This document shows positions 1 to 64,000 of a stretch of DNA of 64,000 bases, one piece after another. A model generated the notes under the pieces. The model ran no database searches. It saw nothing but the letters and a program-made list of their open reading frames with translations, and was not told the origin of the DNA. The stretch comes from Planctomycetota bacterium (GTDB taxonomy: Bacteria; Planctomycetota; Phycisphaerae; SM23-33). Made by a program: the position numbers and the translations under genes. Location of the stretch: the NCBI GenBank assembly GCA_029553505.1, contig JAKPKY010000165.1, positions 36,595-100,594 on the forward strand. Direction: 5' to 3'. Position 1 is the first letter of the stretch. Each line of letters starts with the position of its first letter.

Positions 1-1561
1 TGAGGTTCCACGTCATGTGGAAGTGGTTGGCCGGGGCGTACTGCTTGTACTCGGCCATCGTGGCGTACCTGGGCACGACGAACGTGTGGGGCCAGGTGGG
101 CGTGGAGGTGTTGGCCACCGCCTGGGCGAGCGCGGCGGGCATCTCGGTGGTGCAGGCCTCGTCCCAGACCATCCCAAACCGCCCGGTGTCGTGGCAGAAG
201 GCCATCCGCGCGGCGATCCCCTCGATTCCGCCGGGGGTCATGAACGTCACGCTGTTCCCGCCGCCGGGGAAGTAGCCCGGGTCGGCCAGCGGCATGGAGA
301 CGGACTTCATCAGCGCCTCGGGCTTTGCGCCGGGCTTGCCCGCCCAGTTGAAGCTGGCCGAGCCGCTGTTGTCGCCGTCGACGAATCCGCGCTTCGCCCA
401 GAGCTCCTTTCCGGTGATGGAAATCTTGAGTTTTTTCGCCAGCGCCTCGATCTCCCAGGATTCCCAGACCTTGCGGAAGTCCATGAACAGCGGCGGGTTT
501 CCGCCCGACAGCCAGGTCATGAACAGCATCGTCAGCAGGCCCTGCATGTCGGCCTCGGTGGCGTAGGGCAGGGCGGGCTTCTCGCCGCGGTGGTCGAAGG
601 TGGAGTTGAAGAGGCTCTCCATGGCGTCTGCCACCGGCAGCGGCAGGCCGCGCGGGTCGCTGCCCCATTCGAGCTGGCTCATGAACCCGCCGCCGACGGC
701 ATTGAGATCTTCCATCAGGTCGCGGACGATCAGGTACATCGCCAGCGACTGCTCGAAGCGCTTCGCGTCGTCCTCGCCCTTGAGCTCCAGGCGCTTACCG
801 ACGAGCTTGTCGATCCACGCCCGCAAGGCGGCGAGCTCCTTCTTGTCGTACGCGCCCTTCTCGATCATGTCGCGCAGGAGCTTCATGTCCAGGCGGGTGA
901 TCTCCAGGCCGAAGATCCGCCGGGTGGGGATGATGTGACTGAGGGCGGTCTCCATGCCCATCGAGTCGTGCCCGAAGACGACGACGCGCCGGCCTTTCAA
1001 GCCGGCGAAGGTCAGTGCGGCGTAGCACCAGTCGATCAGGGCCTCTGCCGTCGCGTCGGTCATCTTGGGCTTGGCGCCGGTGTCGGGCCAGGTGCCGACG
1101 TTCAACGCGGCCAGGCGGCCCATCTGCGCCAGCGCGCCGTTGACCGCGTGGGCGTAAACCACGCCGGGCTTGGGCCCGCTGTTTCCGCAGGTGATGTTGA
1201 CCGGCAGGTCGGCGGGGAAGTGGCTCAGAAGGCTCACGAGCGTCAGTTGGGGGAAGGCCCAGGTGTCCGGCGCGAGGACGATCGCGTCGACGCCGGCGTC
1301 CTTGAACTGCCGGGCGACGAGGTCGGCCTGCTTCTCCCCGTCGATCAGGACGGTGGAGTAGACCACGCGGACGGGCGAACCGTCGGGCATCTTCACGCCG
1401 CCGGCGACGACCGACGCGACCATCTCCACGATGTTCACGCAGCGCTCGCGCGAGGCGGCGTCGATGCGGGGGTCGCTGGTGGCGCAGACGCCGAAGGTCA
1501 CGGCCCGGGCGCTGGAGCCTCGGGGGACGGAAAGCTTGGTCGCGGTGGACGCGTTCGTCAT
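1..1561 (-). CDS. fucI: L-fucose isomerase family protein (FucI-like); C-terminus runs past window start
   Basis: Minus-strand frame reading out of the window; ATG at 1559-1561 with GAGGAG RBS. Translation has FucI-type motifs (YFPGGGNSVTFMTPGG; NTSTPTWPHTFVVPRY) that line up with E. coli FucI C-terminal motifs. Absent from the ORF table because there is no stop inside the window. Confidence 0.75.
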   Translation of the reverse strand, partial: MTNASTATKLSVPRGSSARAVTFGVCATSDPRIDAASRERCVNIVEMVASVVAGGVKMPDGSPVRVVYSTVLIDGEKQADLVARQFKDAGVDAIVLAPDTWAFPQLTLVSLLSHFPADLPVNITCGNSGPKPGVVYAHAVNGALAQMGRLAALNVGTWPDTGAKPKMTDATAEALIDWCYAALTFAGLKGRRVVVFGHDSMGMETALSHIIPTRRIFGLEITRLDMKLLRDMIEKGAYDKKELAALRAWIDKLVGKRLELKGEDDAKRFEQSLAMYLIVRDLMEDLNAVGGGFMSQLEWGSDPRGLPLPVADAMESLFNSTFDHRGEKPALPYATEADMQGLLTMLFMTWLSGGNPPLFMDFRKVWESWEIEALAKKLKISITGKELWAKRGFVDGDNSGSASFNWAGKPGAKPEALMKSVSMPLADPGYFPGGGNSVTFMTPGGIEGIAARMAFCHDTGRFGMVWDEACTTEMPAALAQAVANTSTPTWPHTFVVPRYATMAEYKQYAPANHFHMTWNL

Positions 1562-1746
1562 GACGAATCTCCTCTGAGGTTCAGGAATGTCAGCCGCCTT
1601 CCCGAAGGAAGCGGGGCGACCATCTTACCCCCCGGCCGGAAAGCAACTCAATACCCGGATTGCGGTTTTTGCCCGCGGGCGGCGGAGGGCTATAATGCGC
1701 CGTCCGCGGGAACCCGCAGGCGCAACCAACGGAAAGGAGCGACGCG

Positions 1747-2328
1747 ATGGCCTTCACATTGCAAATCGGAGACGAGGCGCCGGACTTCCAACTGCCCGGC
1801 GTGGACGGAAAGACATACCGGCTGGCCGACTTCGCCCACGCGAAGGTGCTGGTCGTGTTCTTCACCTGCAACCACTGCCCGTTCGTGGTCGGCTCGGAGC
1901 GGCGCATCGCCGCGCTGCACGACCGGTTCCACCCGAAGGGCGTCGATTGGGTGGGCATCAACTCCAACGAGACGGAGAAACACCCCACCGACAGTTTCGA
2001 GCACATGAAGAAGCGCGCGAAGGAAGCGGGCCTGCGCTACCCCTACCTGCGGGACGATTCGCAGGACGTCGCGCGGGCCTACGGCGCGCTGCGCACGCCG
2101 CATTTCTTCGTCTTCGACGCGGACCGGCGCCTGCGATACACCGGCCGGCTGGACGACAGCCCCCGCGCGGAAGGCAAGCAGACCACCCACGAGCTTTGCG
2201 ACGCCCTGGAGGCGCTGCTGGCCGGGCAAACCCCGCCGACGCCCGTGACCAATCCCATCGGCTGCAACGTCAAGTGGAAGGGCCAGCCCGAACACTGGAT
2301 GCCCCCCGAGGCATGCGACCTGGTGTAA
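1747..2328 (+). CDS. thioredoxin-fold thiol-disulfide oxidoreductase / peroxiredoxin (AhpC-TSA/redoxin family)
   Basis: 193-aa ORF with CNHCPF (CxxC) motif in a thioredoxin-fold context; divergent from the fucI-like gene. Confidence 0.7.
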   Translation: MAFTLQIGDEAPDFQLPGVDGKTYRLADFAHAKVLVVFFTCNHCPFVVGSERRIAALHDRFHPKGVDWVGINSNETEKHPTDSFEHMKKRAKEAGLRYPYLRDDSQDVARAYGALRTPHFFVFDADRRLRYTGRLDDSPRAEGKQTTHELCDALEALLAGQTPPTPVTNPIGCNVKWKGQPEHWMPPEACDLV

Positions 2329-2451
2329 AATTTGGAGACATAAGGGAGTGTAAGTTTTAATCTTACATCGGTAAGCTACTTCAATAGAAGGATATACGTT
2401 TTGGACTGGCAAGTGTTGCATAAACATTTTTACCCATAGGGTCAATAGCCC

Positions 2452-2480
2452 TTGACAATTATTTTCTCACAACCTACAAT
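2452..2480 (+). promoter_or_regulatory. near-consensus sigma-70 promoter (TTGACA-17 nt-TACAAT) upstream of the HigB-like toxin gene
   Basis: TTGACA at about 2452-2457, 17-nt spacer, TACAAT at about 2475-2480, then GGGAAG RBS and GTG start at 2496. Confidence 0.6.
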
Positions 2481-2495
2481 TGGGGAGACTGGGAA

Positions 2496-2792
2496 GTGAA
2501 GCACATCTTCGCCAGTAAAAAGTTGCAACGTCTGTATTCGGAAAAGGATTATTCCGCAGGATATTCCCACGAGATTGTCAAGGCATTCCGGAAACGGGTG
2601 CAACAGATCGCGGCGGCGAGAGATGAACGCGATCTCTATGCTCTCAAATCACTGCATTTTGAAAAGTTAAAAGGCTCCAGGTCGCATCAACGATCCATCC
2701 GCCTCGACAAGCAGTACCGTTTGATCCTTGAAATCCAACGGGACGCTGGCGGCAACGTGATGATACTCATCGACATCGAGGATTATCACTAG
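2496..2792 (+). CDS. higB: HigB-family (RelE/ParE superfamily) type II toxin, 'plasmid maintenance system killer' type
   Basis: 98 aa, GTG start. MKHIFASKKLQRL...ILIDIEDYH is typical of HigB-like killer proteins (about 95 aa, conserved basic residues, C-terminal ...DYH). Lies in a low-GC islet. Confidence 0.7.
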   Translation: MKHIFASKKLQRLYSEKDYSAGYSHEIVKAFRKRVQQIAAARDERDLYALKSLHFEKLKGSRSHQRSIRLDKQYRLILEIQRDAGGNVMILIDIEDYH

Positions 2793-2808
2793 GTCAGGAA
2801 GAAAGTAC

Positions 2809-3957
2809 ATGACAGACAATGCCACATCTCCAGCCGAGGTGTTTCCTCCCGGAGAGTTCATCCGCGAAGAGCTTGAAGCTCGCGGCTGGACCCAGGAAGA
2901 CCTTTCGCGAATCCTCGACAGGCCCATCAAGACGGTCAATCAGATCATCACCGCCAAGAAGCAAATCACTCCTGATACGGCGGTCGAGTTGAGCCAGGCG
3001 TTCGGAACAAGCGCGGAATTTTGGCTGAACCTCGAATCTGCCTATCGTTTGTCTTTGGCCCGACAGGACAAAAGCGATGTTGGGCGAAGGGCAGTAATCT
3101 ATTCTTTCGCTCCTGTAAAAGAAATGTTCTCGCGAGGTTGGATTACAGCGGACCCCAAAACAGAGCTTGGCAATCTGGAACGCGAACTCTGCAAATTCTA
3201 TTCGGTGGAATCCTTGGCGCAAAAACCCCCCCTTCGCTATGCAGCCCGTTCTTCCGCCATGGGACATGTTGCCATCCCCGCACAGGTGGCTTGGGTAACG
3301 CGCGTGAAACACCTTGCTTCCCGTATGCGGGCATGCAAGTATTCCGAAAAAGCACTTCGAGAGCAGATTCCGCGGATTCTTGGGCTTTCCCGCCTGGAGG
3401 GGCAGGTGGCGAAGCTTCCGGTCGTTCTCTCCGAGTTGGGAGTGCGCCTGGTTTTCGTGCCGCATCTTTCGCAGACGAAAATAGACGGCGCCGCCTTGTG
3501 GCTGGATGACGATTCGCCTGTTGTTGGACTTTCGCTCCGGCACGATAGGATTGACAATTTCTGGTTCACCTTGATGCACGAACTAGCTCATATTGTATGT
3601 CGCCACTCAAAAAACGAGGCCATTGTTGATAACCAGCTTGTCGGCGCAGACAGATGTGATCCTGAGGATATGGCAACCATCGAAAAAGAAGCGGATCAGT
3701 TGGCAAGAAAGTGGCTTGTGCCGGAAAAGGAATTAAAGAGCTTTATCGCCGGGACTGCGCCGTATTTTAGCCGGCAACGCATCGAAGAATTTTCCGAAAA
3801 ACTGGGGATACATCCCGGGATCGTAGAGGGGCGTTTACAATTTGAGCAACAAGTGCCCTACTCTCATTTGCGAGGTTTACTCACTCCCGTGCGTCGGTTC
3901 ATTGTAAATGGCGGGCTACTTGACCAGTTGCCTTCCTCTTTAACCAGCGCAGCTTGA
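2809..3957 (+). CDS. HigA-like XRE-family HTH antitoxin fused to an ImmA/IrrE (COG2856/DUF955) zinc-metallopeptidase domain
   Basis: 382 aa. The N-terminus has the HigA-like HTH segment (GWTQEDLSRILDRPIKTVNQII). The C-terminal half carries the HEXXH motif (LMHELAHIV) followed by a conserved EKEADQLA motif, as in ImmA/IrrE peptidases. Lies 17 nt after higB, same strand. Confidence 0.65.
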   Translation: MTDNATSPAEVFPPGEFIREELEARGWTQEDLSRILDRPIKTVNQIITAKKQITPDTAVELSQAFGTSAEFWLNLESAYRLSLARQDKSDVGRRAVIYSFAPVKEMFSRGWITADPKTELGNLERELCKFYSVESLAQKPPLRYAARSSAMGHVAIPAQVAWVTRVKHLASRMRACKYSEKALREQIPRILGLSRLEGQVAKLPVVLSELGVRLVFVPHLSQTKIDGAALWLDDDSPVVGLSLRHDRIDNFWFTLMHELAHIVCRHSKNEAIVDNQLVGADRCDPEDMATIEKEADQLARKWLVPEKELKSFIAGTAPYFSRQRIEEFSEKLGIHPGIVEGRLQFEQQVPYSHLRGLLTPVRRFIVNGGLLDQLPSSLTSAA

Positions 3958-3995
3958 TTCCGTATTTATGTTTTCGCATTGCCAGCCCCTGTTCC

Positions 3996-4024
3996 TTGAC
4001 AGGTTGGCGGCGCGAGCGTATAGG
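3996..4024 (+). promoter_or_regulatory. putative sigma-70 promoter for galK (TTGACA-17 nt-TATAGG), near-leaderless
   Basis: TTGACA at about 3996-4001 and TATAGG at about 4019-4024; galK ATG at 4033, so only a very short leader if this is used. Confidence 0.4.
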
Positions 4025-4032
4025 TTCCGGCC

Positions 4033-5196
4033 ATGAATGAGACCCTAGAGCCATTGCGGAAGCGTTTTGCGGAGCTGTACGGGCGAGCGCCGGCAGGGGC
4101 GGTCCGCGCGCCGGGGCGCGTGAACCTCATCGGCGAGCACACCGATTACAACGACGGATTCGTGCTGCCGATCGCCATCGAGAAGCGGACGGCCGCGGTG
4201 TACGCGCCGGGCGCGGGGCGGCGGGTGCGGCTGGCGTCGGTCCAGCAGCCTGGCCTGGACGCCGTGATCGACCTGGACGGGGCAATCGCCAAGGGCGAGC
4301 CGAAGTGGGCCAACTACTGCCGGGGCGTGGCGGCCGGGCTGGCGGCGCGGGGCCTGAAACTCGCCGCCTGCGACGTGCTGTTCGACAGCGACGTGCCCAT
4401 CGGCGGCGGGCTGAGCAGTTCGGCCTCGCTGGAGGTGGCCACGGCGCTGGCGCTGCTGGGCAGCGCGGGGTTGTCCGGCGCGGTGCCGCCGTACGAGCTG
4501 GCCAAGCTCTGCCAGAAGGCCGAGCACGACTACGCGGGCACGCCCTGCGGCATCATGGACCAGGCGATCAGCGTGATGGGACAGGCCGGGCACGCCCTGC
4601 TGCTGGACTGCCGCGACGGGGCGGTGCGCCAGGTCCCGTTCGACGATCCGGACGTGGTGCTGCTGGTGGCCGACACGCAGGTCAAGCACGACCTGACGGA
4701 CGGCGGATACGCCGCGCGGCGCGCGCAGTGCCACAGCGCGGCGGCCAAGCTGGGCGCCGTGAGCCTGCGCGAGGTCGATGGGTCGGCGGTGGCTGCGGCA
4801 GGGGCGGCCGGGAAACTCGACGCCAAGGAAGTCATGCGGGCGCGGCACGTCGTCGGGGAGATCGAGCGAACGGTCCAGGCCGTCGCGGCGCTGGAGGCGC
4901 ACGACTACGCGCGGTTCGGCGAGTTGATGGTCGGCTCGCACGAGTCGCTGCGGGACGACTACGAGGTCAGTTGCGAGGAGCTGGACGCGATCGTCGAGCT
5001 GGCGCTGGGGCAGCGCGGGGTGTTCGGGGCGCGGATGACCGGCGGCGGGTTCGGCGGGTGCGCCATCGTGCTGGTGGAGGCGGCGCGGGCGGATGCGACG
5101 GGCGAAGCCGTCCGCGAAGGCTTCGTGAAACGTTTCGGGCGGCGCTGCCCGGTCTTCGCCACGCACGCCGCAGCCGGCGCGAGCCCGATCGGCTGA
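4033..5196 (+). CDS. galK: galactokinase (GHMP kinase)
   Basis: 387 aa. Classic GalK signature GRVNLIGEHTDYNDGFVLPIAI near the N-terminus, GHMP motif PIGGGLSSSASLEVA, and C-terminal GGGFGGC. Confidence 0.9.
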   Translation: MNETLEPLRKRFAELYGRAPAGAVRAPGRVNLIGEHTDYNDGFVLPIAIEKRTAAVYAPGAGRRVRLASVQQPGLDAVIDLDGAIAKGEPKWANYCRGVAAGLAARGLKLAACDVLFDSDVPIGGGLSSSASLEVATALALLGSAGLSGAVPPYELAKLCQKAEHDYAGTPCGIMDQAISVMGQAGHALLLDCRDGAVRQVPFDDPDVVLLVADTQVKHDLTDGGYAARRAQCHSAAAKLGAVSLREVDGSAVAAAGAAGKLDAKEVMRARHVVGEIERTVQAVAALEAHDYARFGELMVGSHESLRDDYEVSCEELDAIVELALGQRGVFGARMTGGGFGGCAIVLVEAARADATGEAVREGFVKRFGRRCPVFATHAAAGASPIG

Positions 5197-5225
5197 GACT
5201 TTTCGCGTTCTCAGTGACGCCATTG

Positions 5226-5304
5226 GGTGGCACGGCTTGCTCGCAAGCCGTGTTGGGATTGCCCCCAGACGCGGGAACACGGGCTGCAAGCAGCCCGTGC
5301 CACC
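5226..5304. repeat. family-B palindromic repeat core (GGTGGCAC-hairpin-GTG...CAC-hairpin-GTGCCACC)
   Basis: Two perfect stem-loops (GGCTTGC-TC-GCAAGCC and GGGCTGC-AA-GCAGCCC) bracketed by GGTGGCAC / GTGCCACC. Same architecture recurs at about 26223-26357 and 32708-32838. Confidence 0.7.
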
Positions 5305-5400
5305 CTCCCATGATGAATCGCTTACAACGCGAGCGCAGAACAAGGCCCGCGGAGTTCGTCACCGCGGGCCTTGTGTTTTGCGTCCGGCGTTGGTGAAGCG

Positions 5401-6153
5401 TCAGTCGGCCTTTTCTTCGGCCGGCTTGTCCTTCTTCTTTCTTTCGCCTTCAGGCTTCTTTCCGCCTTCGCGCCCCTTCTCGTCGTGGGCGGTCATCTTG
5501 GCGCGCTGCTCGTCGTTCAGCACCTTCTCGGCGATGTCCTTGTTGAGCTTCCCGAGCATCTCGCCCTTGGCCTTCTTGTCCGCCTGGGCGGCGAAATCGG
5601 CGCCGACGGCGCCGCACAGCTCGCGCACCTTGGCGTTCTGCTCCTCGGAGAGGTCCAGGCGCTTATAGCGGCGCATCACCAGCTGGAAGAGCTGGAATCC
5701 CTGCCACTTCTTGGCCTGCTCCGGCGTGAGGATGCCCAGGATCGCGTCTTGGTGTTTCTTCTCAATCTCGCCGCGTTTGGCCATCAGGGCCTTGAGGTCT
5801 TTCTCGGCCTGCTCGGCCTTGGCCTTGTCCTCGCCCTTCATGACCTCCCGGAGTTCCTTCATCTTCTCGCCGTTTTCCTGCTGGAAGGCGTTCATGGCCT
5901 GTTCCTTGGCCTTGGCGAACTCGGCGAGTTTCGCCTGCTGGGCCTCGTCCAGACCGAGTTCCCTGACCATTTGGGCGTACTGGCCTCGCAGGCCCTTCTT
6001 CTCGCCCTTGTCCCCCCCGTCTTTCTTCTGGGCGGCCTTGGCGTCCCTCTTCTTGCCTTCCTTCCCGTTGTCGCCCTCGGCCCGCAGCGCCATCGGCGAA
6101 ATCACCAGGACCAACGCCGTCAGACCTGCCATCCACCAACGCAACGTTTTCAT
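5401..6153 (-). CDS. secreted Spy/CpxP-family (LTxxQ-motif) periplasmic protein, K/E-rich
   Basis: 250 aa with N-terminal signal peptide. Repeated LTPEQ / LSEEQ / LDEAQ (LTxxQ) motifs and charged coiled-coil-like composition. Confidence 0.6.
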   Translation of the reverse strand: MKTLRWWMAGLTALVLVISPMALRAEGDNGKEGKKRDAKAAQKKDGGDKGEKKGLRGQYAQMVRELGLDEAQQAKLAEFAKAKEQAMNAFQQENGEKMKELREVMKGEDKAKAEQAEKDLKALMAKRGEIEKKHQDAILGILTPEQAKKWQGFQLFQLVMRRYKRLDLSEEQNAKVRELCGAVGADFAAQADKKAKGEMLGKLNKDIAEKVLNDEQRAKMTAHDEKGREGGKKPEGERKKKDKPAEEKAD

Positions 6154-6425
6154 CGTCGAACTCCCACAAGGGGCCCGATACGCAGGAGGATCGCACTTGG
6201 CCCGGCGGGTGCGATTCCATCGCCGACGGCCGCAAGGCCACCCCGGCCCCGCGGAATGCCGTCAGGAACTGTGATTATAGTGTAACGCAGCCGGGGAAGC
6301 GATGTTTCGTCGGGTCGAGAAACTTCTGCCAGACCGCGAGCGCCGACCGGGCCGCCGTTGTGACGGCAGGGACGTTGCGGTACGATATCCATAAGCAAGC
6401 CGGATGGGTCCGGCGCGGAGCGGAT

Positions 6426-7856
6426 ATGCAACTCGTTGTCTTGGTGGCGTTTGTGGTCAGCTTTGGGCTGGTGGACCTGTTGGCTTCCGACCCGCAGGGC
6501 GCCGCGGCGGCGCTGCGGACGCCGCCGGCGATGTTCCTGTCCGCCGTCGGCGGATACCTGCTCGTCGCGGGCGCGATGGCCTGGCTGAATACGCGACTCT
6601 CGCTGCGCCGCCTGGCGGGGCAGGCGGACCTACCGCCCCGCGCGCTGCGCCGCCACCACCTGCTGGCCGTGGCGACGGGCGTCTGGCTGGCGGCGGGTCT
6701 GGCGGGCGTGCTGCTGGCAGGCTACGGGCGCTGGCTGGTCGAAGACCTCCATCTGTCCGGCGTGCCGCTGGCGCCCAAGCTGCTGGCCGTCGCGCCGTTC
6801 CTGGCGGCGGTGGAGCTCGTCTGGCTGCTGGACTACCCGTACTACCGCGCGATCCGCCGGCGCATCTGGGCCGGGCGCGACGACGCGCCCTGCTGGTCGC
6901 CCGCGGAATACCTCGACTACAACACGCGGCACCACGTGCTGTTCATCGCCGTGCCGGTGGCGCTGATCGTGCTGGGGGTGGACCTGCTGGCGCTGGCTGC
7001 CCCGGCCCTCGACCGCGCGCTGCCCGCGCCGGCGGGGCAGATCGTCCATGCCGCGGGCAGCTTCGCCGTCGCCGGCGCGGTGTTCCTCCTGGCGCCGCTG
7101 CTGATCGTCCGCGTCTGGCGCACCGAGCGCCTGCCCGACGGCCCGCTGCGCGCCCGCCTGCGGGACACCTGCGTCCGCCTGGGCCTCCGCGTGCGCGACC
7201 TGCGCGTCTGGCGGTCGGGCGGGCAGATCGTCAACGCAGCCGTCATGGGCCTGGCCGCGCCCGTGCGCTACGTCCTGCTGACCGACGCGCTGCTGGAGCA
7301 CCTCGACGAGCGCGGCGTGGAGGCGGTCTTCGCCCACGAGGCGGGGCACATCGTCTCGCACCACATCTTCTACTCGGTGCTGCTGGTGCTCTCCGCCGCG
7401 GTCGGGTGCGCGGCCCTGGCGGAGCTGGCCGCCGGCGCGACGGGCCTCGGGCCGTGGGTTTCCGACCTGCTGGCCGTGGCGATGCTGGCGGGGGCGTGGG
7501 GTTTGGGCTTCGGGTGGGTCAGCCGGCGGTTCGAGCGCCAGTGCGACGTGCAGGCTGCGTGGGCGATGAGCGGCGCCGCGCCGCGCGACCGCGCCGCCGC
7601 CATCACGCCCGAAGGCGCCGCGACGTTCGCCTGGGCCCTCCAGCAGATCGCCCGCCTCAACGGCATCGCGCCGGAGCAGTTCAACTGGCGGCACGGGTCG
7701 ATCGCCCGGCGGGTCGAGCACGTGCTCTGGCTGGGCGCGACGGGCGGCACGCGCCAGGCCATCGACCGGACGGTCCGGCGGATCAAGGCGGCGCTCTGGC
7801 TGGCTGCCGGCGCGGCGGCCGCCCTGACGGCATGGTCCTTCTTCCAAACCGCATGA
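6426..7856 (+). CDS. integral-membrane zinc metallopeptidase, M48 (HtpX/Ste24-like) family
   Basis: Multiple predicted TM helices; HEXXH in FAHEAGHIVSHH. Start placed at the second Met, MQLVVLV. Confidence 0.6.
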   Translation: MQLVVLVAFVVSFGLVDLLASDPQGAAAALRTPPAMFLSAVGGYLLVAGAMAWLNTRLSLRRLAGQADLPPRALRRHHLLAVATGVWLAAGLAGVLLAGYGRWLVEDLHLSGVPLAPKLLAVAPFLAAVELVWLLDYPYYRAIRRRIWAGRDDAPCWSPAEYLDYNTRHHVLFIAVPVALIVLGVDLLALAAPALDRALPAPAGQIVHAAGSFAVAGAVFLLAPLLIVRVWRTERLPDGPLRARLRDTCVRLGLRVRDLRVWRSGGQIVNAAVMGLAAPVRYVLLTDALLEHLDERGVEAVFAHEAGHIVSHHIFYSVLLVLSAAVGCAALAELAAGATGLGPWVSDLLAVAMLAGAWGLGFGWVSRRFERQCDVQAAWAMSGAAPRDRAAAITPEGAATFAWALQQIARLNGIAPEQFNWRHGSIARRVEHVLWLGATGGTRQAIDRTVRRIKAALWLAAGAAAALTAWSFFQTA

Positions 7857-7866
7857 GGTCAACTCC

Positions 7867-8760
7867 ATGAATCCCGCACAGGACACTCCCAAGGTCGCCA
7901 TCGTCACGGGCGCATCCAGCGGCATCGGCTGGCAGACGGTCCTGGCGTTCGCGCGTCGCGGCTGGTCCGTCGTGCCCGCCGCCCGGCGCGCGGCGCGCCT
8001 GGACGAGCTGGCCGACCGCTGCCGGGCGCTGGGCGCCCAGGCGCTGCCCGTGCCGACCGACGTGTCGAGGGAAGACCAGGTCGACGCCCTCGTCGCCCGC
8101 GCGATGGAACGCTTCGGGCGCATCGACGCGATGGTCAACAACGCCGGGCGCGGCGAGTTCGGGCGCGTCCACGAGATTTCCGACCGGCGGATGCGCGAGG
8201 TGTTCGACGTGAACTTTTACGGCGTCTTTTACGGCTGCAAGGCCGTCGCGCCGATCTTCATGGCCCGGCGGGGCGGGCACATCTTCAACGTCTCGTCGGT
8301 CATCGGCAAGCGCGCCACACCGTTCCACGGGGCGTACTGCGCCACCAAGTTCGCCGTCTGCGGGCTGACCGAGTCGTTGCGGGTGGAGATGAAGCCCTAC
8401 GGCGTGCGCGTCACGTCGGTGTGCCCCGCCCTGACGGACACGGAGTTCTTCGAGCACAGCCGGGGCGGACGATCCACCCAGTCGCGCTACGTCCGCCGCG
8501 AACGCATGACGGCGCCGGAGAAAATCGCCCGCGCGATTGTCCGCGCCGTCGGGCGCGACGTGCCGGAGATGGTCTTCACGGCAGGGGGAAAATGCCTGGT
8601 GGTGCTGAACACCCTTTGGCCGGCGGCGGCGGACTGGATCATGAAACGCTACCACGACGACCTACTCCGCGCCCGCGGGGAAGGCATGCCCCCCAATGGC
8701 GGGTCGAAATCCGCCGCGCGGGGCGGTACAATGCCTTCCGAGGAGGCGCGGACGCCATGA
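7867..8760 (+). CDS. short-chain dehydrogenase/reductase (SDR) family oxidoreductase
   Basis: VAIVTGASSGIG Rossmann motif, NNAG, and S...YxxxK catalytic pattern (YCATK). Starts 10 nt after the M48 peptidase gene. Confidence 0.85.
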   Translation: MNPAQDTPKVAIVTGASSGIGWQTVLAFARRGWSVVPAARRAARLDELADRCRALGAQALPVPTDVSREDQVDALVARAMERFGRIDAMVNNAGRGEFGRVHEISDRRMREVFDVNFYGVFYGCKAVAPIFMARRGGHIFNVSSVIGKRATPFHGAYCATKFAVCGLTESLRVEMKPYGVRVTSVCPALTDTEFFEHSRGGRSTQSRYVRRERMTAPEKIARAIVRAVGRDVPEMVFTAGGKCLVVLNTLWPAAADWIMKRYHDDLLRARGEGMPPNGGSKSAARGGTMPSEEARTP

Positions 8761-8906
8761 AACGAATCTGGATTCTTCTGGTCCTGGCGGCGATGGCGGT
8801 GGGCGGGTGCTTCCAGTCGCCACGGGAGATCAACGTCAACATCGGCTCGGGCGGCGACAAGGACGGCCGGGACCGCCCCTCGGCCCCGTCGCAACTGCCG
8901 GATTAG
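8757..8906 (+). CDS. small predicted lipoprotein (49 aa), start overlaps SDR stop (ATGA)
   Basis: MKRIWILLVLAAMAVGGC lipobox. Its N-terminus is paralogous to the N-terminus of the downstream HAD lipoprotein (13 nt identical around the Cys codon). Confidence 0.45.
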   Translation: MKRIWILLVLAAMAVGGCFQSPREINVNIGSGGDKDGRDRPSAPSQLPD

Positions 8907-8936
8907 ACAGATCGCGCCGCGTTTGCGCGGAACGAA

Positions 8937-9033
8937 AACCAGAGCGGGATTTCACGGATTCCCCCGATTCCACGGATGTTTTCGGAACAGATCCCTTGGT
9001 GGAATCTCTGAAATCCCATAATCCCGCTCTCTT
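8937..9033. mobile_element. MITE-like element, family E (terminal inverted repeats AGAGCGGGATT ... AATCCCGCTCT)
   Basis: 97 bp bounded by 11-13 bp inverted termini. A second, longer copy with the same termini lies at about 41816-41990. Confidence 0.6.
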
Positions 9034-9069
9034 TTTCCGGATTGGTCAGACGTGACAGGGAGGTACGGG

Positions 9070-10140
9070 ATGAGACGGTGCATTGCGGCGGTTCTGCTGG
9101 CGGGTCTCTGCGCGGGCGGGTGCTTCCGCGCGCCCGAGACGGTCAACGTGAACCTGGGCGGGGGGGGTGACGGCGGATCGGGCGGCGGCGGATCGTGGCG
9201 CGACCTGGCCGGGCAGTACGCCGGCGGGACGTTCCTCGACGCCGAGCAGGGCGTGCTGTTCTACGCCTACGACACGCTGGCCTACCCCGGCCGGGCCATC
9301 GGCCTGACCGCGTCGCTGCGGTCCGCCAAAAACCTGCGCGACCTTGCCGGCGCGGAGGTGGGCTTCTTCCGCGACGGGCGAATGGTCGGTCGCGCCCGGA
9401 CGAATGCCGACGGCATGGCGACGATCGCCTGGACGCCCCCGCGCGAGGGGAACTATGAGTTCACCGCGCGGATCCTCGCCCCGCCGCGCGACGACGACTA
9501 CGCCCAGTGCCCCGGCGTGGAGGCGATGCTGCTGGTGGCCGCCCACGAACGCGCCCAGCGGTTCGTCGTCATCGACCTGGATCACACGCTCGTGGACGCC
9601 GGGTTCCTGAAGGTGCTCGCGGGCGGGGCCCGGCCGATGGCCGATTCCGTCCGCGTCGCCACGCGACTCAGCGGGCGGTACGGCGTGATCTACCTGACGC
9701 AGCGCCCCGACCTGCTGACCCGCAAGAGCAAGCACTGGCTGCGGGCGAACGGATACCCCGTCGGTCCGCTGCTGACCGGCGAACTGAAGCACGCGCTGGA
9801 CAGCGGGGCGTTCAAGACGGCCAGGCTCAAGGATCTCCGGGCGGTCTACCCGAACGTCGCGATCGGCATCGGCGACAAGATTTCCGACGCCCAGGCCTAC
9901 GTGGACAACGGCCTGACCGCCTACCTCATTCCGCACTACAAGCCCAAGCCCAAGGACCTTCGCAAGCTGGCGCGGGAGATTCGCGACCTGCGAGGGCGAG
10001 GCCGCCTGCACGTCGTGGAGGACTGGCGGCAGATCGAGCGGGGCCTCTTCGACGGCGCAAGCTGGCCGCCCGAGACGTTCGCGCGGATGCTCGAGCGCCA
10101 GGCCGACCGCCTCGAACGGGAGAAGAAGGAAGAGGATTGA
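9070..10140 (+). CDS. lipoprotein, HAD-superfamily phosphatase (App1-like; DxDxT motif)
   Basis: GGGAGG RBS and ATG at 9070. Lipobox LCAGGC; Ig/carboxypeptidase-regulatory-like N-domain; C-terminal domain with VIDLDHTL (HAD motif I) and GDKISD (motif III-like). Confidence 0.6.
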   Translation: MRRCIAAVLLAGLCAGGCFRAPETVNVNLGGGGDGGSGGGGSWRDLAGQYAGGTFLDAEQGVLFYAYDTLAYPGRAIGLTASLRSAKNLRDLAGAEVGFFRDGRMVGRARTNADGMATIAWTPPREGNYEFTARILAPPRDDDYAQCPGVEAMLLVAAHERAQRFVVIDLDHTLVDAGFLKVLAGGARPMADSVRVATRLSGRYGVIYLTQRPDLLTRKSKHWLRANGYPVGPLLTGELKHALDSGAFKTARLKDLRAVYPNVAIGIGDKISDAQAYVDNGLTAYLIPHYKPKPKDLRKLAREIRDLRGRGRLHVVEDWRQIERGLFDGASWPPETFARMLERQADRLEREKKEED

Positions 10141-10142
10141 AG

Positions 10143-10221
10143 TGTAGGGTGGGCAGCTCTGCTGCCCACGGGAAATAGCATTCGACCGAATCTGGTGGGC
10201 AGCTAAGCTGCCCACCCTACA
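10143..10221. repeat. REP doublet (two hairpins GTGGGCAGC-NNN-GCTGCCCAC), BIME-like, copy 1
   Basis: Begins 3 nt after the stop of the HAD lipoprotein gene. Nearly identical to 10983-11057. Confidence 0.8.
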
Positions 10222-10263
10222 TTGGGTGTCGTTTTGGAAGTGAAATACGCGAGGGTGTTGCCT

Positions 10264-10986
10264 ATGAGAAAGCGAAGTCCGGCAGCATTGGGCGTATTCG
10301 CGTTCCTATTCGCCGTCCTCGCTGTAGGGGGAATGCTGTGTCCGATCCATAACACGCTGAGCAAAGCAGCCATGATCGTCGGATGGTTCGGCCTGCTGAT
10401 TACGCTGATCGAACTTGCCTGGCGGCGCAGGTTCCTGCGGCTTGGTTTCGTGTTGATTCTCGTCGCGATGGTCCTCGTGTTCGTTCTTCCAGGGCGTCGC
10501 TGGGACCGGCAGGCGATTCGCGCCCGCTACGCGGACTATCTCCGGTCGTACGAGGGTGTCCGCTATGTCTGGGGCGGCGAAGGACGTCTGGGGATCGACT
10601 GCTCCGGCTTACCCAGGCGAGCGTATCGCGACGCTTTGTTGGCCGAGGGCCTGGTGACATTCAACGGAACCCTCACGCGCCTTTGGCTTGATCAGTGGTG
10701 GAACGATGCCGGGGCGAAGGCGATGGGCGAAGGGACGGAAGGCAGATTGATCCCGTTGGCGCGCCAGGATCCCGCCCATTCTGACGAGAGGTTGGAACCC
10801 GGAGACGTCGCAATTATCAACGCGAACACGCACTCCGTGGTATATCTGGGCGACGGCAGATGGATTGAAGCTGACCCCGGAGCGGGAAGGGTGCTCATTC
10901 ACGATGTCCGAACGGAGGGGCGATCCTTCCTGGGTGTTTCGCCCCGAGTGTTCCGATGGCGCGAACTGGTGGACGAGAAAACGTAG
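10264..10986 (+). CDS. membrane-anchored NlpC/P60-family cell-wall peptidase
   Basis: N-terminal TM helices, then YVWGGEG...GIDCSGL (NlpC/P60 catalytic Cys motif) with His downstream (NTHSVVYLG). Confidence 0.75.
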   Translation: MRKRSPAALGVFAFLFAVLAVGGMLCPIHNTLSKAAMIVGWFGLLITLIELAWRRRFLRLGFVLILVAMVLVFVLPGRRWDRQAIRARYADYLRSYEGVRYVWGGEGRLGIDCSGLPRRAYRDALLAEGLVTFNGTLTRLWLDQWWNDAGAKAMGEGTEGRLIPLARQDPAHSDERLEPGDVAIINANTHSVVYLGDGRWIEADPGAGRVLIHDVRTEGRSFLGVSPRVFRWRELVDEKT

Positions 10987-11057
10987 GGTGGGCAGCTCTG
11001 CTGCCCACGGGAAATAGCATTCGACCGAATCTGGTGGGCAGCAAAGCTGCCCACCCT
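10983..11057. repeat. REP doublet, copy 2 (overlaps the NlpC/P60 stop codon)
   Basis: About 75 bp, more than 95 % identical to 10143-11021 copy 1. Lies between the NlpC/P60 and RAYT genes. Confidence 0.8.
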
Positions 11058-11085
11058 CCCTTGGCTCACGGCATAACGCTTTTTA

Positions 11086-11649
11086 TCAGGGCTCGATATA
11101 GATCGTCCACGGCTCGTCGACATTGCCGCACCAGTCCGGTTCGTAGGTTCCCTTCCTGACATACTGGCGGAATGTTGACCACGGCCAATCCTTCGGCCAT
11201 TGGACCAAGCCGTGCTTGACCGGATTGACGTGGATGTAATCCAGATGTCGCACGAAATCGCGCCGGTCGGCAATGGTATGTTCCCAGAATCGTTTTTCCC
11301 ATACTCCGCGAATTCGTTGCCGTTGCCGGCTGGCTGTGGGGTATCCTTCGCTTCCGCCAGCCAGCAACCACTCGTGGGTGAACCGTTTTTTGATTTGAGC
11401 GACTCGCGTGGAATAATCGACATCGCCGTACGGCAACGTCAATAGCATGTGCACATGATCGGGCAGGAGGACCACGGCGTCCAGCCGGAACGGCCGGCGG
11501 GCCTGTTCGGCGGCAATGGCCTTTCGAAGAAGGGATCGCGCCAAGGAATTGCACAGAATCCGCCGTCGCTGATGCGTAGCCAGCGTGAGGAAATATTGCC
11601 CACCCTCAATTCGCCGTCGACGATAGTTCGGCATGGCCCCGTTCCGCAA
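11086..11649 (-). CDS. REP-associated tyrosine transposase (RAYT; IS200/IS605-like Y1 HuH transposase)
   Basis: 187 aa with HuH motif LPDHVHMLLTLP and C-terminal Tyr-containing helix (YIHVNPVKHGL). Flanked by REP hairpins on both sides. An alternative start at the second Met (11634) is possible. Confidence 0.8.
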   Translation of the reverse strand: MRNGAMPNYRRRRIEGGQYFLTLATHQRRRILCNSLARSLLRKAIAAEQARRPFRLDAVVLLPDHVHMLLTLPYGDVDYSTRVAQIKKRFTHEWLLAGGSEGYPTASRQRQRIRGVWEKRFWEHTIADRRDFVRHLDYIHVNPVKHGLVQWPKDWPWSTFRQYVRKGTYEPDWCGNVDEPWTIYIEP

Positions 11650-11666
11650 CGAAAGGGTGCGATTCC

Positions 11667-11800
11667 GTGGGCAGCAGAGCTACCCACCCTACGCAGGCAT
11701 CAGGAGCGTATCGGTTGAAGGCATCGTCGTCAATTGTCGCCTCGGCGATTGTGGCGAGCCGGGGGGCATGGTTCCGTGGGCAGCAAAGCTGCCCACCCTA
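11667..11800. repeat. two single REP hairpins (GTGGGCAGCAGAGCTACCCACCCTAC at about 11667-11692; GTGGGCAGCAAAGCTGCCCACCCTAC at about 11775-11800) upstream of RAYT
   Basis: Same REP family as 10143-10221; the first copy is degenerate (one mismatch in the stem). Confidence 0.7.
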
Positions 11801-12125
11801 CATGGGCTTCGACCTTTTCCGAAATGGCGCCGGCGCGGGCACAAAACGGAGGACGCCGAACCGCAAGCCGTTCGAGAGGTTTTCCCCCCTTCTGGGGTTG
11901 GGGGTAGAGCCGCCGCAAAAAACGGTCGCACGCGAAGCCGTGGGGGGTTATAATCGTTTCGTGCCGTCGCTGCCGTGGGAACGCGGGTGAGGCGGCACGG
12001 GCCGGCGGGGCTTTCCTCCCGGCCGACGCCTTTCGGGGCGTTTGGACCCCGGTGACGGGCCGGGAGACTGGAACCGATGCATCCCTCCGCGGGCCGCCGC
12101 GGCCGCTGAAACCTGGAGCCGCACC

Positions 12126-13628
12126 ATGCCCGAAGAGCATGCGCCGACGCCCGAGATGGGCGACGCGCAGGACGCCCTGCCGGATTCGTCCGCGCCGATC
12201 TTCCCGCCCGATCAATCCCCCGACGCGCCGATGGCGGCCCCGTCGGACGCGCCGCAGGTTGCGCCGCCGGCCGAGCCGGTCGAGACAGAGCAGGCCGCCG
12301 GCGAGGGCGAATCGCGCGGGCGGGGTCCGACGGCCGTCGTCCGCTACGGACTGATGCTCAACGTCGGCGAGTTCCGCCACAACCTGGAGCATCCGCCCCG
12401 GCCGGGCACGAAGGTCGTCATCCGCACCGACCGCGGCGTGGAGCTGGGCGAGGTGGCCGAGTCCGTCTGCGCCGAAGCCTGCGACCGGTGCATCAGCCCG
12501 GAGCGCCTGGACCGGTTCGTCCGCGACAACGGCCCGGACTATCCGTTCCGGCGCGACGGGAAGATCCTCCGCGTGGCCAACCCGCAGGACGTGATCGACT
12601 TCCGCCACCTGGAGACTTCCGCGCGCGAGGCGGGCGCGTATTGCCGGGAGAAGATGCGCGAGCTGAAGCTGGACATGAAGGTGGTGGCCGTCGAGCACCT
12701 GCTGGGCGGCGAGCGCCTGGTGTTCTATTTCACGTCGGAGTCGCGCGTGGACTTCCGCGAGCTGGTGCGCCTGCTCGCCTCGCAGTACCGCACGCGGATC
12801 GAGATGCGCCAGGTAGGCGCCCGCGACGAGGCCCGCCTCGTGGGCGACTACGAGCGCTGCGGGCAGCGCTGCTGCTGCCAGCAATACCTCAAGGACCTGC
12901 GCCCGATCTCGATGCGGATGGCCAAGACGCAGAAGGCGACGCTCGACCCGTCGAAGATTTCCGGTCGGTGCGGGCGGCTGATGTGCTGCCTGCGCTACGA
13001 GGACGAGACGTACGAGGACCTGCGCAAGCGCCTGCCGCGGCGGAACGTCTGGGTGCGCACGGCCGCCGGCGTGGTGGGACGCGTGATCGACGGGCAGATT
13101 CTCACGCAACTGGTGCGCCTGGCGCTGAACGACGGCACGATGGTCAGCGTGCCCAACGAGGAGATCGTGGAGCGGAACGTCGAACCGCAGGCGCCCGCGC
13201 CGGCGCCGCAGCGTCCCGCGCCGCGCGAGGAGCGAGGCCCGCGGCAGTTTTTGCGAGACCAGATCGAGTCGCCCGAGACGGCGGCCGCCGAGCAGCCCGC
13301 GACCGTCGGCGCGCCCGAGCCGCGGCCGGATGCCGCGCCGGCGCAGGCGGGCGGCGAGGGCGAGCGCGGGAAGCGCCGCCGTCGCCGGCGGAAGAAGAAG
13401 CCCGGCGGGCAGGCGCCGCAGGGCGCGCCGTCGCAGCCGCCGCCCGCGGGCGGGGCGCCGCAGGCTGCGCCGAACCGTCCCGCGCCGCCGCCCGGGCAGG
13501 GGGCGCCGCAGGGCTTCGGTGAGGGCGGAAAACGCAGGAAACGCCGGCGACGCAAGAAAAAGGGCGGTTCCCAGGGCGGCCCGGCCGGCCCCGGCGCGCC
13601 GCCGCCATTCGCCCCGCCGCAGGCGTAA
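12126..13628 (+). CDS. PSP1 C-terminal-domain protein (RicT/YaaT homologue) with long Arg/Lys- and Pro/Gln/Gly/Ala-rich C-terminal tail
   Basis: Core with Cys-rich PSP1 signature (CGQRCCCQQYL...GRCGRLMCCLRYED). Tail carries two GKRRRRRRKKK-type basic blocks separated by PQGAP-type repeats. Start chosen at MPEEH (TGGAG RBS); the ORF-table start at 12042 is possible. Confidence 0.7.
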   Translation: MPEEHAPTPEMGDAQDALPDSSAPIFPPDQSPDAPMAAPSDAPQVAPPAEPVETEQAAGEGESRGRGPTAVVRYGLMLNVGEFRHNLEHPPRPGTKVVIRTDRGVELGEVAESVCAEACDRCISPERLDRFVRDNGPDYPFRRDGKILRVANPQDVIDFRHLETSAREAGAYCREKMRELKLDMKVVAVEHLLGGERLVFYFTSESRVDFRELVRLLASQYRTRIEMRQVGARDEARLVGDYERCGQRCCCQQYLKDLRPISMRMAKTQKATLDPSKISGRCGRLMCCLRYEDETYEDLRKRLPRRNVWVRTAAGVVGRVIDGQILTQLVRLALNDGTMVSVPNEEIVERNVEPQAPAPAPQRPAPREERGPRQFLRDQIESPETAAAEQPATVGAPEPRPDAAPAQAGGEGERGKRRRRRRKKKPGGQAPQGAPSQPPPAGGAPQAAPNRPAPPPGQGAPQGFGEGGKRRKRRRRKKKGGSQGGPAGPGAPPPFAPPQA

Positions 13629-13804
13629 GTCACGCTGTCATAAACTGCTTGAACAGTGGAGCAGTAGAACCGCCCTTCGACTCGCTCCGCTCGCTTCGGG
13701 CCAGGAGACCGCAGGCGAGCTGTCGCGCGGTTTGGAAACGACAGGGCGAAAATTCAGGATTTCCCCGCTTCCCCTGTTTCCCTGTTCTCCTGCTCGCCTG
13801 CTCT

Positions 13805-13839
13805 AAGTTGCCTGCAAAAATTCTTTTTGCAGGCAACTT
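13805..13839. terminator. perfect 16-bp-stem hairpin (AAGTTGCCTGCAAAAA-TTC-TTTTTGCAGGCAACTT) between convergent genes; likely bidirectional intrinsic terminator
   Basis: Palindrome read directly from sequence; the A- and T-runs inside the stem arms could act as U-tracts for the flanking transcripts in either orientation. Overlaps the stop codon of the minus-strand gene. Confidence 0.6.
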
Positions 13840-14977
13840 AGTGCCAGGTCACCTGGAAGCGCGCCAAAGTCAGGGCGCGGCGGAGCAGGCTCTTGCCCTC
13901 GCCGTCGACGGCCATGTGCTTGACCTCCCACAGCGGGGCCTTGAGGCGCAGCGATTCCTTGCCCGAGCCCTGGGCGACCTGGACCTCGACGGGGTCGATC
14001 AGCCCGGCCTCGTGATGCCGGCGGTTGGCGTGGTAGATCATCCTCCCGTTGGACACGACGATGCCGAACATGCCGTCTTCCGTGCGGGCGTGGTCGCGGT
14101 CGGCCACGTAGGCGAGGAACCGCTCCGCCGGCAGCGGGCGGAACCATTGCTCGATGCGGTGGCGGACGACGTCGGGGATCAGGTCCCAGGGGTGTTCCGC
14201 CGTTTTCTCGATGCGTCGGCGCAGGGATTCGTGGCAGGGGGTTCCCTCTCCGCCGGCCTGGATGAGGAATTCCTCCGCGCGGCGGAGGTTGCGGATCTGG
14301 AGGCGGCAGGTTCCCTGCCCGGTGACGGAGTGGATGTTGATCTGCCCGCCGATCTCGCCGGTTCCGGTGCACATGTCGCAGAGGAAGTAGGGCATGGGCA
14401 GGTCGCCGGGGTGCGGCACGTTGGGCACTTTCGGCAGGCGGTTGAGCAGTTCGTCGTTGCCCAGGTCGCGGATTTCCTCCTCGCTGAGGACCAGGGCCCC
14501 GGCGGAGTGTTCGGCTTCGAGGCTGCGGCTGTCGATCAGCTCGGGGGCGAAGATCACCACGTGGGCCCGCAGGTGCATGCGGCTGGAGCAGCCCAGGCAG
14601 CGTCGGGGCATGGCCGCGCGGAAGGCGGGCTCCAACAGGCGCGACGCGGGGAACAGGAACGTCGCGCCCTTGCGGTCCATCCGCACGAGGCGCAGGCCCT
14701 CGGCCAGCGCGGGCAGGACGGCCGTCTGACCCGAGATCACCTCTTCGGCGCCGGTGAGTTTCGCCTCGCCCGTGGGCGGCGCGTGGAGGTCCTCGTACAG
14801 GTCGCGCAGGTGCTCTTCCTGGAGCATGGAGGCGATCGCCTCGTCGGTCATCGCGACGCGCCGGGGCAGGCGGAACCGCGTGTGGCAGACGCCGCAGCGG
14901 ACCACGCAGTTGGCGCACCCCGGCGGGGCCGCCAGGATCCTGCCGCAGGACGGACATTGCACCAGCCGATCGCGCAT
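13838..14977 (-). CDS. hypothetical protein with N-terminal zinc-ribbon (CPSC...CANC...CGVC) and further Cys pairs
   Basis: Protein-like composition, unlike the antisense + ORF 13649-15076. Start at MRDRLVQCPSCG; the ORF-table Met at 15070 is an alternative. Confidence 0.5.
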   Translation of the reverse strand: MRDRLVQCPSCGRILAAPPGCANCVVRCGVCHTRFRLPRRVAMTDEAIASMLQEEHLRDLYEDLHAPPTGEAKLTGAEEVISGQTAVLPALAEGLRLVRMDRKGATFLFPASRLLEPAFRAAMPRRCLGCSSRMHLRAHVVIFAPELIDSRSLEAEHSAGALVLSEEEIRDLGNDELLNRLPKVPNVPHPGDLPMPYFLCDMCTGTGEIGGQINIHSVTGQGTCRLQIRNLRRAEEFLIQAGGEGTPCHESLRRRIEKTAEHPWDLIPDVVRHRIEQWFRPLPAERFLAYVADRDHARTEDGMFGIVVSNGRMIYHANRRHHEAGLIDPVEVQVAQGSGKESLRLKAPLWEVKHMAVDGEGKSLLRRALTLARFQVTWH

Positions 14978-15205
14978 CGCAACCTCTCCAGGATCGGGCA
15001 AAGGTGGGAGCCGCCCGGGCTTTTCCGCCCGGACGACCCGGCGCGAAAAGCCCTCCGCTTCCCGCACCACCTATAGCCTACATTTCAAACCCCGCCCGAG
15101 CAAGCCAAGTACGCGGTTTCGCAAGTCCGAACGGGGGGTTTCGCGATCCGGCGCTTGATTGCGGCGCGCCAGGGCGTATCATCCGTCCTTCCACGCGGAG
15201 GCAAC

Positions 15206-15880
15206 ATGGCGACCTACAAGCTGAACATCGGGACGATTCGCGGCTGCCCGGCCCCGGGCGAGCTTCTCCAGGCCATCCAGGGCTTCGGACTGCCCGAAAC
15301 CGAGGAATACGGCGTGCTGAACTGCTCGGCGACCGACGGCGCCGTTTTCGCCACGATCGTGCGCAAGACCCAGCAGGCCGTGCCGAAACTCGACGCCGAC
15401 ACGCAGGAAGTGACGGCCGCGCCCGTCGAGCGCGTGACGGTCTACCCGTTGGCCGTCCGCCCCGCCCAGGAGCGCCTGGAAATCTACGCCGGGGCCGCCT
15501 CGTCCGTCGAGCAGGCGGGGGTGTTCTTCTCGAGCTGCCTGGCGCTGCCGACGGTCGTCGAGCCGATCGAGGTGGACATTCCCGCCGCCGTCGAGAAGCT
15601 CGCCAAGACCACCCAGCGGTTCCAGCTCCGCGCGATCCGCGTCCGCGAGTATGCCCACAACGCCTACATGGCCGGGACGTACGCCCCGAAGTTCCTCGAT
15701 ACCGAGCACGGCACGGACTTCCTGGCCGAATACGCCGAATCCGTCGCCGGCGCGAGTGTGCGATTCCAGGGCCCGACGGGGCGCGTGACGGTCGGGCTGT
15801 CCGGGCAGGCCGCGTTCAGCTTCTCCTGCGCGGAAGAAGACCTCGCCGCCGTCCGCGCCATCCTGAGAAAGCTGGTCTAG
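15206..15880 (+). CDS. hypothetical protein (224 aa)
   Basis: GGAGG RBS 6 nt before ATG 15206 and balanced composition. No recognisable motif. Ends about 150 nt before mutS. Confidence 0.5.
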   Translation: MATYKLNIGTIRGCPAPGELLQAIQGFGLPETEEYGVLNCSATDGAVFATIVRKTQQAVPKLDADTQEVTAAPVERVTVYPLAVRPAQERLEIYAGAASSVEQAGVFFSSCLALPTVVEPIEVDIPAAVEKLAKTTQRFQLRAIRVREYAHNAYMAGTYAPKFLDTEHGTDFLAEYAESVAGASVRFQGPTGRVTVGLSGQAAFSFSCAEEDLAAVRAILRKLV

Positions 15881-16033
15881 ATCGCCCCATGATGCCCGAA
15901 CAGTGGGTGCCACCCTCAATCCCGATGGTGTGTATCGGGATTGAGGGTGTTCGCACGCAATTGACAATTCGCAAGAGTTCCTTCTCCCACGAACCCATAC
16001 CCCCCCGCGGGCGATTCTGCTATCATCCGCCCC

Positions 16034-18649
16034 GTGACGCCCGAAAGCCCCGAACAGCTCGACACGCCCGCCATGCGGCAGTACCGGCAGTTCAAGGAGC
16101 AGTACCCGGACTACCTGCTGCTGTTCCGCATGGGCGACTTCTACGAGATGTTCTACGAGGACGCCAAAACGGCCTCCCGCATTCTCGGGCTGGCGCTGAC
16201 CAGCCGGAGCAAGGGCCCGACGGCCGTCCCGCTGGCGGGCCTGCCCTACCACGCCCTGGAAGGCTATCTCGCCCGCCTGATCCGTGCCGGCCAGCGCGTC
16301 GCCATCTGCGAGCAGGTGGAGGACCCCAAACTCGCCAAGGGCCTGGTCAAGCGCGACGTCGTCCGCCTGGTCACGCCCGGCACGCTCACCGAGGAGGAAT
16401 TGCTGGACCAGCGCGAGGGGAACTACCTCGCGGCCGTGTTCGCGCCCACGGCCGGGCGCGAGTCGGCGGGCATCGCCTGGGTGGAGCTGTCCAGCGGGGC
16501 GTTCTGGGCGATGCTCGCGTCGGGCGATCACGTGCTGGACGAGCTGGTGCGGATCGCCCCGGCCGAGGTGATCTACCCCGAGGGCGGCCCGTGGGACGCG
16601 CCGGCCTGGCGCGACCGCCTCCGCCAGACGACCGGCGCGGTTCCCGTCGCGCGTCCGCCGTGGGCGTTCGACGCGCACGCAGCCGGCGAGACGCTCCGCA
16701 GGCACTTCCGGGCGGCCACCCTCCAGGGTTTCGGCTTCGACGGGTGGGACGAGAGCCTCTCGGCCGCGGGGGCGATCCTCGAATACCTCCACGAGACGCA
16801 GCGGACCGCGCTGGAGCACATCCGCTCGCTGCGGAAGTTCGACCGGTCGGACCACATGGCCATCGACGGAAACACGCTCCGCTGCCTGGAGATTCACCGC
16901 ACGCTGCGGGGCAACCGGCGCGAGGGGAGCCTGCTGTCGTGCGTGGACCAGACGCGCACGGGGATGGGCGCCCGCCTGCTGGAGCGCTGGCTGACGTTCC
17001 CGCTGACGCGGTACAGCGACATCGTCGCCCGCCAGGACGCCGTCGAGCAGCTTGCATCGGACCGGGCGCGCCTCGGGCGCGTCCGCGAACTGCTGGGCGG
17101 CGTGTCGCAGATCGACCGGATCGCCGCGAACATCGCCATGCGCCGCGTCCGCCCGCGCGAGCTGGTGGCGCTGGGGCAGACCTGCCGGGCGCTGCCCGCC
17201 CTGGCGGCCGAGACGGGCGCCCTCGACGCCGACCTGTTCGCGCGCCTCGCGCCGAGCCTGACCGGCCTGGACGGCCCGGCCGAGCTGATCGAGCGCAGCA
17301 TCGACCCCGACTGCCCCAACGTCCTGCGCGAGGGCGGGGTGATCGCCCCGGGCTTTCACGAGGAACTCGACCGCCTGCGCCGCATCGGCGCCGACGGGCA
17401 AAGCTGGCTGGCGACCTACCAGGCCGAACAGACCCGCCGCACCGGCATCAACACCCTGAAGGTCGGATACAACAAGGTCTTCGGCTACTACATCGAGGTG
17501 ACCAACGTCCACGCGGAGAAGGTCCCGCCCGACTACGTCCGCAAGCAGACGCTCAAGAACGCCGAGCGCTACATCACCGACGAGCTGAAGCGCTACGAGA
17601 GCGAAGTCCTCACGGCCGGCGAGAGGGCGCGCCAGCTCGAGGCGGAAATCTTCGAGCAGGTCCGCGCCGCGCTGGCGGAGCACATTCCGGCCATCCAGGC
17701 GGCGGCAGACGCGCTGGCCGCGCTCGACGCGCTGGGCTCGATGGCGACGCTGGCCGCCGAACGCGGATACACGCGCCCCACGATCACCCAGGACAACGTG
17801 CTGCACATCGTCGCCGGGCGGCACCCCGTGCTGGCTGAGCAACTCCGCGAGAAGTTCGTCCCCAACGACGTCCACATGGAAGCGAAGGACGACCGCCTGC
17901 TGATCATCACGGGCCCGAACATGGCCGGCAAGAGCACCTACATCCGCCAGGCGGCGCTGCTGGTGCTGCTGGCGCAGACGGGGAGCTTCATCCCGGCTGA
18001 GCAGGCCGTCATCGGGCTCGCCGACCGCATCTTCACGCGCGTCGGGGCAGCCGACGAGCTGACGGCCGGGCTGAGCACCTTCATGGTCGAGATGATCGAG
18101 ACCGCCAACATCCTCAACAACGCCACCCCGCGCTCGCTGGTGATCCTCGACGAGGTGGGGCGCGGCACGAGCACCTACGACGGGCTGGCGCTGGCCTGGG
18201 CCATCAGCGAGCACCTCGCCCTGCGCGTCCGGTGCCGCGCGCTGTTCGCCACGCACTACCACGAGCTGACCGAGCTGGAAAGCCTGCTGGACGGCACGAA
18301 GAACCTCAACGTCGCCGTCCGCGAATGGGCCGACGAGGTGATCTTCCTGCACAAGATCGTCGAGGGCGGCTGCGACCAGTCCTACGGCGTGCACGTGGCG
18401 CGACTGGCGGGCGTGCCGAAGGAGGTCATCGACCGCGCGCGGGCCATCCTGCCGCAGCTCCAGGCGCACCTGGCCGAGGGCCTGGACATGCCCGAGCTGG
18501 CCCGCAGGGCGCAGGCGGCCGCGGCGCAGATGCAACTGTTCGCCGACCCCGCCACCCGCGTCGCGCGGGAACTCCAACACGCCGACCTGGACAACCTCAC
18601 GCCCCTCGCCGCCCTCGACCTGCTGCGGAAACTCAAGGCGGAGCTGTAA
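16034..18649 (+). CDS. mutS: DNA mismatch repair protein MutS
   Basis: N-terminal mismatch-binding motif (GDFYEMFYEDA), Walker A (GPNMAGKSTY), STFMVEM, and HTH-like C-terminus. About 870 aa. Confidence 0.95.
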   Translation: MTPESPEQLDTPAMRQYRQFKEQYPDYLLLFRMGDFYEMFYEDAKTASRILGLALTSRSKGPTAVPLAGLPYHALEGYLARLIRAGQRVAICEQVEDPKLAKGLVKRDVVRLVTPGTLTEEELLDQREGNYLAAVFAPTAGRESAGIAWVELSSGAFWAMLASGDHVLDELVRIAPAEVIYPEGGPWDAPAWRDRLRQTTGAVPVARPPWAFDAHAAGETLRRHFRAATLQGFGFDGWDESLSAAGAILEYLHETQRTALEHIRSLRKFDRSDHMAIDGNTLRCLEIHRTLRGNRREGSLLSCVDQTRTGMGARLLERWLTFPLTRYSDIVARQDAVEQLASDRARLGRVRELLGGVSQIDRIAANIAMRRVRPRELVALGQTCRALPALAAETGALDADLFARLAPSLTGLDGPAELIERSIDPDCPNVLREGGVIAPGFHEELDRLRRIGADGQSWLATYQAEQTRRTGINTLKVGYNKVFGYYIEVTNVHAEKVPPDYVRKQTLKNAERYITDELKRYESEVLTAGERARQLEAEIFEQVRAALAEHIPAIQAAADALAALDALGSMATLAAERGYTRPTITQDNVLHIVAGRHPVLAEQLREKFVPNDVHMEAKDDRLLIITGPNMAGKSTYIRQAALLVLLAQTGSFIPAEQAVIGLADRIFTRVGAADELTAGLSTFMVEMIETANILNNATPRSLVILDEVGRGTSTYDGLALAWAISEHLALRVRCRALFATHYHELTELESLLDGTKNLNVAVREWADEVIFLHKIVEGGCDQSYGVHVARLAGVPKEVIDRARAILPQLQAHLAEGLDMPELARRAQAAAAQMQLFADPATRVARELQHADLDNLTPLAALDLLRKLKAEL

Positions 18650-18654
18650 GAAGG

Positions 18655-18735
18655 AACCGGGAACAAGGGAACAAGGGAACCCGGGAAGACAGAAGCCCGG
18701 CGCGCTGGAATTCCGGGTTCCTTGTTCCTCTGTTC
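18655..18735. repeat. family-D palindromic repeat (GGAACAAGGGAACCCGG ... CCGGGTTCCTTGTTCC)
   Basis: Long imperfect inverted repeat between convergent mutS and trpB. Related copies at about 31513-31600 (opposite orientation) and 34843-34930. Confidence 0.65.
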
Positions 18736-18781
18736 CGTGTTCCTTCTTCCTTCGTGTAATTCGTGGACGGATTTCTTTTCT

Positions 18782-20002
18782 TCAGACGGATTCCCCGCGG
18801 CGGCGGAGGATTTCGGCGATCTCGTTGCAGTCCTTGTCGCCGCGCCCGGAGAGGTTGATCAGGAGGATCTTGTCCTTGCCCAGCGTGGGGGCCAGGCGGA
18901 GCGCCTCGGCCACCGCGTGCGACGACTCCAGCGCGGGGATGATCCCCTCGGACCGCGAGAGGGTCATGAGGGCGGAGATGGCGTCGTCGTCGCTGCACGC
19001 GGTGTAGCGGACGCGCCCGGAGTCCTTCCAGTAGGCGTGTTCCGGGCCGACGCCGGGGTAGTCCAGCCCGGCCGAGACGCTGTGCACCGGCGCGGTCTGC
19101 CCGTCGGCGTCCTGGAGGATGTAGCTCAGCGTGCCGTGCAGCACGCCGGGCGAACCCGCGCAGAGGCTGGCGGCGTGGTCGCCGAGTTTCATGCCGCGCC
19201 CGCCGGCCTCCACGCCGACCATGGCCACGGAGGCGTCGTCGATCATCGGCTTGAACAGGCCCGACGCGTTGGACCCGCCGCCGACGCAGGCGACCAGGAC
19301 GTCGGGCAGTCGTCCCTCGGCCGCGAGCATCTGCTCGCGCGCCTCGCGGCCGATGACGGCCTGGAACTCCGTGACGATCTTCGGGAACGGGTGCGGCCCG
19401 GCCACCGTGCCCAGCACGTAGTGCGTGTGGCCCACGCTGCCCATCCAGTCGCGCATCGCCTCGTTGAGCGCGTCCTTGAGCGTGCATTGCCCGGTGGTCA
19501 CGGGCACGACGCGCGTGCCCAGCAGCTTCATGCGGAAGACGTTGAGCGCCTGGCGGCGGATGTCCTCGGTGACCATGTAGACGTCGCAGTCTAGGCCGAA
19601 GACGGCCGCAGCCGTCGCCGTCGCCACGCCGTGCTGCCCGGCGCCGGTCTCGGCGATGAGGCGCTTCTTGCCCATGCGCACGGCCAGCAGCGCCTGACCG
19701 AGCGTGTTGTTGATCTTGTGCGCGCCGGTGTGGTTCATGTCCTCGCGCTTGAGGTAGATCTTCGCGCCGCCGAGCTGCGCGGTGAGGCGGCGGCAGAAGT
19801 ACAGCTCGCTGGGCCGCCCGGCGATCTGGCGATAGCAGCGGTCGAGTTCGGCGCGGAAGGCGGCGTCGGCCATCGCGGCTTCGTACTCGCGGTCGAGCTG
19901 GGCCAGCGCGCCCATGAGCGTCTCGGGGACGAACTGCCCGCCGTAGGGGCCGAAGTATCCCTCGCGCGGCGCGGCGGAAGATGGACGTTTTTTGGTGGTC
20001 AT
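18782..20002 (-). CDS. trpB: tryptophan synthase beta subunit
   Basis: [12 protein letters not shown]-lysine motif, GGGSNA, and other TrpB hallmarks. 406 aa. Confidence 0.95.
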
Positions 20003-20214
20003 AGACGGTTCCTCGTGACGGCGAATATACCCCGCGGCGGGGGGAAAAACACCTCGCGGCAGGGGGGAAAAATGGTCGAAAAATCGTCGGAAAAGGGCGC
20101 GGAAAGGGCGTTTAGTGGCGCAAAAAGCGCCACGGCCGGGGGGAAAACCGCGCTGCGCGGACGGTTGGACGACCCTCGATCATGGGCGCATCGTATCGCG
20201 CGCGGCGCGGCGAG

Positions 20215-21510
20215 TCAACCGGATCGGCGCGCGGCCGTGACCGCCGCGCCGGCCGAGAGACCCGCCAGGAAACCGGTGGCGAACGCGCACTGGAGGTTGA
20301 ATCCGCCGCATGGGCCGTCGAGGTCCAGCAACTCGCCGGCGAAGTGCAACCCCTCGACCAGCCGGCTGGCCAGCGAGCGCGGATCGACCTGCCGCAGCGC
20401 CACGCCGCCGCGCGTAACCATCGCGGCGGCCCAGCCTTCCGTGCCGGTGACGGTCAGGCGGCAGGCGTGGAGTTCCCCGGCCAGCGCGCGGGCCTGCTCG
20501 CCGGTCAGGTGGGCCGCGAGCGTCTCGGCCGCAACGCCCGCGTGGTCGCACAGTGCCGCGGCCAGCGCCGCCGGCAGGCGCTCGGCCAGCAGCGCCCGGA
20601 CGTGCCGCCGCCCGGCCCGCCGCCGCCAATCGTCCATGCGGCGCAGGGATTCGCCGCGCGGCGCGTCCGGCGCAAAGTCAAACAAGATAGGCACTTCCGC
20701 GCAGTCCGCCAACAGTTCCGCCACCTCGCCCGACAGGTCCAGCACCGCCGGTCCGGACACGCCGCGGTGCGTGAACAGCACGTCGCCGAGTTCGCCGCGC
20801 CGCGACTGGCCGGGCAGGCCGACACGCACCCGCGCGGGCGCGCTGACGCCTGCCAACTTGCGGCACCAGCGTTCGGCCGTGACCAGCGGAACCAGCGCGG
20901 GCGTCGGCGCGACCAGTACGTGTCCGGCCTGGCGGGCCAGGGCGTATCCGCCGCCGGTGCCGCCGAGTCGCGCGTAGCTGCGTCCGCCGGTGGCCAGCAC
21001 GACGGTCCGCGCAGCCAGCGCCGCTCCGCCCACGCGCACGCCGGTCACGCGCCCGGCCTCGATGCACAGCGCCTCGACGCGCGCGCCGGTTCGCAGCGTC
21101 GCGCCGAGTTGCTCGCACCGGCGGCGCAGCGCCGTCTGCACGGTGGCCGCGCGGTTCGACGCCGGATACACCTGCCCGCTACCGGCCACATGGGTCGGCA
21201 CGTCCAGCCCGGCCAGCATCGCGCGGAGCTTCTCGCAACCGAGCGCCTCCAGCGCCGCCGACAGGAACCGCCCCTCGCGCCCGAACCGCGCCATGAACTC
21301 GCCTGCCGGCAGCGTGTTGCTCAGGTTGCACCGCCCGCCGCCGCTGGCCAGCAGCTTGGCCCCCGCGCGGTCGAGCTGCTCGAGCATCACGACGCGCGCG
21401 CCGCACTGGCCAGCCGCGATGGCCGCCAGCATCCCCGCCGCCCCGGCCCCGACGACGATCACGTCCGTCGCGTCCGCCGGCGGCGCATGGTTCCCGTCGT
21501 CGCGCGTCAC
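20215..21510 (-). CDS. FAD-dependent oxidoreductase, HI0933/YhiN ('aminoacetone oxidase') family
   Basis: [19 protein letters not shown] dinucleotide-binding motif near the N-terminus. GTG start at 21510 overlaps the upstream stop (GTGA). The N-terminal 220 residues of the ORF-table entry are antisense overlap and rejected. Confidence 0.7.
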
Positions 21511-23435
21511 CAGCCTCCGCCTCCGCCCCCGCCGCCTCCGCCGCCGGAAGAGCCGCCCCCGCCCGATCCGCTGCGCGAGGGCGAGGTGGACGCCGCGCTC
21601 AGCGCCCCGCTGAAGCCCGTGCCCAGCGACGAGGCGAACGCCCCGGCCCCTCCGGCCGCGAGCACCGCCCCCGCCGACCACAGCGTCGCGTCCCGCGCCG
21701 CAGCCGCATCGCGCCCCGCCGCGGCCAGCACGCCCTCGAACTTCGCGCCCCACTCGTTCTCCACGCCCAGCGCGATCGCGTACGGCAGGTATCGCTCGAA
21801 CAGTTCGGGCGTCTTTTCCGGCGGGGTGGCGGCGTTCAGCAGGTCGGCCTCTGCCGTCGCCAGGTACATGCGGAAGCCCTCGATGCGGTCCAGGACGGCC
21901 CGCCCTTCGACGGTCGGCGCCTTCAGCAGGTGGTAGAACATCGCGTTCAGGACGATCAGTCCCACGAAGACGCCCATCATCCACGGCCCGCCGAGCATCG
22001 CCGCGAAGACCAGCCCCACCACTTCCCCGGCGAAAAACGGAACCGCGAACGCCGTCGCGATCACCGCCGCGACGCCGCGCCCCACTTTCTTTCCGATCCC
22101 GCCGCGCCGCCTCACGTCGCGCCAGGCCGCGACCACCTGCCTGCCCAGCATGGCGACGCCGAAACTCCATCCCGTCAGCCAGACCAGGAGGAACAGCAGT
22201 CCGATCTTCCGCGCCCCCGGCGCCGCGAGGGCAGCCGCCGCCAGCATCACGGCCGACAGCGCCACCCCCGCGATCAGCAGCGCGCGGTTGGCGACGAACA
22301 GGCGCTTCTCATAGGCCGCCGAGAGGGCCTTCTTGAGCGCCTTGATCGCCGCCTGGAACCGGGCGTGGTGCGCCTGCTTGACGTCGATGGGCGGCGAGAG
22401 TTTTTCCAGCGCGACGCGCTCCTCCTCGCAGAGCGGGCGGCGCTTCTGCGCCCGCGACGGGCCCAGGCGGTATTCGCCGCCGACGGGTTCCTCGATGGCG
22501 ACGTGCCCCTTGGCGGCAGCGCCGACGACGGCCGCGACGAAACAGACGCGGTCGAAGCCGAGTTTCCAGACAAAGCGCACCGCAGCCGCGGAGAGGTTCT
22601 CCGGCGGCTCGAACAGCGGGACGATCAACCCTTCCGCCGGGTCGCGCCCGACGCGACACCACGTCACGAAGTAGTAGCCCAACACCGCCAGCACCGCCGC
22701 CAGCCCCACGGCCAGGTGCGCGTTGTCGAACAGCGCGTCGGCGAACATCTCCGCCGGCGTCGGCGCGGGCACGAGGCCCGTGGGAAAGCTCACGACGAGG
22801 GTCAAACCTTCGCCCTTGGCCAGCGGGGCGGTGGTGACGACGGTCGGCCGGCCTGATGCGTCGAACCCCGCCCGCCAGTCCTTGCCCTTTCCGCCGGCGG
22901 GCCCGGTGTAGGCCTCCGTCCTGATCTTCGCGCGATCGGCGCCGCCCGGCAGCGTCACCGTCGCTGACGCCTCGTCGATGGGAAAGTTCCAGAAGTTGCC
23001 CGTCACGTTCCAGTACAGTTCGTCGTGGTCGGAGAAGAACCGCAGTTGCCCGCCGGTGCGGTAGGTGATCGTGTAGGTGTAGACCCCCGGTTGCAGCAGG
23101 ACATTCTCGCGCCCGGCGTAGACGCGGAGGGAGTCGCTCTCCTCCTTGCAGTGGTACGCCTCGGGCGCCCCGTCGCGCAGCACGCGGACGATCTTCACCG
23201 GGCGGGCGTCCAGCGTGTAAGCCCTGCCGCGAAAGACCGTCGGGATGTCGCGGTAGATGCCGCGCCGGATCTCCTTGCCCTCGGCGCGGACGCGGATCGT
23301 CTCGGTGACGGTCAGCCAACCGTCGGTGTGCACCTCGATGTCGCTGTGGTAGCGGAGAATCCGCTCGTCGCCCCGCGCCGCCGCGCAGGCGAGCCCCAGC
23401 GCCATCGCCGCGAACGCCAATCGTTTGCGCGTCAT
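21507..23435 (-). CDS. DUF2207-family membrane protein with C-terminal poly-Gly/Ser tail
   Basis: Signal/TM at N-terminus, large extracytoplasmic domain, multiple C-terminal TM helices, terminal [18 protein letters not shown] typical of DUF2207. Start at [14 protein letters not shown]. Confidence 0.6.
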
Positions 23436-23733
23436 GGATTCCTGTCCAATGAGTGAAGAAGAGTTCGAAGTTCGGAGTTCGTAGTACGAAGTCATCTCGT
23501 CATGCCCTGCGATCTTTGCTCTTTTCCGAAACAGCGCCGGCGCGGGAGGGAAAACGCCTCGAACGGCTTGCGGTTCGGCGTGGTCATATCTTTTTCGCGC
23601 GTCCCGGCGACCGCTCCCTCACGGTCGCGGCTCTGTAAGAGGCGCGCCGGACCTTCCCCTCTATTGCCTACTGCCTATTGCCACTTTTTCCACTCACCAC
23701 TCACCACTATCCACTATGCACTCGTCACTCTCT

Positions 23734-24336
23734 TCACACTTCCACTTTCGGCGCGTCGCGGTGGGTGGCGGTCTCGATCTCGAAGAACTCCGCCCGCGCG
23801 AACCCGAACGCCCGCGCCACGAGGTTTCCGGGGAACGACTCGACGAGGATGTTGTAGTTGCGCGCGGCCCCGTTGTAGTACCGCCGGGCCATCTGGATCT
23901 GGTCCTCGATGTCCGCCAGCTGCGTCTGGAGGTCGAGGAAGCTCCGGCTGGCCTTCAGGTCGGGGTACGCCTCGGCCAGCGCGAACAGCCCGCGGAGCTG
24001 GTCGGTCAGGGCGTTCTCGTCGGTGCGGCGCCGGGCGAGGGTCTCGTCGGCCGCGGCCTGGCTGCGCAGCGCCGCGACCCGTTCCAGCACGGCCTGCTCG
24101 TGCCGGCTGTAGCCCTTGACGCACTCCAGCAGGTTGGGCACCAGGCTGTGACGGCGCTTGAGCTGCACGTCCACGCCGCTCCAGCCTTCCCGCAGGAGGT
24201 TCCGCGCGCGGACCAGGCGATTGAACGCGACGACGATCCACAGGCCCAGCCCCACCGTCGCCAGCACCGCCAGAGTCCACGGAAGGGAGACATTCATTGC
24301 GATCATGCCGACAGCAGACACCATCGCCCAGCCCAT
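23734..24336 (-). CDS. lemA: LemA-family protein
   Basis: Single N-terminal TM helix followed by the LemA core (FNRLVRARN...AEAYPDLKASRSFLDLQTQL...YYNGAARNYN). A start at an internal Met (24306 or 24297) is possible. Confidence 0.8.
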   Translation of the reverse strand: MGWAMVSAVGMIAMNVSLPWTLAVLATVGLGLWIVVAFNRLVRARNLLREGWSGVDVQLKRRHSLVPNLLECVKGYSRHEQAVLERVAALRSQAAADETLARRRTDENALTDQLRGLFALAEAYPDLKASRSFLDLQTQLADIEDQIQMARRYYNGAARNYNILVESFPGNLVARAFGFARAEFFEIETATHRDAPKVEV

Positions 24337-24596
24337 GTCAACCGGCGGGTAGGGTGCGTGGCGCAGCTGGGTGCCACACATGCCTCCGGCGTGCGTGCTT
24401 CGGAAAAGGTTACACGCACAACGGAGTTGTGCGTGGCACCCGGCGTCAAAGAATTTCGCAGGGATGAACGCGGAGATGCGCGGATGGTTTGAAAATTTCC
24501 TGTCCGCGTTCCTCCTGTTGATCCCTGCGAATTGTCTTGGGGAATAAAACATAGCCGAACGGCAAGCCGTACGGCTGCATGGTGGGAACCGGGAAG

Positions 24597-24640
24597 GTGC
24601 GTGGCGTCGCAAGAACACTGCTTGCGAGCAAGCAGTGCCA
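24597..24640. repeat. single-hairpin REP, family-B half element (AACACTGCTTGCGAGCAAGCAGTGCCACCC)
   Basis: Near-identical copy at about 35097-35133. Confidence 0.6.
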
Positions 24641-24671
24641 CCCGTCTTTGTCCGAGCCGCGGGACCGCGCC

Positions 24672-26153
24672 TTACAGTTCCGGCAGGTTTACGTCGTCGC
24701 CGGTGCGGCGTTGCCACTGGCGGATGCGCCCCAGCAGCTCGCGCATGCGCGGGCGCTGGTCGGGTCGGCCGGCGAGGTTCCGCGTCTCCAACGGATCGGC
24801 GTTCAGGTCGTACAGCTCGTGCTCGCCGCAGGTCGAGACGTTCAGTTTCCAGCCGTCGGGAGTGAGAACCGTCCGCGACGGCGCCTGGACGGACCGGGCG
24901 ATTTGTTCCGGCGAGCCGAGGTCCACCAGGTCCTGCGGGAGGGCCTTTTCGAGCCAGCCTCGGGCGGCTGCGGCGTCCCAGATTCCGCTGTCGGTCCCGT
25001 TCCACTCGACGAACACGTCGCGCGCGGGCTCGGCGCCGCCTTCCAGCACCCCGCGAAGCGACTCGCCCGGCAAATTCGCCGGCGCATCGTCGCTGAGCAG
25101 GTCCGTCAGGGTGGGCGCCAGGTCCACGTGCCCGACCGGCGCCGCGACGCGGCGGGCGCTGCGCTGCCCCGGCAGGCGGACCAGAAGCGGCACGCGGAGC
25201 GCTTCCTCGAACAGGACGCACTTGGCCAGCAGGCGATGGCTGCCCATCATGTCGCCGTGGTCGGACGTGTAGACCACGACGGTCTCGTCGGCCTGGCCCG
25301 TCTCGTCGAGGGCGTCGAGAATGCGCCCGACGTGCGTGTCCACCAGGCTGACCAGGCCGTAGTAGTTGGCGATCATCCGGCGCCAGTCGTCGGTCGTCCG
25401 CAGCGGCAACCCGCTGTGACCGAGCTCACGATAGGCGCGTGCGAAGGCGCGGGTCTTGAGCGGCTGGTCCGCCGTCGGCGCGGCGTCGAAGTTCGCCGGC
25501 AGCGGAATGTCCGCCGGGTCGTACTGCCCGTCGCGCGGGCCGAAAAACGGCATGTGCGGCTGGAGAAAATTCACGAACAGCACCCAGGGCCGCCCGCGAT
25601 TGACCCGGATGAATTCCCCCGCCGTCTCGGCGAGATAGGCCGGCTTGGAAAGTTCCTCCGGGAACCGGGCGGTCTCGTAGCGGCTGAACCGGTCCCTCTT
25701 TTCCGGCCGCTTGCCGTGGGAAATCAGCCAGTGGTGATAGCTGCTGCGGGCCTCCGCGTCGCGGCCCGCCGAGAAGTATTCGGCGTATCCGTCCTCGATG
25801 GCCCGCCAGTGGTCGAACCCGTGTTGGGCCCAGATCTCGTCGCCCAGGTGCCACTTGCCGTGGTGGCCCGCGACGTATCGGCCGGGCGGGAGCATCTCCG
25901 GCAGGCAGGGGACCTCCGCCGGCAGCGGCACGTTGTTCGCCGTGCACCCGTTCTGGTGCGGATACAGGCCCGTCAGCAGCGACGACCGCGACGGCGTGCA
26001 GACCGGCTGCGTGACGTACGCCCGCTGGAACAGCGTGCTCTGCGACGCCAGGCGGTCGAGGTTGGGCGTCTGGATGACTCCGTTGCCGTACGCGCCGAGC
26101 GTGTCGGCGCGCTGCTCGTCGGTGTAGAGGAACAGGAGGTTGGGCATGGGCAT
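24672..26153 (-). CDS. sulfatase (formylglycine-dependent arylsulfatase family), no signal peptide
   Basis: CTPSRSSLLTG (C-x-P-x-R sulfatase signature) near the N-terminus and GKWHLG motif. Begins MPMPNLLFLYTDEQ, i.e. no leader. Confidence 0.9.
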   Translation of the reverse strand: MPMPNLLFLYTDEQRADTLGAYGNGVIQTPNLDRLASQSTLFQRAYVTQPVCTPSRSSLLTGLYPHQNGCTANNVPLPAEVPCLPEMLPPGRYVAGHHGKWHLGDEIWAQHGFDHWRAIEDGYAEYFSAGRDAEARSSYHHWLISHGKRPEKRDRFSRYETARFPEELSKPAYLAETAGEFIRVNRGRPWVLFVNFLQPHMPFFGPRDGQYDPADIPLPANFDAAPTADQPLKTRAFARAYRELGHSGLPLRTTDDWRRMIANYYGLVSLVDTHVGRILDALDETGQADETVVVYTSDHGDMMGSHRLLAKCVLFEEALRVPLLVRLPGQRSARRVAAPVGHVDLAPTLTDLLSDDAPANLPGESLRGVLEGGAEPARDVFVEWNGTDSGIWDAAAARGWLEKALPQDLVDLGSPEQIARSVQAPSRTVLTPDGWKLNVSTCGEHELYDLNADPLETRNLAGRPDQRPRMRELLGRIRQWQRRTGDDVNLPEL

Positions 26154-26222
26154 ACTGTACCATCCCCCGCCACCGCGTCAACCGGGCGATGTTTCGCCGC
26201 GAATTTCGCGAAGGACACAAAC

Positions 26223-26357
26223 TTGCTCTGTAGAAAACATCCAAAAGAGAGGGTGGCACGGCTTGCTTGCAAGCCGTGTTCCGGGCAAATTCGGGCAACA
26301 CGCTTTGCGAGCAAAGCGTGCCACCCATCCCGGAAACGAATGTTTTCTACAGAGCAA
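26223..26357. mobile_element. MITE-like element, family B, full copy with TIRs (TTGCTCTGTAGAAAACATC ... GATGTTTTCTACAGAGCAA)
   Basis: About 19-bp terminal inverted repeats enclosing the GGTGGCAC-hairpin-...-hairpin-GTGCCACC core. Sits in the divergent promoter region between sulfatase and hflX. Confidence 0.7.
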
Positions 26358-26534
26358 CGCGAACTCCATTTCAGATTTCGGAATGCGTCCACAGGACGTC
26401 CCTTCGGGACGGATTGCGGATTGGCGCGCTGGACAGGGCGAAATCCGCGGTATAATGCGCTTTGAACCAGTCCACCAACTGACCAGTCAACCAGTTGACC
26501 GATTGACCGTTTCCTGGAGGTTTTTCCGCCGCCG

Positions 26535-27857
26535 ATGGCTGAGATGAAACGAACGAGCCTTGGGGTGCAGGCCGAACGGGCGCTGCTGGTCTCGGTGCTC
26601 CTTCCCGGTTCGACCAACGACCCGATGGACCCCGTGGGCGAGCTTCGCAGCCTGGCCAAGACCGCCGGCGCGGTCGTCGTGGACGAGATGGTCGCCCGCC
26701 GACAGCGGATCAACGCCGCCCTGTACGTCGGAAGCGGAAAGGCCCAGGAGATCGCCGACCGTTGCGACCGCAACGAGGTCGACACGATCCTCTTCGACAA
26801 CGACCTGACCCCCGCGCAGATCCGCGACCTGGAGGAGATCACCCGCCGCAAGGTGCTCGACCGCAGCGAACTGATTTTGGACATCTTCGCGGCGCACGCG
26901 CGGACCGCGGAGAGCCGCCTACAGGTGGAGCTGGCGCAGCTGATCTACACCTACCCGCGCCTGCGGCACATGTGGACGCACCTGGAGCGGGTGGCCGGCG
27001 GCGCGACGACGGCCGCCGCCGCCGTCGGAGGCATCGGCACGCGCGGGCCCGGCGAAAAGCAGATCGAGATCGACCGCCGCCTCGTCCAGAAACGCGTCAG
27101 CTTCCTCCGAGGGCAGATTTCCGAAATCGACCGGCGGAAGATGCGCCAGGTGCGAAGCCGGCGCGACACGTTCGGCGTCTGCCTCGTCGGATACACCAAC
27201 GCGGGCAAGAGCACGCTGATGAACCTGCTGACCGGCGCGGACGTGTACGTGGCCGACCAGCTCTTCGCCACGCTCGACACGCGCACGCGCAAGTGGCGGA
27301 TCGACGGCGGCCCGAACGTCCTGCTGAGCGACACCGTCGGTTTCGTGCGCGACCTGCCGCACCACCTCGTCGCCAGCTTCCGCGCCACGCTGGAGGAGGC
27401 GATCTGCGCCGACCTGTTGATCCACGTGGCCGACGCCTCGCACGAGCGCGTCGAACAGCAGATCCAGGCGGTCCACGGCGTGCTGGACGAGCTCGGCTGC
27501 GACCGCTCGCGCGTCCTGCTGGCGATGAACAAGATCGACCGGATCGCCGACCCGACGGTCCGCCAGGTGCTGGCGGGCAAGTACGACGGGGCGATATTCC
27601 TTTCCGCCGCCACGGGCGCCGGGGCCGACGCGCTGGCGGCGGAAGTCGCCCGCCGCGCCGGCGGAATGCCCGTCCGCGTCCGACTCCGCGCGAACTGCGC
27701 CAACGGGCGGCTGATGCAGTACATCGCCCGCCACGCCCAGGTCGAGCGCCAGAGCTACGCGGACGTGACGGCCGAGATCGACGCCCTCATGCCCGCCGAA
27801 ACCCTCGCCGCCCTTCGCGGGTTCGGCGCCGACGTCGAAGTGCTCGACCCGCGCTAG
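26535..27857 (+). CDS. hflX: GTPase HflX
   Basis: HflX N-domain, G1 motif GYTNAGKST, DTVGF (G3), and NKID (G4). Confidence 0.9.
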   Translation: MAEMKRTSLGVQAERALLVSVLLPGSTNDPMDPVGELRSLAKTAGAVVVDEMVARRQRINAALYVGSGKAQEIADRCDRNEVDTILFDNDLTPAQIRDLEEITRRKVLDRSELILDIFAAHARTAESRLQVELAQLIYTYPRLRHMWTHLERVAGGATTAAAAVGGIGTRGPGEKQIEIDRRLVQKRVSFLRGQISEIDRRKMRQVRSRRDTFGVCLVGYTNAGKSTLMNLLTGADVYVADQLFATLDTRTRKWRIDGGPNVLLSDTVGFVRDLPHHLVASFRATLEEAICADLLIHVADASHERVEQQIQAVHGVLDELGCDRSRVLLAMNKIDRIADPTVRQVLAGKYDGAIFLSAATGAGADALAAEVARRAGGMPVRVRLRANCANGRLMQYIARHAQVERQSYADVTAEIDALMPAETLAALRGFGADVEVLDPR

Positions 27858-27939
27858 GGTGCCTGTCCGAAAACTCCGAATCCGGGAATGGAGGGTGCCG
27901 TGGATTGCGAAGTCCCGAAAGGGACGAAGCAACCACGAT

Positions 27940-27996
27940 TGTCAAGCACTCATGGTTTCTCCGTTCCGCGATGCGGAACTCCGCAAACCACGGCAC
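27940..27996. repeat. family-C long-stem hairpin repeat (GGTTTCTCCGTTCCGC-NNNN-GCGGAACTCCGCAAACCACGGCACCC)
   Basis: Between convergent hflX and the AraC gene. Other copies at about 40858-40908 and 61770-61815. Confidence 0.65.
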
Positions 27997-28015
27997 CCTT
28001 TTCACTGCGCGAATC

Positions 28016-28858
28016 TCACGCGGGGCGATAGCGCGACGGCGGGGCGCCGAACCGCTCGCGAAACGCGCGGGAGAAGTGGAACGGGCTGCTGTAGCCCAGG
28101 CGCTCGGCGATCTGGGCGACGGACAGCGCCCCCATCCGCAGCAGTTCGGCGGCAGTCCCGAGTCGCAGCTCGTCGTAGTACTCCTTGGGCCCCTTGCCGG
28201 CCAGCCCGCGGAACACCTCGCGGAACCGCCGCTCGCCGAGGCCCGCCTCCGCGGCCATCTCGCGGACGGTCAGCGGCGCGCCGCGGGCGGCGCGCATCCG
28301 CTCGATGACGCGCTCGATCGCCGCCTGGTGCGGCTGGGGGCGCACGCGCTGCCCGCGCCAGTTGGCCAACCAGCGATAGAGCATGGCCGACAGGACAGCC
28401 GACGCCTGCGCCCGCGCGGCGTGGCTGGGGCGCGTCAGCAGGCGAAAGCACTCCGCGCAGTCCGCCCGCTCGCGCCGGTCGCGCGGCACGGCCAGCCGGT
28501 GGTGCAGCGGCGCCGGCGGCACGCCGCCGATCCGCACGTGGAACCACCAGAAGTTCCACCGCTCGGCCGCGCACCAGTACGCGGCGATGCGGGGGTTCTC
28601 GACAGCTGCCAGCGTCTCGCCCGGCAGGTCCAGCCCGCCGCCGCCGAAAAACTCCATCCGCCCGCGCCCGCTCAGCGTGCGGACGAGGATCAACTCGTCG
28701 GAGTGGGGCGTTTCCCGCCGCACGCGGTACGACGGGTCGGCCCGCACCGTCCAGATGCGTTCCAGGGCGATCTCGACCGTCGCCACCGGCGAGGCGGTCC
28801 AGGCAGTCTCGTTGTGCATGGACAGAGCATACCACGGATCGCCGAAAGATGTATGCAA
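28016..28858 (-). CDS. AraC-family transcriptional regulator (cupin-like N-domain plus AraC HTH)
   Basis: C-terminal AraC HTH signature (LSVAQIAERLGYSSPFHFSRAFRERFGAPPSRYR). Confidence 0.85.
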   Translation of the reverse strand: MHTSFGDPWYALSMHNETAWTASPVATVEIALERIWTVRADPSYRVRRETPHSDELILVRTLSGRGRMEFFGGGGLDLPGETLAAVENPRIAAYWCAAERWNFWWFHVRIGGVPPAPLHHRLAVPRDRRERADCAECFRLLTRPSHAARAQASAVLSAMLYRWLANWRGQRVRPQPHQAAIERVIERMRAARGAPLTVREMAAEAGLGERRFREVFRGLAGKGPKEYYDELRLGTAAELLRMGALSVAQIAERLGYSSPFHFSRAFRERFGAPPSRYRPA

Positions 28859-28957
28859 AACGCCGATAATGCCATTTTGTGAGCATAATATTTCCTATAT
28901 ATGTATGGCAAGCTCCGCCCGTCGGAACGGGGCGGCGCGAACAAAAAGGAGCCTGCC

Positions 28958-30118
28958 ATGGCCGAACCGGTCGCCGACGGAATCCGCGCGATGCTTCCGC
29001 GCGAGAAGATGATCCCTTCCGCCCGCAAGCTGCGGGACACCTACACCATCACGCCCGGCGCGCCGCTGTTCCGCCGCGAGTTCGGGTATTACTGCCTGGA
29101 GCGCTGGTACGAGCAGGGCCTGGCGCGCGACGCGAACCTCGCGGAGCTCTTCCAGTACGACCCGCCGGGCAATCACGCGCTGTGGCAGCTCGGTTGGTGC
29201 GAGGCCGCGTTCTGCCCGGCATTCGAGGACAAGGTGATCGAGGACCGCGGCGAGCACGAGGTCTACCAGGACCGCGCCGGGCGCGGCGTGCTGGTCTTCA
29301 AGGGGCGGCGCGACGGCTTCATGCCCGAATACGTGGACCATCCCGTCAAGGACATGAAGACGTGGGTCGAGAACTGCAAGTGGCGGATGGATCCCGCGAC
29401 GCCGGAGCGGTGGAAGGGCTTCGACGAGCGGATGGCCAAGGCGAAAGTTGCCGCGGGGCAGGGGCTGATGATCTCCCAGCGGTGCGTCGGGCCGTACATG
29501 TACCTGCGCAGCCTGATCGGACCGGCCGACCTGCTCTACGCCTTCTACGACATGCCCGACGTCGTTCACGACTGCCTGCGGACCTGGCTGGCGCTGGCCG
29601 ATGCCGTCATCGCGCGACACCAGCAGCACGTCACGCTGGACGAAATCTTTTTCGCCGAGGACATCTGCTACAACCACGGTCCGCTGATCTCGCCGGAGAT
29701 GATGCGCGAGTTCCTCGGCCCGTATTACCGCGAGCTGCTGGCTGGCGTGCGGTCGCGCCAGATCGACCGCGCCCGCCCGCTGTACGTGCAGGTCGACACC
29801 GACGGATTCGCCCCGCCGACGATCCCGATCTATCGCGAGCTGATCGGCATGAACGTGATGAGCCCGTTCGAGGTCGCCGCGGGGTGCGACGTCGTGCGGG
29901 TCGGGCGCGACTGGCCGGACCTGGTGCTCTTCGGCGGCATCGACAAGCGCGTGCTGGCGCAGGGCCCCGCCGCGATCGACAAAATGGTCGAGCGCATCCT
30001 CCCGGCCATGCGCGAGCGCGGCGGATACATTCCCACCTGCGACCACGGCGTGCCGGAGGAAGTGACGCTGTCCAATTACCTGCACTACCGCAAGCGGTGC
30101 ATCGAGCTGGGCGGCTGA
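28958..30118 (+). CDS. uroporphyrinogen-decarboxylase (URO-D/MtaA)-like family protein
   Basis: AAGGAG RBS then ATG 28958. C-terminal GGIDKRVL...IPTCDHGVPEEV resembles URO-D/methyltransferase TIM-barrel proteins. Divergent from the AraC gene. Confidence 0.45.
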   Translation: MAEPVADGIRAMLPREKMIPSARKLRDTYTITPGAPLFRREFGYYCLERWYEQGLARDANLAELFQYDPPGNHALWQLGWCEAAFCPAFEDKVIEDRGEHEVYQDRAGRGVLVFKGRRDGFMPEYVDHPVKDMKTWVENCKWRMDPATPERWKGFDERMAKAKVAAGQGLMISQRCVGPYMYLRSLIGPADLLYAFYDMPDVVHDCLRTWLALADAVIARHQQHVTLDEIFFAEDICYNHGPLISPEMMREFLGPYYRELLAGVRSRQIDRARPLYVQVDTDGFAPPTIPIYRELIGMNVMSPFEVAAGCDVVRVGRDWPDLVLFGGIDKRVLAQGPAAIDKMVERILPAMRERGGYIPTCDHGVPEEVTLSNYLHYRKRCIELGG

Positions 30119-30213
30119 CGTTCCCCGCCGCGGGATTTTCCCCCGCGTCGCGGCGCCCCACGCGGTACAATGCCCCCGGCTGGACCTTTCCACCGGGCAC
30201 AAAGGGACACGCG

Positions 30214-31503
30214 ATGCTTCGAGGCGGCAAGGCGATCCTGGCGACGCTCCTGGCGGCGTTGGCGGCCTGGCCCGCACCAGGCGCGGCGCAGACCACCGGT
30301 CCGGCGAAGACCGTCCGCGCCTACCTGCTGCTCCGCGACGGCGGGCAGGTGCAGGGCGTGCTGCTGGAGTGGTCCGACGCGCAGTTCGTGGTGCAGGTGG
30401 GGCGCGAACGGCGGGAGGTTCCCATCGAGCAGGTCCAGCCCGTCAGCGTCTACATGACCCGGCGGAAGGTGATGGACCTGTCGCGCGCGGAGACACACCT
30501 GGCGCTGGGGCGGTACTGCCTGGAAAACGCCCTGCCCGACCACGCCCGCCGCGAGTTCGACCAGGCCGTGCGCCTCGACGCCTCGCTGGCCAAACAGGTG
30601 GAAGAGCTTTTGGCCTCGACGCCCGCCTCGGCCCCGCGCGACTCCACGGCCGCGCCCGCGCCGACCGGCAAGGGCGCCGCCAGCCCCGCGCCCGCGACGC
30701 GAAAATACATCCCCGTCACCGAGGCGCAGATCGCCGCCAACCACAAGCTCGTCGAAGGCATGGCCGAAAAGGCCCGCGCGTTCGCCCGAAACCTCCACCG
30801 CGTCGAGACCGATCACTTCCTGATCTACAGCACCTGGGGGCCGTCCGACGACAAGCCCCTGATGGAAACCTGCGAGAAGATGTACGCCGGCCTCTGCCGC
30901 CAGTTCGACATCCCCGTCAAGGAGAACATCTGGGCGGGCAAGTATCCCATCTTCGTCTTCCAGGAGCCCGAGCAGTTCCGCCGCTGGTGCGACGAGGTGG
31001 TCCAGGGCGGCGTGCCCGACGCGGCCGGGTATTGCTGTCAGCGCAGCGACGGGTTCAGCTACATCGTCATGAACCGCTCGCCGACGAAGGAGGCGTTCTA
31101 TGAGCTGCTGATCCACGAGGCGACGCACGCGTTCATGGCGCGGTACGTGTCCAACGTGGCGCTGCCTCGCTGGTTGAACGAGGGTCTGGCGGACTACATG
31201 GCCGGCGAGCTGGTTCCAGGCTGCTCGGCGGGCAAGCGGCACGTTCGGGCGGCCAAGGAGGCCCGCAAACTCGGCGGGAGCATCGCGCGGATCTTCCAGG
31301 AGGTGCAGCTCGATGTGTTCGATTACGGTGTGGCGCAGGGGCTGGTGCGCTTGCTGATCGCGCGGGACCGCGCCGCCTTCGTCCGGCTGGTCACCCGCCT
31401 GAAGGAGGGCGCCGCGTCGGAAGAAGCCCTCAAGGAAACCTACAAACTGACCCACGAGCAGCTCGAGCAGCTCTGGTGGCGCGCCGTGCGCAGCGGATCC
31501 TGA
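30214..31503 (+). CDS. secreted DUF1570-family protein (putative metallopeptidase-like, HEATH motif)
   Basis: Signal peptide (MLRGGKAILATLLAALAAWPAPGAAQ). The C-terminal domain has HExxH (LIHEATHAF) plus a NEGLADY motif, as in DUF1570 proteins common in Planctomycetota. Confidence 0.55.
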   Translation: MLRGGKAILATLLAALAAWPAPGAAQTTGPAKTVRAYLLLRDGGQVQGVLLEWSDAQFVVQVGRERREVPIEQVQPVSVYMTRRKVMDLSRAETHLALGRYCLENALPDHARREFDQAVRLDASLAKQVEELLASTPASAPRDSTAAPAPTGKGAASPAPATRKYIPVTEAQIAANHKLVEGMAEKARAFARNLHRVETDHFLIYSTWGPSDDKPLMETCEKMYAGLCRQFDIPVKENIWAGKYPIFVFQEPEQFRRWCDEVVQGGVPDAAGYCCQRSDGFSYIVMNRSPTKEAFYELLIHEATHAFMARYVSNVALPRWLNEGLADYMAGELVPGCSAGKRHVRAAKEARKLGGSIARIFQEVQLDVFDYGVAQGLVRLLIARDRAAFVRLVTRLKEGAASEEALKETYKLTHEQLEQLWWRAVRSGS

Positions 31504-31512
31504 CCGGGAAAA

Positions 31513-31600
31513 CAGTCCACGAATTGCACGAAGGAACACGGAACAGAGGAACAAGGAACCGGGGAAGAAAAGAGAATTCCCAGGTTCCGTGTTCCACGGT
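31513..31600. repeat. family-D palindromic repeat copy (reverse orientation relative to 18655-18735)
   Basis: GGAACACGGAACAGAGGAACAAGGAACCGGG ... CCCAGGTTCCGTGTTCC. Confidence 0.6.
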
Positions 31601-31755
31601 TCCGGGATACGAAAATTGAGGACTGAGGGGAAGACAGAAGACCGCGCCTTGCCAACGCGCGGCGCGAGGAGTATAAAAACACCTGACCGAATGAACCGCA
31701 AAGGACGCAGAGAGCACTGTAGAGATGGAATGAGCCAAAGAATTTCTTTCTCTCC

Positions 31756-32676
31756 GTGACCTCTGTGGTGAGTCTTTTGGGTTTCGATTCTGTCCTGAAG
31801 GTTTTCGGCATCGCGGCGACAGGGAGGTCGTCAGCCACGTCAGGTCAACAGGGCAATCCAGCCGGCGGCAACGGCGGCGAGACGGACGACGCGACGCGAG
31901 CGCTGCTGGCGCGACTTGCGGAGCATCTGGCGCAGACGGCGCCCGCAGCCGTGCGCCTGGGCCTGACGGCCGAGGGCGCGGGCGTCGAGACCGTCGAGTG
32001 CAGCGAATTCCTCGCCTCGATCGACGAACCCACCTGCGCGTACCTGCTGGGCGCGTCGCGCCCGGACCGCCCGTCGCCGCCCGAGCCGGTCTGGGTTTCC
32101 GTAGAGCCGCCCTTGGCGATGCGCCTGGTGGAGGCGATGCTCGGCGGCGCGGCCGCGACCACTCCGCCCGCGGCGCGCCCCCTGACGGCGCTGGAGCGTC
32201 GCCTGCTGCACCGCCTGATCGACGCGGTGTGCGAGGCGCTGGCCCGCGCGGCGCGCAGCGGACCCTGGCGGTTCACCCTTTCCGGCGCCGGCAGGGGATG
32301 CAGCGCCGCCGGACAACGCTGCCGGGTGCTCGCGCTGCACGTTCGGGCCGGACGGGCCGACGGGCGGGTGCGACTCTGCCTGACGCCGGAACTGCTGGCG
32401 CGAATGCTGGCGGAGGAGTCGGCGCAAGCCTCGCTCGTTCCGGCCGACGGCGCGGAGATTTCCGCCTGCGCCCACGCAGAGCTGGACGGGAAAGACCTCG
32501 CCGCCCTGGCCGCCGGCGACGTGCTGGTGACGGACGCCCCGGCCGACGGAGAGATCGTCGTCCGCGTGGACGGGCGCGACCGGTTCGCCGGTCGCCTGGC
32601 CCGCTGGGGCGACCGCAGCGCCGTCTACGTCACGCGCAAGCTCGACGCGCCCCCGCCGGCCGACGAGCGGACTTGA
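31756..32676 (+). CDS. FliM-like protein with C-terminal SpoA (FliN/YscQ-type) domain
   Basis: Middle region MLGGAAATTPPAARPLTALERRLLHRLID resembles the FliM (GG...LT..E..LL) segment. The C-terminus GDVLVTDAPADGEIVVRVDGRDRFAGRLARWGDRSAVYVT resembles the FliN/SpoA fold. Confidence 0.45.
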   Translation: MTSVVSLLGFDSVLKVFGIAATGRSSATSGQQGNPAGGNGGETDDATRALLARLAEHLAQTAPAAVRLGLTAEGAGVETVECSEFLASIDEPTCAYLLGASRPDRPSPPEPVWVSVEPPLAMRLVEAMLGGAAATTPPAARPLTALERRLLHRLIDAVCEALARAARSGPWRFTLSGAGRGCSAAGQRCRVLALHVRAGRADGRVRLCLTPELLARMLAEESAQASLVPADGAEISACAHAELDGKDLAALAAGDVLVTDAPADGEIVVRVDGRDRFAGRLARWGDRSAVYVTRKLDAPPPADERT

Positions 32677-32707
32677 CGAGGCGCGCGAAACGTCTTTTGA
32701 TAGACAC

Positions 32708-32838
32708 TTGCTCCGTTGAAAACATCTGCACCTCCGGGTGGCACGGCCCGTACGGGCGTGTCCTCCGCGAATCCGGCAGCACGCTTTGCGAACAAAGTGT
32801 GCCACCCATCCCGTGAACGGATGTTTTCCACGGAGCAA
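32708..32838. mobile_element. MITE-like element, family B, full copy with TIRs (TTGCTCCGTTGAAAACATC ... GATGTTTTCCACGGAGCAA)
   Basis: Same architecture as 26223-26357. Lies immediately upstream of cstA. Confidence 0.7.
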
Positions 32839-32890
32839 CAGGCACACTCGGGCGCGCGGTTCGTCGCGCCCCGGTTTCGGGAGACATCCG

Positions 32891-34837
32891 ATGCAGGTGC
32901 TGATCTTGCTGGCCGTCGCAGGCGCGGTGCTGCTGTTGGCGGGGCGGTTCTACTCGCGGTTCCTCGCCCGCAGCGTGGGCGAAGACCCCGCGCGCCGAAC
33001 CCCCGCCGTCGCCCTCGAGGACGGGCGCGACTACGTGCCCACCCCCACGCCGGTGGTCTTCGCGCACCACTTCGCCTCCATCGCCGGCGCGGGGCCCATC
33101 CTCGGGCCCGTCATCGCGATCCTCTACGGCTGGCTGCCCGCCGTCCTGTGGGTGCTGTTCGGCGGAACCCTCATCGGCGCGGTGCACGACTACCTTGCCG
33201 TCTACCTGGCCACCCGCGAGGGCGGGCTGTCCATCGCCACCATCGCCCGGCGGATGCTCGGAAAGGACGTCTTCGTCGCGGTCGTGCTGTTCCTGATCAT
33301 CATGCTCGCGCTGGTCTGCGCCGCGTTCCTCAACGCGTCGGCCACCGCCCTGGTCAGCATGCTGCCGTTCTCGCAGATCGAGCTGCCGGCGGGGCAGTCG
33401 ATCTTCCGCGTCGTGGGCGAAAAGGCGGTCATCGGCGGAATCGCCTCGACGAGCGTGATCGTCATCACGGCCGTCGCGCCACTGCTCGGCTGGCTGTACA
33501 TCAAGCGCAAGGTCAAGGTCTGGGTCTGCTCGGTGCTGGCGGTGGTCATCTGCGCCGGAAGCATCACGGCGGGATTGTTCGCGCCCCTGTCGTTTCCCGA
33601 CCAGACGCACCTGCTGGGCCTGGTGCTCACCGGCGAGACGGTCTGGAAGCTCCTGCTGAGCGCGTACGTGCTGGTAGCCGCGGGCGTGCCGGTGTGGATC
33701 TTCCTCCAGAGCCGCGACTTCATCAACGTGCACATCCTGTATCTCGGCATGGCCGGACTGCTGGCGACGCTTCTCGTCGCCGGCGCGCGCGGCGCAGGCG
33801 TGACCGACCCGATCCCCGCGCTGAACCTCGCCGAGGCGCAAGCGGCCAACGGGCCGGTCTGGCCGACCCTGTTCATCCTCATCGCCTGCGGCGCCGTCAG
33901 CGGGTTCCACAGCCTCTGCGCCAGCGGAACCACCTGCAAGCAACTCACCAGCGAATCCGCCGCCCGGCGCATCGGATACCACGGCATGCTGCTGGAGAGC
34001 TTCCTGGCCGTCTGCGTGATCGCGACGCTGATGGTCGGCGTCTCCAAGGGCGCGTATCTCGGGCACGTCTACCCCAAGCTTGCCGGGCTGTCCGGGCACT
34101 CGAACCCGATCGTGGGCTTCGCGCTGGCCGTCGGGCACGCCGTGAACCTCGCCTGGGGCGCGCCCGTCGCGGTCGGCGCGGTGGCGGGAATGGTGCTGCT
34201 GGAGGGATTCGTCGTCACCACGCTGGACACGGCCATCCGCCTGACGCGCTACCTGTTCGAGGAAATCTGGCGGACGATGTTCGAGGCGTATGACGTGTTC
34301 GCCGCGCCCGTGGCGGCGACCGAGGCGCAGGCGACCTGGCCGGCGGGCGATCTGGGCCCTGCCGGGACCGACGGAATCCCCGCGGCCCCGCCGCTGTCCG
34401 ATTCGCCGCCCGCCCCGGCCTTCCCGACCGCGACCATGGGACCGTTCCGAATCCTCCTGACCGTCCTGCGCCAATACTGGTTCAACTCCGGGCTGGCCGT
34501 CGCCATGATGCTCGTGTTCGCCTTCAGCGGAGGGGTCGGAAGGCTCTGGAGCGCCTTCGCCACCAGCAACCAGCTCCTTGCCGCCATCGTGCTGGCGCTG
34601 GCGGCGCTCTGGTTGCTGCGGAAGAGCCGGCGATTCTGGTTCGCGGTCTGGCCGGCGGCGTTCATGTTCGCCACCACCGGCGCCAGCCTGGTCATGATGT
34701 TCAACCGCTACCGCGCCCCAGACTCCTGGAACGCGCCCCTGCTCGGCGCGACCGTCGTGATGATGGTCATCCCCCTGTACCTCCTGCTGGCGGGCACGCG
34801 GGAAGTGCTCCGCCTGCGGAAGCAGCGGAAGACCTGA
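32891..34837 (+). CDS. cstA: carbon starvation protein A (CstA family peptide/pyruvate transporter)
   Basis: Polytopic membrane protein with CstA hallmark VFAHHFASIAGAGPILGPV near the N-terminus. Start at MQVLILL, downstream of the MITE. Confidence 0.85.
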   Translation: MQVLILLAVAGAVLLLAGRFYSRFLARSVGEDPARRTPAVALEDGRDYVPTPTPVVFAHHFASIAGAGPILGPVIAILYGWLPAVLWVLFGGTLIGAVHDYLAVYLATREGGLSIATIARRMLGKDVFVAVVLFLIIMLALVCAAFLNASATALVSMLPFSQIELPAGQSIFRVVGEKAVIGGIASTSVIVITAVAPLLGWLYIKRKVKVWVCSVLAVVICAGSITAGLFAPLSFPDQTHLLGLVLTGETVWKLLLSAYVLVAAGVPVWIFLQSRDFINVHILYLGMAGLLATLLVAGARGAGVTDPIPALNLAEAQAANGPVWPTLFILIACGAVSGFHSLCASGTTCKQLTSESAARRIGYHGMLLESFLAVCVIATLMVGVSKGAYLGHVYPKLAGLSGHSNPIVGFALAVGHAVNLAWGAPVAVGAVAGMVLLEGFVVTTLDTAIRLTRYLFEEIWRTMFEAYDVFAAPVAATEAQATWPAGDLGPAGTDGIPAAPPLSDSPPAPAFPTATMGPFRILLTVLRQYWFNSGLAVAMMLVFAFSGGVGRLWSAFATSNQLLAAIVLALAALWLLRKSRRFWFAVWPAAFMFATTGASLVMMFNRYRAPDSWNAPLLGATVVMMVIPLYLLLAGTREVLRLRKQRKT

Positions 34838-34842
34838 AACCG

Positions 34843-34930
34843 GAACCGGGAACAAAGGAACCAGGGAACCCGAGAAGACAAGAGCCGACGCGCAGCCCGG
34901 GTTCCATGTTCCTTTGTTCCGTGTTCCTTG
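34843..34930. repeat. family-D palindromic repeat copy
   Basis: GGAACAAAGGAACCAGGGAACCCG ... CCCGGGTTCCATGTTCCTTTGTTCC, directly after the cstA stop. Confidence 0.6.
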
Positions 34931-35096
34931 TCCTTCCTCTCCCGCCCGCTAAAGTTTTGCCCCCATTCGGTCGAAATAGAATCACCGAAAGCGTGATTTG
35001 TCCTCGGGCGCTGCCGAGTCTTGGCGGCGGGATTTGCCAGGTCCCGCCGCCGCTTTGTTTTCCCGCGGAATCCCGCCTCTCCGCGTGGGAATCCTC

Positions 35097-35133
35097 CGGC
35101 CAAAAACACTGCTTGCGAGCAAGCAGCGCCACC
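35097..35133. repeat. single-hairpin REP (AACACTGCTTGCGAGCAAGCAGCGCCACCCC)
   Basis: Copy of the 24597-24640 element, just downstream of rny. Confidence 0.6.
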
Positions 35134-35208
35134 CCCCGCCTCGCAATAAAAGCGGCGGGCCCGAAGACCCGCCGCCTGACGTCGTGTTTGGTTTCGTGTG
35201 CCGAACCG

Positions 35209-36798
35209 CTACCGTGCGTAGTCCACGCAGCGGACCTCGCGGACGAGCGTGACCTTGACCTCGCCGGGGTATTCCATCTCGTCCTCGATCCGTCGGGCGA
35301 TGTTGTGGGCGATCTTGGCCGACAGGCGGTCGTCGACGTTCTCGGCGTCGACGATGACGCGGACCTCGCGCCCCGCCTGGATGGCGTACGCCTGCTTGAC
35401 GCCCTCGAAGCTGGCGGCGATCTCCTCGAGCTTCTGGAGGCGCTGGACGTAGCGCTCGAGGGTCTCGCGCCGCGCGCCGGGGCGCGAGGCGCTGATCGCG
35501 TCGGCGGCAGCGATGATCGGCGTGTAGATGCTCGTCGCCTGCACGTCGCCGTGGTGCCCGCCGATGGCGTTGACCACCTCGTCGCGCTCGCCGCAGCGCT
35601 TGCAGACGTCGGCGCCGATCTCCGGGTGCCCGCCCTCGACCTCGTGGTCGATGGCCTTTCCGATGTCGTGCAGCAGCCCGCAGCGGCGGGCGAGCTGCCC
35701 GTTGAGCCCCAACTCGTCGGCGATCACCTGCGACAGGTACGCCACCTCCATGCTGTGGCGCAGGACGTTCTGCCCGTAGCTCGTGCGGAATTGGAGGCGC
35801 CCCAGCAGGCCCACCAGCTTGCTGTGCAGTCCGCGGATGTTCGCCTCGACGACCGCCTGCTTGCCCGCCTCCTGGATTTCCTTCTGGATGTCCTTCTCCA
35901 CGCCGGCGGCCACCTCTTCGATCCGCGTCGGGTGGATGCGCCCGTCCTGGATCAGTTTTTCCAGCGTGCGCCGGGCGACCTCGCGGCGGACCGGGTCGAA
36001 CGCGGAGACCACCACCACGCCCGGGGTGTCGTCGACGATCACGTCCACGCCGGTGGCCTTCTCGAACGCGCGGATGTTGCGCCCCTCGCGCCCGATGACG
36101 CGCCCCTTCATGTCGTCGGAGGGAATGTCCACCGTCGAGACGGTCGAGTCGCAGGTGTGCTCGGCCGCGTAGCGCTGAATGGCCGTCACGACGATCTCGC
36201 GGGCCTGCGCGTCCGCCCGGTCGCGGGCTTCCTCCAGGCGCTTCTGGACGAGTTCTGCCGTCTCGTGCTCCATGTCCTTCTCGACCTTCTGGAGTAGCTG
36301 CGCGCGGGCCTCGTCCATCGACAGGTTGGCGACTTTCAGGAGTTGGCTCTTCTGCTGGGCGATCAGCTCGTTGAGGTGGCGGTCCTTGGCGGCCAGCGCC
36401 TTCTCACGCTCGGCGACGGCCTTTTCCGCCGCGTCGGCCATCCGCTCCTTGGTGTTGAGCGTCTCGATCTTCTGGTCCAGCATGTCCTCGCGCTTGGCGA
36501 GGCGTTTTTCTTCCGTCCGCAGTTCCTGCCGGGCCGACTCGGTTTCCTTGTCGAACTGCTCGCGCCGGCGGATGAACTCGCTTTTGGCCTCGGCTTCGGC
36601 TTGGGCGATGATTTTCTGGGCTTCCGCCTCGGCGGCGGTCCGGCTGGCTGCCAGCTCCTTTTCCGTCGCCGCGCGACGGGCCTTTTCCGTATACAGCTTG
36701 ATTCCGAACCCGATCAGCAACCCCGCCAGCAGGGCGATTCCGGCCACCAGGATCATCTCGTTGGGGGTCATCGCCGCGATGAGCGCAAAGACATTCAT
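35209..36798 (-). CDS. rny: ribonuclease Y
   Basis: N-terminal TM helix, coiled-coil, KH domain ([15 protein letters not shown]), and HD domain (LLHDIGKA...GGHH). Confidence 0.95.
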
Positions 36799-37459
36799 GG
36801 CACGTTCCTTTCAACTCACAGGCGGACGCGCCGGAAAAGGGAAGAAGGACCAAGCAGGCGTGGAGTTCCGAACCTCTCGGAACCCGGAGCGTTCAGGTCT
36901 AGAAGGTCACGTAAGCCTTACGTTCAAAAGCGGTTGGATCGTTACTCCCCTTGCGGCCGCGGAGGATGGCCCGCCGGGTCGCCCGGTACGCCTTCTGCGC
37001 TTCCGACGAGAAACACACCCCGCCCCGTCGGTCTGATCGCCGATTCCAACTCGCTTCTGTCCCACGGATTGCTGCGCTGGCTCATGGTGAACTCTATGAC
37101 CCGAAGGCCTCCCGTCTGAAACGGGATCAATCGACGTTCCGCGCCGCGGAAGCTCTTTGCCAAACTTCCCCGATCCGGGGCCGCTTCCGCCACGCCGGCG
37201 ACCTGTGCGAAAAGCGGTCGCTGAACGTCGTTTCTATGACGGCCTGCTTGTCGGTCTTTTTTCCCGGCCGTCACTACCTGAATTTTCCACACATCGGAAA
37301 TCCGGGCACTCAGTCCGCCCGGTCGCCGCCCGGAAACCCCAAGCGGTCAACGCCATGGTATCCCGTTTGCCCCAAGGTGGTCAAGGGCAAATGCGCCCCT
37401 TTTGACGTTCGGGGAACCCCGGCGAGAGAAAAAGTCGCAAGCACATAGGATCAATGGAG

Positions 37460-37714
37460 TTATGACTTGAAATACGCCGCGTTCTCCGCGGCGAATTTCC
37501 GCTGCTCGTCCGGCAGGTCCGACTCGGGAAAAATCGCCTCCGCCGGGCAGACGCCTGCGCACGCCCCGCAATCGATGCACTCGGCGGGATGGATGTTCAC
37601 GTGCGAAACGGCGTCCAGGCCTTCTTCGCCCTCGGCCGGGTGAATGCACGACACCGGGCAGACCGGCGGACACGACATGCACTTGGTGCACGCATCGGTA
37701 ACCACGTAGGCCAT
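37460..37714 (-). CDS. fdxA: 7Fe-type ferredoxin (4Fe-4S dicluster-domain)
   Basis: 84 aa from MAYVVTD with AGGAG RBS. CxxCxxC(P) and CIDCGACAGVCP cluster motifs. The upstream 63 residues of the ORF-table entry are rejected. Confidence 0.8.
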   Translation of the reverse strand: MAYVVTDACTKCMSCPPVCPVSCIHPAEGEEGLDAVSHVNIHPAECIDCGACAGVCPAEAIFPESDLPDEQRKFAAENAAYFKS

Positions 37715-37832
37715 GATCGGTCTCCTGTTGTTCCGGACCAGTATATCCTCCGACGGGCAAGGGTGAAAACCTTTCGTCGATGCGGTATAGTGTCCTGCGG
37801 ACGAGCGAAAAACCGCAGCGGGAGAGTGGCGG

Positions 37833-39026
37833 ATGAACCCAATCGGAATCGCGGCGACGGGGCTGGAGTTCCTGACGCGGACGAAGTTCCTGAACAATTC
37901 CATCGTCCAGTGGCTGGGGCTGCTGGGCGTGCTGCTGGGCAGCTTCCTCGCCGGACGGGTGCTGTCGTTCCTCCTGGAAGCCCGCGGGCGGAAGATCGAA
38001 CAGCGGGAGAAACTCTACCTGCTGTCGCTGACGCTGCGGAGCCTGTCCGGGCCGGTGACCCTGCTGGCGCTGGCAGCCGGGCTGTACCTGGCCTCGACGT
38101 TCCTGAACCTGTCCTACCTCGAGCAGGTCGAGCGCGACGGAAAGCAGGTGACCGAGCTCCACTCGCTCGAACCGTTCTGGCTCAACGCCTGCCGGACGCT
38201 GGCGGTGCTGGCCGTCACGTGGTTCCTCTTCCGCCTGGTGGACATCGTGGAGTTTTTCCTGAAGCGCTGGACCAGCCGCACCGAAACCGCCCTGGACGAC
38301 CAGCTCGTTCCGCTGCTGCGCAAGACGTTGCGCGTGTTCGTGGTGATCGTGGCGGTGCTGTTCCTGGCGCAGAACGTCTTCCGCTGGGACATCGGCGCGC
38401 TGGTGGCCGGGCTGGGCATCGGCGGTCTGGCGTTCGCGTTGGCCGCCAAGGACATGCTCAGCAACCTGTTCGGCTCGGTGACGATCTTCGCGGACCGCCC
38501 GTTCACGATGGGCGAGCTGATCGAGGTCGGCGGGCGCAAGGGCGTGGTGGAGGAGGTAGGCTTCCGCTCGACGCGCCTGCGGACGCTCGAGGGGCACCTG
38601 GTGACGGTTCCCAACTCGATCGTCGCCAACGAGACCATCGAGAACATCTCGCGCCGCCCGACGATCCGCCGCATCCTCAACGTCACCGTCACCTACGACA
38701 CCCCGCCGGAAAAGATGCGCCGCGCGGTGGAGATCCTCCGCGAGATGCTCGACGCCCGCAAGGACCACTGGCGCGACGACCTGCCGCCGCGCGTCTACTT
38801 CAGCGACTTCAACACCGACAGCCTGAACCTCATCGTCTACTACTGGTTCGCCCCGCCCGACTGGTGGGCGTTCAACGAGTTCAACCACGAGTTCAACATG
38901 GAGCTGCTCGGGCGGTTCAACGAGGAGGCGATCGAGTTCGCCTTCCCGACGCGGACGCTCTACGTCAAGCAGGATTCGCCGCTGTCGGCCGACGTGCGCG
39001 TCGCGCCGGGCGAACCGCCGAAGTAA
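37833..39026 (+). CDS. mechanosensitive ion channel, MscS family
   Basis: TM helices followed by the MscS beta-domain signature (SNLFGSVTIFADRPFTMGELIEVGGRKGVVEEVGFRSTRLRTLEG). Confidence 0.85.
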   Translation: MNPIGIAATGLEFLTRTKFLNNSIVQWLGLLGVLLGSFLAGRVLSFLLEARGRKIEQREKLYLLSLTLRSLSGPVTLLALAAGLYLASTFLNLSYLEQVERDGKQVTELHSLEPFWLNACRTLAVLAVTWFLFRLVDIVEFFLKRWTSRTETALDDQLVPLLRKTLRVFVVIVAVLFLAQNVFRWDIGALVAGLGIGGLAFALAAKDMLSNLFGSVTIFADRPFTMGELIEVGGRKGVVEEVGFRSTRLRTLEGHLVTVPNSIVANETIENISRRPTIRRILNVTVTYDTPPEKMRRAVEILREMLDARKDHWRDDLPPRVYFSDFNTDSLNLIVYYWFAPPDWWAFNEFNHEFNMELLGRFNEEAIEFAFPTRTLYVKQDSPLSADVRVAPGEPPK

Positions 39027-39050
39027 CGGACGACCCTGTGGAGAGTTTCC

Positions 39051-39872
39051 ATGGCGGCAGCACGCACGGAAGCGAGCGCCCCCGGCCTGGCCGGACAGGC
39101 CGCACTGCCCGACTGGCTACTCCACACCCCCATCGCCCACCGCGGCCTGCACGACACCCGCGCCGGCGTTCCGGAAAACTCCCTCGCCGCGTTCCAGGCC
39201 GCCGTCCGCGCGGGATATCCCATCGAGATGGACGTGCAACTGCTGGCCGACGGGCGGGTGGCCGTCTTCCACGACCTGTCGCTGCGGCGGATGACGGGGC
39301 GGCGCGTCCACCTGGCGGAGCTGACGGCCGGCGAGATCCGCCCCTTGCGCCTGCAAGACAGCGACCAGGGCATCGCCCTGCTGGACGAGGCGCTGGAACT
39401 CGTCGCCGGGCGGGTGGGGCTGCTGATCGAGACCAAGAACCACAGCCTTTCCGACCGCCGGCTGGAGCAGGCTGTGGAGACCGCGCTGGCGGGCTACGAC
39501 GGACCCGTCGCCGTCCAGTCGTTCAACCCGTTCTCGCTGCAATGGTTCGCGCGCAACCGCCCGGAGATTCCGCGGGGCCAGCTGGCGTACGACTTCCACG
39601 GCCAGCGGATGGCCCGCTACGAAAAATTTCTCCTGCGCCGCCTGCTGATGAACTGGGTCAGCCGGCCGGCGTTCGTGTCGTACCAGATCCGCTGCCTTCC
39701 GTTCGGGGCGGTGGCGCGGGCGCGGCGGCGCGGGCTGGCCGTGCTGGGGTGGATCTGCCGCTCGCGCGACCAGCAGCGCCGCGCCGAGGCCTGGTGCGAC
39801 AACGTCATTTTCGAGCACTACCGGCCGGCGAGAAACGCTCACCCGCCGACGGCTGGCGAACCGATGTCATAA
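39051..39872 (+). CDS. glycerophosphodiester phosphodiesterase family protein
   Basis: IAHRG (catalytic His-Arg), ENS, and EMDVQLLADG motifs of the GDPD family. Confidence 0.8.
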   Translation: MAAARTEASAPGLAGQAALPDWLLHTPIAHRGLHDTRAGVPENSLAAFQAAVRAGYPIEMDVQLLADGRVAVFHDLSLRRMTGRRVHLAELTAGEIRPLRLQDSDQGIALLDEALELVAGRVGLLIETKNHSLSDRRLEQAVETALAGYDGPVAVQSFNPFSLQWFARNRPEIPRGQLAYDFHGQRMARYEKFLLRRLLMNWVSRPAFVSYQIRCLPFGAVARARRRGLAVLGWICRSRDQQRRAEAWCDNVIFEHYRPARNAHPPTAGEPMS

Positions 39873-39903
39873 GCGGCCTTGCGCCGCAACCGGGAGACCC
39901 GTC

Positions 39904-40422
39904 ATGGCCAAGCTGCTGACCGACGAAACCTACGCCGTCAAGGGAAGGCTCGTGGGCGTGGACAACTCCGCGCTGGTCGGGCCGCTGATCACCCTCCGCG
40001 TGCCGCCCAACACCTTCGACCTCCAGCGACCGGCGAGCTACATGGACTTCGTCCTGCTGGACACCAACCGAAAGACGCTCCAGAAACGCATCGGCGTCGG
40101 CGACGAGCTCCAGGTCATCATCCACGCCGCCACCTCCAAGGTCGAGTCCGGCACGCGCAACGAGATGACGTTCGCCCTCCAGCCGCGGGGACAGTGCCAG
40201 AAAATCAGCCATTGCCGCCGCGTCTTCGAGGGCGTCAGCCCGATCAACGGACGGGTGGCCGACAACGACGGACACCACGTGCTGGCCGTCGACGCGGGCG
40301 TGCCCCTCGTCCTGTCGCTGCTGGAGCACAAGCCCTCCCAGACCCAGCAGATCAAGGTCAACTCGTGGATCACGTTCTGGCCGGCCCCGCCCACCCACGG
40401 AATCATCCTCGGGAAAGCGTAG
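39904..40422 (+). CDS. hypothetical protein (172 aa)
   Basis: Coding-like composition; no recognisable motif. Confidence 0.4.
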   Translation: MAKLLTDETYAVKGRLVGVDNSALVGPLITLRVPPNTFDLQRPASYMDFVLLDTNRKTLQKRIGVGDELQVIIHAATSKVESGTRNEMTFALQPRGQCQKISHCRRVFEGVSPINGRVADNDGHHVLAVDAGVPLVLSLLEHKPSQTQQIKVNSWITFWPAPPTHGIILGKA

Positions 40423-40436
40423 CAGCCCGTTGAGAA

Positions 40437-40556
40437 ACGGGCTGCTAGAGCAGGCGAGCAGGAGAACAGGTGAACAGGAGGAGCAATCGCTCCATCAAAC
40501 TTATGAAAACAGGCGATCTGCTCGCCTGCGGTCTCCTGCTCTCCTGTTCTACTGTT
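40437..40556. repeat. family-F inverted repeat (TAGAGCAGGCGAGCAGGAGAACAGG ... CCTGCTCTCCTGTTCTACTGTTCTG)
   Basis: The terminal 25-mer also occurs (reverse complement) at about 13775-13800 next to the 13805 terminator hairpin. Confidence 0.55.
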
Positions 40557-40609
40557 CTGATCGGAAGCTGGATAATACTTTGTAGAGGAGCGCATACGGA
40601 GGATCGGCT

Positions 40610-40789
40610 ATGAATCCGTATCTCGGGGCCGTGCTGGGCGCGCTGGCGGGGGCGGCGGGAGGATACCTGCTGTCGCGCGTCCGCCCCTGCGGCTCGCAGG
40701 CCTGCAACGTCAAGGCCCGCACCGCCTACTCCATGCTGGCCGGCGCGGTGTTCGGCGCCGCCTTCGTCTACTACCTCCTGACGCGGTGA
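40610..40789 (+). CDS. small membrane protein (59 aa) with PCGSQAC motif
   Basis: GGAGGA RBS 8 nt upstream of ATG 40610. Two hydrophobic, Gly/Ala-rich segments. Below the ORF-table length cut-off. Confidence 0.4.
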   Translation: MNPYLGAVLGALAGAAGGYLLSRVRPCGSQACNVKARTAYSMLAGAVFGAAFVYYLLTR

Positions 40790-40857
40790 TCCGGCTTTTC
40801 CTCCGCCCGCAGAGACTCCTTGCCATTTCCGCGCCTTCGGCGATACAGTCTTGCCAA

Positions 40858-40908
40858 CGCGTGGTTGCTCCGTTCCGCTGCCGCGGAACTCCGCAAACCA
40901 CGGCACCC
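40858..40908. repeat. family-C long-stem hairpin repeat copy
   Basis: GTGGTTGCTCCGTTCCGC-TGCC-GCGGAACTCCGCAAACCACGGCACCC, about 30 nt upstream of trpA. Confidence 0.65.
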
Positions 40909-40938
40909 GGACGGGAATTTCAACGAAAGACGGAACGC

Positions 40939-41772
40939 ATGAAGGCACTTTCGGACAATCGGCTGGTGAAGGCATTCGCGGAGTTGAAGGCGGCCGGCGG
41001 GAAAACCCTCCTGCCGTTCGTCACGGCGGGCTATCCCGACCTGGAGACGACAACCGCGCTGCTGAACGAGTTCGAGCGGCGCGGCGTGCGGGTCTGCGAA
41101 CTGGGCATTCCGTTCAGCGACCCGATCGCCGACGGCCCGGTCATCCAGGCGTCGTACACCGAGGCGCTGTCCAAGGGGCTGCGCCTGGCGGACATCTTCG
41201 AGGCGGTGCGGCGCTACCGCGCTGCCGGGGGCGAGTTGGCGCTGGTCGCCATGCTGAGCTACTCGATCGTCTTCCGCCGGGGGGCGGAGAAATTCCTCGC
41301 CGACGCCGCGGGCGCGGGCTTCGACGGCTTGATCGTGCCCGACCTGCCGCTGGAGGAGGCCGGGGCGTTCGAGCCCCTCGCCGCCAAGGCCGGCCTGGCC
41401 AACGTGATGCTCGTCGCCCCCAACACCCCGCCCGACCGCCGGGTAGAAATCGCCCGCCACTCGCGCGGGTTCCTCTACTTCATCTCCGTCGCGGGGATCA
41501 CCGGCGAGCGGACGCGTCTGCCGGAAAGCACGCTGCAGGCCGTCGCCGAACTCCGCAAGCACACCGCCACGCCCGTCTGCATCGGGTTCGGGGTGTCCAG
41601 CCCGGAGACGGTGGCGCACGTGTGCGAAGTCGCCGACGGCGCGATCGTGGGCTCGGCCATCGTCCACCGCATCACCGACGCCGTCCGCGCCAACGCCGGC
41701 CGGGAGAAACTCGTCGCCGAGACCGGCGAGTTCGTCAGCCAACTGCTGGCGCCCCTGAACCCGCGCGCGTGA
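40939..41772 (+). CDS. trpA: tryptophan synthase alpha subunit
   Basis: TrpA motifs (VTAGYPD; ELGIPFSDPIADGPVIQ; GFGVSSPE). Start at MKALSDN. Confidence 0.9.
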   Translation: MKALSDNRLVKAFAELKAAGGKTLLPFVTAGYPDLETTTALLNEFERRGVRVCELGIPFSDPIADGPVIQASYTEALSKGLRLADIFEAVRRYRAAGGELALVAMLSYSIVFRRGAEKFLADAAGAGFDGLIVPDLPLEEAGAFEPLAAKAGLANVMLVAPNTPPDRRVEIARHSRGFLYFISVAGITGERTRLPESTLQAVAELRKHTATPVCIGFGVSSPETVAHVCEVADGAIVGSAIVHRITDAVRANAGREKLVAETGEFVSQLLAPLNPRA

Positions 41773-41815
41773 AACGGTTTTCCGTTTCACGCGCAGTTTC
41801 GTCCCTTCAGACAGA

Positions 41816-41990
41816 AGAGAGCGGGATTTCGGGATTCCAGGATTCCCTCGATTCCGCAGCGGATACCGGCGGAACAGCCACCTCATTCATTCCTGATCTT
41901 TGCGTTTACAAACCAATCCGGGGCTAAATCCCTGATGGACGAACATCCGTCGTTTTTCAATCCCTGGAATCTGTGGAATCCCGCTCTCGT
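41816..41990. mobile_element. MITE-like element, family E (AGAGCGGGATTTC ... GGAATCCCGCTCTC)
   Basis: About 175 bp with the same 13-bp TIRs as 8937-9033. Between convergent trpA and rsmA. Confidence 0.6.
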
Positions 41991-42014
41991 TTCGTTCCGG
42001 AAGGCGCAGTGAAG

Positions 42015-42896
42015 TCACGGCCGATCGGAAAGGGCGTTGGCGAGGCGCAGGTATTGCTCGGGGGTGATTTCTTCTGGCCGGCTGGCGGGGTCCACGCCGG
42101 CTTCGGCCAGCGCGCCCGAGAAGCGATCCGCGTCCACGAACCCGTCGCGCCGGCGGGCGGCGGAGTGAATCTGCTTGCGGCGCTGCCCGAAGACCATCGT
42201 CAGCACCTGCTGGAGCACGTCGGCCGAGCGCAGCGCCGCGGCGCGGGCGGGGTCGAAATCGAATCGGACGATGCGGCTGGCGACTTTCGGGCGCGGCCAG
42301 AAGGACGTCGCGGGCACAATCGGCCCGGCCGTCACCGTCGCCAGCAGCGCCGCCAGCACGCTGATCGGCCCATACGCGCCGCTGCCCGGCGGCGCGGCGA
42401 ACCGCTCGGCCACCTCCTGCTGAACCGTCACGACGAGGCGTTCGAAGCGCGTCTCGGGCGCGTGCAGCGACCGCCAGGAGCACAGCAGGCATTCGGCCAC
42501 CAGCGGGGTGGCGATGTTGTACGGCAGGTTGGACACGAGGTTCGCCCTTGGGTCCACGGCTGCCAGCACCTTCGGTGCGATCGCGTGTTTGCCGGCCAGC
42601 ACGTCGCCCTCGATCAGGTGGAAGTTGTCTCGCCCACCCAGGCGGCGGCGCAGCAGGCGGCAGAGGTCGCGGTCGATCTCGGCCGCCACCACGCGCCCCG
42701 CGCGGTCGAGCAGTTCCTCCGTGAGCGTTCCGGTGCCCGGGCCGACCTCCAGCACCGTCTGGTCGCCGGACAGGTCCGCCAGCTCCAGCAGCTTGCCCAG
42801 CAGGTTCTTGTCGAACAGGAAGCACTGCCCGAACTGCTTGCGCGGGTGCATGCCAGCCTGGTCCAGCAGCTCGCGAATTTCCGCAAGGGTCTGCAT
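42015..42896 (-). CDS. rsmA: 16S rRNA (adenine1518/1519-N6)-dimethyltransferase RsmA/KsgA
   Basis: KQFGQCFL, VLEVGPGTGTLT (SAM motif I), and NLPYNIATP motifs. Start at MQTLAEIREL. Confidence 0.9.
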   Translation of the reverse strand: MQTLAEIRELLDQAGMHPRKQFGQCFLFDKNLLGKLLELADLSGDQTVLEVGPGTGTLTEELLDRAGRVVAAEIDRDLCRLLRRRLGGRDNFHLIEGDVLAGKHAIAPKVLAAVDPRANLVSNLPYNIATPLVAECLLCSWRSLHAPETRFERLVVTVQQEVAERFAAPPGSGAYGPISVLAALLATVTAGPIVPATSFWPRPKVASRIVRFDFDPARAAALRSADVLQQVLTMVFGQRRKQIHSAARRRDGFVDADRFSGALAEAGVDPASRPEEITPEQYLRLANALSDRP

Positions 42897-43011
42897 GGGC
42901 TTCCCGATGTTTGCCTTTCCGCGCCGCGGTGGGCGGCAAATTTCCGCTTGCCCCGCGTCCCGCGGCGCGCGACACTTCCGCCGCAAGTCTTTATAAACCC
43001 GAGCCCAGCGG

Positions 43012-44442
43012 ATGAAAAGGAACGAGATGAGTCAAAAACGCAATCTCGCGGGCTGGTGTTGTGCCCTCGTGACGATCGGGGCGGTGGTCCTTCCGGCTGC
43101 GGTCGCGTCGGCCCAGGCCGATGGGCGGAGAATCTACGACGAGCAGCTTCGCGTCGAACTCGACGAACAGGCGCCCCAGCAGCGGGAGATCGGCGCGGAC
43201 GTCGGCGGCTGGCTGAGCTTCGCCCTGTTCAGCTATGACGACGCGCTCGCCCGCAAGGTCCGCACGCTGCGCCAGTACCAGGCCCGCGCGTGGGCGAAGG
43301 CGAACTTCCGGGGCGTCCACCAGGGCTACGTCCGCGTGCTGTGGGGCTACGACGACTGGAACACCGGCGACGACCCGCTCGGGCGCGACGACGAGGACAC
43401 CGACTTCCAGCTGGAGCGCGCCTGGTACCAGCTCGACGTGGGGCGCTTGCTGGCGCCGGGGGCGGCGCAGCGCGGGCCGGTGGGCCTGAAGGTCAAGGTC
43501 GGACGCGATTACGCCCAGATCGGCAGCGCCCTGGTGTTGTCGCTCCCGCTGGACCTGGTGCAGTTCGACGTGACGGCCGGCGACTGGGAATTCAAGGCCC
43601 TGCTGGGCAAGAGCCTCTCCCACACGCGGAACCTCGACGACAGTGAACCCGTCGCCCGCCACATGGAGCGGTGCTTCTACGGCCTGGAGGCCGCCTACAA
43701 GGGCTTTGCCCGCCATCGCCCCTACGCCTATGTTTTGCTGAACCGCGACCACACCGGCGAGAAGCCCGACGACGCCTTCCAGAGCTACAAGTACGACAGC
43801 AACTACGTGGGCGTCGGAAGCGAGGGCGCGGTGCTGCTTCCGGACCTGCGTTACCTGGTGGAGGCCGTCGGCGAGTGGGGCAAGAACTACTCCGAAAACC
43901 AGGTCACCGGGCGCGACCGCGTCTGCGCGTTTGCGCTGGACGCCCAGCTGGAGTACCTCTGGCGCACGGCGATGCGCCCGAAGGTCTCGGCCGAGTACCT
44001 GTTCGCCTCGGGCGACAGCGACCGGCGCCTCAGCGCCAACTCCACCATCGGCGGGAACCTGGCGGGCACGCAGGACAACGCGTTCAACGCGTTCGGATTC
44101 CGCGACACGGGCCTGGCGCTGGCGCCCCGCATCTCCAACCTGCACCTGTATTCGCTGGGCGCGAGCTTCTTCCCGCTGGAGAAGATCGACCTGTTCCGCA
44201 AGATGGAGATCGGTACGAAGGTCTTCTTCTACCAGAAGCATCGCAGCGGCGGGCCGATCAGCGACACGGGCGCGACGAAGGATTCCCACTGGCTCGGCTG
44301 GGAGTGGGACGTCTTCTGCGACTGGCGGATCACGAGCGACCTGACGTGGACGGTCCGGTACGGCGCGTTCCGGCCCGGGGCGGCCTACCAGAACGACGAC
44401 TGCCGGGACTTCGTCTACACCGCATTCACCTACAGCTTCTAG
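43012..44442 (+). CDS. outer-membrane beta-barrel protein (alginate-export/AlgE-like family)
   Basis: Signal peptide, alternating amphipathic beta-strand pattern, and C-terminal ...FTYSF (terminal aromatic). Confidence 0.55.
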   Translation: MKRNEMSQKRNLAGWCCALVTIGAVVLPAAVASAQADGRRIYDEQLRVELDEQAPQQREIGADVGGWLSFALFSYDDALARKVRTLRQYQARAWAKANFRGVHQGYVRVLWGYDDWNTGDDPLGRDDEDTDFQLERAWYQLDVGRLLAPGAAQRGPVGLKVKVGRDYAQIGSALVLSLPLDLVQFDVTAGDWEFKALLGKSLSHTRNLDDSEPVARHMERCFYGLEAAYKGFARHRPYAYVLLNRDHTGEKPDDAFQSYKYDSNYVGVGSEGAVLLPDLRYLVEAVGEWGKNYSENQVTGRDRVCAFALDAQLEYLWRTAMRPKVSAEYLFASGDSDRRLSANSTIGGNLAGTQDNAFNAFGFRDTGLALAPRISNLHLYSLGASFFPLEKIDLFRKMEIGTKVFFYQKHRSGGPISDTGATKDSHWLGWEWDVFCDWRITSDLTWTVRYGAFRPGAAYQNDDCRDFVYTAFTYSF

Positions 44443-44449
44443 GAACAAC

Positions 44450-44998
44450 ATGAGATTGCACGGAAAGGCAATGTGGGCGGCGGCGCTGGCGGCGGTTTTC
44501 GCAGCCGGGTGCGGCCAGCCCGGGCGCATCGACGGACCGGCGGCGAAACTTCCCGCCGGCGAAAGCTCGCCGGCGTACCTGGACCGCGTGGCGGGGGGGA
44601 AGACCGTCTCGGAAAACGACGCCGCGCGCGGAATCCTCCTGCTGCTGGACGGGCAGGACCCGGCCGAGACGTTCCAGCAGCGCGTCGAGACCCTGCGGGC
44701 GCGAGGGATCGTCGACGCCTCGTGGGACTTCCAGGCCGACCGGGCCCTGACCCGGGGCAAACTGGCGTACATGATCTGGCGGGCGTGCAAGCTCCCCGGC
44801 GGCGTGACGCTGACGCTTGCGGGCCCGTCGCAGCGGTACTGCCTGCGCGAGCTGCAATACCGCGGGTTCATGGCCGAGGGCACGATGTTCACCCCCGTCA
44901 GCGGCATGGAGTTCCTCGCGGTGCTGACGCGGGCGGACCACTACTTGCAGACCGGGCAGGTGCCCGAGGTGCTCGGTGGAACGGGAGGTGCCCCGTGA
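44450..44998 (+). CDS. lipoprotein of unknown function
   Basis: Lipobox VFAAGC at the signal-peptide end. 8 nt after the OMP gene. Confidence 0.55.
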   Translation: MRLHGKAMWAAALAAVFAAGCGQPGRIDGPAAKLPAGESSPAYLDRVAGGKTVSENDAARGILLLLDGQDPAETFQQRVETLRARGIVDASWDFQADRALTRGKLAYMIWRACKLPGGVTLTLAGPSQRYCLRELQYRGFMAEGTMFTPVSGMEFLAVLTRADHYLQTGQVPEVLGGTGGAP

Positions 44999-45855
44999 GA
45001 TTCCGCGCGGTTTGTCTGGTTGCAGCCTGGGCGCTGGCGGCGGGGTTCGCCCCGGCCCAGCCGGCGACGACGACCTCCGCGCCGCAGGCGGCAGCCGGCG
45101 CGGGGCAGGCGCAGCAGGTCGAGGTCGTGTCCGTGACGGGCGCCGCCGAGAAGCTCGTTCCCGCGGGCGGAAAGGAAACCTGGCAGGCGATCCGCGCCGG
45201 CGAAAAGCTCAGCGAGTTGACGATCCTGCGGACGGGCCTGCGGGCGAAGGTGGTGCTGCGGTTCGCCGACCGGGCGGAGATGACCATCGACCGGGCGACG
45301 AAGGTGGGCATCGGCGAGTTCCGTCGGCAGGGCGACCTGACCCGCGCCCGCGTGGGGCTCAAGTACGGCACGGTGCAGGCGCAGGTCCACAGCGCCGCCG
45401 GGCCCAACGACTTCCAGATTTCCACGCCCGTGGCCACCCTGAGCGTCCGGGGAACCGGTGGGCAGGCGGGCTTCACCGGCGACATGGGCATGGGGCTGAT
45501 GGGCACCCACGGCACTTGGCAGCTCGCCGGGCAGGGCTTCCAGCACAGCCTGACCGCCGGCGAAAGCACCTTCTTCCAGAACCTCGGGCCGGGATTCGCC
45601 GCGTGGCTGCAGATGGCGATGAACCAGCGCGGCACGCAGATGGGCGACGCCTTCGGCGGGCTGAGCCCCCAGGAGATCCAGAACCTGCTCAACAACGGTG
45701 CGGGGCGCGGGCTGCTGGGCTTCTTCGGCAGCGGAAGCGGCTCGCTCCAGACGCCCCCGCCGCCCTGGCTCAACGGGATGCCCCAGCTCGGGCGGAGCTA
45801 CTACCAGTCCCACGAAAACGGCTACGAGAACGGCTATTACCTGGTGGGCGAGTGA
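44995..45855 (+). CDS. secreted FecR-domain-like protein
   Basis: GTG start overlapping the upstream stop (GTGA) with GGGAGG RBS. Signal peptide; central beta-rich region consistent with a FecR domain (weak, motif-level only); C-terminal Gly/Gln-rich tail. Confidence 0.45.
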   Translation: MRFRAVCLVAAWALAAGFAPAQPATTTSAPQAAAGAGQAQQVEVVSVTGAAEKLVPAGGKETWQAIRAGEKLSELTILRTGLRAKVVLRFADRAEMTIDRATKVGIGEFRRQGDLTRARVGLKYGTVQAQVHSAAGPNDFQISTPVATLSVRGTGGQAGFTGDMGMGLMGTHGTWQLAGQGFQHSLTAGESTFFQNLGPGFAAWLQMAMNQRGTQMGDAFGGLSPQEIQNLLNNGAGRGLLGFFGSGSGSLQTPPPPWLNGMPQLGRSYYQSHENGYENGYYLVGE

Positions 45856-45911
45856 GGAGAACCGCCGGGGGCGGTCTTGTGCGTCGCCGTCGCGCGGCGT
45901 AGACTTTCGTC

Positions 45912-48674
45912 ATGGACACTTCCGCCGCACGGACAAGCCGTCCGCTGACGGGCTGGCTGCTGGGCCTGGCCGCCACGCTCGCCATCCTCGCCTGTCACTT
46001 CGCCGGGTGGTTCGACCGCGCGGAACTGCTCACCGTCGATTGGCGATTCCGCAACTTCTCCGCCGCGCCGGTCGAGACGAACCTCGTCCACGTGGACATC
46101 GACGACCGCAGCCTGGAGGAGATCGGGCGCTGGCCCTGGCCGCGGGAAACGCTGGCGGGACTGGTGGACGTCCTGCGCGAGTGCGGCGCGGCGCGGATCG
46201 CGCTGGACATCATCCTGCCCGAGCCGCAGGAGGTGCGGTACGTTTCGGCCGCGGGGGACATCTACGCCGGCGCGGAGAATGTCCTCGGAAGCGCGCCGCC
46301 GCGGGCGGTCTTCGACGATGCGGAACTCGCCGCCGCGATGATGCGGGCGGGGAATGTCCTGTTGCCGCTCCACGTCGATCTCGGCGCGCCGGCGCCGCGC
46401 GAAACGCCGGCGGAAAAGGTGGCCGCCGCGCTGAATGAAAATCCCGCCGCGAGCTTCCAGACCGTGTTGGCGAGCGCATTGCCCGGACGCGACGAATCCC
46501 TCCGCGACGCCGCCTTCGACGGGGTTCGCCGGGCGTACCTCCGCCGGCGCGCCCTGGTCGAACTCGACCGCCACGTCCTGCCCTGCGACGTCAAAGAGGG
46601 CGCCAACCCCGCCGGGCAGGTCGTCCCGCCGCTGGTGACGTTCGCCCGCAACTGCCGCGCCGCCGGGTTCGTGACGATGCAGCCGGACGCCGACGGCGCC
46701 GTCCGGCGCATCCCGCTGCTGCTCGGCGCGGAGGGGCACATCTACCCGCAGTTCGCGCTGGCGGTCGCGGCCGACTGGCTGGGCGCCACGCACGGCGGCG
46801 CGGGCGAAATCGTCCGCCGGGGCGATTCCGTCACCCTCGGCTTTCGCGACGGCACATCGCGGGATATTCCGGTCGATGAGTCCGGGCGGATGACGATCTA
46901 CTGGCCGCGAGGGCGCAAGGGGGACGACGGGCACGCGCACGTGCCCGCGCGGGCCATCGTTGCGCCGTGGCAGGCGCGCCGCCAGGCGGCGGACAACGCC
47001 CGCCTCGGCCGACTGGTCGCGCTGGAGCTGGCCGCCACGCTCGGCCAGCAGGAATTGCTCGAGCAGTTCGCGCTGGCCGACCGCCTCGATCAGCAGCGCC
47101 AGGCGTTGCGGCTCCAGCGCCGCCGGGCGGAACTGTTCGATCCGGCCGCCGTGCCGCCGCCCGACGACGCGCTGGCCGCCCAGGAGCAGGCGGTCGAGCG
47201 CAAACTCACCGAGCTGACGGGCAAGATGCTCGCGGAGCTTTCGTTCTACCTCGATCCGCTGCCCGCGGACGATCCGGCGCGGGCGAAGATCGTCGCCGCG
47301 CGCGACATGCTCCGGCGGATCGACGCGGAGAACTTGCGCCTGGAGAGCCTGGCGCGGCAGGAAGCGCGGCGGATCGGCGCGGTCGTGTCGGGCAAGATCT
47401 GCCTGGTGGGCTCCAACGCGACGGGGGCGGCCGACTTCGTGCCCACCGCCGTCGGCGAGCGGACGCCCGGCGTCGTCGTCCACGCGGGCATCCTCAACAC
47501 GATCCTCTCCGGGCGGTTCGTCCGCCGGGCCCCGCCCGCCGCCGACGCGGCGCTGATCCTGCTGGCCGGGGCCCTGGTCTCGTGGATCGCCGCGCGCAAG
47601 CCCATCCTGCTGGCGGCACTGCCCCTGCTGGCGGTCCTCGGCGCAGCCGCGACGCTTCTCAACGCGCTCGTCGCGTTCGCGCGGCTGGACACGCTGGCCG
47701 TGATGATCGCCCCGCCCGCGGCGATGGTCGCGAGCTTCCTGGTGGTCTCGGCCTTCCGCCAGCTCACCGAGGAGCGGGCCCGCCGGCGGATTCGCGGGCT
47801 GTTCGCCAACGCCCTCTCGCCGGAGCTGGTGGACCGCCTGATCGCCGACCCGTCGATGGCGCGCCTGGGCGGGGAGAAGCGCGAGCTGACGTGCTTCTTT
47901 GCCGACCTGGAGGGCTTCACCCCGCTCAGTGAGCGCCTGGGCGAGCAGCGGACCGTGCAGGTGCTCAACCGCTACTTCGACCGCATGACCGACGTCATCC
48001 AGAACCGGCGGGGCGGATACCTCAACAAGTTCCTGGGCGACGGCTTGTTTGTGTTCTTCGGCGCGCCGGTCTTCCAGGAAGACCACCCGCACCGCGCGGT
48101 CCACGCGGCGCTGGACTGCCGGCGCGAGCTGGACGCCCTCAACCGCGAGTTCGCCGCGCAGTTCGGCCCGGACGTGCGCCTGTCCTGCCGCGTGGGGATC
48201 GCCACCGGAACGGTCATGGTGGGCAACTGCGGGTCGTCCACCCGCATGGACTACACCGCCATCGGCGACACGGTGAACCTCGCCAGCCGGCTGGAAAGCG
48301 CCAACAAGTTCTTCGGCACGCACATCCTGGCGGCGGGGGGCGCGTGGCAGGCGGCCGCCAGCGACGAATTCCTCGTCCGCCCGCTCGGGCAGGCGCTGGT
48401 GGTGGGAAAGACCGAGCCCGTCGAGGTCTGGCACGTGGCCGACTACGCAGCCGACGCGCCCGAGCCCGTCCGCCGCGCGTTCGCCGATTTCACCGAGGCC
48501 GTGGCGCTGTACGCCCGGCGCGAGTTCCGCGACGCGGCGCGGCGCTTCGAGCAGGCGCTGGCTGCCCTGGGCGACGACCGGCCGGCTGCAATGTACCTGG
48601 ACCTGTGCCGACGGTTCGCCGACTCGCCCCCGTCCGACGACTGGACGGCCGCCATCCGCCTGACGGAAAAGTGA
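45912..48674 (+). CDS. CHASE2-sensor class III adenylate/guanylate cyclase with C-terminal TPR-like region
   Basis: N-terminal TM plus periplasmic CHASE2-like domain, TM cluster, then cyclase catalytic core (FFADLEGFTPLSE...FLGDGLFVFFGAP...IGDTVNLASRLES). Confidence 0.8.
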   Translation: MDTSAARTSRPLTGWLLGLAATLAILACHFAGWFDRAELLTVDWRFRNFSAAPVETNLVHVDIDDRSLEEIGRWPWPRETLAGLVDVLRECGAARIALDIILPEPQEVRYVSAAGDIYAGAENVLGSAPPRAVFDDAELAAAMMRAGNVLLPLHVDLGAPAPRETPAEKVAAALNENPAASFQTVLASALPGRDESLRDAAFDGVRRAYLRRRALVELDRHVLPCDVKEGANPAGQVVPPLVTFARNCRAAGFVTMQPDADGAVRRIPLLLGAEGHIYPQFALAVAADWLGATHGGAGEIVRRGDSVTLGFRDGTSRDIPVDESGRMTIYWPRGRKGDDGHAHVPARAIVAPWQARRQAADNARLGRLVALELAATLGQQELLEQFALADRLDQQRQALRLQRRRAELFDPAAVPPPDDALAAQEQAVERKLTELTGKMLAELSFYLDPLPADDPARAKIVAARDMLRRIDAENLRLESLARQEARRIGAVVSGKICLVGSNATGAADFVPTAVGERTPGVVVHAGILNTILSGRFVRRAPPAADAALILLAGALVSWIAARKPILLAALPLLAVLGAAATLLNALVAFARLDTLAVMIAPPAAMVASFLVVSAFRQLTEERARRRIRGLFANALSPELVDRLIADPSMARLGGEKRELTCFFADLEGFTPLSERLGEQRTVQVLNRYFDRMTDVIQNRRGGYLNKFLGDGLFVFFGAPVFQEDHPHRAVHAALDCRRELDALNREFAAQFGPDVRLSCRVGIATGTVMVGNCGSSTRMDYTAIGDTVNLASRLESANKFFGTHILAAGGAWQAAASDEFLVRPLGQALVVGKTEPVEVWHVADYAADAPEPVRRAFADFTEAVALYARREFRDAARRFEQALAALGDDRPAAMYLDLCRRFADSPPSDDWTAAIRLTEK

Positions 48675-48690
48675 CCGCGCCGTCCGCCGG

Positions 48691-49935
48691 TCAGACCGCC
48701 GCGCGATCGGTTTCCTCGCGGACGATGCGCACCCAGCGGGCCAGGCGGTCCGGCTCGCCCTGGACGGTCTCGATGTCCTTGAGATGGATGTGGACGCGGC
48801 AGCCCCGGCCGGCTTGGAGGCCCTCGCGGAGAATCCGCCGGATCAGGCCCTCGTCGAACTGGCAGCAGACCATGTCGGCGGGGTTCGGCCGCCAGGAAAC
48901 GACGTAGTCCGCGCCGATCTGCTCGGCGCAGCGGCGGACGTCCGCCCGCGGCGTGACGGCGATGATCCGCAGGTTCGGAATCTTCCGCAGCATGTCGATC
49001 TTTTGGGTGAGGTTCTCGCAGCAGCCGTACGCCGTCAGCCCCCAGTGCTTCAGGATCGGCAACTGGTACTGGAGCAGGAATTCCTCGTGCATGGCCGGGC
49101 TGATGAGCTCGAATTCCTGGGCGGCCATGAAATTCCAGAGCTGCCCGCGCCGGCAGCCGTAGCGGTTCGGCTCCGGCGGGAGCGTCGAGTCCGCGTAGGG
49201 GTGGCACTGGTTCTCCTGGTCGGTGGCGGAGTAGTCTCCCGCCGCCTCCGCCGTCGCCTGGTTGGCCAGCACGCCGTCGCGCAGGAACGCCATCAGCGCG
49301 TGCAGCTCGCGCGGGCTCTCGTACATGTCCACCATCAACTGCTCCAGGCCGCGAAGCTGCGTCACGCAGTACGACAGGTCCGACTGGAACCCGTGGCAGG
49401 CCGGTCCGCGATCCACGTTGATCGTCAGGAGGTCGCCGATGGCCTCGCCCAGGCGATCGGCGTTGCGGGCGGTCGCCTGCTCGTCGATCACATGCCGCGG
49501 GGAGACGAGCCTTGTCGTGTCCGACCATTCGGCGATCGGCGGGAGGAACTTCCACGCCCCGCCTTCCACCTTGTCGCTGTGGCGCTCTTCCACGCCCCAG
49601 ATTTTTCCCCACTTGCACTGCTGCGAAGCCAGCACCGTGATCCACGGCTCGAGCAGGTAATCGTCGCCGACTTCGTGATGGAACAGGTGCATGCGCAGCG
49701 TGCGCTCGTGCGAGCGGTAGAACGGGTCGCGGCAGGACATTGCCTCGTCGGAGAACACCTCGCGGCACCAGACGTTCCACATGCCGTACGTCGCCAGCAC
49801 CGGCACGCGGGTGGGGCGCAGGCTGTTGTGGTCGCGCCAGAGCCTGCGGCGTTCTTCCTGGATGGGGTCGGCGGCGATCTCGGCGTACTGCCGGGCCAAC
49901 TCGCGGAGAATCTCGATGTCATGGCGGTCGTTCAT
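48691..49935 (-). CDS. URO-D/MtaA-like family protein (paralog class of 28958-30118)
   Basis: 414 aa from MNDRHDIEIL. TIM-barrel-like C-terminal pattern similar to the other URO-D-like ORF. The N-terminal 350 codons of the ORF-table entry belong to antisense/other genes. Confidence 0.4.
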   Translation of the reverse strand: MNDRHDIEILRELARQYAEIAADPIQEERRRLWRDHNSLRPTRVPVLATYGMWNVWCREVFSDEAMSCRDPFYRSHERTLRMHLFHHEVGDDYLLEPWITVLASQQCKWGKIWGVEERHSDKVEGGAWKFLPPIAEWSDTTRLVSPRHVIDEQATARNADRLGEAIGDLLTINVDRGPACHGFQSDLSYCVTQLRGLEQLMVDMYESPRELHALMAFLRDGVLANQATAEAAGDYSATDQENQCHPYADSTLPPEPNRYGCRRGQLWNFMAAQEFELISPAMHEEFLLQYQLPILKHWGLTAYGCCENLTQKIDMLRKIPNLRIIAVTPRADVRRCAEQIGADYVVSWRPNPADMVCCQFDEGLIRRILREGLQAGRGCRVHIHLKDIETVQGEPDRLARWVRIVREETDRAAV

Positions 49936-50000
49936 GTCGTCTCCGTGGCGCGGGGGATTTTGCGGCAAGGCGGGGAGACTACTGCGATTCGCGGCGGGGG

Positions 50001-50906
50001 TCAATAACGCTCGCAGCGCCCGGCGCGTCCGAGCAGGCCGTCGCGCCAGCCCCTGGCGGCGGCAAGCAGGCGACGCCCCTGGCAGCGCAGGAGCTTCGGC
50101 AGCAGCGACCGCGCCGCCGCACATGCTGCTGCCGTCGGCAGGGCCCATGGGAAGAACCGCCGCACGGTCAGCAGCGCCGCCCGCACGGAGTAGTAGTCCT
50201 GCACGCAGCTGCGCGCCCCGACCGCGCCGCCGCCCTTGTGGCGCACCCGGCTGGCAGGCGCGACGGCGAGTTTCCACCCGGCTGCCCGGGCGCGAAGGCA
50301 CCAGTCCAGGTCCTCGCCGTACAGGAAGTATCCCTCGTCCATCGGTCCGACGGCGTCCAGCGCCGCCAGGCGAACCAGCAGGCTCGCCCCGCAGACGAAG
50401 TCCAGGTCCGCCGGCGCGGGCGCGGAAAAGTCGATTTGCCCAGCCATCGCGTGGTGCGTCAGTCCGGTCCAGCGGCTCCAGCGCCCGCCGCCCAGCAGCT
50501 CCAGGACGTTCGGGCGGTCGTACCGCAGCAGCTTGGAGCCGACGAAGGCCACCCGCGCGTCGGTTTCGGCCTGGTCCACCAGGGCGTCCAGCGCGTCGGG
50601 TTCGGCCGCCGTGTCGGAGTTCAGCAGCCAGGCGTACGCCCCGTCGCCCGCCTGCCGCGCATGACGGAGTGCGAGGTTGTTCGCCCCGGCAAAGCCCAGG
50701 TTCTCCCCGGGATGGAGAATTTCCACCGCCGGCCCGCCGGCGGACGCCCATGCCGCGAGGCGCTCCCGCGACTCGTCGGACGATCCGTTGTCCGCCACCA
50801 GCACGCGGAAGTTGTCGTACGCCAGCCCGCGCAGGCTCTCCAGGCACTCGACGGTGTCCCGCCAATTGTGGTAGTGGACGACGACGATGTAGACCTTCGG
50901 CCTCAA
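50001..50906 (-). CDS. glycosyltransferase family 2
   Basis: VYIVVVHYHNW...VADNGSSDES...(D)...YGEDLDW; GT2 DxD and ED motifs. TTG start with AAGGAG RBS; the upstream part of the ORF overlaps the 50960 repeat. Confidence 0.75.
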   Translation of the reverse strand: MRPKVYIVVVHYHNWRDTVECLESLRGLAYDNFRVLVADNGSSDESRERLAAWASAGGPAVEILHPGENLGFAGANNLALRHARQAGDGAYAWLLNSDTAAEPDALDALVDQAETDARVAFVGSKLLRYDRPNVLELLGGGRWSRWTGLTHHAMAGQIDFSAPAPADLDFVCGASLLVRLAALDAVGPMDEGYFLYGEDLDWCLRARAAGWKLAVAPASRVRHKGGGAVGARSCVQDYYSVRAALLTVRRFFPWALPTAAACAAARSLLPKLLRCQGRRLLAAARGWRDGLLGRAGRCERY

Positions 50907-50959
50907 AACCGCTCCTTTCCGCCCGTTCGCAGCCTGGTTCGGATTGATTGTGAACGATT

Positions 50960-51135
50960 TGCGGCGGCAAAGCACGAAATCCTAAATCCGAAATCCGAAA
51001 CAATTTCAAAATCCGAAACGGAAACCGCCTGTGGCTGACCCTGCGCCCAAGCCGGAGGAGTCAGCCTTGGAGATTCGAAGCGTTTCGTGCTTGTCGGTTT
51101 GGGATTTGTTTCGGATTTCGTGCTTCGAATTTCGA
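50960..51135. repeat. family-G palindromic element rich in AAATCCGAAA / TTTCGGATTT units
   Basis: Long imperfect inverted repeat (AAGCACGAAATCC...AAATCCGAAA // TTTCGGATTTCGTGCTTCGAATTTCGAATTT) between divergent GT2 and rmlA. Confidence 0.55.
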
Positions 51136-51276
51136 ATTTAGACATCGGCCAGATGCCACGGATGCAGCCGCACGGGTCTGGAGGGACATTTTAGTTGAAC
51201 GCCCGTGGGGCGTGGCGTATAACCCGCCCGATGGGACGGGACGCCATCTCCACGCAAGTCACGAGGTAACGGCAAG

Positions 51277-52347
51277 ATGAAAGGGCTGATTCTCTCGGGC
51301 GGAAAAGGCACACGGCTGCGCCCCCTGACGTTCACGCGGGCAAAGCAGCTCATCCCCATCGCCAACAAGCCCAACCTGTTTTACGTCGTGGAAGACCTTG
51401 TTTCGGCTGGGGTTACGGACATCGGCGTCATCGTCAGCCCCGAGACGGGCGACGAGATCCGCGCCGCGCTGTCCGACGGGTCGCGCTGGGGCGCGACGTT
51501 CACCTTCCTGACGCAGGAGGCGCCGCGCGGGCTGGCCCATGCGGTCAAGACCGCGCGGAGCTTCCTGGGCGACGAGCCGTTCGTGATGTACCTGGGCGAC
51601 AACCTGCTGTCGGGCGGAATCGCGCCGCTGGTCGAGGAGCACCGCCAGGGCAAGGCCGACTGCATCGTCCTGCTGACGCCGGTGCCCAATCCGCAGCAGT
51701 TCGGGGTGGCCGCCGTCGACGAGGCGGGGCAGGTCGTCCGGCTGGTCGAGAAGCCCGCCGACCCGCCCAGCAACCTCGCGCTGGTGGGGGTGTACCTGTT
51801 CAGCCCGGCCGTGCACGAGGTCATCGAGACGCTCCAGCCGTCCGCGCGGGGCGAATACGAGATCACCGACGCCATCCAGGGGCTGATCGACCGGGGCCTG
51901 CGCGTCGCGGCGCACCAGGTTCGCGGCTGGTGGAAGGACACCGGAAAGCCCGAGGACCTTCTGGAGGCCAACCATCTGGTGCTGTCGCAGCTTCGCGCGG
52001 ACATTCGCGGCTCGGTGGAAGGTTCGGACCTGGCCGGGGCGGTGGTGGTCGAGCCCGGCGCGCGGGTGGCGAACTCGCGGATTCGCGGCCCGGCGCACAT
52101 TGCGGCAGGGGCGGTCGTGCGAGATTCCTACATCGGGCCATACACCTCCATCGGGCGCGACGTGCAGGTGCTCCACAGCGAGGTGGAATACTCGATCCTG
52201 CTGGACGGGTCGGAAGTTCGCGAGTTGCCCTGCCGGCTGGACGCCAGCGTGCTGGGCGCGGGCGTGAAGGTGGCTGGGCGGTCCGACGGGCAGCGCAAGC
52301 ACACGCTCCAGCTGGTGCTGGGCGACCACAGCCTGGTGACGCTATGA
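51277..52347 (+). CDS. rmlA: glucose-1-phosphate thymidylyltransferase, long form (with C-terminal left-handed beta-helix domain)
   Basis: GGKGTRLRPLT...K motif at the N-terminus and hexapeptide-repeat C-domain. 356 aa. Confidence 0.85.
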   Translation: MKGLILSGGKGTRLRPLTFTRAKQLIPIANKPNLFYVVEDLVSAGVTDIGVIVSPETGDEIRAALSDGSRWGATFTFLTQEAPRGLAHAVKTARSFLGDEPFVMYLGDNLLSGGIAPLVEEHRQGKADCIVLLTPVPNPQQFGVAAVDEAGQVVRLVEKPADPPSNLALVGVYLFSPAVHEVIETLQPSARGEYEITDAIQGLIDRGLRVAAHQVRGWWKDTGKPEDLLEANHLVLSQLRADIRGSVEGSDLAGAVVVEPGARVANSRIRGPAHIAAGAVVRDSYIGPYTSIGRDVQVLHSEVEYSILLDGSEVRELPCRLDASVLGAGVKVAGRSDGQRKHTLQLVLGDHSLVTL

Positions 52348-53084
52348 CCGTCGCCGCGGAAAGGATGCTTCTGACCGGGGGGTCGGGCCGCCTGGGGCGC
52401 GAGCTGCAACGCTTGCTGGCGGGCATCGCCGCGCCGGGGCACGACGAGCTGGACGTGACGCGGGCGGAGTCCGTCGCGGCGGCCCTGGACCGCCTGCGGC
52501 CCGAGGTGGTGATCCACGCGGCCGCGTATACCGACGTCGCCGGCGCGGAGCGCGATCGCGCCGAGTGCTGGCGGGTGAATGTGGACGGCACGCGAAACGT
52601 CGTGGCGGCGGCCGCCGGGCGCGGAATCTTCCTGCTGCACCTCTCGACCGATTACGTGTTCGAGGGCACGACGGGCGGATATCGCGAGGACGACCCGCCG
52701 GGCCCGCCGTGCAACTATTATGCCCTGACGAAGCTGGTGGCCGAGGCGCTCGTGCGGTTCGCGCCGCGCCACTTGGTGTTGCGGACGAGCTTCCGCCCGC
52801 GCGACTGGCCTTACCCGCAGGCGTTCGAAGACCTGTTCACCAGCCAGGACTACGTGGACATCATCGCGCCGGAAATCGCGCTGGCGGCTTCGCGGTGCCT
52901 GGAGATTCCGTATAATACGCTGCACGTCGCCACCGAGCGGAAGAGCGCGCTGGAGCTGGCGCGCCGGCGTCGGCCCGACGTGCAATCGGCCAGCAAGAAG
53001 CAGGCGTCCGTTCGCCTGCCGGACGACATCTCGCTGGACACCGCCCGCTGGCGGCAGCTCAAGCAGCGCTGGAGCCACCCATGA
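52344..53084 (+). CDS. rmlD: dTDP-4-dehydrorhamnose reductase
   Basis: ATG overlaps the rmlA stop (ATGA). LLTGGSGRLG NAD-binding motif and YxxxK (YALTK). Confidence 0.8.
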   Translation: MTVAAERMLLTGGSGRLGRELQRLLAGIAAPGHDELDVTRAESVAAALDRLRPEVVIHAAAYTDVAGAERDRAECWRVNVDGTRNVVAAAAGRGIFLLHLSTDYVFEGTTGGYREDDPPGPPCNYYALTKLVAEALVRFAPRHLVLRTSFRPRDWPYPQAFEDLFTSQDYVDIIAPEIALAASRCLEIPYNTLHVATERKSALELARRRRPDVQSASKKQASVRLPDDISLDTARWRQLKQRWSHP

Positions 53085-53620
53085 AAATCAAGCTCAGCAC
53101 GAAGGCGCAGAAGGAACTGACGTACCAGTCCTACGGCCCGCAACCGGAAATCGACGGCGTGTTCTGCCATCCCCTGCGCAAGCACCGCCAGCTCGAGGGG
53201 TATTTCATGGAGCATCTGCGCCTCACGGGCGGCGCGGTGGAGGGGCTTCCGGTGAAGTTCGAGCTGCGCCAGCTTTCGCTGGCGGCTGCGGAGCCCGGGC
53301 GCGTCAATGCCTTCCACCTGCACCCCAAGCGCGTGCAGGACGAGCTGTGGTGCTGCGTGCGCGGGCGGATGCGCGTCTGGCTGGCCGACGTCCGCGCCGG
53401 CTCGCCGACCGAAGGCAACCGCCGCTGCTTCCTGCTCAGCGAAGAAGAGCCCGTCTTGCTGCACATTCCCAGCGGCGTCGCGCACGGCTACCAGGCCGGG
53501 CCCGACGGCGCGCTGCTGCTGTACGCCATGAACAGCCAGTTCCAGCCCGACGACCCCAACGAAGGCCGCCTGCCGTGGGACTGGTTCGGGGCGGACCTCT
53601 GGGAGGAAGACCGTGGCTGA
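53081..53620 (+). CDS. rmlC: dTDP-4-dehydrorhamnose 3,5-epimerase (RmlC-type cupin)
   Basis: ATG overlaps the rmlD stop. Cupin fold with conserved His/Tyr pattern (FHLHPKRVQDE...HIPSGVAHGY). Confidence 0.7.
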   Translation: MKIKLSTKAQKELTYQSYGPQPEIDGVFCHPLRKHRQLEGYFMEHLRLTGGAVEGLPVKFELRQLSLAAAEPGRVNAFHLHPKRVQDELWCCVRGRMRVWLADVRAGSPTEGNRRCFLLSEEEPVLLHIPSGVAHGYQAGPDGALLLYAMNSQFQPDDPNEGRLPWDWFGADLWEEDRG

Positions 53621-54626
53621 ATTCACGCGAGTGCTGGTGACGGGCGGGGCCGGATTCATCGGCTCCAACTACGTGCGGTACGCGCTGCGCGAAAAACCGG
53701 CCCGGAAACTCGTCGTGCTGGACAAGCTCGCCTATGCCGGCAGCCTGGACAACCTGCGCGACGTGATGGAGCGGATCGAGTTCGTCCGGGGCGACATCAC
53801 CGAGCCCGCCGACGTCCGCCGGGCCCTGCAGGGTTGCGACGCCGTGGTGAATTTCGCGGCCGAGAGCCACGTCGACCGCTCGCTGCTGGACAGCGCCCCG
53901 TTCGTCCGCACCAACGTCGCCGGCGCGTCGATGCTGCTGGAAGCCGCCCGCGAACTGGGCGTGAAGCGCTTCTGCCAGGTCTCCACCGACGAGGTCTACG
54001 GCGACCTGGCCGGCACCGCCCGGCACTCGGTGGAGACCGACGCGCTGCACCCGCGCAGCCCGTACGCGGCGACCAAGGCGGCGGCGGAGCACTTGGCCAT
54101 GAGCTGCCACCTGAGCTTCGGGCTGGACGTCGTCGTGACGCGCGGCTCAAACACCTACGGGCCGTGGCAGTACCCCGAAAAGATCATCCCGCTGTTCATC
54201 ACCAACGCGCTGGACAACCGCCACCTGCCCGTCTACGGCGACGGCAGCGCGGTGCGCGACTACATGCACGTGGAGGACCACTGCGCGGGCATCGAGACGG
54301 TGCTGTGCGCGGGCGCCGCGGGGCAGGCGTACAACCTGGGCGCGCGGCTGGAAGTGCCCGGGCGCGAGGTCGCCGAGCGAATCGTCGAGCTGACGGGGCG
54401 CCCGGCGGCGCTGATCCGCAACGTCCCCGACCGCCCGGGGCACGACTACCGCTACAGCGTGGACCCCGCCAAGGCCGAGGCGCTCGGCTGGCGGCGGCGC
54501 TGGACCTGGCCCGACGGGCTCGCCCAGGCCGTGCGATGGTACCGCGACCACGAGGACTGGTGGCGCGCGGTGAAGGAAAAACTCGAGTTCCGAAAACACG
54601 ACCGCGCGTGGTACGCCGACCGCTGA
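53613..54626 (+). CDS. rmlB: dTDP-glucose 4,6-dehydratase
   Basis: VLVTGGAGFIGSN, STDEVYG, and YAATKAAAEHL (YxxxK). Overlaps the rmlC end by 8 nt. Confidence 0.9.
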   Translation: MAEFTRVLVTGGAGFIGSNYVRYALREKPARKLVVLDKLAYAGSLDNLRDVMERIEFVRGDITEPADVRRALQGCDAVVNFAAESHVDRSLLDSAPFVRTNVAGASMLLEAARELGVKRFCQVSTDEVYGDLAGTARHSVETDALHPRSPYAATKAAAEHLAMSCHLSFGLDVVVTRGSNTYGPWQYPEKIIPLFITNALDNRHLPVYGDGSAVRDYMHVEDHCAGIETVLCAGAAGQAYNLGARLEVPGREVAERIVELTGRPAALIRNVPDRPGHDYRYSVDPAKAEALGWRRRWTWPDGLAQAVRWYRDHEDWWRAVKEKLEFRKHDRAWYADR

Positions 54627-54657
54627 TGACCGACCGACGGAGAACCGACCCAGGGCG

Positions 54658-55479
54658 ATGATCCACACGCTCAAGCATTTCCTGCTGTTCCTGCGAGGCC
54701 TGCACGAGGACCGGCGCGTCATCGCGCAGCTGACGCGGCGCGACTTCCAGACGCGCTACCTCGGCAGCTATCTCGGGCTCGTGTGGGCGTTCGTCCAGCC
54801 GGCCGTCACCATCGCCATCTTCTGGTTCGTCTTCGAGGTCGGCCTCCGGCAGCGCGGCGTGAGCGGCGAGCCGTTTGTCCTTTTCCTCGTCAGCGGGCTG
54901 ATTCCCTGGTTCTTCTTCGCCGACGCGCTGAGCGGCGCGACGACGGCCGTCCTCCAGAACGACTTCCTCGTCAAGAACGTTGTTTTCCGCGTCAGCGTGT
55001 TGCCCATCGTCCGCGTGCTCTGCGCGCTGTTCATCCACGCATTCTTCCTGTGTGTGCTGGTGGGCCTGTTCGCCCTCTACGGGCGCTGGCCCGACGCGTA
55101 CAGCCTCCAGGTGCTCTACTACTCCGCCGGCGCGGCGGTGCTGCTGCTGGGCCTGGGCTGGGGCCTGTCGGCCGTCGGGCCGTTCGTGCGCGACCTGCCG
55201 CACCTGGTCAACGTGGTGGTGCAGCTGGGATTCTGGCTGACGCCGATCGTGTGGAACTTCGAGTTCGTCGAGCGCAAGTCGCGCCTGATCGCCACGCTGC
55301 TGAAGCTCAACCCGATGTTCTACGTGGTGCGCGGCTACCGCGACGCGCTGGTGACGAAGGTGTGGTTCTGGCAGCACCCGTGGGGGACGGCGTATTTCTG
55401 GTGCGTGACGGGCGCGGTGTTCGTGCTCGGGGCGACGGTGTTCCGCCGCCTCCGCCCGCACTTCGCGGACGTGCTGTGA
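54658..55479 (+). CDS. wzm: ABC-2 type polysaccharide/O-antigen export permease
   Basis: Six TM helices, ABC-2 family pattern. 273 aa. Confidence 0.8.
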   Translation: MIHTLKHFLLFLRGLHEDRRVIAQLTRRDFQTRYLGSYLGLVWAFVQPAVTIAIFWFVFEVGLRQRGVSGEPFVLFLVSGLIPWFFFADALSGATTAVLQNDFLVKNVVFRVSVLPIVRVLCALFIHAFFLCVLVGLFALYGRWPDAYSLQVLYYSAGAAVLLLGLGWGLSAVGPFVRDLPHLVNVVVQLGFWLTPIVWNFEFVERKSRLIATLLKLNPMFYVVRGYRDALVTKVWFWQHPWGTAYFWCVTGAVFVLGATVFRRLRPHFADVL

Positions 55480-55489
55480 GGAAGTTTCG

Positions 55490-56875
55490 ATGACGGACGG
55501 TGCGACAGGACGAGCCTCCGCTTTCGATCCGCCGGCGGACGACGCCGCGGCGCTGGACGTGCGCGGGCTGAGCAAGGTCTACCGCCTGTACGACCGCCGC
55601 ATCCACCGCCTGTTCGAGTCGCTGCATCCGCTGCGGCGCAACTACCACCGCGACTTCTACGCGCTGCGGGACGTGAGCTTTTCGGTGGCCCGCGGCGAGA
55701 CGTTCGGGATCATCGGGCGCAACGGCAGCGGAAAGAGCACGCTGCTGAAGATCCTCGCGGGGGTGCTGACCGCGAGCGACGGGCAGGTGCGGGTGCGCGG
55801 GCGCGTCTCGGCGCTGCTGGAGCTGGGCACGGGGTTCAACCCGCTGCTGACGGGCATCGAGAACTGCCGATTCGCCGGCGCGCTGATGGGCTACAGCGGC
55901 GCGGAGATGGACGAGAAGCTCCGCGCCATCGAGGCGTTCGCCGACATCGGCGAATACATCCGCCAGCCGGTGCGGTCGTACAGCAGCGGCATGTTCGCCC
56001 GCCTGGCGTTCGCGGTGGCGATCAGCGCCGAGCCGGACGTGCTGATCGTCGACGAGGCGCTGTCGGTGGGCGACGAGGCGTTCCAGCGCAAGTGCTTCGC
56101 GCGGATCGAGCAGATCCAGCAGCGGGGCGGTACGATCCTGTTCGTCTCGCACTCGGCGGCGGCCGTGACGCACCTGTGCTCCCGCGCAATCCTGCTCGAC
56201 CGCGGCGAGCTGCTGCTGGCGGGCGAGGCGCGCCCGGTCGTCGCGCGCTACCACCGGCTGATCTACGCCCCGCCGGAGAGCCTCCAGGCCACGCGCGACG
56301 AAATCCGCCGCGAGGGCATCGTCGCGGACGAACCGCCCGCCGACGCCTCGCCCCAACCGGCCGACGACTGGTTCGACCCGCACATGAAGCCGCTCAGCAC
56401 CGTCCGCTACGAGTCGCGCGGGGCGGAACTCGCCTCGCCGCGCATCACCACGCTTTCCGGCGAGCCGGTGAACCTGCTGACCAGCGGGCAGGAGTACCTG
56501 CTGTCGTTCGACATGCACATCCGCCGGGAGCTGCGCCGGTCGCGCTGGGGCTTCACCATCAAGTCGCTGACGGGCGTGGAACTGGGCGGCATCACCTCGC
56601 ACCCGGAAGGCCACGGCGTGGACCGCCTGGAACCGGGCACGGTGGTGCGGGCGCAGTTCCGGTTCCGCTGCCTGCTGGCCGAGGGAACCTACTTCGCCAG
56701 CGTGGGCGTGGTGCGGTGGGAGCAGTGCACGCAGGAGTGGGCGCACCGCCTGGACGACGCGCTGATGTTCCGCGTCTCGCCGACGGTCCCGCGGGAGTTT
56801 TCCGGCACGGTGGACTTCCGCCCGCCGTCTGGGCCGCCCTGCGCCTCGTGGACGATCGAGGAGGACGCGCCGTGA
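55490..56875 (+). CDS. wzt: polysaccharide ABC transporter ATP-binding protein with C-terminal glycan-binding (Wzt_C-like) domain
   Basis: Walker A GRNGSGKST, signature SSGMFARLAFAVA, Walker B LIVDEA, plus an about 150-aa beta-rich C-terminal extension as in Wzt of terminally-capped O-antigen systems. Confidence 0.8.
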   Translation: MTDGATGRASAFDPPADDAAALDVRGLSKVYRLYDRRIHRLFESLHPLRRNYHRDFYALRDVSFSVARGETFGIIGRNGSGKSTLLKILAGVLTASDGQVRVRGRVSALLELGTGFNPLLTGIENCRFAGALMGYSGAEMDEKLRAIEAFADIGEYIRQPVRSYSSGMFARLAFAVAISAEPDVLIVDEALSVGDEAFQRKCFARIEQIQQRGGTILFVSHSAAAVTHLCSRAILLDRGELLLAGEARPVVARYHRLIYAPPESLQATRDEIRREGIVADEPPADASPQPADDWFDPHMKPLSTVRYESRGAELASPRITTLSGEPVNLLTSGQEYLLSFDMHIRRELRRSRWGFTIKSLTGVELGGITSHPEGHGVDRLEPGTVVRAQFRFRCLLAEGTYFASVGVVRWEQCTQEWAHRLDDALMFRVSPTVPREFSGTVDFRPPSGPPCASWTIEEDAP

Positions 56876-57840
56876 CGCGGACCCCGACGCTCTCGATCGT
56901 CGTAACGGTCTACAACATGCGCCGCGAGGCGCCGCGCACGCTCCGCTCGCTGACGCCCGAATACCAGGGCGTCGACGCGGACACCTACGAGGTGATCGTG
57001 GTGGACAACGGCTCGTCCGAGCCGCTGGACGAGCGCGAGGTCCGCTCGATCGGCCCGAACTTCCGCTGTCTGTCGATGGACCGCCCCGCGCCGTCGCCCG
57101 TGCCGGCGATGAACTTCGGCGCAGCCGCAGCGCGGGGGCGCTGGCTGGGCCTGATGATCGATGGCGCGCGGATCCTCACGCCCGGGGTGATTTCCCTGGC
57201 GCTGCGGGCCGTTGCCGCGTACGACGAGCCCGTCGTCGCGACGCTGGGCTTCCACCTCGGGCCCGACGTGCAGTACCGCTCCGTCGCGCGAGGCTACTGC
57301 CAGCGCGAGGAGGACCGCCTGCTGGCGCAAATCGGCTGGCCCGCCGACGGCTATCGCCTGTTCGAGATTTCCTCGCTGGGGGGCTCGTCGCGGTTCGGCT
57401 GGTTCCTGCCGATCGCCGAGAGCAACTGCGTGTTCCTCTCGCGCGGGCTCTGGGCGCGCCTGGGCGGGTACGACGAGCGGTTCGCCGCGCCGGGCGGCGG
57501 GCTGGCGAACCTGGATTTCTACAAGCGCGCGTGCGAGTCCGCCGGCGTCCAGCCGGTCGTGCTGCTGGGCGAGGGGACGTTCCACCAGCTTCACGGCGGA
57601 GCCTCGACGGGCCTTGCCGCCGGGGAAAATGAGCGGCGCTGGGACGCGGACAACGCTTTTTACGCCTCCCTGCGGGGCGAGGGGTACCGCTGCCCGACGC
57701 GCAAGCCGGTGTTCCTGGGCTCCGTGCCCCCGCCGGCCGAGGCGCTGCTGCGCCTCTCGCTGGAGATCGCCGAGCGCGCCCGGCGCGAGGGTTCGCCCGC
57801 GCCGTATGAGACCGTGGAAAGAAGCGTCCGACCGACATGA
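56872..57840 (+). CDS. glycosyltransferase family 2
   Basis: GTG overlapping the wzt stop. LSIVVTVYN...VIVVDNGS; GT2 fold. Confidence 0.65.
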   Translation: MTRTPTLSIVVTVYNMRREAPRTLRSLTPEYQGVDADTYEVIVVDNGSSEPLDEREVRSIGPNFRCLSMDRPAPSPVPAMNFGAAAARGRWLGLMIDGARILTPGVISLALRAVAAYDEPVVATLGFHLGPDVQYRSVARGYCQREEDRLLAQIGWPADGYRLFEISSLGGSSRFGWFLPIAESNCVFLSRGLWARLGGYDERFAAPGGGLANLDFYKRACESAGVQPVVLLGEGTFHQLHGGASTGLAAGENERRWDADNAFYASLRGEGYRCPTRKPVFLGSVPPPAEALLRLSLEIAERARREGSPAPYETVERSVRPT

Positions 57841-60800
57841 GCAACACCTGCATCGTGGTCCTGGGCATGCACCGCAGCGGCACCAGCGCGCTGACCGGCG
57901 CGCTGCGCCTGCTGGGCGTGGACCTGGGCAGCCACGTCATGCCCCCCAGCGAAGGGCAGAACGACCGGGGCTTCTGGGAGCACCTGCACGTCTACCACTG
58001 CCACGAAGAGCTGCTGAAAGCCCTGTCGCGCACGTGGGACGACCCGCGCCCGCTCCCGGTGGACTGGCAGCGGCTGGACTGCGTCAAGCCGCTCCGCCTG
58101 CGCCTGGAGGCGATCCTCTCGCGCGATTTCTCCGCGTCGGGGCTCTGGGGCATCAAGGACCCGCGCATGTGCCGCCTGCTTCCGCTCTGGCTGGAGATTT
58201 TCGCGAACCTCGGGTCCGAGCCGGCGTTCCTGCATTCGCACCGCCCGGCCGTCGAGGTTGCCCGGTCGCTGCACAAGCGGGACGGGTTCTCGATGGACAA
58301 GTCGCTTCTGCTGGCGGCCGACCACACGCTGGCGGCCGAACTGGGCACGCGGGGCCGGCGGCGGGCATTCGTGGAGTACGCCGACCTGCTGGCTGACCCC
58401 GCCGCCGCGCTGGACCGCGCGGGGCGCGAGCTGGGGATCGCCTGGCCTCGCCCGCCGACCGAGGCGCGCGACGAGCTGCGCGAGTTCGTCTCCCCGACGC
58501 TGCGCCACCACGTCGGCAAGGCCGCCGAGGCGGGCGCGGGCCCGCTGGCGGACCTCGCCCGGCGCGTGGACGAGGCGATGCGCGACGCCTGCCAGGGCCG
58601 GGCCGACGAACTGGCCGGACGCTTCGACGCCCTGCGCGACGAGCTGGCCCGCCTGACCGCGCCGATGAACGGCGTGTGCGGCGATCACGTGGACGACCTG
58701 CTGCGCCGCCAGGCGGACGAACTGGGCAACCTCGACGCGCTCGTGCAGGAGCGCACCCGCTGGGCCCGCGCGCTGGAGGCGAACCTGCGGACGGAAAAGG
58801 CCAGGCTCGCCCGCATCCTCCAGTCGCGCACGTGGCGGCTCGCCGAGGGCATCCACCGCGTGGTCGGGGCCGTCCGCGCCTTCAAGGCCGAGCGGAGGGA
58901 AATCCTCGCCGCCAGGTCCCGTCGCGTTCCGCTGGCGATCCGCCGGACGGTGCGCCGGGGTCTTCACGGCCTGCGCCGAAGCCGCTGCGCGATCCGCCGC
59001 GCCGCCGTCCTGGCCGGCGCGAAGCTCGGTCGCCTGCCTCGCCTGGACTGCTGCGGCGAAACTCCCGACGTGTCGATTGTCATCCCCGTCTACAACAAGC
59101 TCGCGTTCACGTTGGACTGCCTGTGGTCGATCGCGGCCGCGAACAACCGCGCAAGCTGCGAGGTGATCGTCGTCGATGACTGCTCGACGGACGGCACGGC
59201 GGCGCTGCTGTCGCGCGTGGCGAACCTGCGTTGCATCCGCAACGGGACAAACCTGGGGTTCCTGCGGTCCGCCAACGCCGGGGCCGCCGCCGCGCGGGGG
59301 AAATACATCCTCCTGCTCAACAACGACACCACCGTCACGCCCGGCTGGATCGACCGTCTGCGGGAGACGTTCGACCGGTTCGCCGACGCCGGGCTGGCGG
59401 GCGCGAAGCTGGTTTACCCCAACGGAGTGCTCCAGGAGGCGGGCGGAATCCTCTGGCGCGACGGCAGCGCGTGGAACTACGGAAACGGCGACGACCCGTT
59501 GGAGGCGCAGTACAACTACGTCCGCCGGGCGGACTACGTCTCGGGCGCTGCCGTCATGATTCCCGCCGACTTCTGGCGACAGCTCGGGGGCTTCAGCGAG
59601 GAGTTCCTGCCCGCCTACTGCGAGGACTCGGACCTGGCGATGCGCGTCCGGGCGGCGGGGCGGCAGGTGTACTACCAGCCGGCGGCCGTCGTCGTCCACC
59701 ACGAGGGCGTCTCCCACGGGCGGTCCGTCCGCGCCGGGCTCAAGAGCCACCAGGTCGCCAACCAGCGAAAGCTCTTCGAGAAATGGCAAACGGTCCTGGA
59801 GGCGGAGCATTTCGCCAACGGCAGCGAGGTCTTTCTTGCCCGCGACCGCAGCCGGGACCGAAAAACGCTGCTGTTCATCGACCACTACGTGCCGCACTTC
59901 GACCGCGACGCGGGCTCGCGCACCGTGATGGCGTACCTGCGCCTGTTCGTGTCGATGGGCCTGAACGTCAAGTTCCTCCCGGACAACTTCGCCCGCAGGG
60001 AGCCCTACACGACGGCGCTGGAGCAGATGGGCGTGGAGGTGCTCTGCGGCGGGCGGATGGCGCAGGGGTGGCGCCGGTGGATCCGCGATCACGGGCAGTA
60101 CCTGCGCTACGTGCTGCTGAGCCGCCCGAGCGTCGCGCCGAAATACGTCGATGTGCTCCGCGCCGCCACGGGCGCCAGGCTGCTGTACTACGGGCACGAC
60201 CTGCACTACCTGCGCGAGCGGCGGGCCTTCGAACTGGACGGGCGCGAGGAGCACCGCGCCGCGGCCGAGCACTGGCAGGCGATCGAACTGGACCTGCTGG
60301 CCCGCATGGACGCGGTGTACTACCCCTCGCCCGTCGAGATCGACGAAGTCCTGCGGGAGCTGCCCGGCGCCAACGCGCGGGCGATTCCCGCGTATATCTT
60401 CGACCGCTTCCCGACCGACGCGCCCCCGCCGGCCGAGGGGCGCAGCGGATTGATCTTCGTCGGCGGGTTCGGACACCCGCCCAACGCCGGCGCGGTCACG
60501 TGGTTCGCGCGCGAGGTGCTGCCCGCCGTCCGCGAGAAGCTGGGCGGCGTGAAGTTCCACGTCGTCGGCTCGCAGGCCCCGCCGGAGGTGCTGTCCCTGG
60601 CGTCGGACGACGTGATCGTGCACGGGTTCGTTTCCGACGACGAGCTGGACCGCCTCTACGCCACGTGCCGGCTGGCCGTCGTGCCCCTGCGGTACGGCGC
60701 GGGGGTCAAGGGAAAGGTCGTCGAGGCGCTCTACAAGCGGATCCCGCTGGTGACGACGTCGGTGGGGGCCGAAGGGCTGGTGGGCGTGGCCTCGTGCGCG

Positions 60801-60989
60801 GTGGTGGCCGACGGCGCGGAGCAGTTCGCCGCCGCGGTCGCGGAAGCGTACAACGACCCCGCGCGCCTCGACGCGCTGGCCCGCGCCGGCCTGGAGTACG
60901 TGCGGGAGCGATTCTCTCCGGCTGCGGCCCGCGCCGCCATCGCGCCGGAAATCCCCGAGGCCCTCGACCCGCGGAGCGCAACGCCATGA
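57837..60989 (+). CDS. trifunctional glycan-modifying protein: N-terminal sulfotransferase domain, central GT2 domain, C-terminal GT4 (GT1-fold) domain
   Basis: ATG overlaps the upstream stop. Sulfotransferase 5'-PSB loop GMHRSGTSAL and 3'-PB IKDPRM. Central VSIVIPVYN...VIVVDDCSTDGT...DxD/EDSD GT2 motifs. C-terminal GGFGHPPN...E...GVKGKVVEA retaining GT-B motif. Confidence 0.7.
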   Translation: MSNTCIVVLGMHRSGTSALTGALRLLGVDLGSHVMPPSEGQNDRGFWEHLHVYHCHEELLKALSRTWDDPRPLPVDWQRLDCVKPLRLRLEAILSRDFSASGLWGIKDPRMCRLLPLWLEIFANLGSEPAFLHSHRPAVEVARSLHKRDGFSMDKSLLLAADHTLAAELGTRGRRRAFVEYADLLADPAAALDRAGRELGIAWPRPPTEARDELREFVSPTLRHHVGKAAEAGAGPLADLARRVDEAMRDACQGRADELAGRFDALRDELARLTAPMNGVCGDHVDDLLRRQADELGNLDALVQERTRWARALEANLRTEKARLARILQSRTWRLAEGIHRVVGAVRAFKAERREILAARSRRVPLAIRRTVRRGLHGLRRSRCAIRRAAVLAGAKLGRLPRLDCCGETPDVSIVIPVYNKLAFTLDCLWSIAAANNRASCEVIVVDDCSTDGTAALLSRVANLRCIRNGTNLGFLRSANAGAAAARGKYILLLNNDTTVTPGWIDRLRETFDRFADAGLAGAKLVYPNGVLQEAGGILWRDGSAWNYGNGDDPLEAQYNYVRRADYVSGAAVMIPADFWRQLGGFSEEFLPAYCEDSDLAMRVRAAGRQVYYQPAAVVVHHEGVSHGRSVRAGLKSHQVANQRKLFEKWQTVLEAEHFANGSEVFLARDRSRDRKTLLFIDHYVPHFDRDAGSRTVMAYLRLFVSMGLNVKFLPDNFARREPYTTALEQMGVEVLCGGRMAQGWRRWIRDHGQYLRYVLLSRPSVAPKYVDVLRAATGARLLYYGHDLHYLRERRAFELDGREEHRAAAEHWQAIELDLLARMDAVYYPSPVEIDEVLRELPGANARAIPAYIFDRFPTDAPPPAEGRSGLIFVGGFGHPPNAGAVTWFAREVLPAVREKLGGVKFHVVGSQAPPEVLSLASDDVIVHGFVSDDELDRLYATCRLAVVPLRYGAGVKGKVVEALYKRIPLVTTSVGAEGLVGVASCAVVADGAEQFAAAVAEAYNDPARLDALARAGLEYVRERFSPAAARAAIAPEIPEALDPRSATP

Positions 60990-61717
60990 AAACCCTCCAG
61001 GTGGAAACCGTCACGCTGAACGTGCTGGACCGCCCCCGAATCCGTCGGCGCGAGGACCTGCTGGAACTGTACTGGCGGTCGCACCCGCGGTGGTTGTTCC
61101 TCAAGTCCGCCCCGCCGGGCGCGAAAGTGCTCGACGTTGGCGCGGGTTCCGGCGGGATGGTTCTGTGGAAGGGCTGGTGCGAGCCCCGGCGGGACGACCT
61201 GCGCATGTACGCGGTGGACCGCACGCGCGGCGAGCTGTTCGACCGCTACGACGGGTGGCAGGTGGCGGACCTGGACGTCGAGCCCGTCCGCTGCGGCGAG
61301 GGAGCGTTCGACGCCGTCGTCATGTCGCACGTGCTGGAACACCTGACCGACGAGGATGCGTTCTTCGCCCGCCTGGAGCCGCGGCTGGCGCCGGGGGCGC
61401 AGGTCTACATCGAACTGCCCGCGCCGTGGACCGCCGTCTGCCCCAGCCGGACGCTCTTCCTCGAACGCGGCATCGACGTGTCCACCGTCAACTTCTTCGA
61501 CGACGCGACGCACAAGCGGACCTTCGACCGCCCGGAGCTCTGGGCGCTGCTGGAACGCCACGGCTTCCGCGTGGTCCACTGGGGCGTCATCCGCAACCGC
61601 TTCCTGGAGGACGAGATGTTCACGTTCGGCTACACGCACCGCGACCAGGAACTGACCACCTACGGCGTGTGGTCGAAGCTCTCGTGGGCGCAGTACCTCG
61701 TGGCCGAGAGGCCGTGA
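60986..61717 (+). CDS. class I SAM-dependent methyltransferase
   Basis: ATG overlaps the upstream stop. VLDVGAGSGG (motif I) and DAVVMSHVLEHL (motif II/III). Confidence 0.7.
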   Translation: MKTLQVETVTLNVLDRPRIRRREDLLELYWRSHPRWLFLKSAPPGAKVLDVGAGSGGMVLWKGWCEPRRDDLRMYAVDRTRGELFDRYDGWQVADLDVEPVRCGEGAFDAVVMSHVLEHLTDEDAFFARLEPRLAPGAQVYIELPAPWTAVCPSRTLFLERGIDVSTVNFFDDATHKRTFDRPELWALLERHGFRVVHWGVIRNRFLEDEMFTFGYTHRDQELTTYGVWSKLSWAQYLVAERP

Positions 61718-61735
61718 GCGGGCGCCGTGGTTTGT

Positions 61736-61815
61736 CCCGAAGGGACAACCACGTGGGTTCCGCGTGGTTGCGGCGTTCCGCTTGCGCGGAACTCCGCAAT
61801 CCACGGCACCCATAG
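61736..61815. repeat. terminator-like hairpin (GTGGTTTGTCCC-GAAG-GGACAACCAC) followed by a family-C long-stem repeat
   Basis: Immediately downstream of the methyltransferase gene; same family-C consensus as 27940 and 40858. Confidence 0.55.
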
Positions 61816-61828
61816 TGCGAGATACGTA

Positions 61829-63460
61829 TCAGGGGCGGGATGTGGTTTCCGGCGCAGCGCGGACGAACTTTCGGAATCCCACGGCCGGCAGGTCGGAAAC
61901 CTCGGGTTCGACCGGCGTCTCGCGCCAGCCGGACAACTCCGCCGCGTCGCGGACGATCCGCCGGGTGTTCTCCGGGTGGACGGTCGTGGGGGGCTTCTTC
62001 GTCACCACGTAGAACGCGTCGACGCCCGCGCGGTCGATGCAGTCGCGGATGTCGTCCGGGCCGCGATAGCCCCAGAACAACTCGTGCACGAGGCTCGTGT
62101 CGCCGTCGGACAGGCAGAGGATCTGGCTGGCGACGCCCCAGTCGGCGGCGAGGAACGTCGCGCGTCCGGCGGCGCGGGCGGCGAATTCGCCCGCCGCCGT
62201 CAGCGACGGGTCCCACCCCGCCGAGGCCTCGCCGCGCAGCAGCGAATCGCGCGTGCGGACGAGCCCGTCGGCCCGCAGTCCGACGCACAGCAGCACGACA
62301 GCCGCCAGAACCGCGCGCGACGCCCACGCCCGCCGCGCCGCGCCCACGGGCAGCGCCAGCGCCGCCGCGATGGCTGCGTACTGGAACGGCGTGCCGAGAA
62401 TCCAGTGGTGCACCCACGTGTTCTGGGGCAGCAGGGGCAGCAGCACGCCGACGGCGAGGTAGCTGCCCGCCAGCACGCCGGCCATGCGAAGGTGCGGGTC
62501 GCGCCGCCCCCGCAGCAGCCCGGCCAGCAGCAGCGCCGCCATCGCCGCGCCGACGACGCCCGCCTCCGCCGCCCGCGCGGCGCCGGTGCTGTCGCCCAGG
62601 ATGAGGCTGCGCAGCTTGCCCCCGCCGCCGAGTGACAGGTAATCCACCGCATACCGCCCGATGTCCGCGGGCGACATCGCGCGGACGTGCGCCACGTCGC
62701 GCAGGGAGATGGGGCTGCCCGAGTGCCACCAGGTGGCCGCGTTGACCGCGATCAGCGGCAGCGCGCCGACCAGCCCGCCCAGCACGCACGCACGCCAGTG
62801 GCGCAACGTCCGGCGTGCCGGGCTCATCGTCATCATCAGCGCCAGCGGGCCGACCAGCACCACGGAGCTGAGTTTCTCGAAGCACGCCATCGCCGCAAAG
62901 AACGCCAGCAGGAAACTGTTGCCCGGGCGCGGCTCGCCGCGCGCCTCGCCGCGGAGATACGTGCCCAGCATCGCCAGGCGCAGCAGCAGCGCCAGCGCGG
63001 CAGGGCCCCAGTCGAACCGGCTGACGAGCAGGACGGCGACGTCGGAGAGCGTCAGCAGGGCAAACGCCCCCGCCCCAGCCGGAGAAAGCCCGCGCCGCGC
63101 CAGCGGGAAAAACGCCACCAGCCCCGCCGCGACGAGCAGGATGCCCGCCATCCGCCATTCCGTCATGGAAAACCGCGCGCCGGTGGCGCGCAGGTACAGC
63201 CCGTACAAGCCGGTCTTGATGGCCGCGCTGTACGTCATGTTCATCGCGGGCAGTCCGCCGACGCGGAGAGCGGCCGGGTAGGTGCGGTCCGGATGCACGT
63301 AGGCGAACGCCCCCTTCGCCTGGTCCAGCTCGTCGTAGTACGCGCCCTGGGCGTCGAGGCGGAGGGTCGCGAACCACACGAAGATCGCGGCGGTTGCCAG
63401 GGCGAGCGCCCAGGCAGCCGGGCGGCCCAGGCCCGCGCGGAATGGATTGGGAAATTTCAC
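61829..63460 (-). CDS. polytopic membrane protein, putative GT-C-type glycosyltransferase/polymerase with C-terminal periplasmic domain
   Basis: 543 aa with many TM helices and an about 120-aa soluble C-terminal domain. That domain is clearly paralogous to the C-terminus of the next gene. Confidence 0.4.
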   Translation of the reverse strand: MKFPNPFRAGLGRPAAWALALATAAIFVWFATLRLDAQGAYYDELDQAKGAFAYVHPDRTYPAALRVGGLPAMNMTYSAAIKTGLYGLYLRATGARFSMTEWRMAGILLVAAGLVAFFPLARRGLSPAGAGAFALLTLSDVAVLLVSRFDWGPAALALLLRLAMLGTYLRGEARGEPRPGNSFLLAFFAAMACFEKLSSVVLVGPLALMMTMSPARRTLRHWRACVLGGLVGALPLIAVNAATWWHSGSPISLRDVAHVRAMSPADIGRYAVDYLSLGGGGKLRSLILGDSTGAARAAEAGVVGAAMAALLLAGLLRGRRDPHLRMAGVLAGSYLAVGVLLPLLPQNTWVHHWILGTPFQYAAIAAALALPVGAARRAWASRAVLAAVVLLCVGLRADGLVRTRDSLLRGEASAGWDPSLTAAGEFAARAAGRATFLAADWGVASQILCLSDGDTSLVHELFWGYRGPDDIRDCIDRAGVDAFYVVTKKPPTTVHPENTRRIVRDAAELSGWRETPVEPEVSDLPAVGFRKFVRAAPETTSRP

Positions 63461-64000
63461 GGGTCGTATTCCTTTATGGCCGCGCGCGGTTCGGCGCGGA
63501 CGAACTTTCGCACACCGACGGCGGGCAGGTTGGCGATCTGGGCTTCCGTCTCGACGCGCCGCCAGGCGGGCAGCGTTTCCGTGTCGCGCAGCATGCGGTC
63601 GGTCTCGACCGTGCGGATGGGCGAGGGCGGCTTCTTCCAGACGACGTACAGCGCGTCGCGCCCGCAGCCGCGCGCGATGTCCAGCACGTCGGCCTGGCCG
63701 CGGTAGTCCCAGAACGGCTCGTACAGCACGCCCTCGCGCCCGTCGGCATGGCAGACGATCTGGGTTCCGACGCCCCAGTCCGCGGCCAGGAAGACCGCGT
63801 CGTCGGCGTGGCGCGCGGCGAAGCGCCCCATCGCGTTGAGCGAGGGATGCCAGTCGATCGAGGCATCGCCGTGGAGCAGGGAGCGTTCGAGCATCGCGCA
63901 GCCGGGGATTCGCGCCAGCAGCAGCGCGGCGACCGCCAGCGGCAGGGCTGCACGGACAATGCGGGCGCGTTTCGTTTCCGCCCGCCCGCCCAGCACGCCC
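63457..64000 (-). CDS. paralog of 61829-63460 (C-terminal part only; gene continues beyond window end)
   Basis: Overlaps the downstream gene start by 4 nt. C-terminal domain FLAADWGVGTQIVCHADG...ALYVVWKKPPSPIRT...LPAVGVRKFVRAEP parallels FLAADWGVASQILCLSDG...AFYVVTKKPPTTVHP...LPAVGFRKFVRAAP. Confidence 0.4.
   Translation of the reverse strand, partial: GVLGGRAETKRARIVRAALPLAVAALLLARIPGCAMLERSLLHGDASIDWHPSLNAMGRFAARHADDAVFLAADWGVGTQIVCHADGREGVLYEPFWDYRGQADVLDIARGCGRDALYVVWKKPPSPIRTVETDRMLRDTETLPAWRRVETEAQIANLPAVGVRKFVRAEPRAAIKEYDP

Follow-up and report, generated by a model that had tools for sequence, protein, structure and literature searches.

What is a pair of genes resembling a toxin and an antitoxin doing between a redoxin gene and galK, and which of its two products, if either, would stop growth? 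Judged by its sequence, the cassette is a real two-gene toxin–antitoxin-like pair in a Phycisphaerales (Planctomycetota) genome. Its first gene, A, encodes a HigB-like protein and its second, B, a HigA-type helix-turn-helix (HTH) protein fused to a zinc peptidase. This architecture is not new: the pairing was predicted in 2009, and a relative, PD-lambda-2, was tested in 2022. With some reserve, we lean towards a reading in which this two-gene chromosomal operon belongs, like PD-lambda-2, to the "RelE-family toxin plus Xre-COG2856 fusion" class, the HigA domain would neutralise A and the peptidase would be the trigger.

An old insertion between redoxin and galK

In the list of open reading frames, the redoxin gene ends at position 2328 and galK starts at 4033. 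The low-GC insertion, a feature without strand, covers positions 2329 to 3995, from the redoxin stop codon (2326–2328) to a promoter-like site of galK (TTGACA at 3996–4001, 17 nt, TATAGG at 4019–4024). Its roughly 1.65 kb hold two genes, A (98 aa) and B (382 aa), and no others, as the first-pass annotation had said; the stop codon of B lies 76 bp from the galK start. A 261-aa minus-strand reading frame overlapping B (2794–3579) was discarded as spurious, since it is B that has the domain hits and thousands of homologues.

The GC content, put earlier at about 50% against a background of about 70%, is 50.3% for positions 2329–3985 and 68.6% for the whole window, by which we mean the entire 64-kb stretch analysed. 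In 200-bp windows over positions 2301–4000 it ranges from 0.42 to 0.585, versus 0.64 to 0.78 on either side, and of all the 1650-bp windows in the stretch, whose mean is 0.686 (sd 0.036), none is lower than the insertion, which falls some 5 sd under that mean. The GC at third codon positions (GC3) is 0.61 in A and 0.56 in B, versus 0.90–0.92 in the flanking genes.

This composition had been taken as a sign of horizontal acquisition, and comparison of neighbourhoods shows that the pair is indeed variably present. In one syntenic relative, L094, redoxin and galK lie about 110 bp apart with no gene between them, so that the cassette is an insertion relative to that genome. In another, L259, the order is redoxin-A-B-galK, as in the window; the flanking proteins of the two are 62–69% identical, A and B are 60–61% identical, and their B proteins group as sisters with 93% bootstrap support. 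Because L259 has the same order with equally diverged proteins, the insertion must be old, and we read the cassette from these comparisons as an old, vertically kept insertion between redoxin and galK. The dating relied on a metagenome scan and on look-ups by exact protein; a GalK scan of genome contigs yielded no close relative (best 52–54% identity), and the insertion is not datable by that route.

Could the pair nonetheless be an addiction module that arrived recently from a mobile element, that is, a plain post-segregational-killing cassette brought in by recent horizontal transfer? The strong compositional anomaly would suit such an origin, and so would the fact that 73 plasmid records and at least 110 viral contigs carry relatives. 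Moreover, the divergence between two strains that carry the module is mosaic along its length, which suggests recombination within it. We nevertheless regard a recent arrival as very improbable, given that L259 shares the insertion site and the promoter layout, that A and B have diverged as much as their flanks, and that the two B proteins are sisters. The nearest homologue other than the protein itself is only 61% identical. The list of open reading frames contains no integrase, transposase or other mobility gene at the insertion, and neither tRNA genes nor Rfam families occur in the 64-kb window. Terminal repeats are absent, and the direct and inverted repeats that flank the insertion appear to be chance matches. 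Of the earlier claim, then, the insertion stands, while a recent transfer fits poorly with its age and with the lack of mobility genes.

Two small sequence features may be recorded here. A 10-nt inverted repeat is present at 2450–2459 and 2574–2583, and a TTGACAAT triplet is also present.

Gene A, a HigB-like protein

Gene A (2496–2792, plus strand, GTG start) encodes a 98-aa protein predicted to be a HigB/GraT-type toxin of the RelE superfamily. The assignment to the HigB family, made first by eye, agrees with the Pfam search, in which A scores 43.3 bits against PF05015 (HigB-like_toxin; cutoff 27). The protein also matches phrog_3066, "toxin of TA system" (6.5e-12), and GraT in the PDB (6f8s_B, 9e-4), and an identical protein, HAU37039.1, is named "plasmid maintenance system killer protein" at NCBI. 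A single-sequence AF2 model of A reaches a pLDDT of 71.5, which is only moderate; the 11 best Foldseek matches of this model in the PDB are all P. vulgaris HigB, with TM about 0.6.

The catalytic residues of P. vulgaris HigB are His54, Asp90, Tyr91 and His92 (PMC5027501). The last three align with D96-Y97-H98 at the C-terminus of A. The column of His54 is occupied in A by Glu56, as in GraT, and A's own His54 lies two residues upstream. In the window and the closest relatives, the C-terminus reads (I/V)EDYH, Arg69 and Arg75 are invariant, and Glu56 is nearly so. As the His54 position holds Glu56, as it does in GraT, activity of A is likely rather than certain.

Gene B, a HigA-type HTH fused to an M78 peptidase

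Gene B (2809–3957, plus strand, ATG start) encodes a 382-aa protein, for which the first-pass annotation had proposed a HigA/XRE HTH and an HEXXH peptidase of the ImmA/IrrE type. Both domains are found above their cutoffs: HTH_3 at 37.7 bits (cutoff 23; residues 18–71), TIGR02607, the HigA model, at 60.5 bits (cutoff 47.7), and Peptidase_M78 at 40 bits (cutoff 22; residues 210–314). The HigA-like HTH domain corresponds to about residues 12–90 (2842–3078, plus strand) and the M78/COG2856 peptidase core to residues 210–314 (3436–3750, plus strand; PF06114 at 4e-10). The HEXXH motif, H257 to H261, is encoded at 3577–3591, and E292, expected to be the third zinc ligand, at 3682–3684, both on the plus strand. 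Across 52 homologues H257, E258 and H261 are invariant, and E292, A295 and D296 (E-x-x-A-D) nearly so. The AF2 model of B has a pLDDT of 90.5 and a pTM of 0.80.

How much of an antitoxin does B retain? B matches HigA and GraA structurally, and its HTH also resembles the DNA-binding domains of DdrO, ImmR and CapH. The residues of GraA that contact GraT are E13, E18, N72, I9, I14, F19, L63, F69 and L73 (PMC6393540); they correspond in B to E16, E21, N74, F12, F17, L22, F65, F71 and L75, and several of these predicted toxin-contact residues are nearly invariant in the family. The exact A-B pair is in fact already annotated at NCBI as a killer protein and HigA. B is, as had been remarked, oversized for such a protein, with 382 aa versus 94–138 aa in the solved HigA chains.

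The family to which B belongs is large. Clustered at 90% identity, full-length relatives fall into at least 3777 clusters; at 50% identity (E ≤ 1e-30), at least 949 clusters contain them. Pairing of B with a HigB-like protein recurs in most homologous loci, and the A-B pair is a conserved core on plasmids, phages and chromosomes of several phyla. Constraint is also visible over short distances: between two strains that are about 95% identical, all 15 changes in the HTH domain are synonymous, and A is unchanged. For the middle region of B, positive selection was considered and rejected, as synonymous and non-synonymous changes are both elevated there (rough omega 0.26–0.35); the region fits relaxed constraint or an imported tract.

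Operon layout, putative promoter and operator

The two genes lie on the same strand, 16 nt apart, behind a single promoter-like site, and the toxin-like gene comes first, which is the typical order in higBA operons. The starts differ: A has weak GTG/TTG starts, whereas B has an ATG preceded, 7 nt upstream, by a Shine–Dalgarno-like AGGAAG (2796–2801, plus strand), a presumed ribosome-binding site read from the sequence. The sigma-70-type promoter-like site (2452–2480, plus strand) consists of TTGACA (2452–2457), 17 nt and TACAAT (2475–2480). It matches the consensus at 11 of 12 positions and is the only match of that quality on either strand of the window; the earlier description of it as unusually strong for this genome is a reading of that consensus match. 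The layout is kept in L259 and in two further relatives, L178 and L175.

Immediately upstream there is a palindromic, operator-like site, TTTACCC-ATA-GGGTCAA (2429–2445, plus strand), which ends 6 bp before the -35 hexamer. It is the only match to TTNACCCNNNGGGTNAA in the 64 kb when up to one mismatch is allowed (0.03 expected). Most homologous loci have a palindrome of this type upstream of the HigB-like gene: 30 of their 52 upstream regions match at 10 or more of 12 positions, versus 25 of 1820 windows of 200 bp drawn at random from those loci. The L259 ortholog has the identical arrangement of palindrome, 6 nt, TTGACA, 17 nt and -10 element. The half-sites resemble those of the P. aeruginosa HigA operator, TTAAC/GTTAA (PMC6987408). 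The TTNAC-N7-GTNAA palindrome upstream of the operon, conserved family-wide, is new here and is a candidate operator. Repression from it is uncertain because the site, at about -58 to -42, sits upstream of the -35 hexamer rather than across the core promoter.

An alternative explanation for the presence of the pair at this locus is that it has been domesticated as a regulator, an ImmR/ImmA- or IrrE/DdrO-like stress-responsive switch that would control its own operon, and possibly galK by read-through, with no killing involved. Its maintenance at the same housekeeping locus in genomes whose flanking proteins are just 62–69% identical is consistent with this, as are the absence of mobility genes, tRNA genes and flanking repeats and the lack of an accessory defence gene. 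No terminator-like site was found between B and galK, and COG2856 proteins can be non-toxic. On the other hand, a pure regulator would hardly account for the retention of a full-length A with its HigB catalytic residues. The palindrome occurs once in 64 kb, which gives no sign of a regulon; galK has its own promoter-like site, common to L094, which does not have the pair; and GC3 is still 0.3 under that of the flanks. We consider this explanation unlikely.

Relation to known systems

The pair shares with canonical HigBA/GraTA systems (P. vulgaris, P. aeruginosa, P. putida) the toxin-first order, the HigB fold and the D-Y-H C-terminus of A, and the N-terminal 90 residues of B equate to a HigA domain in which the GraT-contacting residues are largely kept. 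Unlike those systems, its antitoxin carries a peptidase and is far longer than the usual length of about 100 aa, and the half-sites of its palindrome are 7 nt apart, in a site upstream of the -35 element.

The analogy drawn earlier with ImmR/ImmA-type modules holds. ImmR/ImmA of ICEBs1, DdrO/IrrE of Deinococcus and CapH/CapP of CBASS likewise combine an XRE-family HTH with an M78/COG2856 HEXXH peptidase, and the HEXXH and downstream Glu ligand (E292) of these switches are conserved in B, which has a weak structural match to CapP (7t5t) and PADLOC matches to capP (4.6e-08) and to capH. In those systems, whose targets are a mobile element, a DNA-repair regulon or CBASS, the repressor is one protein and the protease another, whereas B is both in one chain and is paired with a HigB-like A; the list of open reading frames has no second XRE gene in the insertion. 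RosmerTA (RmrT/RmrA) is similar in that RmrA, the "antitoxin" of this defence TA pair, is an HTH plus M78 peptidase. We rejected membership of RosmerTA, as the PADLOC RmrA matches of B are partial and weak (3.4e-07 to 3e-03, about 100 residues of the peptidase region) and the neighbour is HigB-like, not RmrT.

The pair corresponds exactly to the "three-component TAS" predicted by Makarova, Wolf and Koonin in 2009 (PMC2701414), in which a RelE or PIN toxin is joined in an operon by an Xre-COG2856 fusion: here, too, a COG2856 HEXXH zinc protease is fused to an Xre HTH beside a RelE-superfamily toxin. That class was defined through genomic association alone, with no mechanism established. To it, the window case adds a conserved putative operator and an old chromosomal residence.

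PD-lambda-2 of E. coli ECOR42 is an anti-phage, abortive-infection TA-like defence system (Vassallo et al. 2022, PMC9519451). Like our pair, it has a HigB-like first gene followed, with equal order and tight spacing, by a HigA-type Xre HTH with a C-terminal ImmA/IrrE peptidase, and B matches the PADLOC PD-Lambda-2_B model over residues 8–355 (1.6e-55, 187 bits; profile positions 54–384 of 402). The idea in the first-pass annotation of an abortive-infection-type switch is thus sensible, having been published for PD-lambda-2 (PMC9519451) and predicted in 2009 (PMC2701414), and for the same reason it is not new. The differences are considerable. The host here is a planctomycete, the locus is a housekeeping one and not a prophage or defence island, the pair is known here from its sequence, and its operon has no third gene C (P4 beta-like). 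A is not recognised by the PADLOC PD-Lambda-2_A model at E ≤ 0.01 or at E ≤ 1, and neither this model nor PD-Lambda-2_C matched any partner or third gene tested; the comparisons with A and C of PD-lambda-2 were made through these PADLOC models. Searching E. coli genomes by blastn, with a prophage homologue as query, gave no match. Given an A model without a match and a missing third gene, the pair fails membership of PD-lambda-2 on its sequence.

Which of the two would be the toxin? In PD-lambda-2, the long HigA-peptidase protein is toxic alone, the HigB-like protein rescues, and defence needed the third gene (PMC9519451). The roles could accordingly be reversed in our pair, with B as the growth-inhibiting effector, acting through its peptidase or through its HTH on host promoters, A as its inhibitor, and a trigger that releases B. 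In its favour, this arrangement is what experiment directly showed for PD-lambda-2, whose long protein is homologous to B over nearly its whole length. HExxH is present in 91 of the 91 homologous loci examined, and the A of one prophage subclade is without the D-Y-H C-terminus where B is unchanged; since the former is always kept and the latter is sometimes lost, the activity of B is the constant element of the family. Against this, A in the window and its closest relatives retains the (I/V)EDYH end, Arg69/Arg75 and Glu56, none of which a pure inhibitor would need, and since the PD-Lambda-2_A model fails to match A, its E. coli counterpart may be another sort of protein. We judge reversed roles to be fairly unlikely for the window pair. 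They do not exclude the arrangement with A as toxin, and mutual neutralisation is possible. As the third gene is absent here, neither the assignment of roles nor a defence function can be assumed from PD-lambda-2.

Two observations on the wider family belong here. It divides into HigB-like partners that keep the catalytic D-Y-H C-terminus and partners without it, and an unannotated third gene, C*, is conserved in most prophage copies; the C* family has no homologue anywhere in the 64 kb.

Proposed mechanism

In the reading that we favour, with A as the toxin, B would dimerise and bind the palindrome at 2429–2445 through its HigA HTH, so that the operon would be autoregulated. The HigA domain of B would also bind A and bar it from the ribosome, in the way that GraA acts on GraT. 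The fused M78 peptidase would be the signal-responsive part: by analogy with ImmA/ImmR, IrrE/DdrO and CapP/CapH, a stress or phage cue would switch it on, and it would cut the HTH/antitoxin part in cis or between subunits. Cleavage would derepress the operon and free A, which would then cleave ribosome-bound mRNA and bring about growth arrest.

The domain content, the intact active sites, the operon layout, the homology to PD-Lambda-2_B with the abortive-infection behaviour published for that system, the recurrence of the A-B pair across phyla, the toxin-contact residues, the palindrome and the constraint on the HTH are all consistent with this scheme. Several points speak against it: the tested relative shows the opposite roles and required a third gene, both a PD-lambda-2-type third gene and C* are absent here, A has Glu56 where HigB has His54, the palindrome is placed before the -35 element and not over the core promoter, and stand-alone COG2856 proteins overexpressed in S. 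pneumoniae and E. coli were inert (PMC4257102).

It is tempting to go further, although we hold the idea to be doubtful. With only two genes, the module may be complete in itself, a sensor of stress or phage that was domesticated long ago and works without a third gene, its M78 peptidase sensing the cue and cleaving its own HigA part, with one operator code, TTNAC-N7-GTNAA, for the whole HigA-M78 family across phyla. The pair was already at the redoxin–galK site when the lineages with flanking proteins now only 62–69% identical parted, and it has been kept there at a GC3 about 0.3 under that of the host. This would point to selection for AT-rich coding sequence or to repeated allele replacement, and not to recent transfer.

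Implications

The picture of such modules is unchanged by this locus, and its value is incremental. The pair is a clean minimal example, with two genes, one putative promoter and one putative operator, of a large and mechanistically unsolved family in which PD-lambda-2, the only member tested, gave an unexpected result. Three handles on that family come from the comparisons: the operator motif, the split between partners that have kept and partners that have lost D-Y-H, and the third gene conserved in most prophage copies.

Locus Organization and Composition

The two genes considered here lie between a redoxin gene (1747–2328, forward strand; Pfam Redoxin/AhpC-TSA) and galK (4033–5196, forward strand; Pfam galactokinase). 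In the ORF map, gene A encodes a HigB-like protein of 98 aa (2496–2792, forward strand, GTG start) and gene B a protein of 382 aa (2809–3957, forward strand, ATG start), with 16 nt between the stop codon of A and the start of B. The first-pass annotation had described a low-GC segment holding only these two genes, and this description is borne out. In 200-bp windows, the GC fraction is 0.42–0.585 across 2301–4000 and 0.64–0.78 on either side, and the interval 2329–3985, at 50.3% GC versus 68.6% for the whole window, has the lowest GC among all 1650-bp windows in the 64 kb (mean 0.686, sd 0.036). A 261-aa ORF antisense to B (2794–3579, minus strand) is most likely spurious, given the domain hits and homologues of B. 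The 64-kb window contains no tRNA genes and no Rfam families at gathering score, and no close relative was found among 185,579 GTDB species representatives (best GalK identity 52–54%).

Proteins A and B

Protein A matches PF05015 (HigB-like_toxin) at 43.3 bits, against a gathering score of 27, and the PHROG "toxin of TA system" at 6.5e-12; GraT (6f8s_B), a solved HigB-family toxin, matches it at 9e-4. The 11 best PDB matches of its single-sequence AF2 model (pLDDT 71.5) are all P. vulgaris HigB. The proposal that A is a HigB-family toxin homologue thus holds. In an alignment with P. vulgaris HigB, whose sequence was checked against 4mct_B, Asp90-Tyr91-His92 correspond to D96-Y97-H98 at the C-terminus of A; these three and His54 are the four residues critical for HigB activity (PMC5027501). 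The His54 column is occupied by Glu56 in A, and by Glu in GraT too, and 19 close homologues show almost no variation at this position.

Protein B contains HTH_3 (residues 18–71) and Peptidase_M78 (residues 210–314) domains, each above the Pfam gathering score, and scores 60.5 bits with the NCBIfam HigA model, above the equivalog cutoff of 47.7. Its HEXXH motif (H257, E258, H261) is invariant in 52 homologues, and these results confirm the annotated fusion of a HigA/XRE HTH to an M78/COG2856 peptidase. In the same homologues E292-x-x-A295-D296 is nearly invariant, E-x-x-A-D being the motif in which COG2856 proteins usually carry their downstream ligand. The AF2 model of B built on the 52-homologue alignment has a pLDDT of 90.5 and a pTM of 0.80. 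PDB relatives detected by sequence cover the HigA part only, and the CBASS protease CapP (7t5t) is a weak match to the C-terminal half. The GraT-contacting residues of GraA (PMC6393540) map to E16, E21, N74, F12, F17, L22, F65, F71, and L75 of B, several of them nearly invariant in the family alignment, as would be expected if the HigA domain of B sequesters A.

Age of the Insertion

Comparison with other loci (numbered L007, L094, and so on, from genomes, metagenomes, plasmids, and viral contigs) bears on the origin of the pair. The metagenomic locus L094 has the gene order of the window (glycosyltransferase, VitK2 biosynthesis, fucose isomerase on the minus strand, redoxin, galK), with protein identities of 43–74%, and has neither A nor B, the distance from redoxin to galK being about 110 bp; a TTGACA-containing galK promoter-like site is common to both. 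L259 has the same order as the window (identities: redoxin 69%, A 60%, B 61%, galK 62%), and in L007 A (62%) and B (52%) lie directly upstream of galK (66%). The neighbourhood comparison suggested earlier as a check for variable presence therefore finds the pair missing from L094 and present in L259 and L007. Horizontal acquisition, as first claimed, is supported insofar as redoxin and galK are adjacent in L094, which indicates an insertion, but the order shared with L259 argues against a recent arrival.

The B proteins of the window and L259 are sisters in 93% of 200 NJ bootstraps, and the bootstraps do not place B of L007 as the next sister. No non-self B comes closer than 61% identity, and no integrase, transposase, tRNA, Rfam family, or convincing terminal repeats were found at the insertion. 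Given the gene order in L259 and L007, the sister B proteins, the lack of mobility genes or repeats, and the distance to the nearest B, the most economical reading is that the pair descends from one old insertion and has been vertically inherited. That it is a recently acquired addiction module appears very improbable.

The low GC is peculiar to the pair rather than native, in relatives as well. GC3 of A and B is 0.61 and 0.56 in the window (flanks 0.90–0.92), 0.41 and 0.56 in L259 (0.76–0.83), 0.75 and 0.72 in L007 (0.96), 0.45 and 0.37 in L009 (0.72), and 0.75 and 0.72 in L175 (0.88), so that the pair falls short of its flanking genes by 0.13–0.42 in all hosts compared. There is no amelioration even where inheritance looks long and vertical (window, L259).

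At the strain level, we compared the window with L261 (GCA_003485185.1, a Phycisphaerales MAG), which is about 95.4% identical, with a background of 4–6 differences per 100 nt. Across 2401–2800, which covers the promoter and A, 2 of 400 nt differ, none of them in A itself, and 3501–4000 has 1 difference in 500 nt, while 3101–3200 has 21. A codon-by-codon count puts all 15 amino-acid changes of B in residues 96–205, and the HTH domain carries 15 synonymous changes and none other. Synonymous and non-synonymous changes are both high in the variable tract, so we reject positive selection on the middle region of B and read the tract as mosaic recombination plus relaxed constraint.

Promoter, Palindrome, and Leader

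The promoter claimed before A is present as a promoter-like site, TTGACA-17 nt-TACAAT (2452–2480, forward strand), which agrees with consensus at 11/12 positions; no other site in the 64 kb, on either strand, reaches 11/12. A palindrome, TTTACCC-ATA-GGGTCAA (2429–2445), ends 6 bp before its -35 hexamer and has no second match in the window, with 0.03 expected when up to one mismatch is allowed. The general form, TT[T/C/A]AC..-N3-..GT[A/G/T]AA, i.e., TTNAC-N7-GTNAA, occurs upstream of the HigB-like gene in most loci: of 52 upstream regions, 30 reach 10/12 or better against TTNACCCNNNGGGTNAA, versus 25 of 1820 random 200-bp windows of the same loci. The layout of the window recurs in the orthologous locus L259 (TTTACCTTTTGGGTTAA, 6 nt, TTGACA, 17 nt, TATAGT). 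The palindrome is 6 bp upstream of the -35 in the window's clade and overlaps the stretch from -35 to -10 in prophage copies of the enteric type. Its half-sites are similar to those of the P. aeruginosa HigA operator, TTAAC GTTAA (PMC6987408). A palindrome that is conserved in the family, unique in the window, and operator-like in its half-sites is good indirect evidence that the HTH of B is a putative sequence-specific autoregulator.

Carriers of TTNAC-N7-GTNAA come from several phyla and from prophages (e.g., L259 625–641, L178, L175, L176, L172, L173, and L194). The 8-mer TTGACAAT occurs five times in the window, with 0.44 expected, and three copies are inside the insertion (2452–2459, forward; 2574–2581, reverse; 3551–3558, forward); one copy forms, with the -35 region, a perfect 10-nt inverted repeat (2450–2459/2574–2583). 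Gene A has a predicted leader of only about 8–10 nt. The galK promoter-like sites, within 3996–4035 in the window (TTGACA, 17 nt, TATAGG) and within 4960–4998 in L094 (TTGACA, 17 nt, TACTTT), end 8 and 7 nt before the ATG, respectively, which suggests that galK mRNA in this lineage has no leader or almost none.

Relation to PD-lambda-2 and Spread of the Family

This type of module is already in the literature and in defence-system databases, and the organism itself has an annotated copy: a Phycisphaerales MAG at NCBI carries the exact A protein (HAU37039.1, "plasmid maintenance system killer protein") and a protein 96% identical to B (HAU37038.1, "addiction module antidote protein, HigA family"). 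Makarova et al. 2009 (PMC2701414) described fusions of COG2856 to Xre whose genes share operons with those of RelE and PIN toxins, and proposed a three-component TA system regulated via proteolysis of the Xre part. The E. coli anti-phage system PD-lambda-2 consists of a HigB-like protein, a HigA-like Xre HTH with a peptidase at its C-terminus, and a third component related to P4 (Vassallo et al. 2022, PMC9519451). B matches the PADLOC model PD-Lambda-2_B (1.6e-55, 187 bits, residues 8–355), but PD-Lambda-2_A and PD-Lambda-2_C match none of the HigB-like partners or downstream third genes tested, so the pair is not PD-lambda-2 by the PADLOC definition. It belongs to the RelE plus Xre-COG2856 class, as a two-gene relative of PD-lambda-2 that lacks the third gene.

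The B family comprises at least 3777 clusters at 90% identity among scored candidates and at least 949 at 50% identity (E ≤ 1e-30), nearly all members having 350–390 aa. Relatives occur on 73 plasmid records (cyanobacteria, proteobacteria, actinobacteria, Deinococcus, Bacteroidota), 6 phage records, and at least 110 IMG/VR contigs. Profiles for A, B, and the third gene were used to scan 91 loci. HExxH is kept in all 91 B proteins, and a recognisable HigB-like gene lies directly upstream of B in 52. A close B homologue in L177 (958–2118, P0079) is an orphan HigA-peptidase gene, with no HigB-like gene in the only ~240 bp to the previous gene.

A conserved gene of ~160 aa, which we call C*, directly follows B in 39 of the 91 loci (e.g., L172 4123–4608, L173 4129–4614, L176 4144–4644), including 36 of the 40 closest viral-contig loci (L179–L218). 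The copies on a Paraburkholderia plasmid, in Achromobacter phage CF418P1, and on a metagenome contig share 35–64% identity. Pfam, PADLOC, and PHROG yield nothing significant for C*, and the PD-Lambda-2_C model does not recognise it. It is absent from the window, L007, L009, L171, L174, L175, L178, and L259, and no homologue was found anywhere in the 64 kb.

The HigB-like partners form two groups, almost all of those nearest to the window ending in (I/V)EDYH. In a prophage subclade (L194–L208, L214), where gene A lies at about 2700–3000 of each locus, the catalytic D-Y-H C-terminus is lost and B is unchanged, with HExxH kept. This loss may be tied to PD-lambda-2A being reported as a neutraliser rather than a toxin.

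Proposed Mechanism

At the level of sequence, the comparisons demonstrate how the operon is laid out and which domains it encodes, an intact HEXXH motif in B and a retained D-Y-H C-terminus in A, a conserved promoter and operator, and long-term retention. In ImmA/ImmR, IrrE/DdrO, and CapP/CapH, an M78 protease cleaves an XRE repressor upon a stress cue. We propose, as somewhat the better bet, that B would bind the palindrome at 2429–2445 and thus autoregulate the operon while its HigA domain sequesters A, that its M78 peptidase would be the trigger, by analogy with those systems, and that freed A would cleave ribosome-bound mRNA. The main uncertainty for this model is the toxicity result for PD-lambda-2, in which B is toxic alone and rescued by A, the third gene being needed for defence (PMC9519451). 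By that precedent, the roles of A and B would be reversed here too; the catalytic C-terminus that A keeps in the window speaks against it, and we regard the reversal as unlikely, though worth weighing. Given that this C-terminus is kept here and lost in one prophage subclade, the roles may differ between subfamilies, or A and B may neutralise each other. That the pair serves as a domesticated regulator seems less probable still.

To a module class already known, the present analysis adds a conserved operator-like palindrome, evidence for an old insertion with a persistent GC3 deficit, a two-way split of the HigB-like partners, and an unannotated third gene, C*, in the prophage copies.

Follow-up and report, generated by a model that had tools for sequence, protein, structure and literature searches.

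Gene content of the locus

The window, a 64,000-nt stretch of DNA, comes from a Phycisphaerales (Planctomycetota) genome. Reading of the sequence between positions 51277 and 61717 gives nine co-directional genes on the plus strand, joined by eight junctions, and together with the Pfam calls it bore out the coordinates and gene content of the first-pass annotation, which had nevertheless counted ten genes and nine junctions. A tenth glycan gene is present, but it is divergent, being a minus-strand GT2 gene at 50001-50975. Start and stop codons overlap at six of the eight junctions, namely as ATGA at 52344, 53081, 57837 and 60986, as GTGA at 56872, and as an 8-nt overlap with a GTG start at 53613. 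The two remaining junctions are gaps of 10 nt (wzm-wzt) and 31 nt (rmlB-wzm). As had been claimed, only the rmlB/wzm gap exceeds 10 nt, but the tally of tight junctions is seven of eight rather than eight of nine. A consensus scan detected neither a sigma-70-like promoter nor an intrinsic terminator within the nine genes, although this is a weak test in a planctomycete with 69% G+C. The nine genes probably form a single operon for a capped surface glycan exported by an ABC transporter. The gene content and domain calls support the original description of an ABC-transporter-dependent glycan locus.

NCBIfam equivalog cut-offs served as the criterion for the Rml identities. The first gene (51277-52347) encodes a long-form RmlA, a glucose-1-phosphate thymidylyltransferase of 356 aa (TIGR01208 rmlA_long, 464 bits, cut-off 320; NTP_transferase, 2e-59), and the fourth (53613-54626, GTG start) encodes RmlB, a dTDP-glucose 4,6-dehydratase of 337 aa (TIGR01181, 391 bits against 365; Pfam dehydratase domain, 7e-67). 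Between them lie genes for a short RmlD-like SDR reductase of uncertain specificity (52344-53084, 246 aa; RmlD_sub_bind, 6e-40) and for a divergent RmlC-like cupin epimerase (53081-53620, 179 aa; dTDP_sugar_isom, 2.2e-18). The RmlD-like protein scores 130.7 bits with TIGR01214, below the 224-bit cut-off, and aligns only over residues 7-149, whereas the model has 285 positions; the RmlC-like protein scores 50.7 bits with TIGR01221, for which the cut-off is 155.75 bits. The rmlADCB assignment of the first-pass annotation is therefore secure for rmlA and rmlB, but "rmlC" and "rmlD" fall well under their cut-offs, so that the sugar is a dTDP-6-deoxyhexose for which L-rhamnose is a candidate. From sequence, dTDP-L-rhamnose would be the simplest product, and a rhamnan polymer is plausible.

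The transporter genes encode Wzm (54658-55479), an ABC-2 permease of 273 aa (ABC2_membrane, 3.5e-13; NCBIfam Wzm/RfbD-type, 1.6e-17, below cut-off), and Wzt (55490-56875), an ABC ATPase of 461 aa (ABC_tran, 1.7e-21) with a C-terminal carbohydrate-binding module (CBM). This extra domain is genuine, as the Wzt_C match (1.7e-25) covers residues of about 305-442 (nt 56402-56815) with 90 bits against a Pfam cut-off of 30.4. A search of PDB sequences with the Wzt C-domain matched only the CBM of Aquifex aeolicus Wzt (E=0.04) and did not detect the solved O9a and O12 CBMs. The A. aeolicus transporter reportedly handles a cap other than sulfate.

Two separate GT2 glycosyltransferases belong to the locus. 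The accessory enzyme encoded within the operon (56872-57840, GTG start, 322 aa; Glycos_transf_2, 1e-8; GC3 0.92) is dispensable in the nearest relative (92% identical), in which the codons matching nt 57025-57789 are deleted in frame. The product of the divergent gene (324 aa; Glycos_transf_2, 2.4e-20) has a weak match, below cut-off, to the rhamnosyltransferase family TIGR01556 (1.8e-13); the gene adjoins the operon in the relative L002 as well, and it may supply an adaptor, primer-extension or side-chain glycosyltransferase. The last gene of the operon (60986-61717) encodes a class I SAM-dependent methyltransferase of 243 aa (Methyltransf_23, 9e-15), a lineage-specific enzyme that probably acts as a glycan O-methyltransferase.

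A sulfotransferase-type domain, a helical spacer and two glycosyltransferase modules in one protein

The gene at 57837-60989 encodes a 1050-aa protein that comprises, from N to C terminus, a sulfotransferase (ST) domain, a helical spacer, a GT-A module and a GT-B module. The proposed sulfotransferase-GT2-GT4 fusion is upheld by Pfam calls for the glycosyltransferases and by a fold model plus conserved PAPS-site residues for the N-domain. Among the domain families named in the first-pass annotation, Wzt_C, Glycos_transf_2 and a GT4-type domain were all matched. Sulfotransfer_3 was also seen on the N-domain, but with 17 bits (E=0.0074), which is under the 27-bit Pfam cut-off.

The N-domain (residues 1-232, nt 57837-58532) gave an AlphaFold2 (AF2) model with a pLDDT of 94, and the top 25 Foldseek matches in the PDB were all sulfotransferases, including TPST2 (8.5e-6), Stf1, CurM-ST, Stf9 and Stf0. 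A profile search of PDB sequences likewise returned sulfotransferase-family chains as 29 of 30 matches. The PAPS-binding residues are retained on alignment: R13-S14-G15-T16-S17, E48, K107, R136 and S144 do not vary among 32 sequences with 32-48% identity to the N-domain encoded here. The peptide GMHRSGTSAL is present and is, as had been proposed, the 5'-PSB loop; its RSGTS part is among the invariant residues. The assignment of IKDPRM as the 3'-PB has to be revised; the peptide is present and conserved, but the true 3'-PB is R136-x7-S144, which aligns to the RNPKDVAVS motif of SULT1A3. The architecture, which had been called unusual, is in fact common, given that the same N-domain occurs in 117 of the best 120 homologues and its signature peptide in at least 587 species genomes. 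We predict from sequence and model that the N-domain is a PAPS-type sulfotransferase serving as chain terminator, and we rank it first among the capping candidates.

P-loop nucleotide kinases have the same fold as sulfotransferases. One could therefore envision that the N-domain uses another donor, for example as an ATP kinase that makes a phosphate cap like the WbdD kinase. PFKFB, gluconokinase and dephospho-CoA kinase do appear lower in the fold search, and the subthreshold Sulfotransfer_3 score would fit as well. We consider this very improbable, because the domain has no Walker-A GxxGxGK[ST] motif and carries instead the RSGTS loop seen in TPST-type sulfotransferases, because the R-x7-S pair that binds the 3'-phosphate is specific to PAPS users and invariant, and because the best 25 structural matches are sulfotransferases. 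In addition, APS kinase genes are enriched beside the ST domain: this PAPS-forming enzyme is encoded no more than 10 kb away in 17 of the 166 related loci (those with the ST domain or the CBM sub-family), one case being the cysD-cysNC genes that immediately precede the rml genes in L004.

The spacer (residues 236-398, nt 58542-59030) is modelled in the full-length AF2 structure as helices at 236-252, 257-277, 282-329, 331-357, 367-376 and 381-398. Heptad-like helices at about 250-330, where a heptad heuristic run over the whole protein has its sole peak (253-330), are followed by an Arg-rich helical stretch of low confidence. Among homologues, whose catalytic domains are collinear, the spacer varies from 166 aa in this protein, the shortest, to 828 aa, and in one homologue (P0075) it is expanded by 14-residue tandem repeats. 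The variable length speaks for a ruler; the shortness of the present spacer, of which only about 45-75 residues are heptad-like, speaks against one. We predict that the spacer serves as a ruler, probably a coiled coil, and as a membrane-proximal segment.

The polymerase modules follow. The GT-A (GT2) module occupies residues of about 408-657 (nt 59058-59807; Glycos_transf_2, 7e-26), its model matches GT-A enzymes, and its invariant residues include D448, N495-N496-D497 and Q533-E534. The GT-B (GT4) module spans residues of about 677-1035 (nt 59865-60941; Glyco_trans_1_4, 1.6e-22), with a model that matches GT-B enzymes and with G954, G956, K958 and K960 invariant.

Pairing of the sulfotransferase domain with one Wzt CBM sub-family

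The Wzt C-domain aligns without gaps, at 25-40% identity, with its counterparts in 14 further ST-bearing loci from several phyla (Alpha- and Gammaproteobacteria, Paenibacillus and Leptospiraceae). The evidence newly added here is the reciprocal retrieval, from CBM to ST domain. Metagenome loci were fetched by the CBM peptide pattern alone, with at least 1.5 kb of downstream sequence required, and the ST domain was found in 51 of the 56 loci, usually directly after wzt. The proportion was 43/46 when at least 4 kb lay downstream. With the CBMs clustered at 70% identity, the ST domain was found in 16 of the 19 clusters; these metagenome loci are only partly independent of one another, and the pairing could in part be inherited synteny. 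This co-inheritance supports the proposal that the sulfotransferase is the candidate cap enzyme.

The methyltransferase had been put forward as a second capping candidate. In such a scenario methyl would be the export-licensing cap and the ST domain would be otherwise employed or inactive. The characterised caps include methyl and methyl-phosphate (PMC11231755), translational coupling links the methyltransferase gene to the fusion gene, and longer homologues of the fusion carry a methyltransferase domain after the GT4 module. These fused domains, however, have no detectable relation to the 243-aa methyltransferase and are located at the polymerase end rather than at the terminator end. The methyltransferase itself lacks a coiled coil and is rare, with only 20 homologues among 5.8 billion proteins, one of which (57% identical) precedes a 1620-aa multi-GT protein. 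Among the 166 related loci it is confined to the window and a close relative, whereas the CBM tracks the ST domain; an enzyme restricted to one lineage is unlikely to make the cap read by a conserved CBM sub-family. Because all PAPS-site residues are invariant, an inactive ST domain is also difficult to accept. We thus regard a methyl cap as improbable.

A somewhat less remote alternative, though still unlikely, is that the ST domain decorates internal residues; the product would be a polymer sulfated along its length, for example a bacterial rhamnan sulfate, instead of a chain with sulfate at its end only. The polymerase-to-transporter ratio would then set chain length, and the CBM would bind sulfated repeats generally. 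About ten ST loci from GTDB and the context set have a Wzt without the C-terminal extension, as judged by a local length and homology test (among them L004, L005, L026, L052, L071 and L072), which means that the ST domain does not strictly need a CBM read-out; in these loci it may sulfate along the chain. L004 and L005, the two loci for which Pfam context was read, encode a Wzt of 237 aa and, besides cysD-cysNC and rml genes, two additional stand-alone sulfotransferases. An extra stand-alone sulfotransferase in the P. mexicana locus and the two tandem ST domains of one homologue (P0016) also favor internal sulfation. On the other hand, the window has a single ST domain, placed opposite the polymerase across a helical spacer of variable length, an odd location if the enzyme were to modify each repeat. 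The ST domain is found as well in WbdD-like proteins, where a coiled coil and a hydrophobic anchor at the C terminus follow it, and its close association with a single CBM sub-family is the pattern known from cap-reading CBMs (PMC11231755).

A predicted sulfate cap and its relation to known systems

The position of the ST domain on a spacer before both glycosyltransferases, combined with its pairing with one CBM sub-family, suggests that the 1050-aa protein is probably a "sulfate cap" version of the chain-terminating ruler enzymes. We assign a probability of roughly 60% to its being a terminator-ruler-polymerase of the WbbB/Klebsiella pneumoniae O7 ORF6 type with a sulfate cap, as predicted from sequence, models and analogy. 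RmlA (long form), RmlB and the divergent RmlC- and RmlD-like enzymes would supply a dTDP-6-deoxyhexose, most simply dTDP-L-rhamnose. Chain assembly would take place on a polyprenol carrier in the cytoplasm, with the priming glycosyltransferase (WecA/WbaP) encoded outside the window. The GT-A and GT-B modules would elongate the chain, with adaptor or side-chain residues contributed by the divergent and short GT2 enzymes. The helical, probably coiled-coil spacer would keep the N-terminal sulfotransferase apart from the polymerase, so that it meets only chains of a certain length. Sulfation of the non-reducing terminal sugar would stop extension, and the Wzt CBM would recognize the sulfated end and pass the chain to Wzm/Wzt for export. 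The methyltransferase may decorate the glycan with O-methyl groups in this lineage only. Against the sulfate cap stands that the searchable literature contains no description of an ABC-dependent glycan capped in this way. Chain-terminating ruler enzymes are a known kind; the predicted sulfate cap would be a new variation.

The closest solved transporter is A. aeolicus WzmWzt (PDB 8dku, 7k2t, 6o14; PMC9445017); its ATPase domain matches that of Wzt strongly (8dku, 8e-66), whereas the CBM similarity is marginal. Relatives of the N-domain are the Sulfotransfer_3, TPST and mycobacterial Stf enzymes, with which it shares the fold, the RSGT[ST] 5'-PSB loop, the conserved Glu and Lys and the R-x7-S 3'-PB. 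Identity to them is only about 15-18%, and the present domain falls below the Pfam cut-off and resides in a glycan-assembly protein, where the predicted acceptor is the end of a lipid-linked polysaccharide.

In WbbB (K. pneumoniae O12) and ORF6 (O7), terminator and polymerase lie at opposite ends of a coiled coil, and K. pneumoniae O5 is a methyl-capped system (PMC11231755). As in the O12/Raoultella terrigena WbbB, polymerization, termination and chain-length control would reside in one protein with an N-terminal terminator, and the Wzt CBM is predicted to read the cap. Unlike WbbB, in which a beta-Kdo transferase precedes the coiled coil and two glycosyltransferases, the N-domain here has a sulfotransferase fold, and the cap would be a substituent rather than a sugar. 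In the WbdD-WbdA systems of Escherichia coli O9a and K. pneumoniae O3, the terminator likewise sits on a coiled-coil ruler, and a Wzt with a CBM exports chains only once they are capped, as predicted here. Stand-alone relatives of the ST domain have the same layout as WbdD, in which a coiled coil and a C-terminal anchor follow the catalytic domain, but in the present protein the terminator is fused to the polymerase, and sulfation is predicted in place of phosphorylation plus methylation.

The O7 ORF6, described as a methyltransferase-kinase terminator, a coiled coil and two GT2 rhamnosyltransferase modules (PMC11231755), also combines N-terminal terminator, spacer and two C-terminal polymerizing glycosyltransferases in one polypeptide. 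The two systems have in common dTDP-sugar (rhamnose) chemistry, a CBM-bearing Wzt as partner and an extra stand-alone glycosyltransferase that completes the repeat unit. They differ in the polymerase (GT2+GT4 here, GT2+GT2 in ORF6), in the length of the spacer, which is much smaller here, and in the terminator, a PAPS-type sulfotransferase in place of the methyltransferase-kinase pair, for which reason the predicted cap is sulfate and not methyl-phosphate.

Organization of the locus and its flanks

Between 51277 and 61717 on the plus strand we counted nine co-directional genes separated by eight junctions, rather than the ten genes and nine junctions claimed in the first-pass annotation: rmlA, rmlD-like, rmlC-like, rmlB, wzm, wzt, a GT2 gene, the gene for a 1050-aa fusion protein and the gene for a methyltransferase (MT). 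The tight coupling that it described does hold, because six of the junctions read from the sequence are overlaps (four ATGA, one GTGA and one of 8 nt), and the gaps are 10 nt at wzm/wzt and 31 nt at rmlB/wzm. The GC3 of the nine genes (0.81-0.93) is typical of high-GC codon bias, the G+C content of the window being about 69%. The nearest public relative is the Phycisphaerales (Planctomycetota) MAG UBA12270 / GCA_003485185.1, the large protein of which is 92% identical to that of the window.

A divergent GT2 gene (50001-50975, minus strand) marks the upstream limit of the unit, and its downstream limit is a convergent gene for a 543-aa polytopic membrane protein (61829-63460, minus strand). The latter has a faint PMT_2/GT-C resemblance (E 0.0078) and is kept in the close relative; its product may belong to the same pathway, as a periplasmic enzyme that modifies or transfers the glycan. 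A gene of 414 aa lies 3' of the divergent GT2 (48691-49935, minus strand), concealed within a mechanically listed 772-aa ORF. Its coding bias is normal (GC1/2/3 of 0.67/0.45/0.90); Pfam returned no match for it, and it does not resemble the URO-D-like gene located elsewhere in the window. The segment from 48676 to 49989 is missing entirely from the close relative. The divergent intergenic (promoter) region, 50926-51179, is about 220 bp longer than its counterpart in that genome, and the two do not align; a consensus scan of this region found no sigma-70-like promoter, a result that is uninformative in DNA of 69% G+C. Scanning some 30 further ORFs of the window against Pfam identified housekeeping genes and one sulfatase (24672-26177, minus strand; Pfam Sulfatase 2.4e-52), located about 25 kb upstream of the glycan locus and with no link to it found, and detected neither a WecA/WbaP priming GT nor cysC/cysDN.

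The dTDP-rhamnose pathway of the first-pass annotation was borne out in part. RmlA and RmlB are equivalogs (TIGR01208, rmlA long form, 464 bits vs a cut-off of 320; TIGR01181, 391 bits vs 365), whereas the proteins called RmlC and RmlD are not. The RmlC-like product (53081-53620) contains the Pfam domain (2e-18) and scored 50.7 bits against the TIGR01221 cut-off of 155.75; the RmlD-like product (52344-53084) scored 130.7 bits against the TIGR01214 cut-off of 224. The RmlD-like protein, at 246 aa, is also about 40 residues below the usual length, and RmlD models matched only its first 149 residues. Because these two proteins fall below the equivalog cut-offs, we call the donor a dTDP-6-deoxyhexose only. 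L-rhamnose is the simplest reading, and the nucleotide sugar may be one other than dTDP-L-rhamnose, with 6-deoxy-L-talose among the candidate products.

The 322-aa GT2 encoded after wzt (56872-57840) is intact in the window. In the 92%-identical relative (locus L002, 9954-9968) the gene lacks exactly 765 bp, or 255 codons, in frame (window positions 57025-57789), leaving a 62-codon remnant in which the overlaps with the wzt stop and the large-gene start are both kept. Because it has been lost in frame in so close a relative, we regard this GT2 as accessory. The deletion points to strain-level glycan variation in which translational coupling is preserved. Short microhomology of the GAGCGCG type is present at the edges of the deletion. 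The accessory GT2 is the sole cause of the window's departure from the usual adjacency of wzt and the sulfotransferase gene described below.

The sulfotransferase domain, spacer and glycosyltransferase modules

The domain scan of the 1050-aa protein (57837-60989) agreed only partly with its earlier reading as a sulfotransferase-GT2-GT4 fusion: the GT2 (7e-26) and GT4 (1.6e-22) domains were recovered by Pfam, whereas Sulfotransfer_3 did not reach its cut-off in the window protein (E=0.0074, 17 bits vs the 27-bit gathering score). A precomputed PF13469 hit is present in some of the homologues, and the same N-domain occurs in 117 of the 120 best homologues from a collection of 5.8 billion proteins. 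We aligned 32 N-domain sequences, which are 32-48% identical to the window's domain. The invariant residues are M11-H12-R13-S14-G15-T16-S17, N42, G45, E48, K107, P109, R110, R136, S144, L145 and R148. When the profile of this alignment was searched against PDB sequences, 29 of the 30 matches were sulfotransferase-family chains. The assignment of GMHRSGTS as the 5'-PSB loop was upheld by the invariance of R13-S14-G15-T16-S17. The IKDPRM peptide, taken in the first-pass annotation for the 3'-PB, was misassigned; in the profile search it was the sequence RxPxEVAxSL (R136..S144) that aligned to the canonical 3'-phosphate-binding motif of SULT1A3, RNPKDVAVS. The PAPS-binding residues on which the sulfotransferase call had been staked, namely the 5'-PSB loop, R136 and S144, are thus invariant in all 32 sequences. 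The conserved IKDPRM strand bears K107, which, in view of the catalytic residues of TPST and SULT, may be the transition-state lysine.

Structural modelling gave the same picture of the N-domain. The AlphaFold model (pLDDT 94, pTM 0.91) returned sulfotransferases as all of its 25 best Foldseek PDB matches (E 8.5e-6 to 4e-3, TM at most 0.58), among them TPST2 (8.5e-6), M. tuberculosis Stf1, CurM-ST, Stf9 and Stf0, with P-loop kinases ranked below them. A WbbB-type N-terminal beta-Kdo transferase was ruled out by this sulfotransferase fold, and no glycosyltransferase match was obtained in residues 1-400.

The full-length model (pLDDT 86.9) places the sulfotransferase (ST) at residues 1-232, helices at 236-398, the GT-A module at 412-657 and the GT-B module at 677-1035. 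The helical run includes residues 282-357 and a low-confidence Arg-rich stretch. When the whole protein was scanned with a crude heptad score, a heptad-like signal peaked only at residues 253-330. The Arg-rich helical stretch (residues ~332-398; 58830-59030; pLDDT <50), which connects the heptad-like helices to the GT2 module, holds a degenerate copy of the family motif S-x-S-W-R-x-T-x-P-L-R and may serve to bind the membrane or a partner. The GT2 and GT4 modules both have invariant residues in their catalytic regions. A fold search with the full-length model matched only generic GT-A and GT-B enzymes and was uninformative on donor specificity.

The fusion had been considered unusual in the first-pass annotation, but the prevalence of the N-domain among the best homologues contradicts this, as does the ST-spacer-GT2-GT4 layout itself, which is found in hundreds of proteins of 1045-1700 aa from Proteobacteria, Planctomycetota, Acidobacteriota, Nitrospirota, Verrucomicrobiota and Gemmatimonadota, and in one MAG labelled Bacillota. 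The spacer from ST to GT2 ranges from 166 to 828 aa among the homologues, with a median of 288, and the shortest is that of the window's protein and its close relative. In one homologue, P0075 (1190 aa), the spacer carries five copies of a 14-residue (two-heptad) repeat, ERDEQIxILNQAxA, and such repeats show how the length of the predicted ruler can evolve. Another, P0016 (1413 aa), has two tandem ST domains ahead of the spacer.

The signature peptide [LA]GMHRSGTS is present in at least 587 species-representative genomes. Among the 80 loci kept from the signature-peptide search, 31 encode ST and the GT2-GT4 module in one ORF. In others the protein is of about 420-880 aa, and its ST is followed by a long repetitive coiled coil, in some cases with a beta-rich insert in between, and by a hydrophobic segment at the C-terminus. 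In six loci (L105, L108, L114, L116, L167 and L092) a stand-alone ST ORF of this kind directly follows wzt, its long, internally repetitive coiled coil leading to a C-terminal hydrophobic or basic tail; the beta-rich insert is present in all of these except L108.

Pairing of the sulfotransferase with the Wzt C-terminal domain

Wzm and Wzt are encoded together (Pfam ABC2_membrane 3.5e-13 and ABC_tran 1.7e-21), and the solved transporter nearest to the Wzt NBD is Aquifex aeolicus WzmWzt (8e-66). The extra glycan-binding domain noted earlier at the C-terminus of Wzt was confirmed: Pfam Wzt_C matched over 140 of 143 profile positions (E 1.7e-25, 90 bits vs a cut-off of 30.4), and the sole PDB matches of the domain are Wzt carbohydrate-binding modules (CBMs). 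The single solved structure matched, and that marginally, is the A. aeolicus CBM; a search with the window's C-domain did not detect the solved CBMs of O9a (methyl-phosphate) and O12 (Kdo). The C-domain aligned without gaps, at 25-40% identity, to the Wzt extensions of 14 other ST loci, a set that leaves out the window and its close relative and spans Alpha- and Gammaproteobacteria, Paenibacillus and Leptospiraceae. One arginine of the C-domain, R125 (counted in a fragment whose first residue is Wzt 296), is invariant and is a candidate sulfate contact.

For a reciprocal test, we fetched 80 metagenome loci by a peptide pattern of the CBM sub-family alone and scored the ST afterwards. The pattern came from a 9-sequence subset of the 15-sequence alignment, so that the test samples one CBM sub-clade. 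Where the sequence continued for 1.5 kb or more past wzt, 51 of 56 loci had the ST, in nearly every case in the gene adjoining wzt; where it continued for 4 kb or more, 43 of 46 did. After clustering of the CBMs at 70% identity, 16 of the 19 clusters with an eligible member had the ST; these frequencies are counted within this CBM sub-family alone. The frequency of the ST after wzt (51/56) lends comparative support to the prediction that the sulfate would be a non-reducing terminal cap that stops polymerization and is needed for export.

The main alternative is that the ST sulfates along the chain and not only at its end. Whereas the Wzt extension is at least 138 aa in roughly two thirds of the ST loci with a visible Wzt homologue, about 10 related ST loci have, by a local length and homology test, a Wzt without it. 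Two of these, read with their Pfam context, hold several sulfotransferases, and sulfation there may run along the chain. We consider internal sulfation an improbable account of the window's locus. The two loci, L004 (1-12237) and L005 (65-10285), each combine rmlACDB and wzm with a short Wzt that has no CBM, a pair of stand-alone sulfotransferases and an ST-GT2-GT4 homologue; a GT2 and a WecA-like primer GT come next. Both look like pathways for a multiply sulfated rhamnan-type polymer. In L004 the order is cysD-cysNC, rmlACDB, wzm, wzt, the two stand-alone sulfotransferases and the ST-GT2-GT4 homologue. Of the 166 related loci, 17 have an APS kinase gene no more than 10 kb away, which is indirect support for the predicted transfer of sulfate from PAPS.

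The first-pass annotation also offered the 243-aa MT (60986-61717) as a capping enzyme. This class I SAM enzyme is rare: a search found 20 homologues. One close homologue sits ahead of a 1620-aa multi-GT protein, and a role in glycan O-methylation is therefore a reasonable reading. The MT has no coiled coil and is confined among the 166 related loci to the window's lineage, whereas the CBM sub-family is widespread, and it is thus an improbable source of the cap read by the CBM. A dual terminator formed by ST and MT gained no support either: the MT domains fused in the longer homologues show no detectable relationship to that of the window and are placed after GT4, at the polymerase end.

Predicted sulfate capping and its relation to known systems

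In the prototypes WbdD (O9a/O3), WbbB (O12) and K. pneumoniae O7 ORF6, the terminator lies across a coiled-coil ruler from the polymerase, and Wzt accepts only capped chains, the cap being read by its CBM (PMC11231755). The window's protein resembles WbbB and O7 ORF6 in layout, with a helical, putatively coiled-coil spacer, but the place of their terminator is taken by a PAPS-type sulfotransferase, and a sulfate-cap mechanism is, for this reason, the best supported. We propose that the GT-A/GT-B pair would polymerize a chain derived from a dTDP-6-deoxyhexose, that the ST would sulfate the non-reducing end when the chain spans the short spacer, and that the C-domain of Wzt would then recognize the sulfated end. 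We assign this mechanism as a whole a probability of roughly 0.6. A broader proposal, on which we hold the chances to be evenly balanced, is that sulfation is a widespread means of capping ABC-transporter-exported glycans, with the GMHRSGTS family of STs carried on coiled-coil rulers, either fused to GT2-GT4 or stand-alone and WbdD-like, and co-evolved with a Wzt CBM sub-family that reads terminal sulfate, from Planctomycetota and Proteobacteria to Paenibacillus.

A sulfate cap, if true, would be a new, strongly anionic chemistry among chain terminators and a new ligand class for Wzt CBMs, and would tie the control of surface-glycan length to the cellular supply of PAPS. The ST/CBM pair is readily recognized, and its cultured carriers include Pseudomonas koreensis, Dyella choica, Stella sp. 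ATCC 35155, Paenibacillus sedimenti and Pseudoxanthomonas mexicana. Since several of the many genomes with the signature peptide are from cultured species, the prediction is testable in tractable organisms and not in an uncultured planctomycete alone. The outcome for the window is a modest one: its locus adds a single member to a large family in which no shorter spacer was seen.

The literature searched described neither a sulfotransferase tied to WbdD/WbbB-type termination nor a sulfate-capped ABC-dependent glycan. Such a terminator may already have been predicted in silico, and a 2019 bioinformatic census of terminators (Mann, Kimber and Whitfield) could include it. In Aeromonas salmonicida, one published paper places an unexplained ORF of 216 aa with a sulfotransferase domain between wzt and wbbB. 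The terminators that one primary paper (PMC11231755) names for characterized ABC-dependent glycans are methyl, methyl-phosphate and Kdo residues, and it describes the terminal pyruvate of K. pneumoniae O1 as non-essential. WbdD has the same layout as the stand-alone ST proteins, which bear a different catalytic head. The machinery of the window's locus appears to be that of the known cap-and-ruler system, and it is the predicted chemistry of the cap that would be new.
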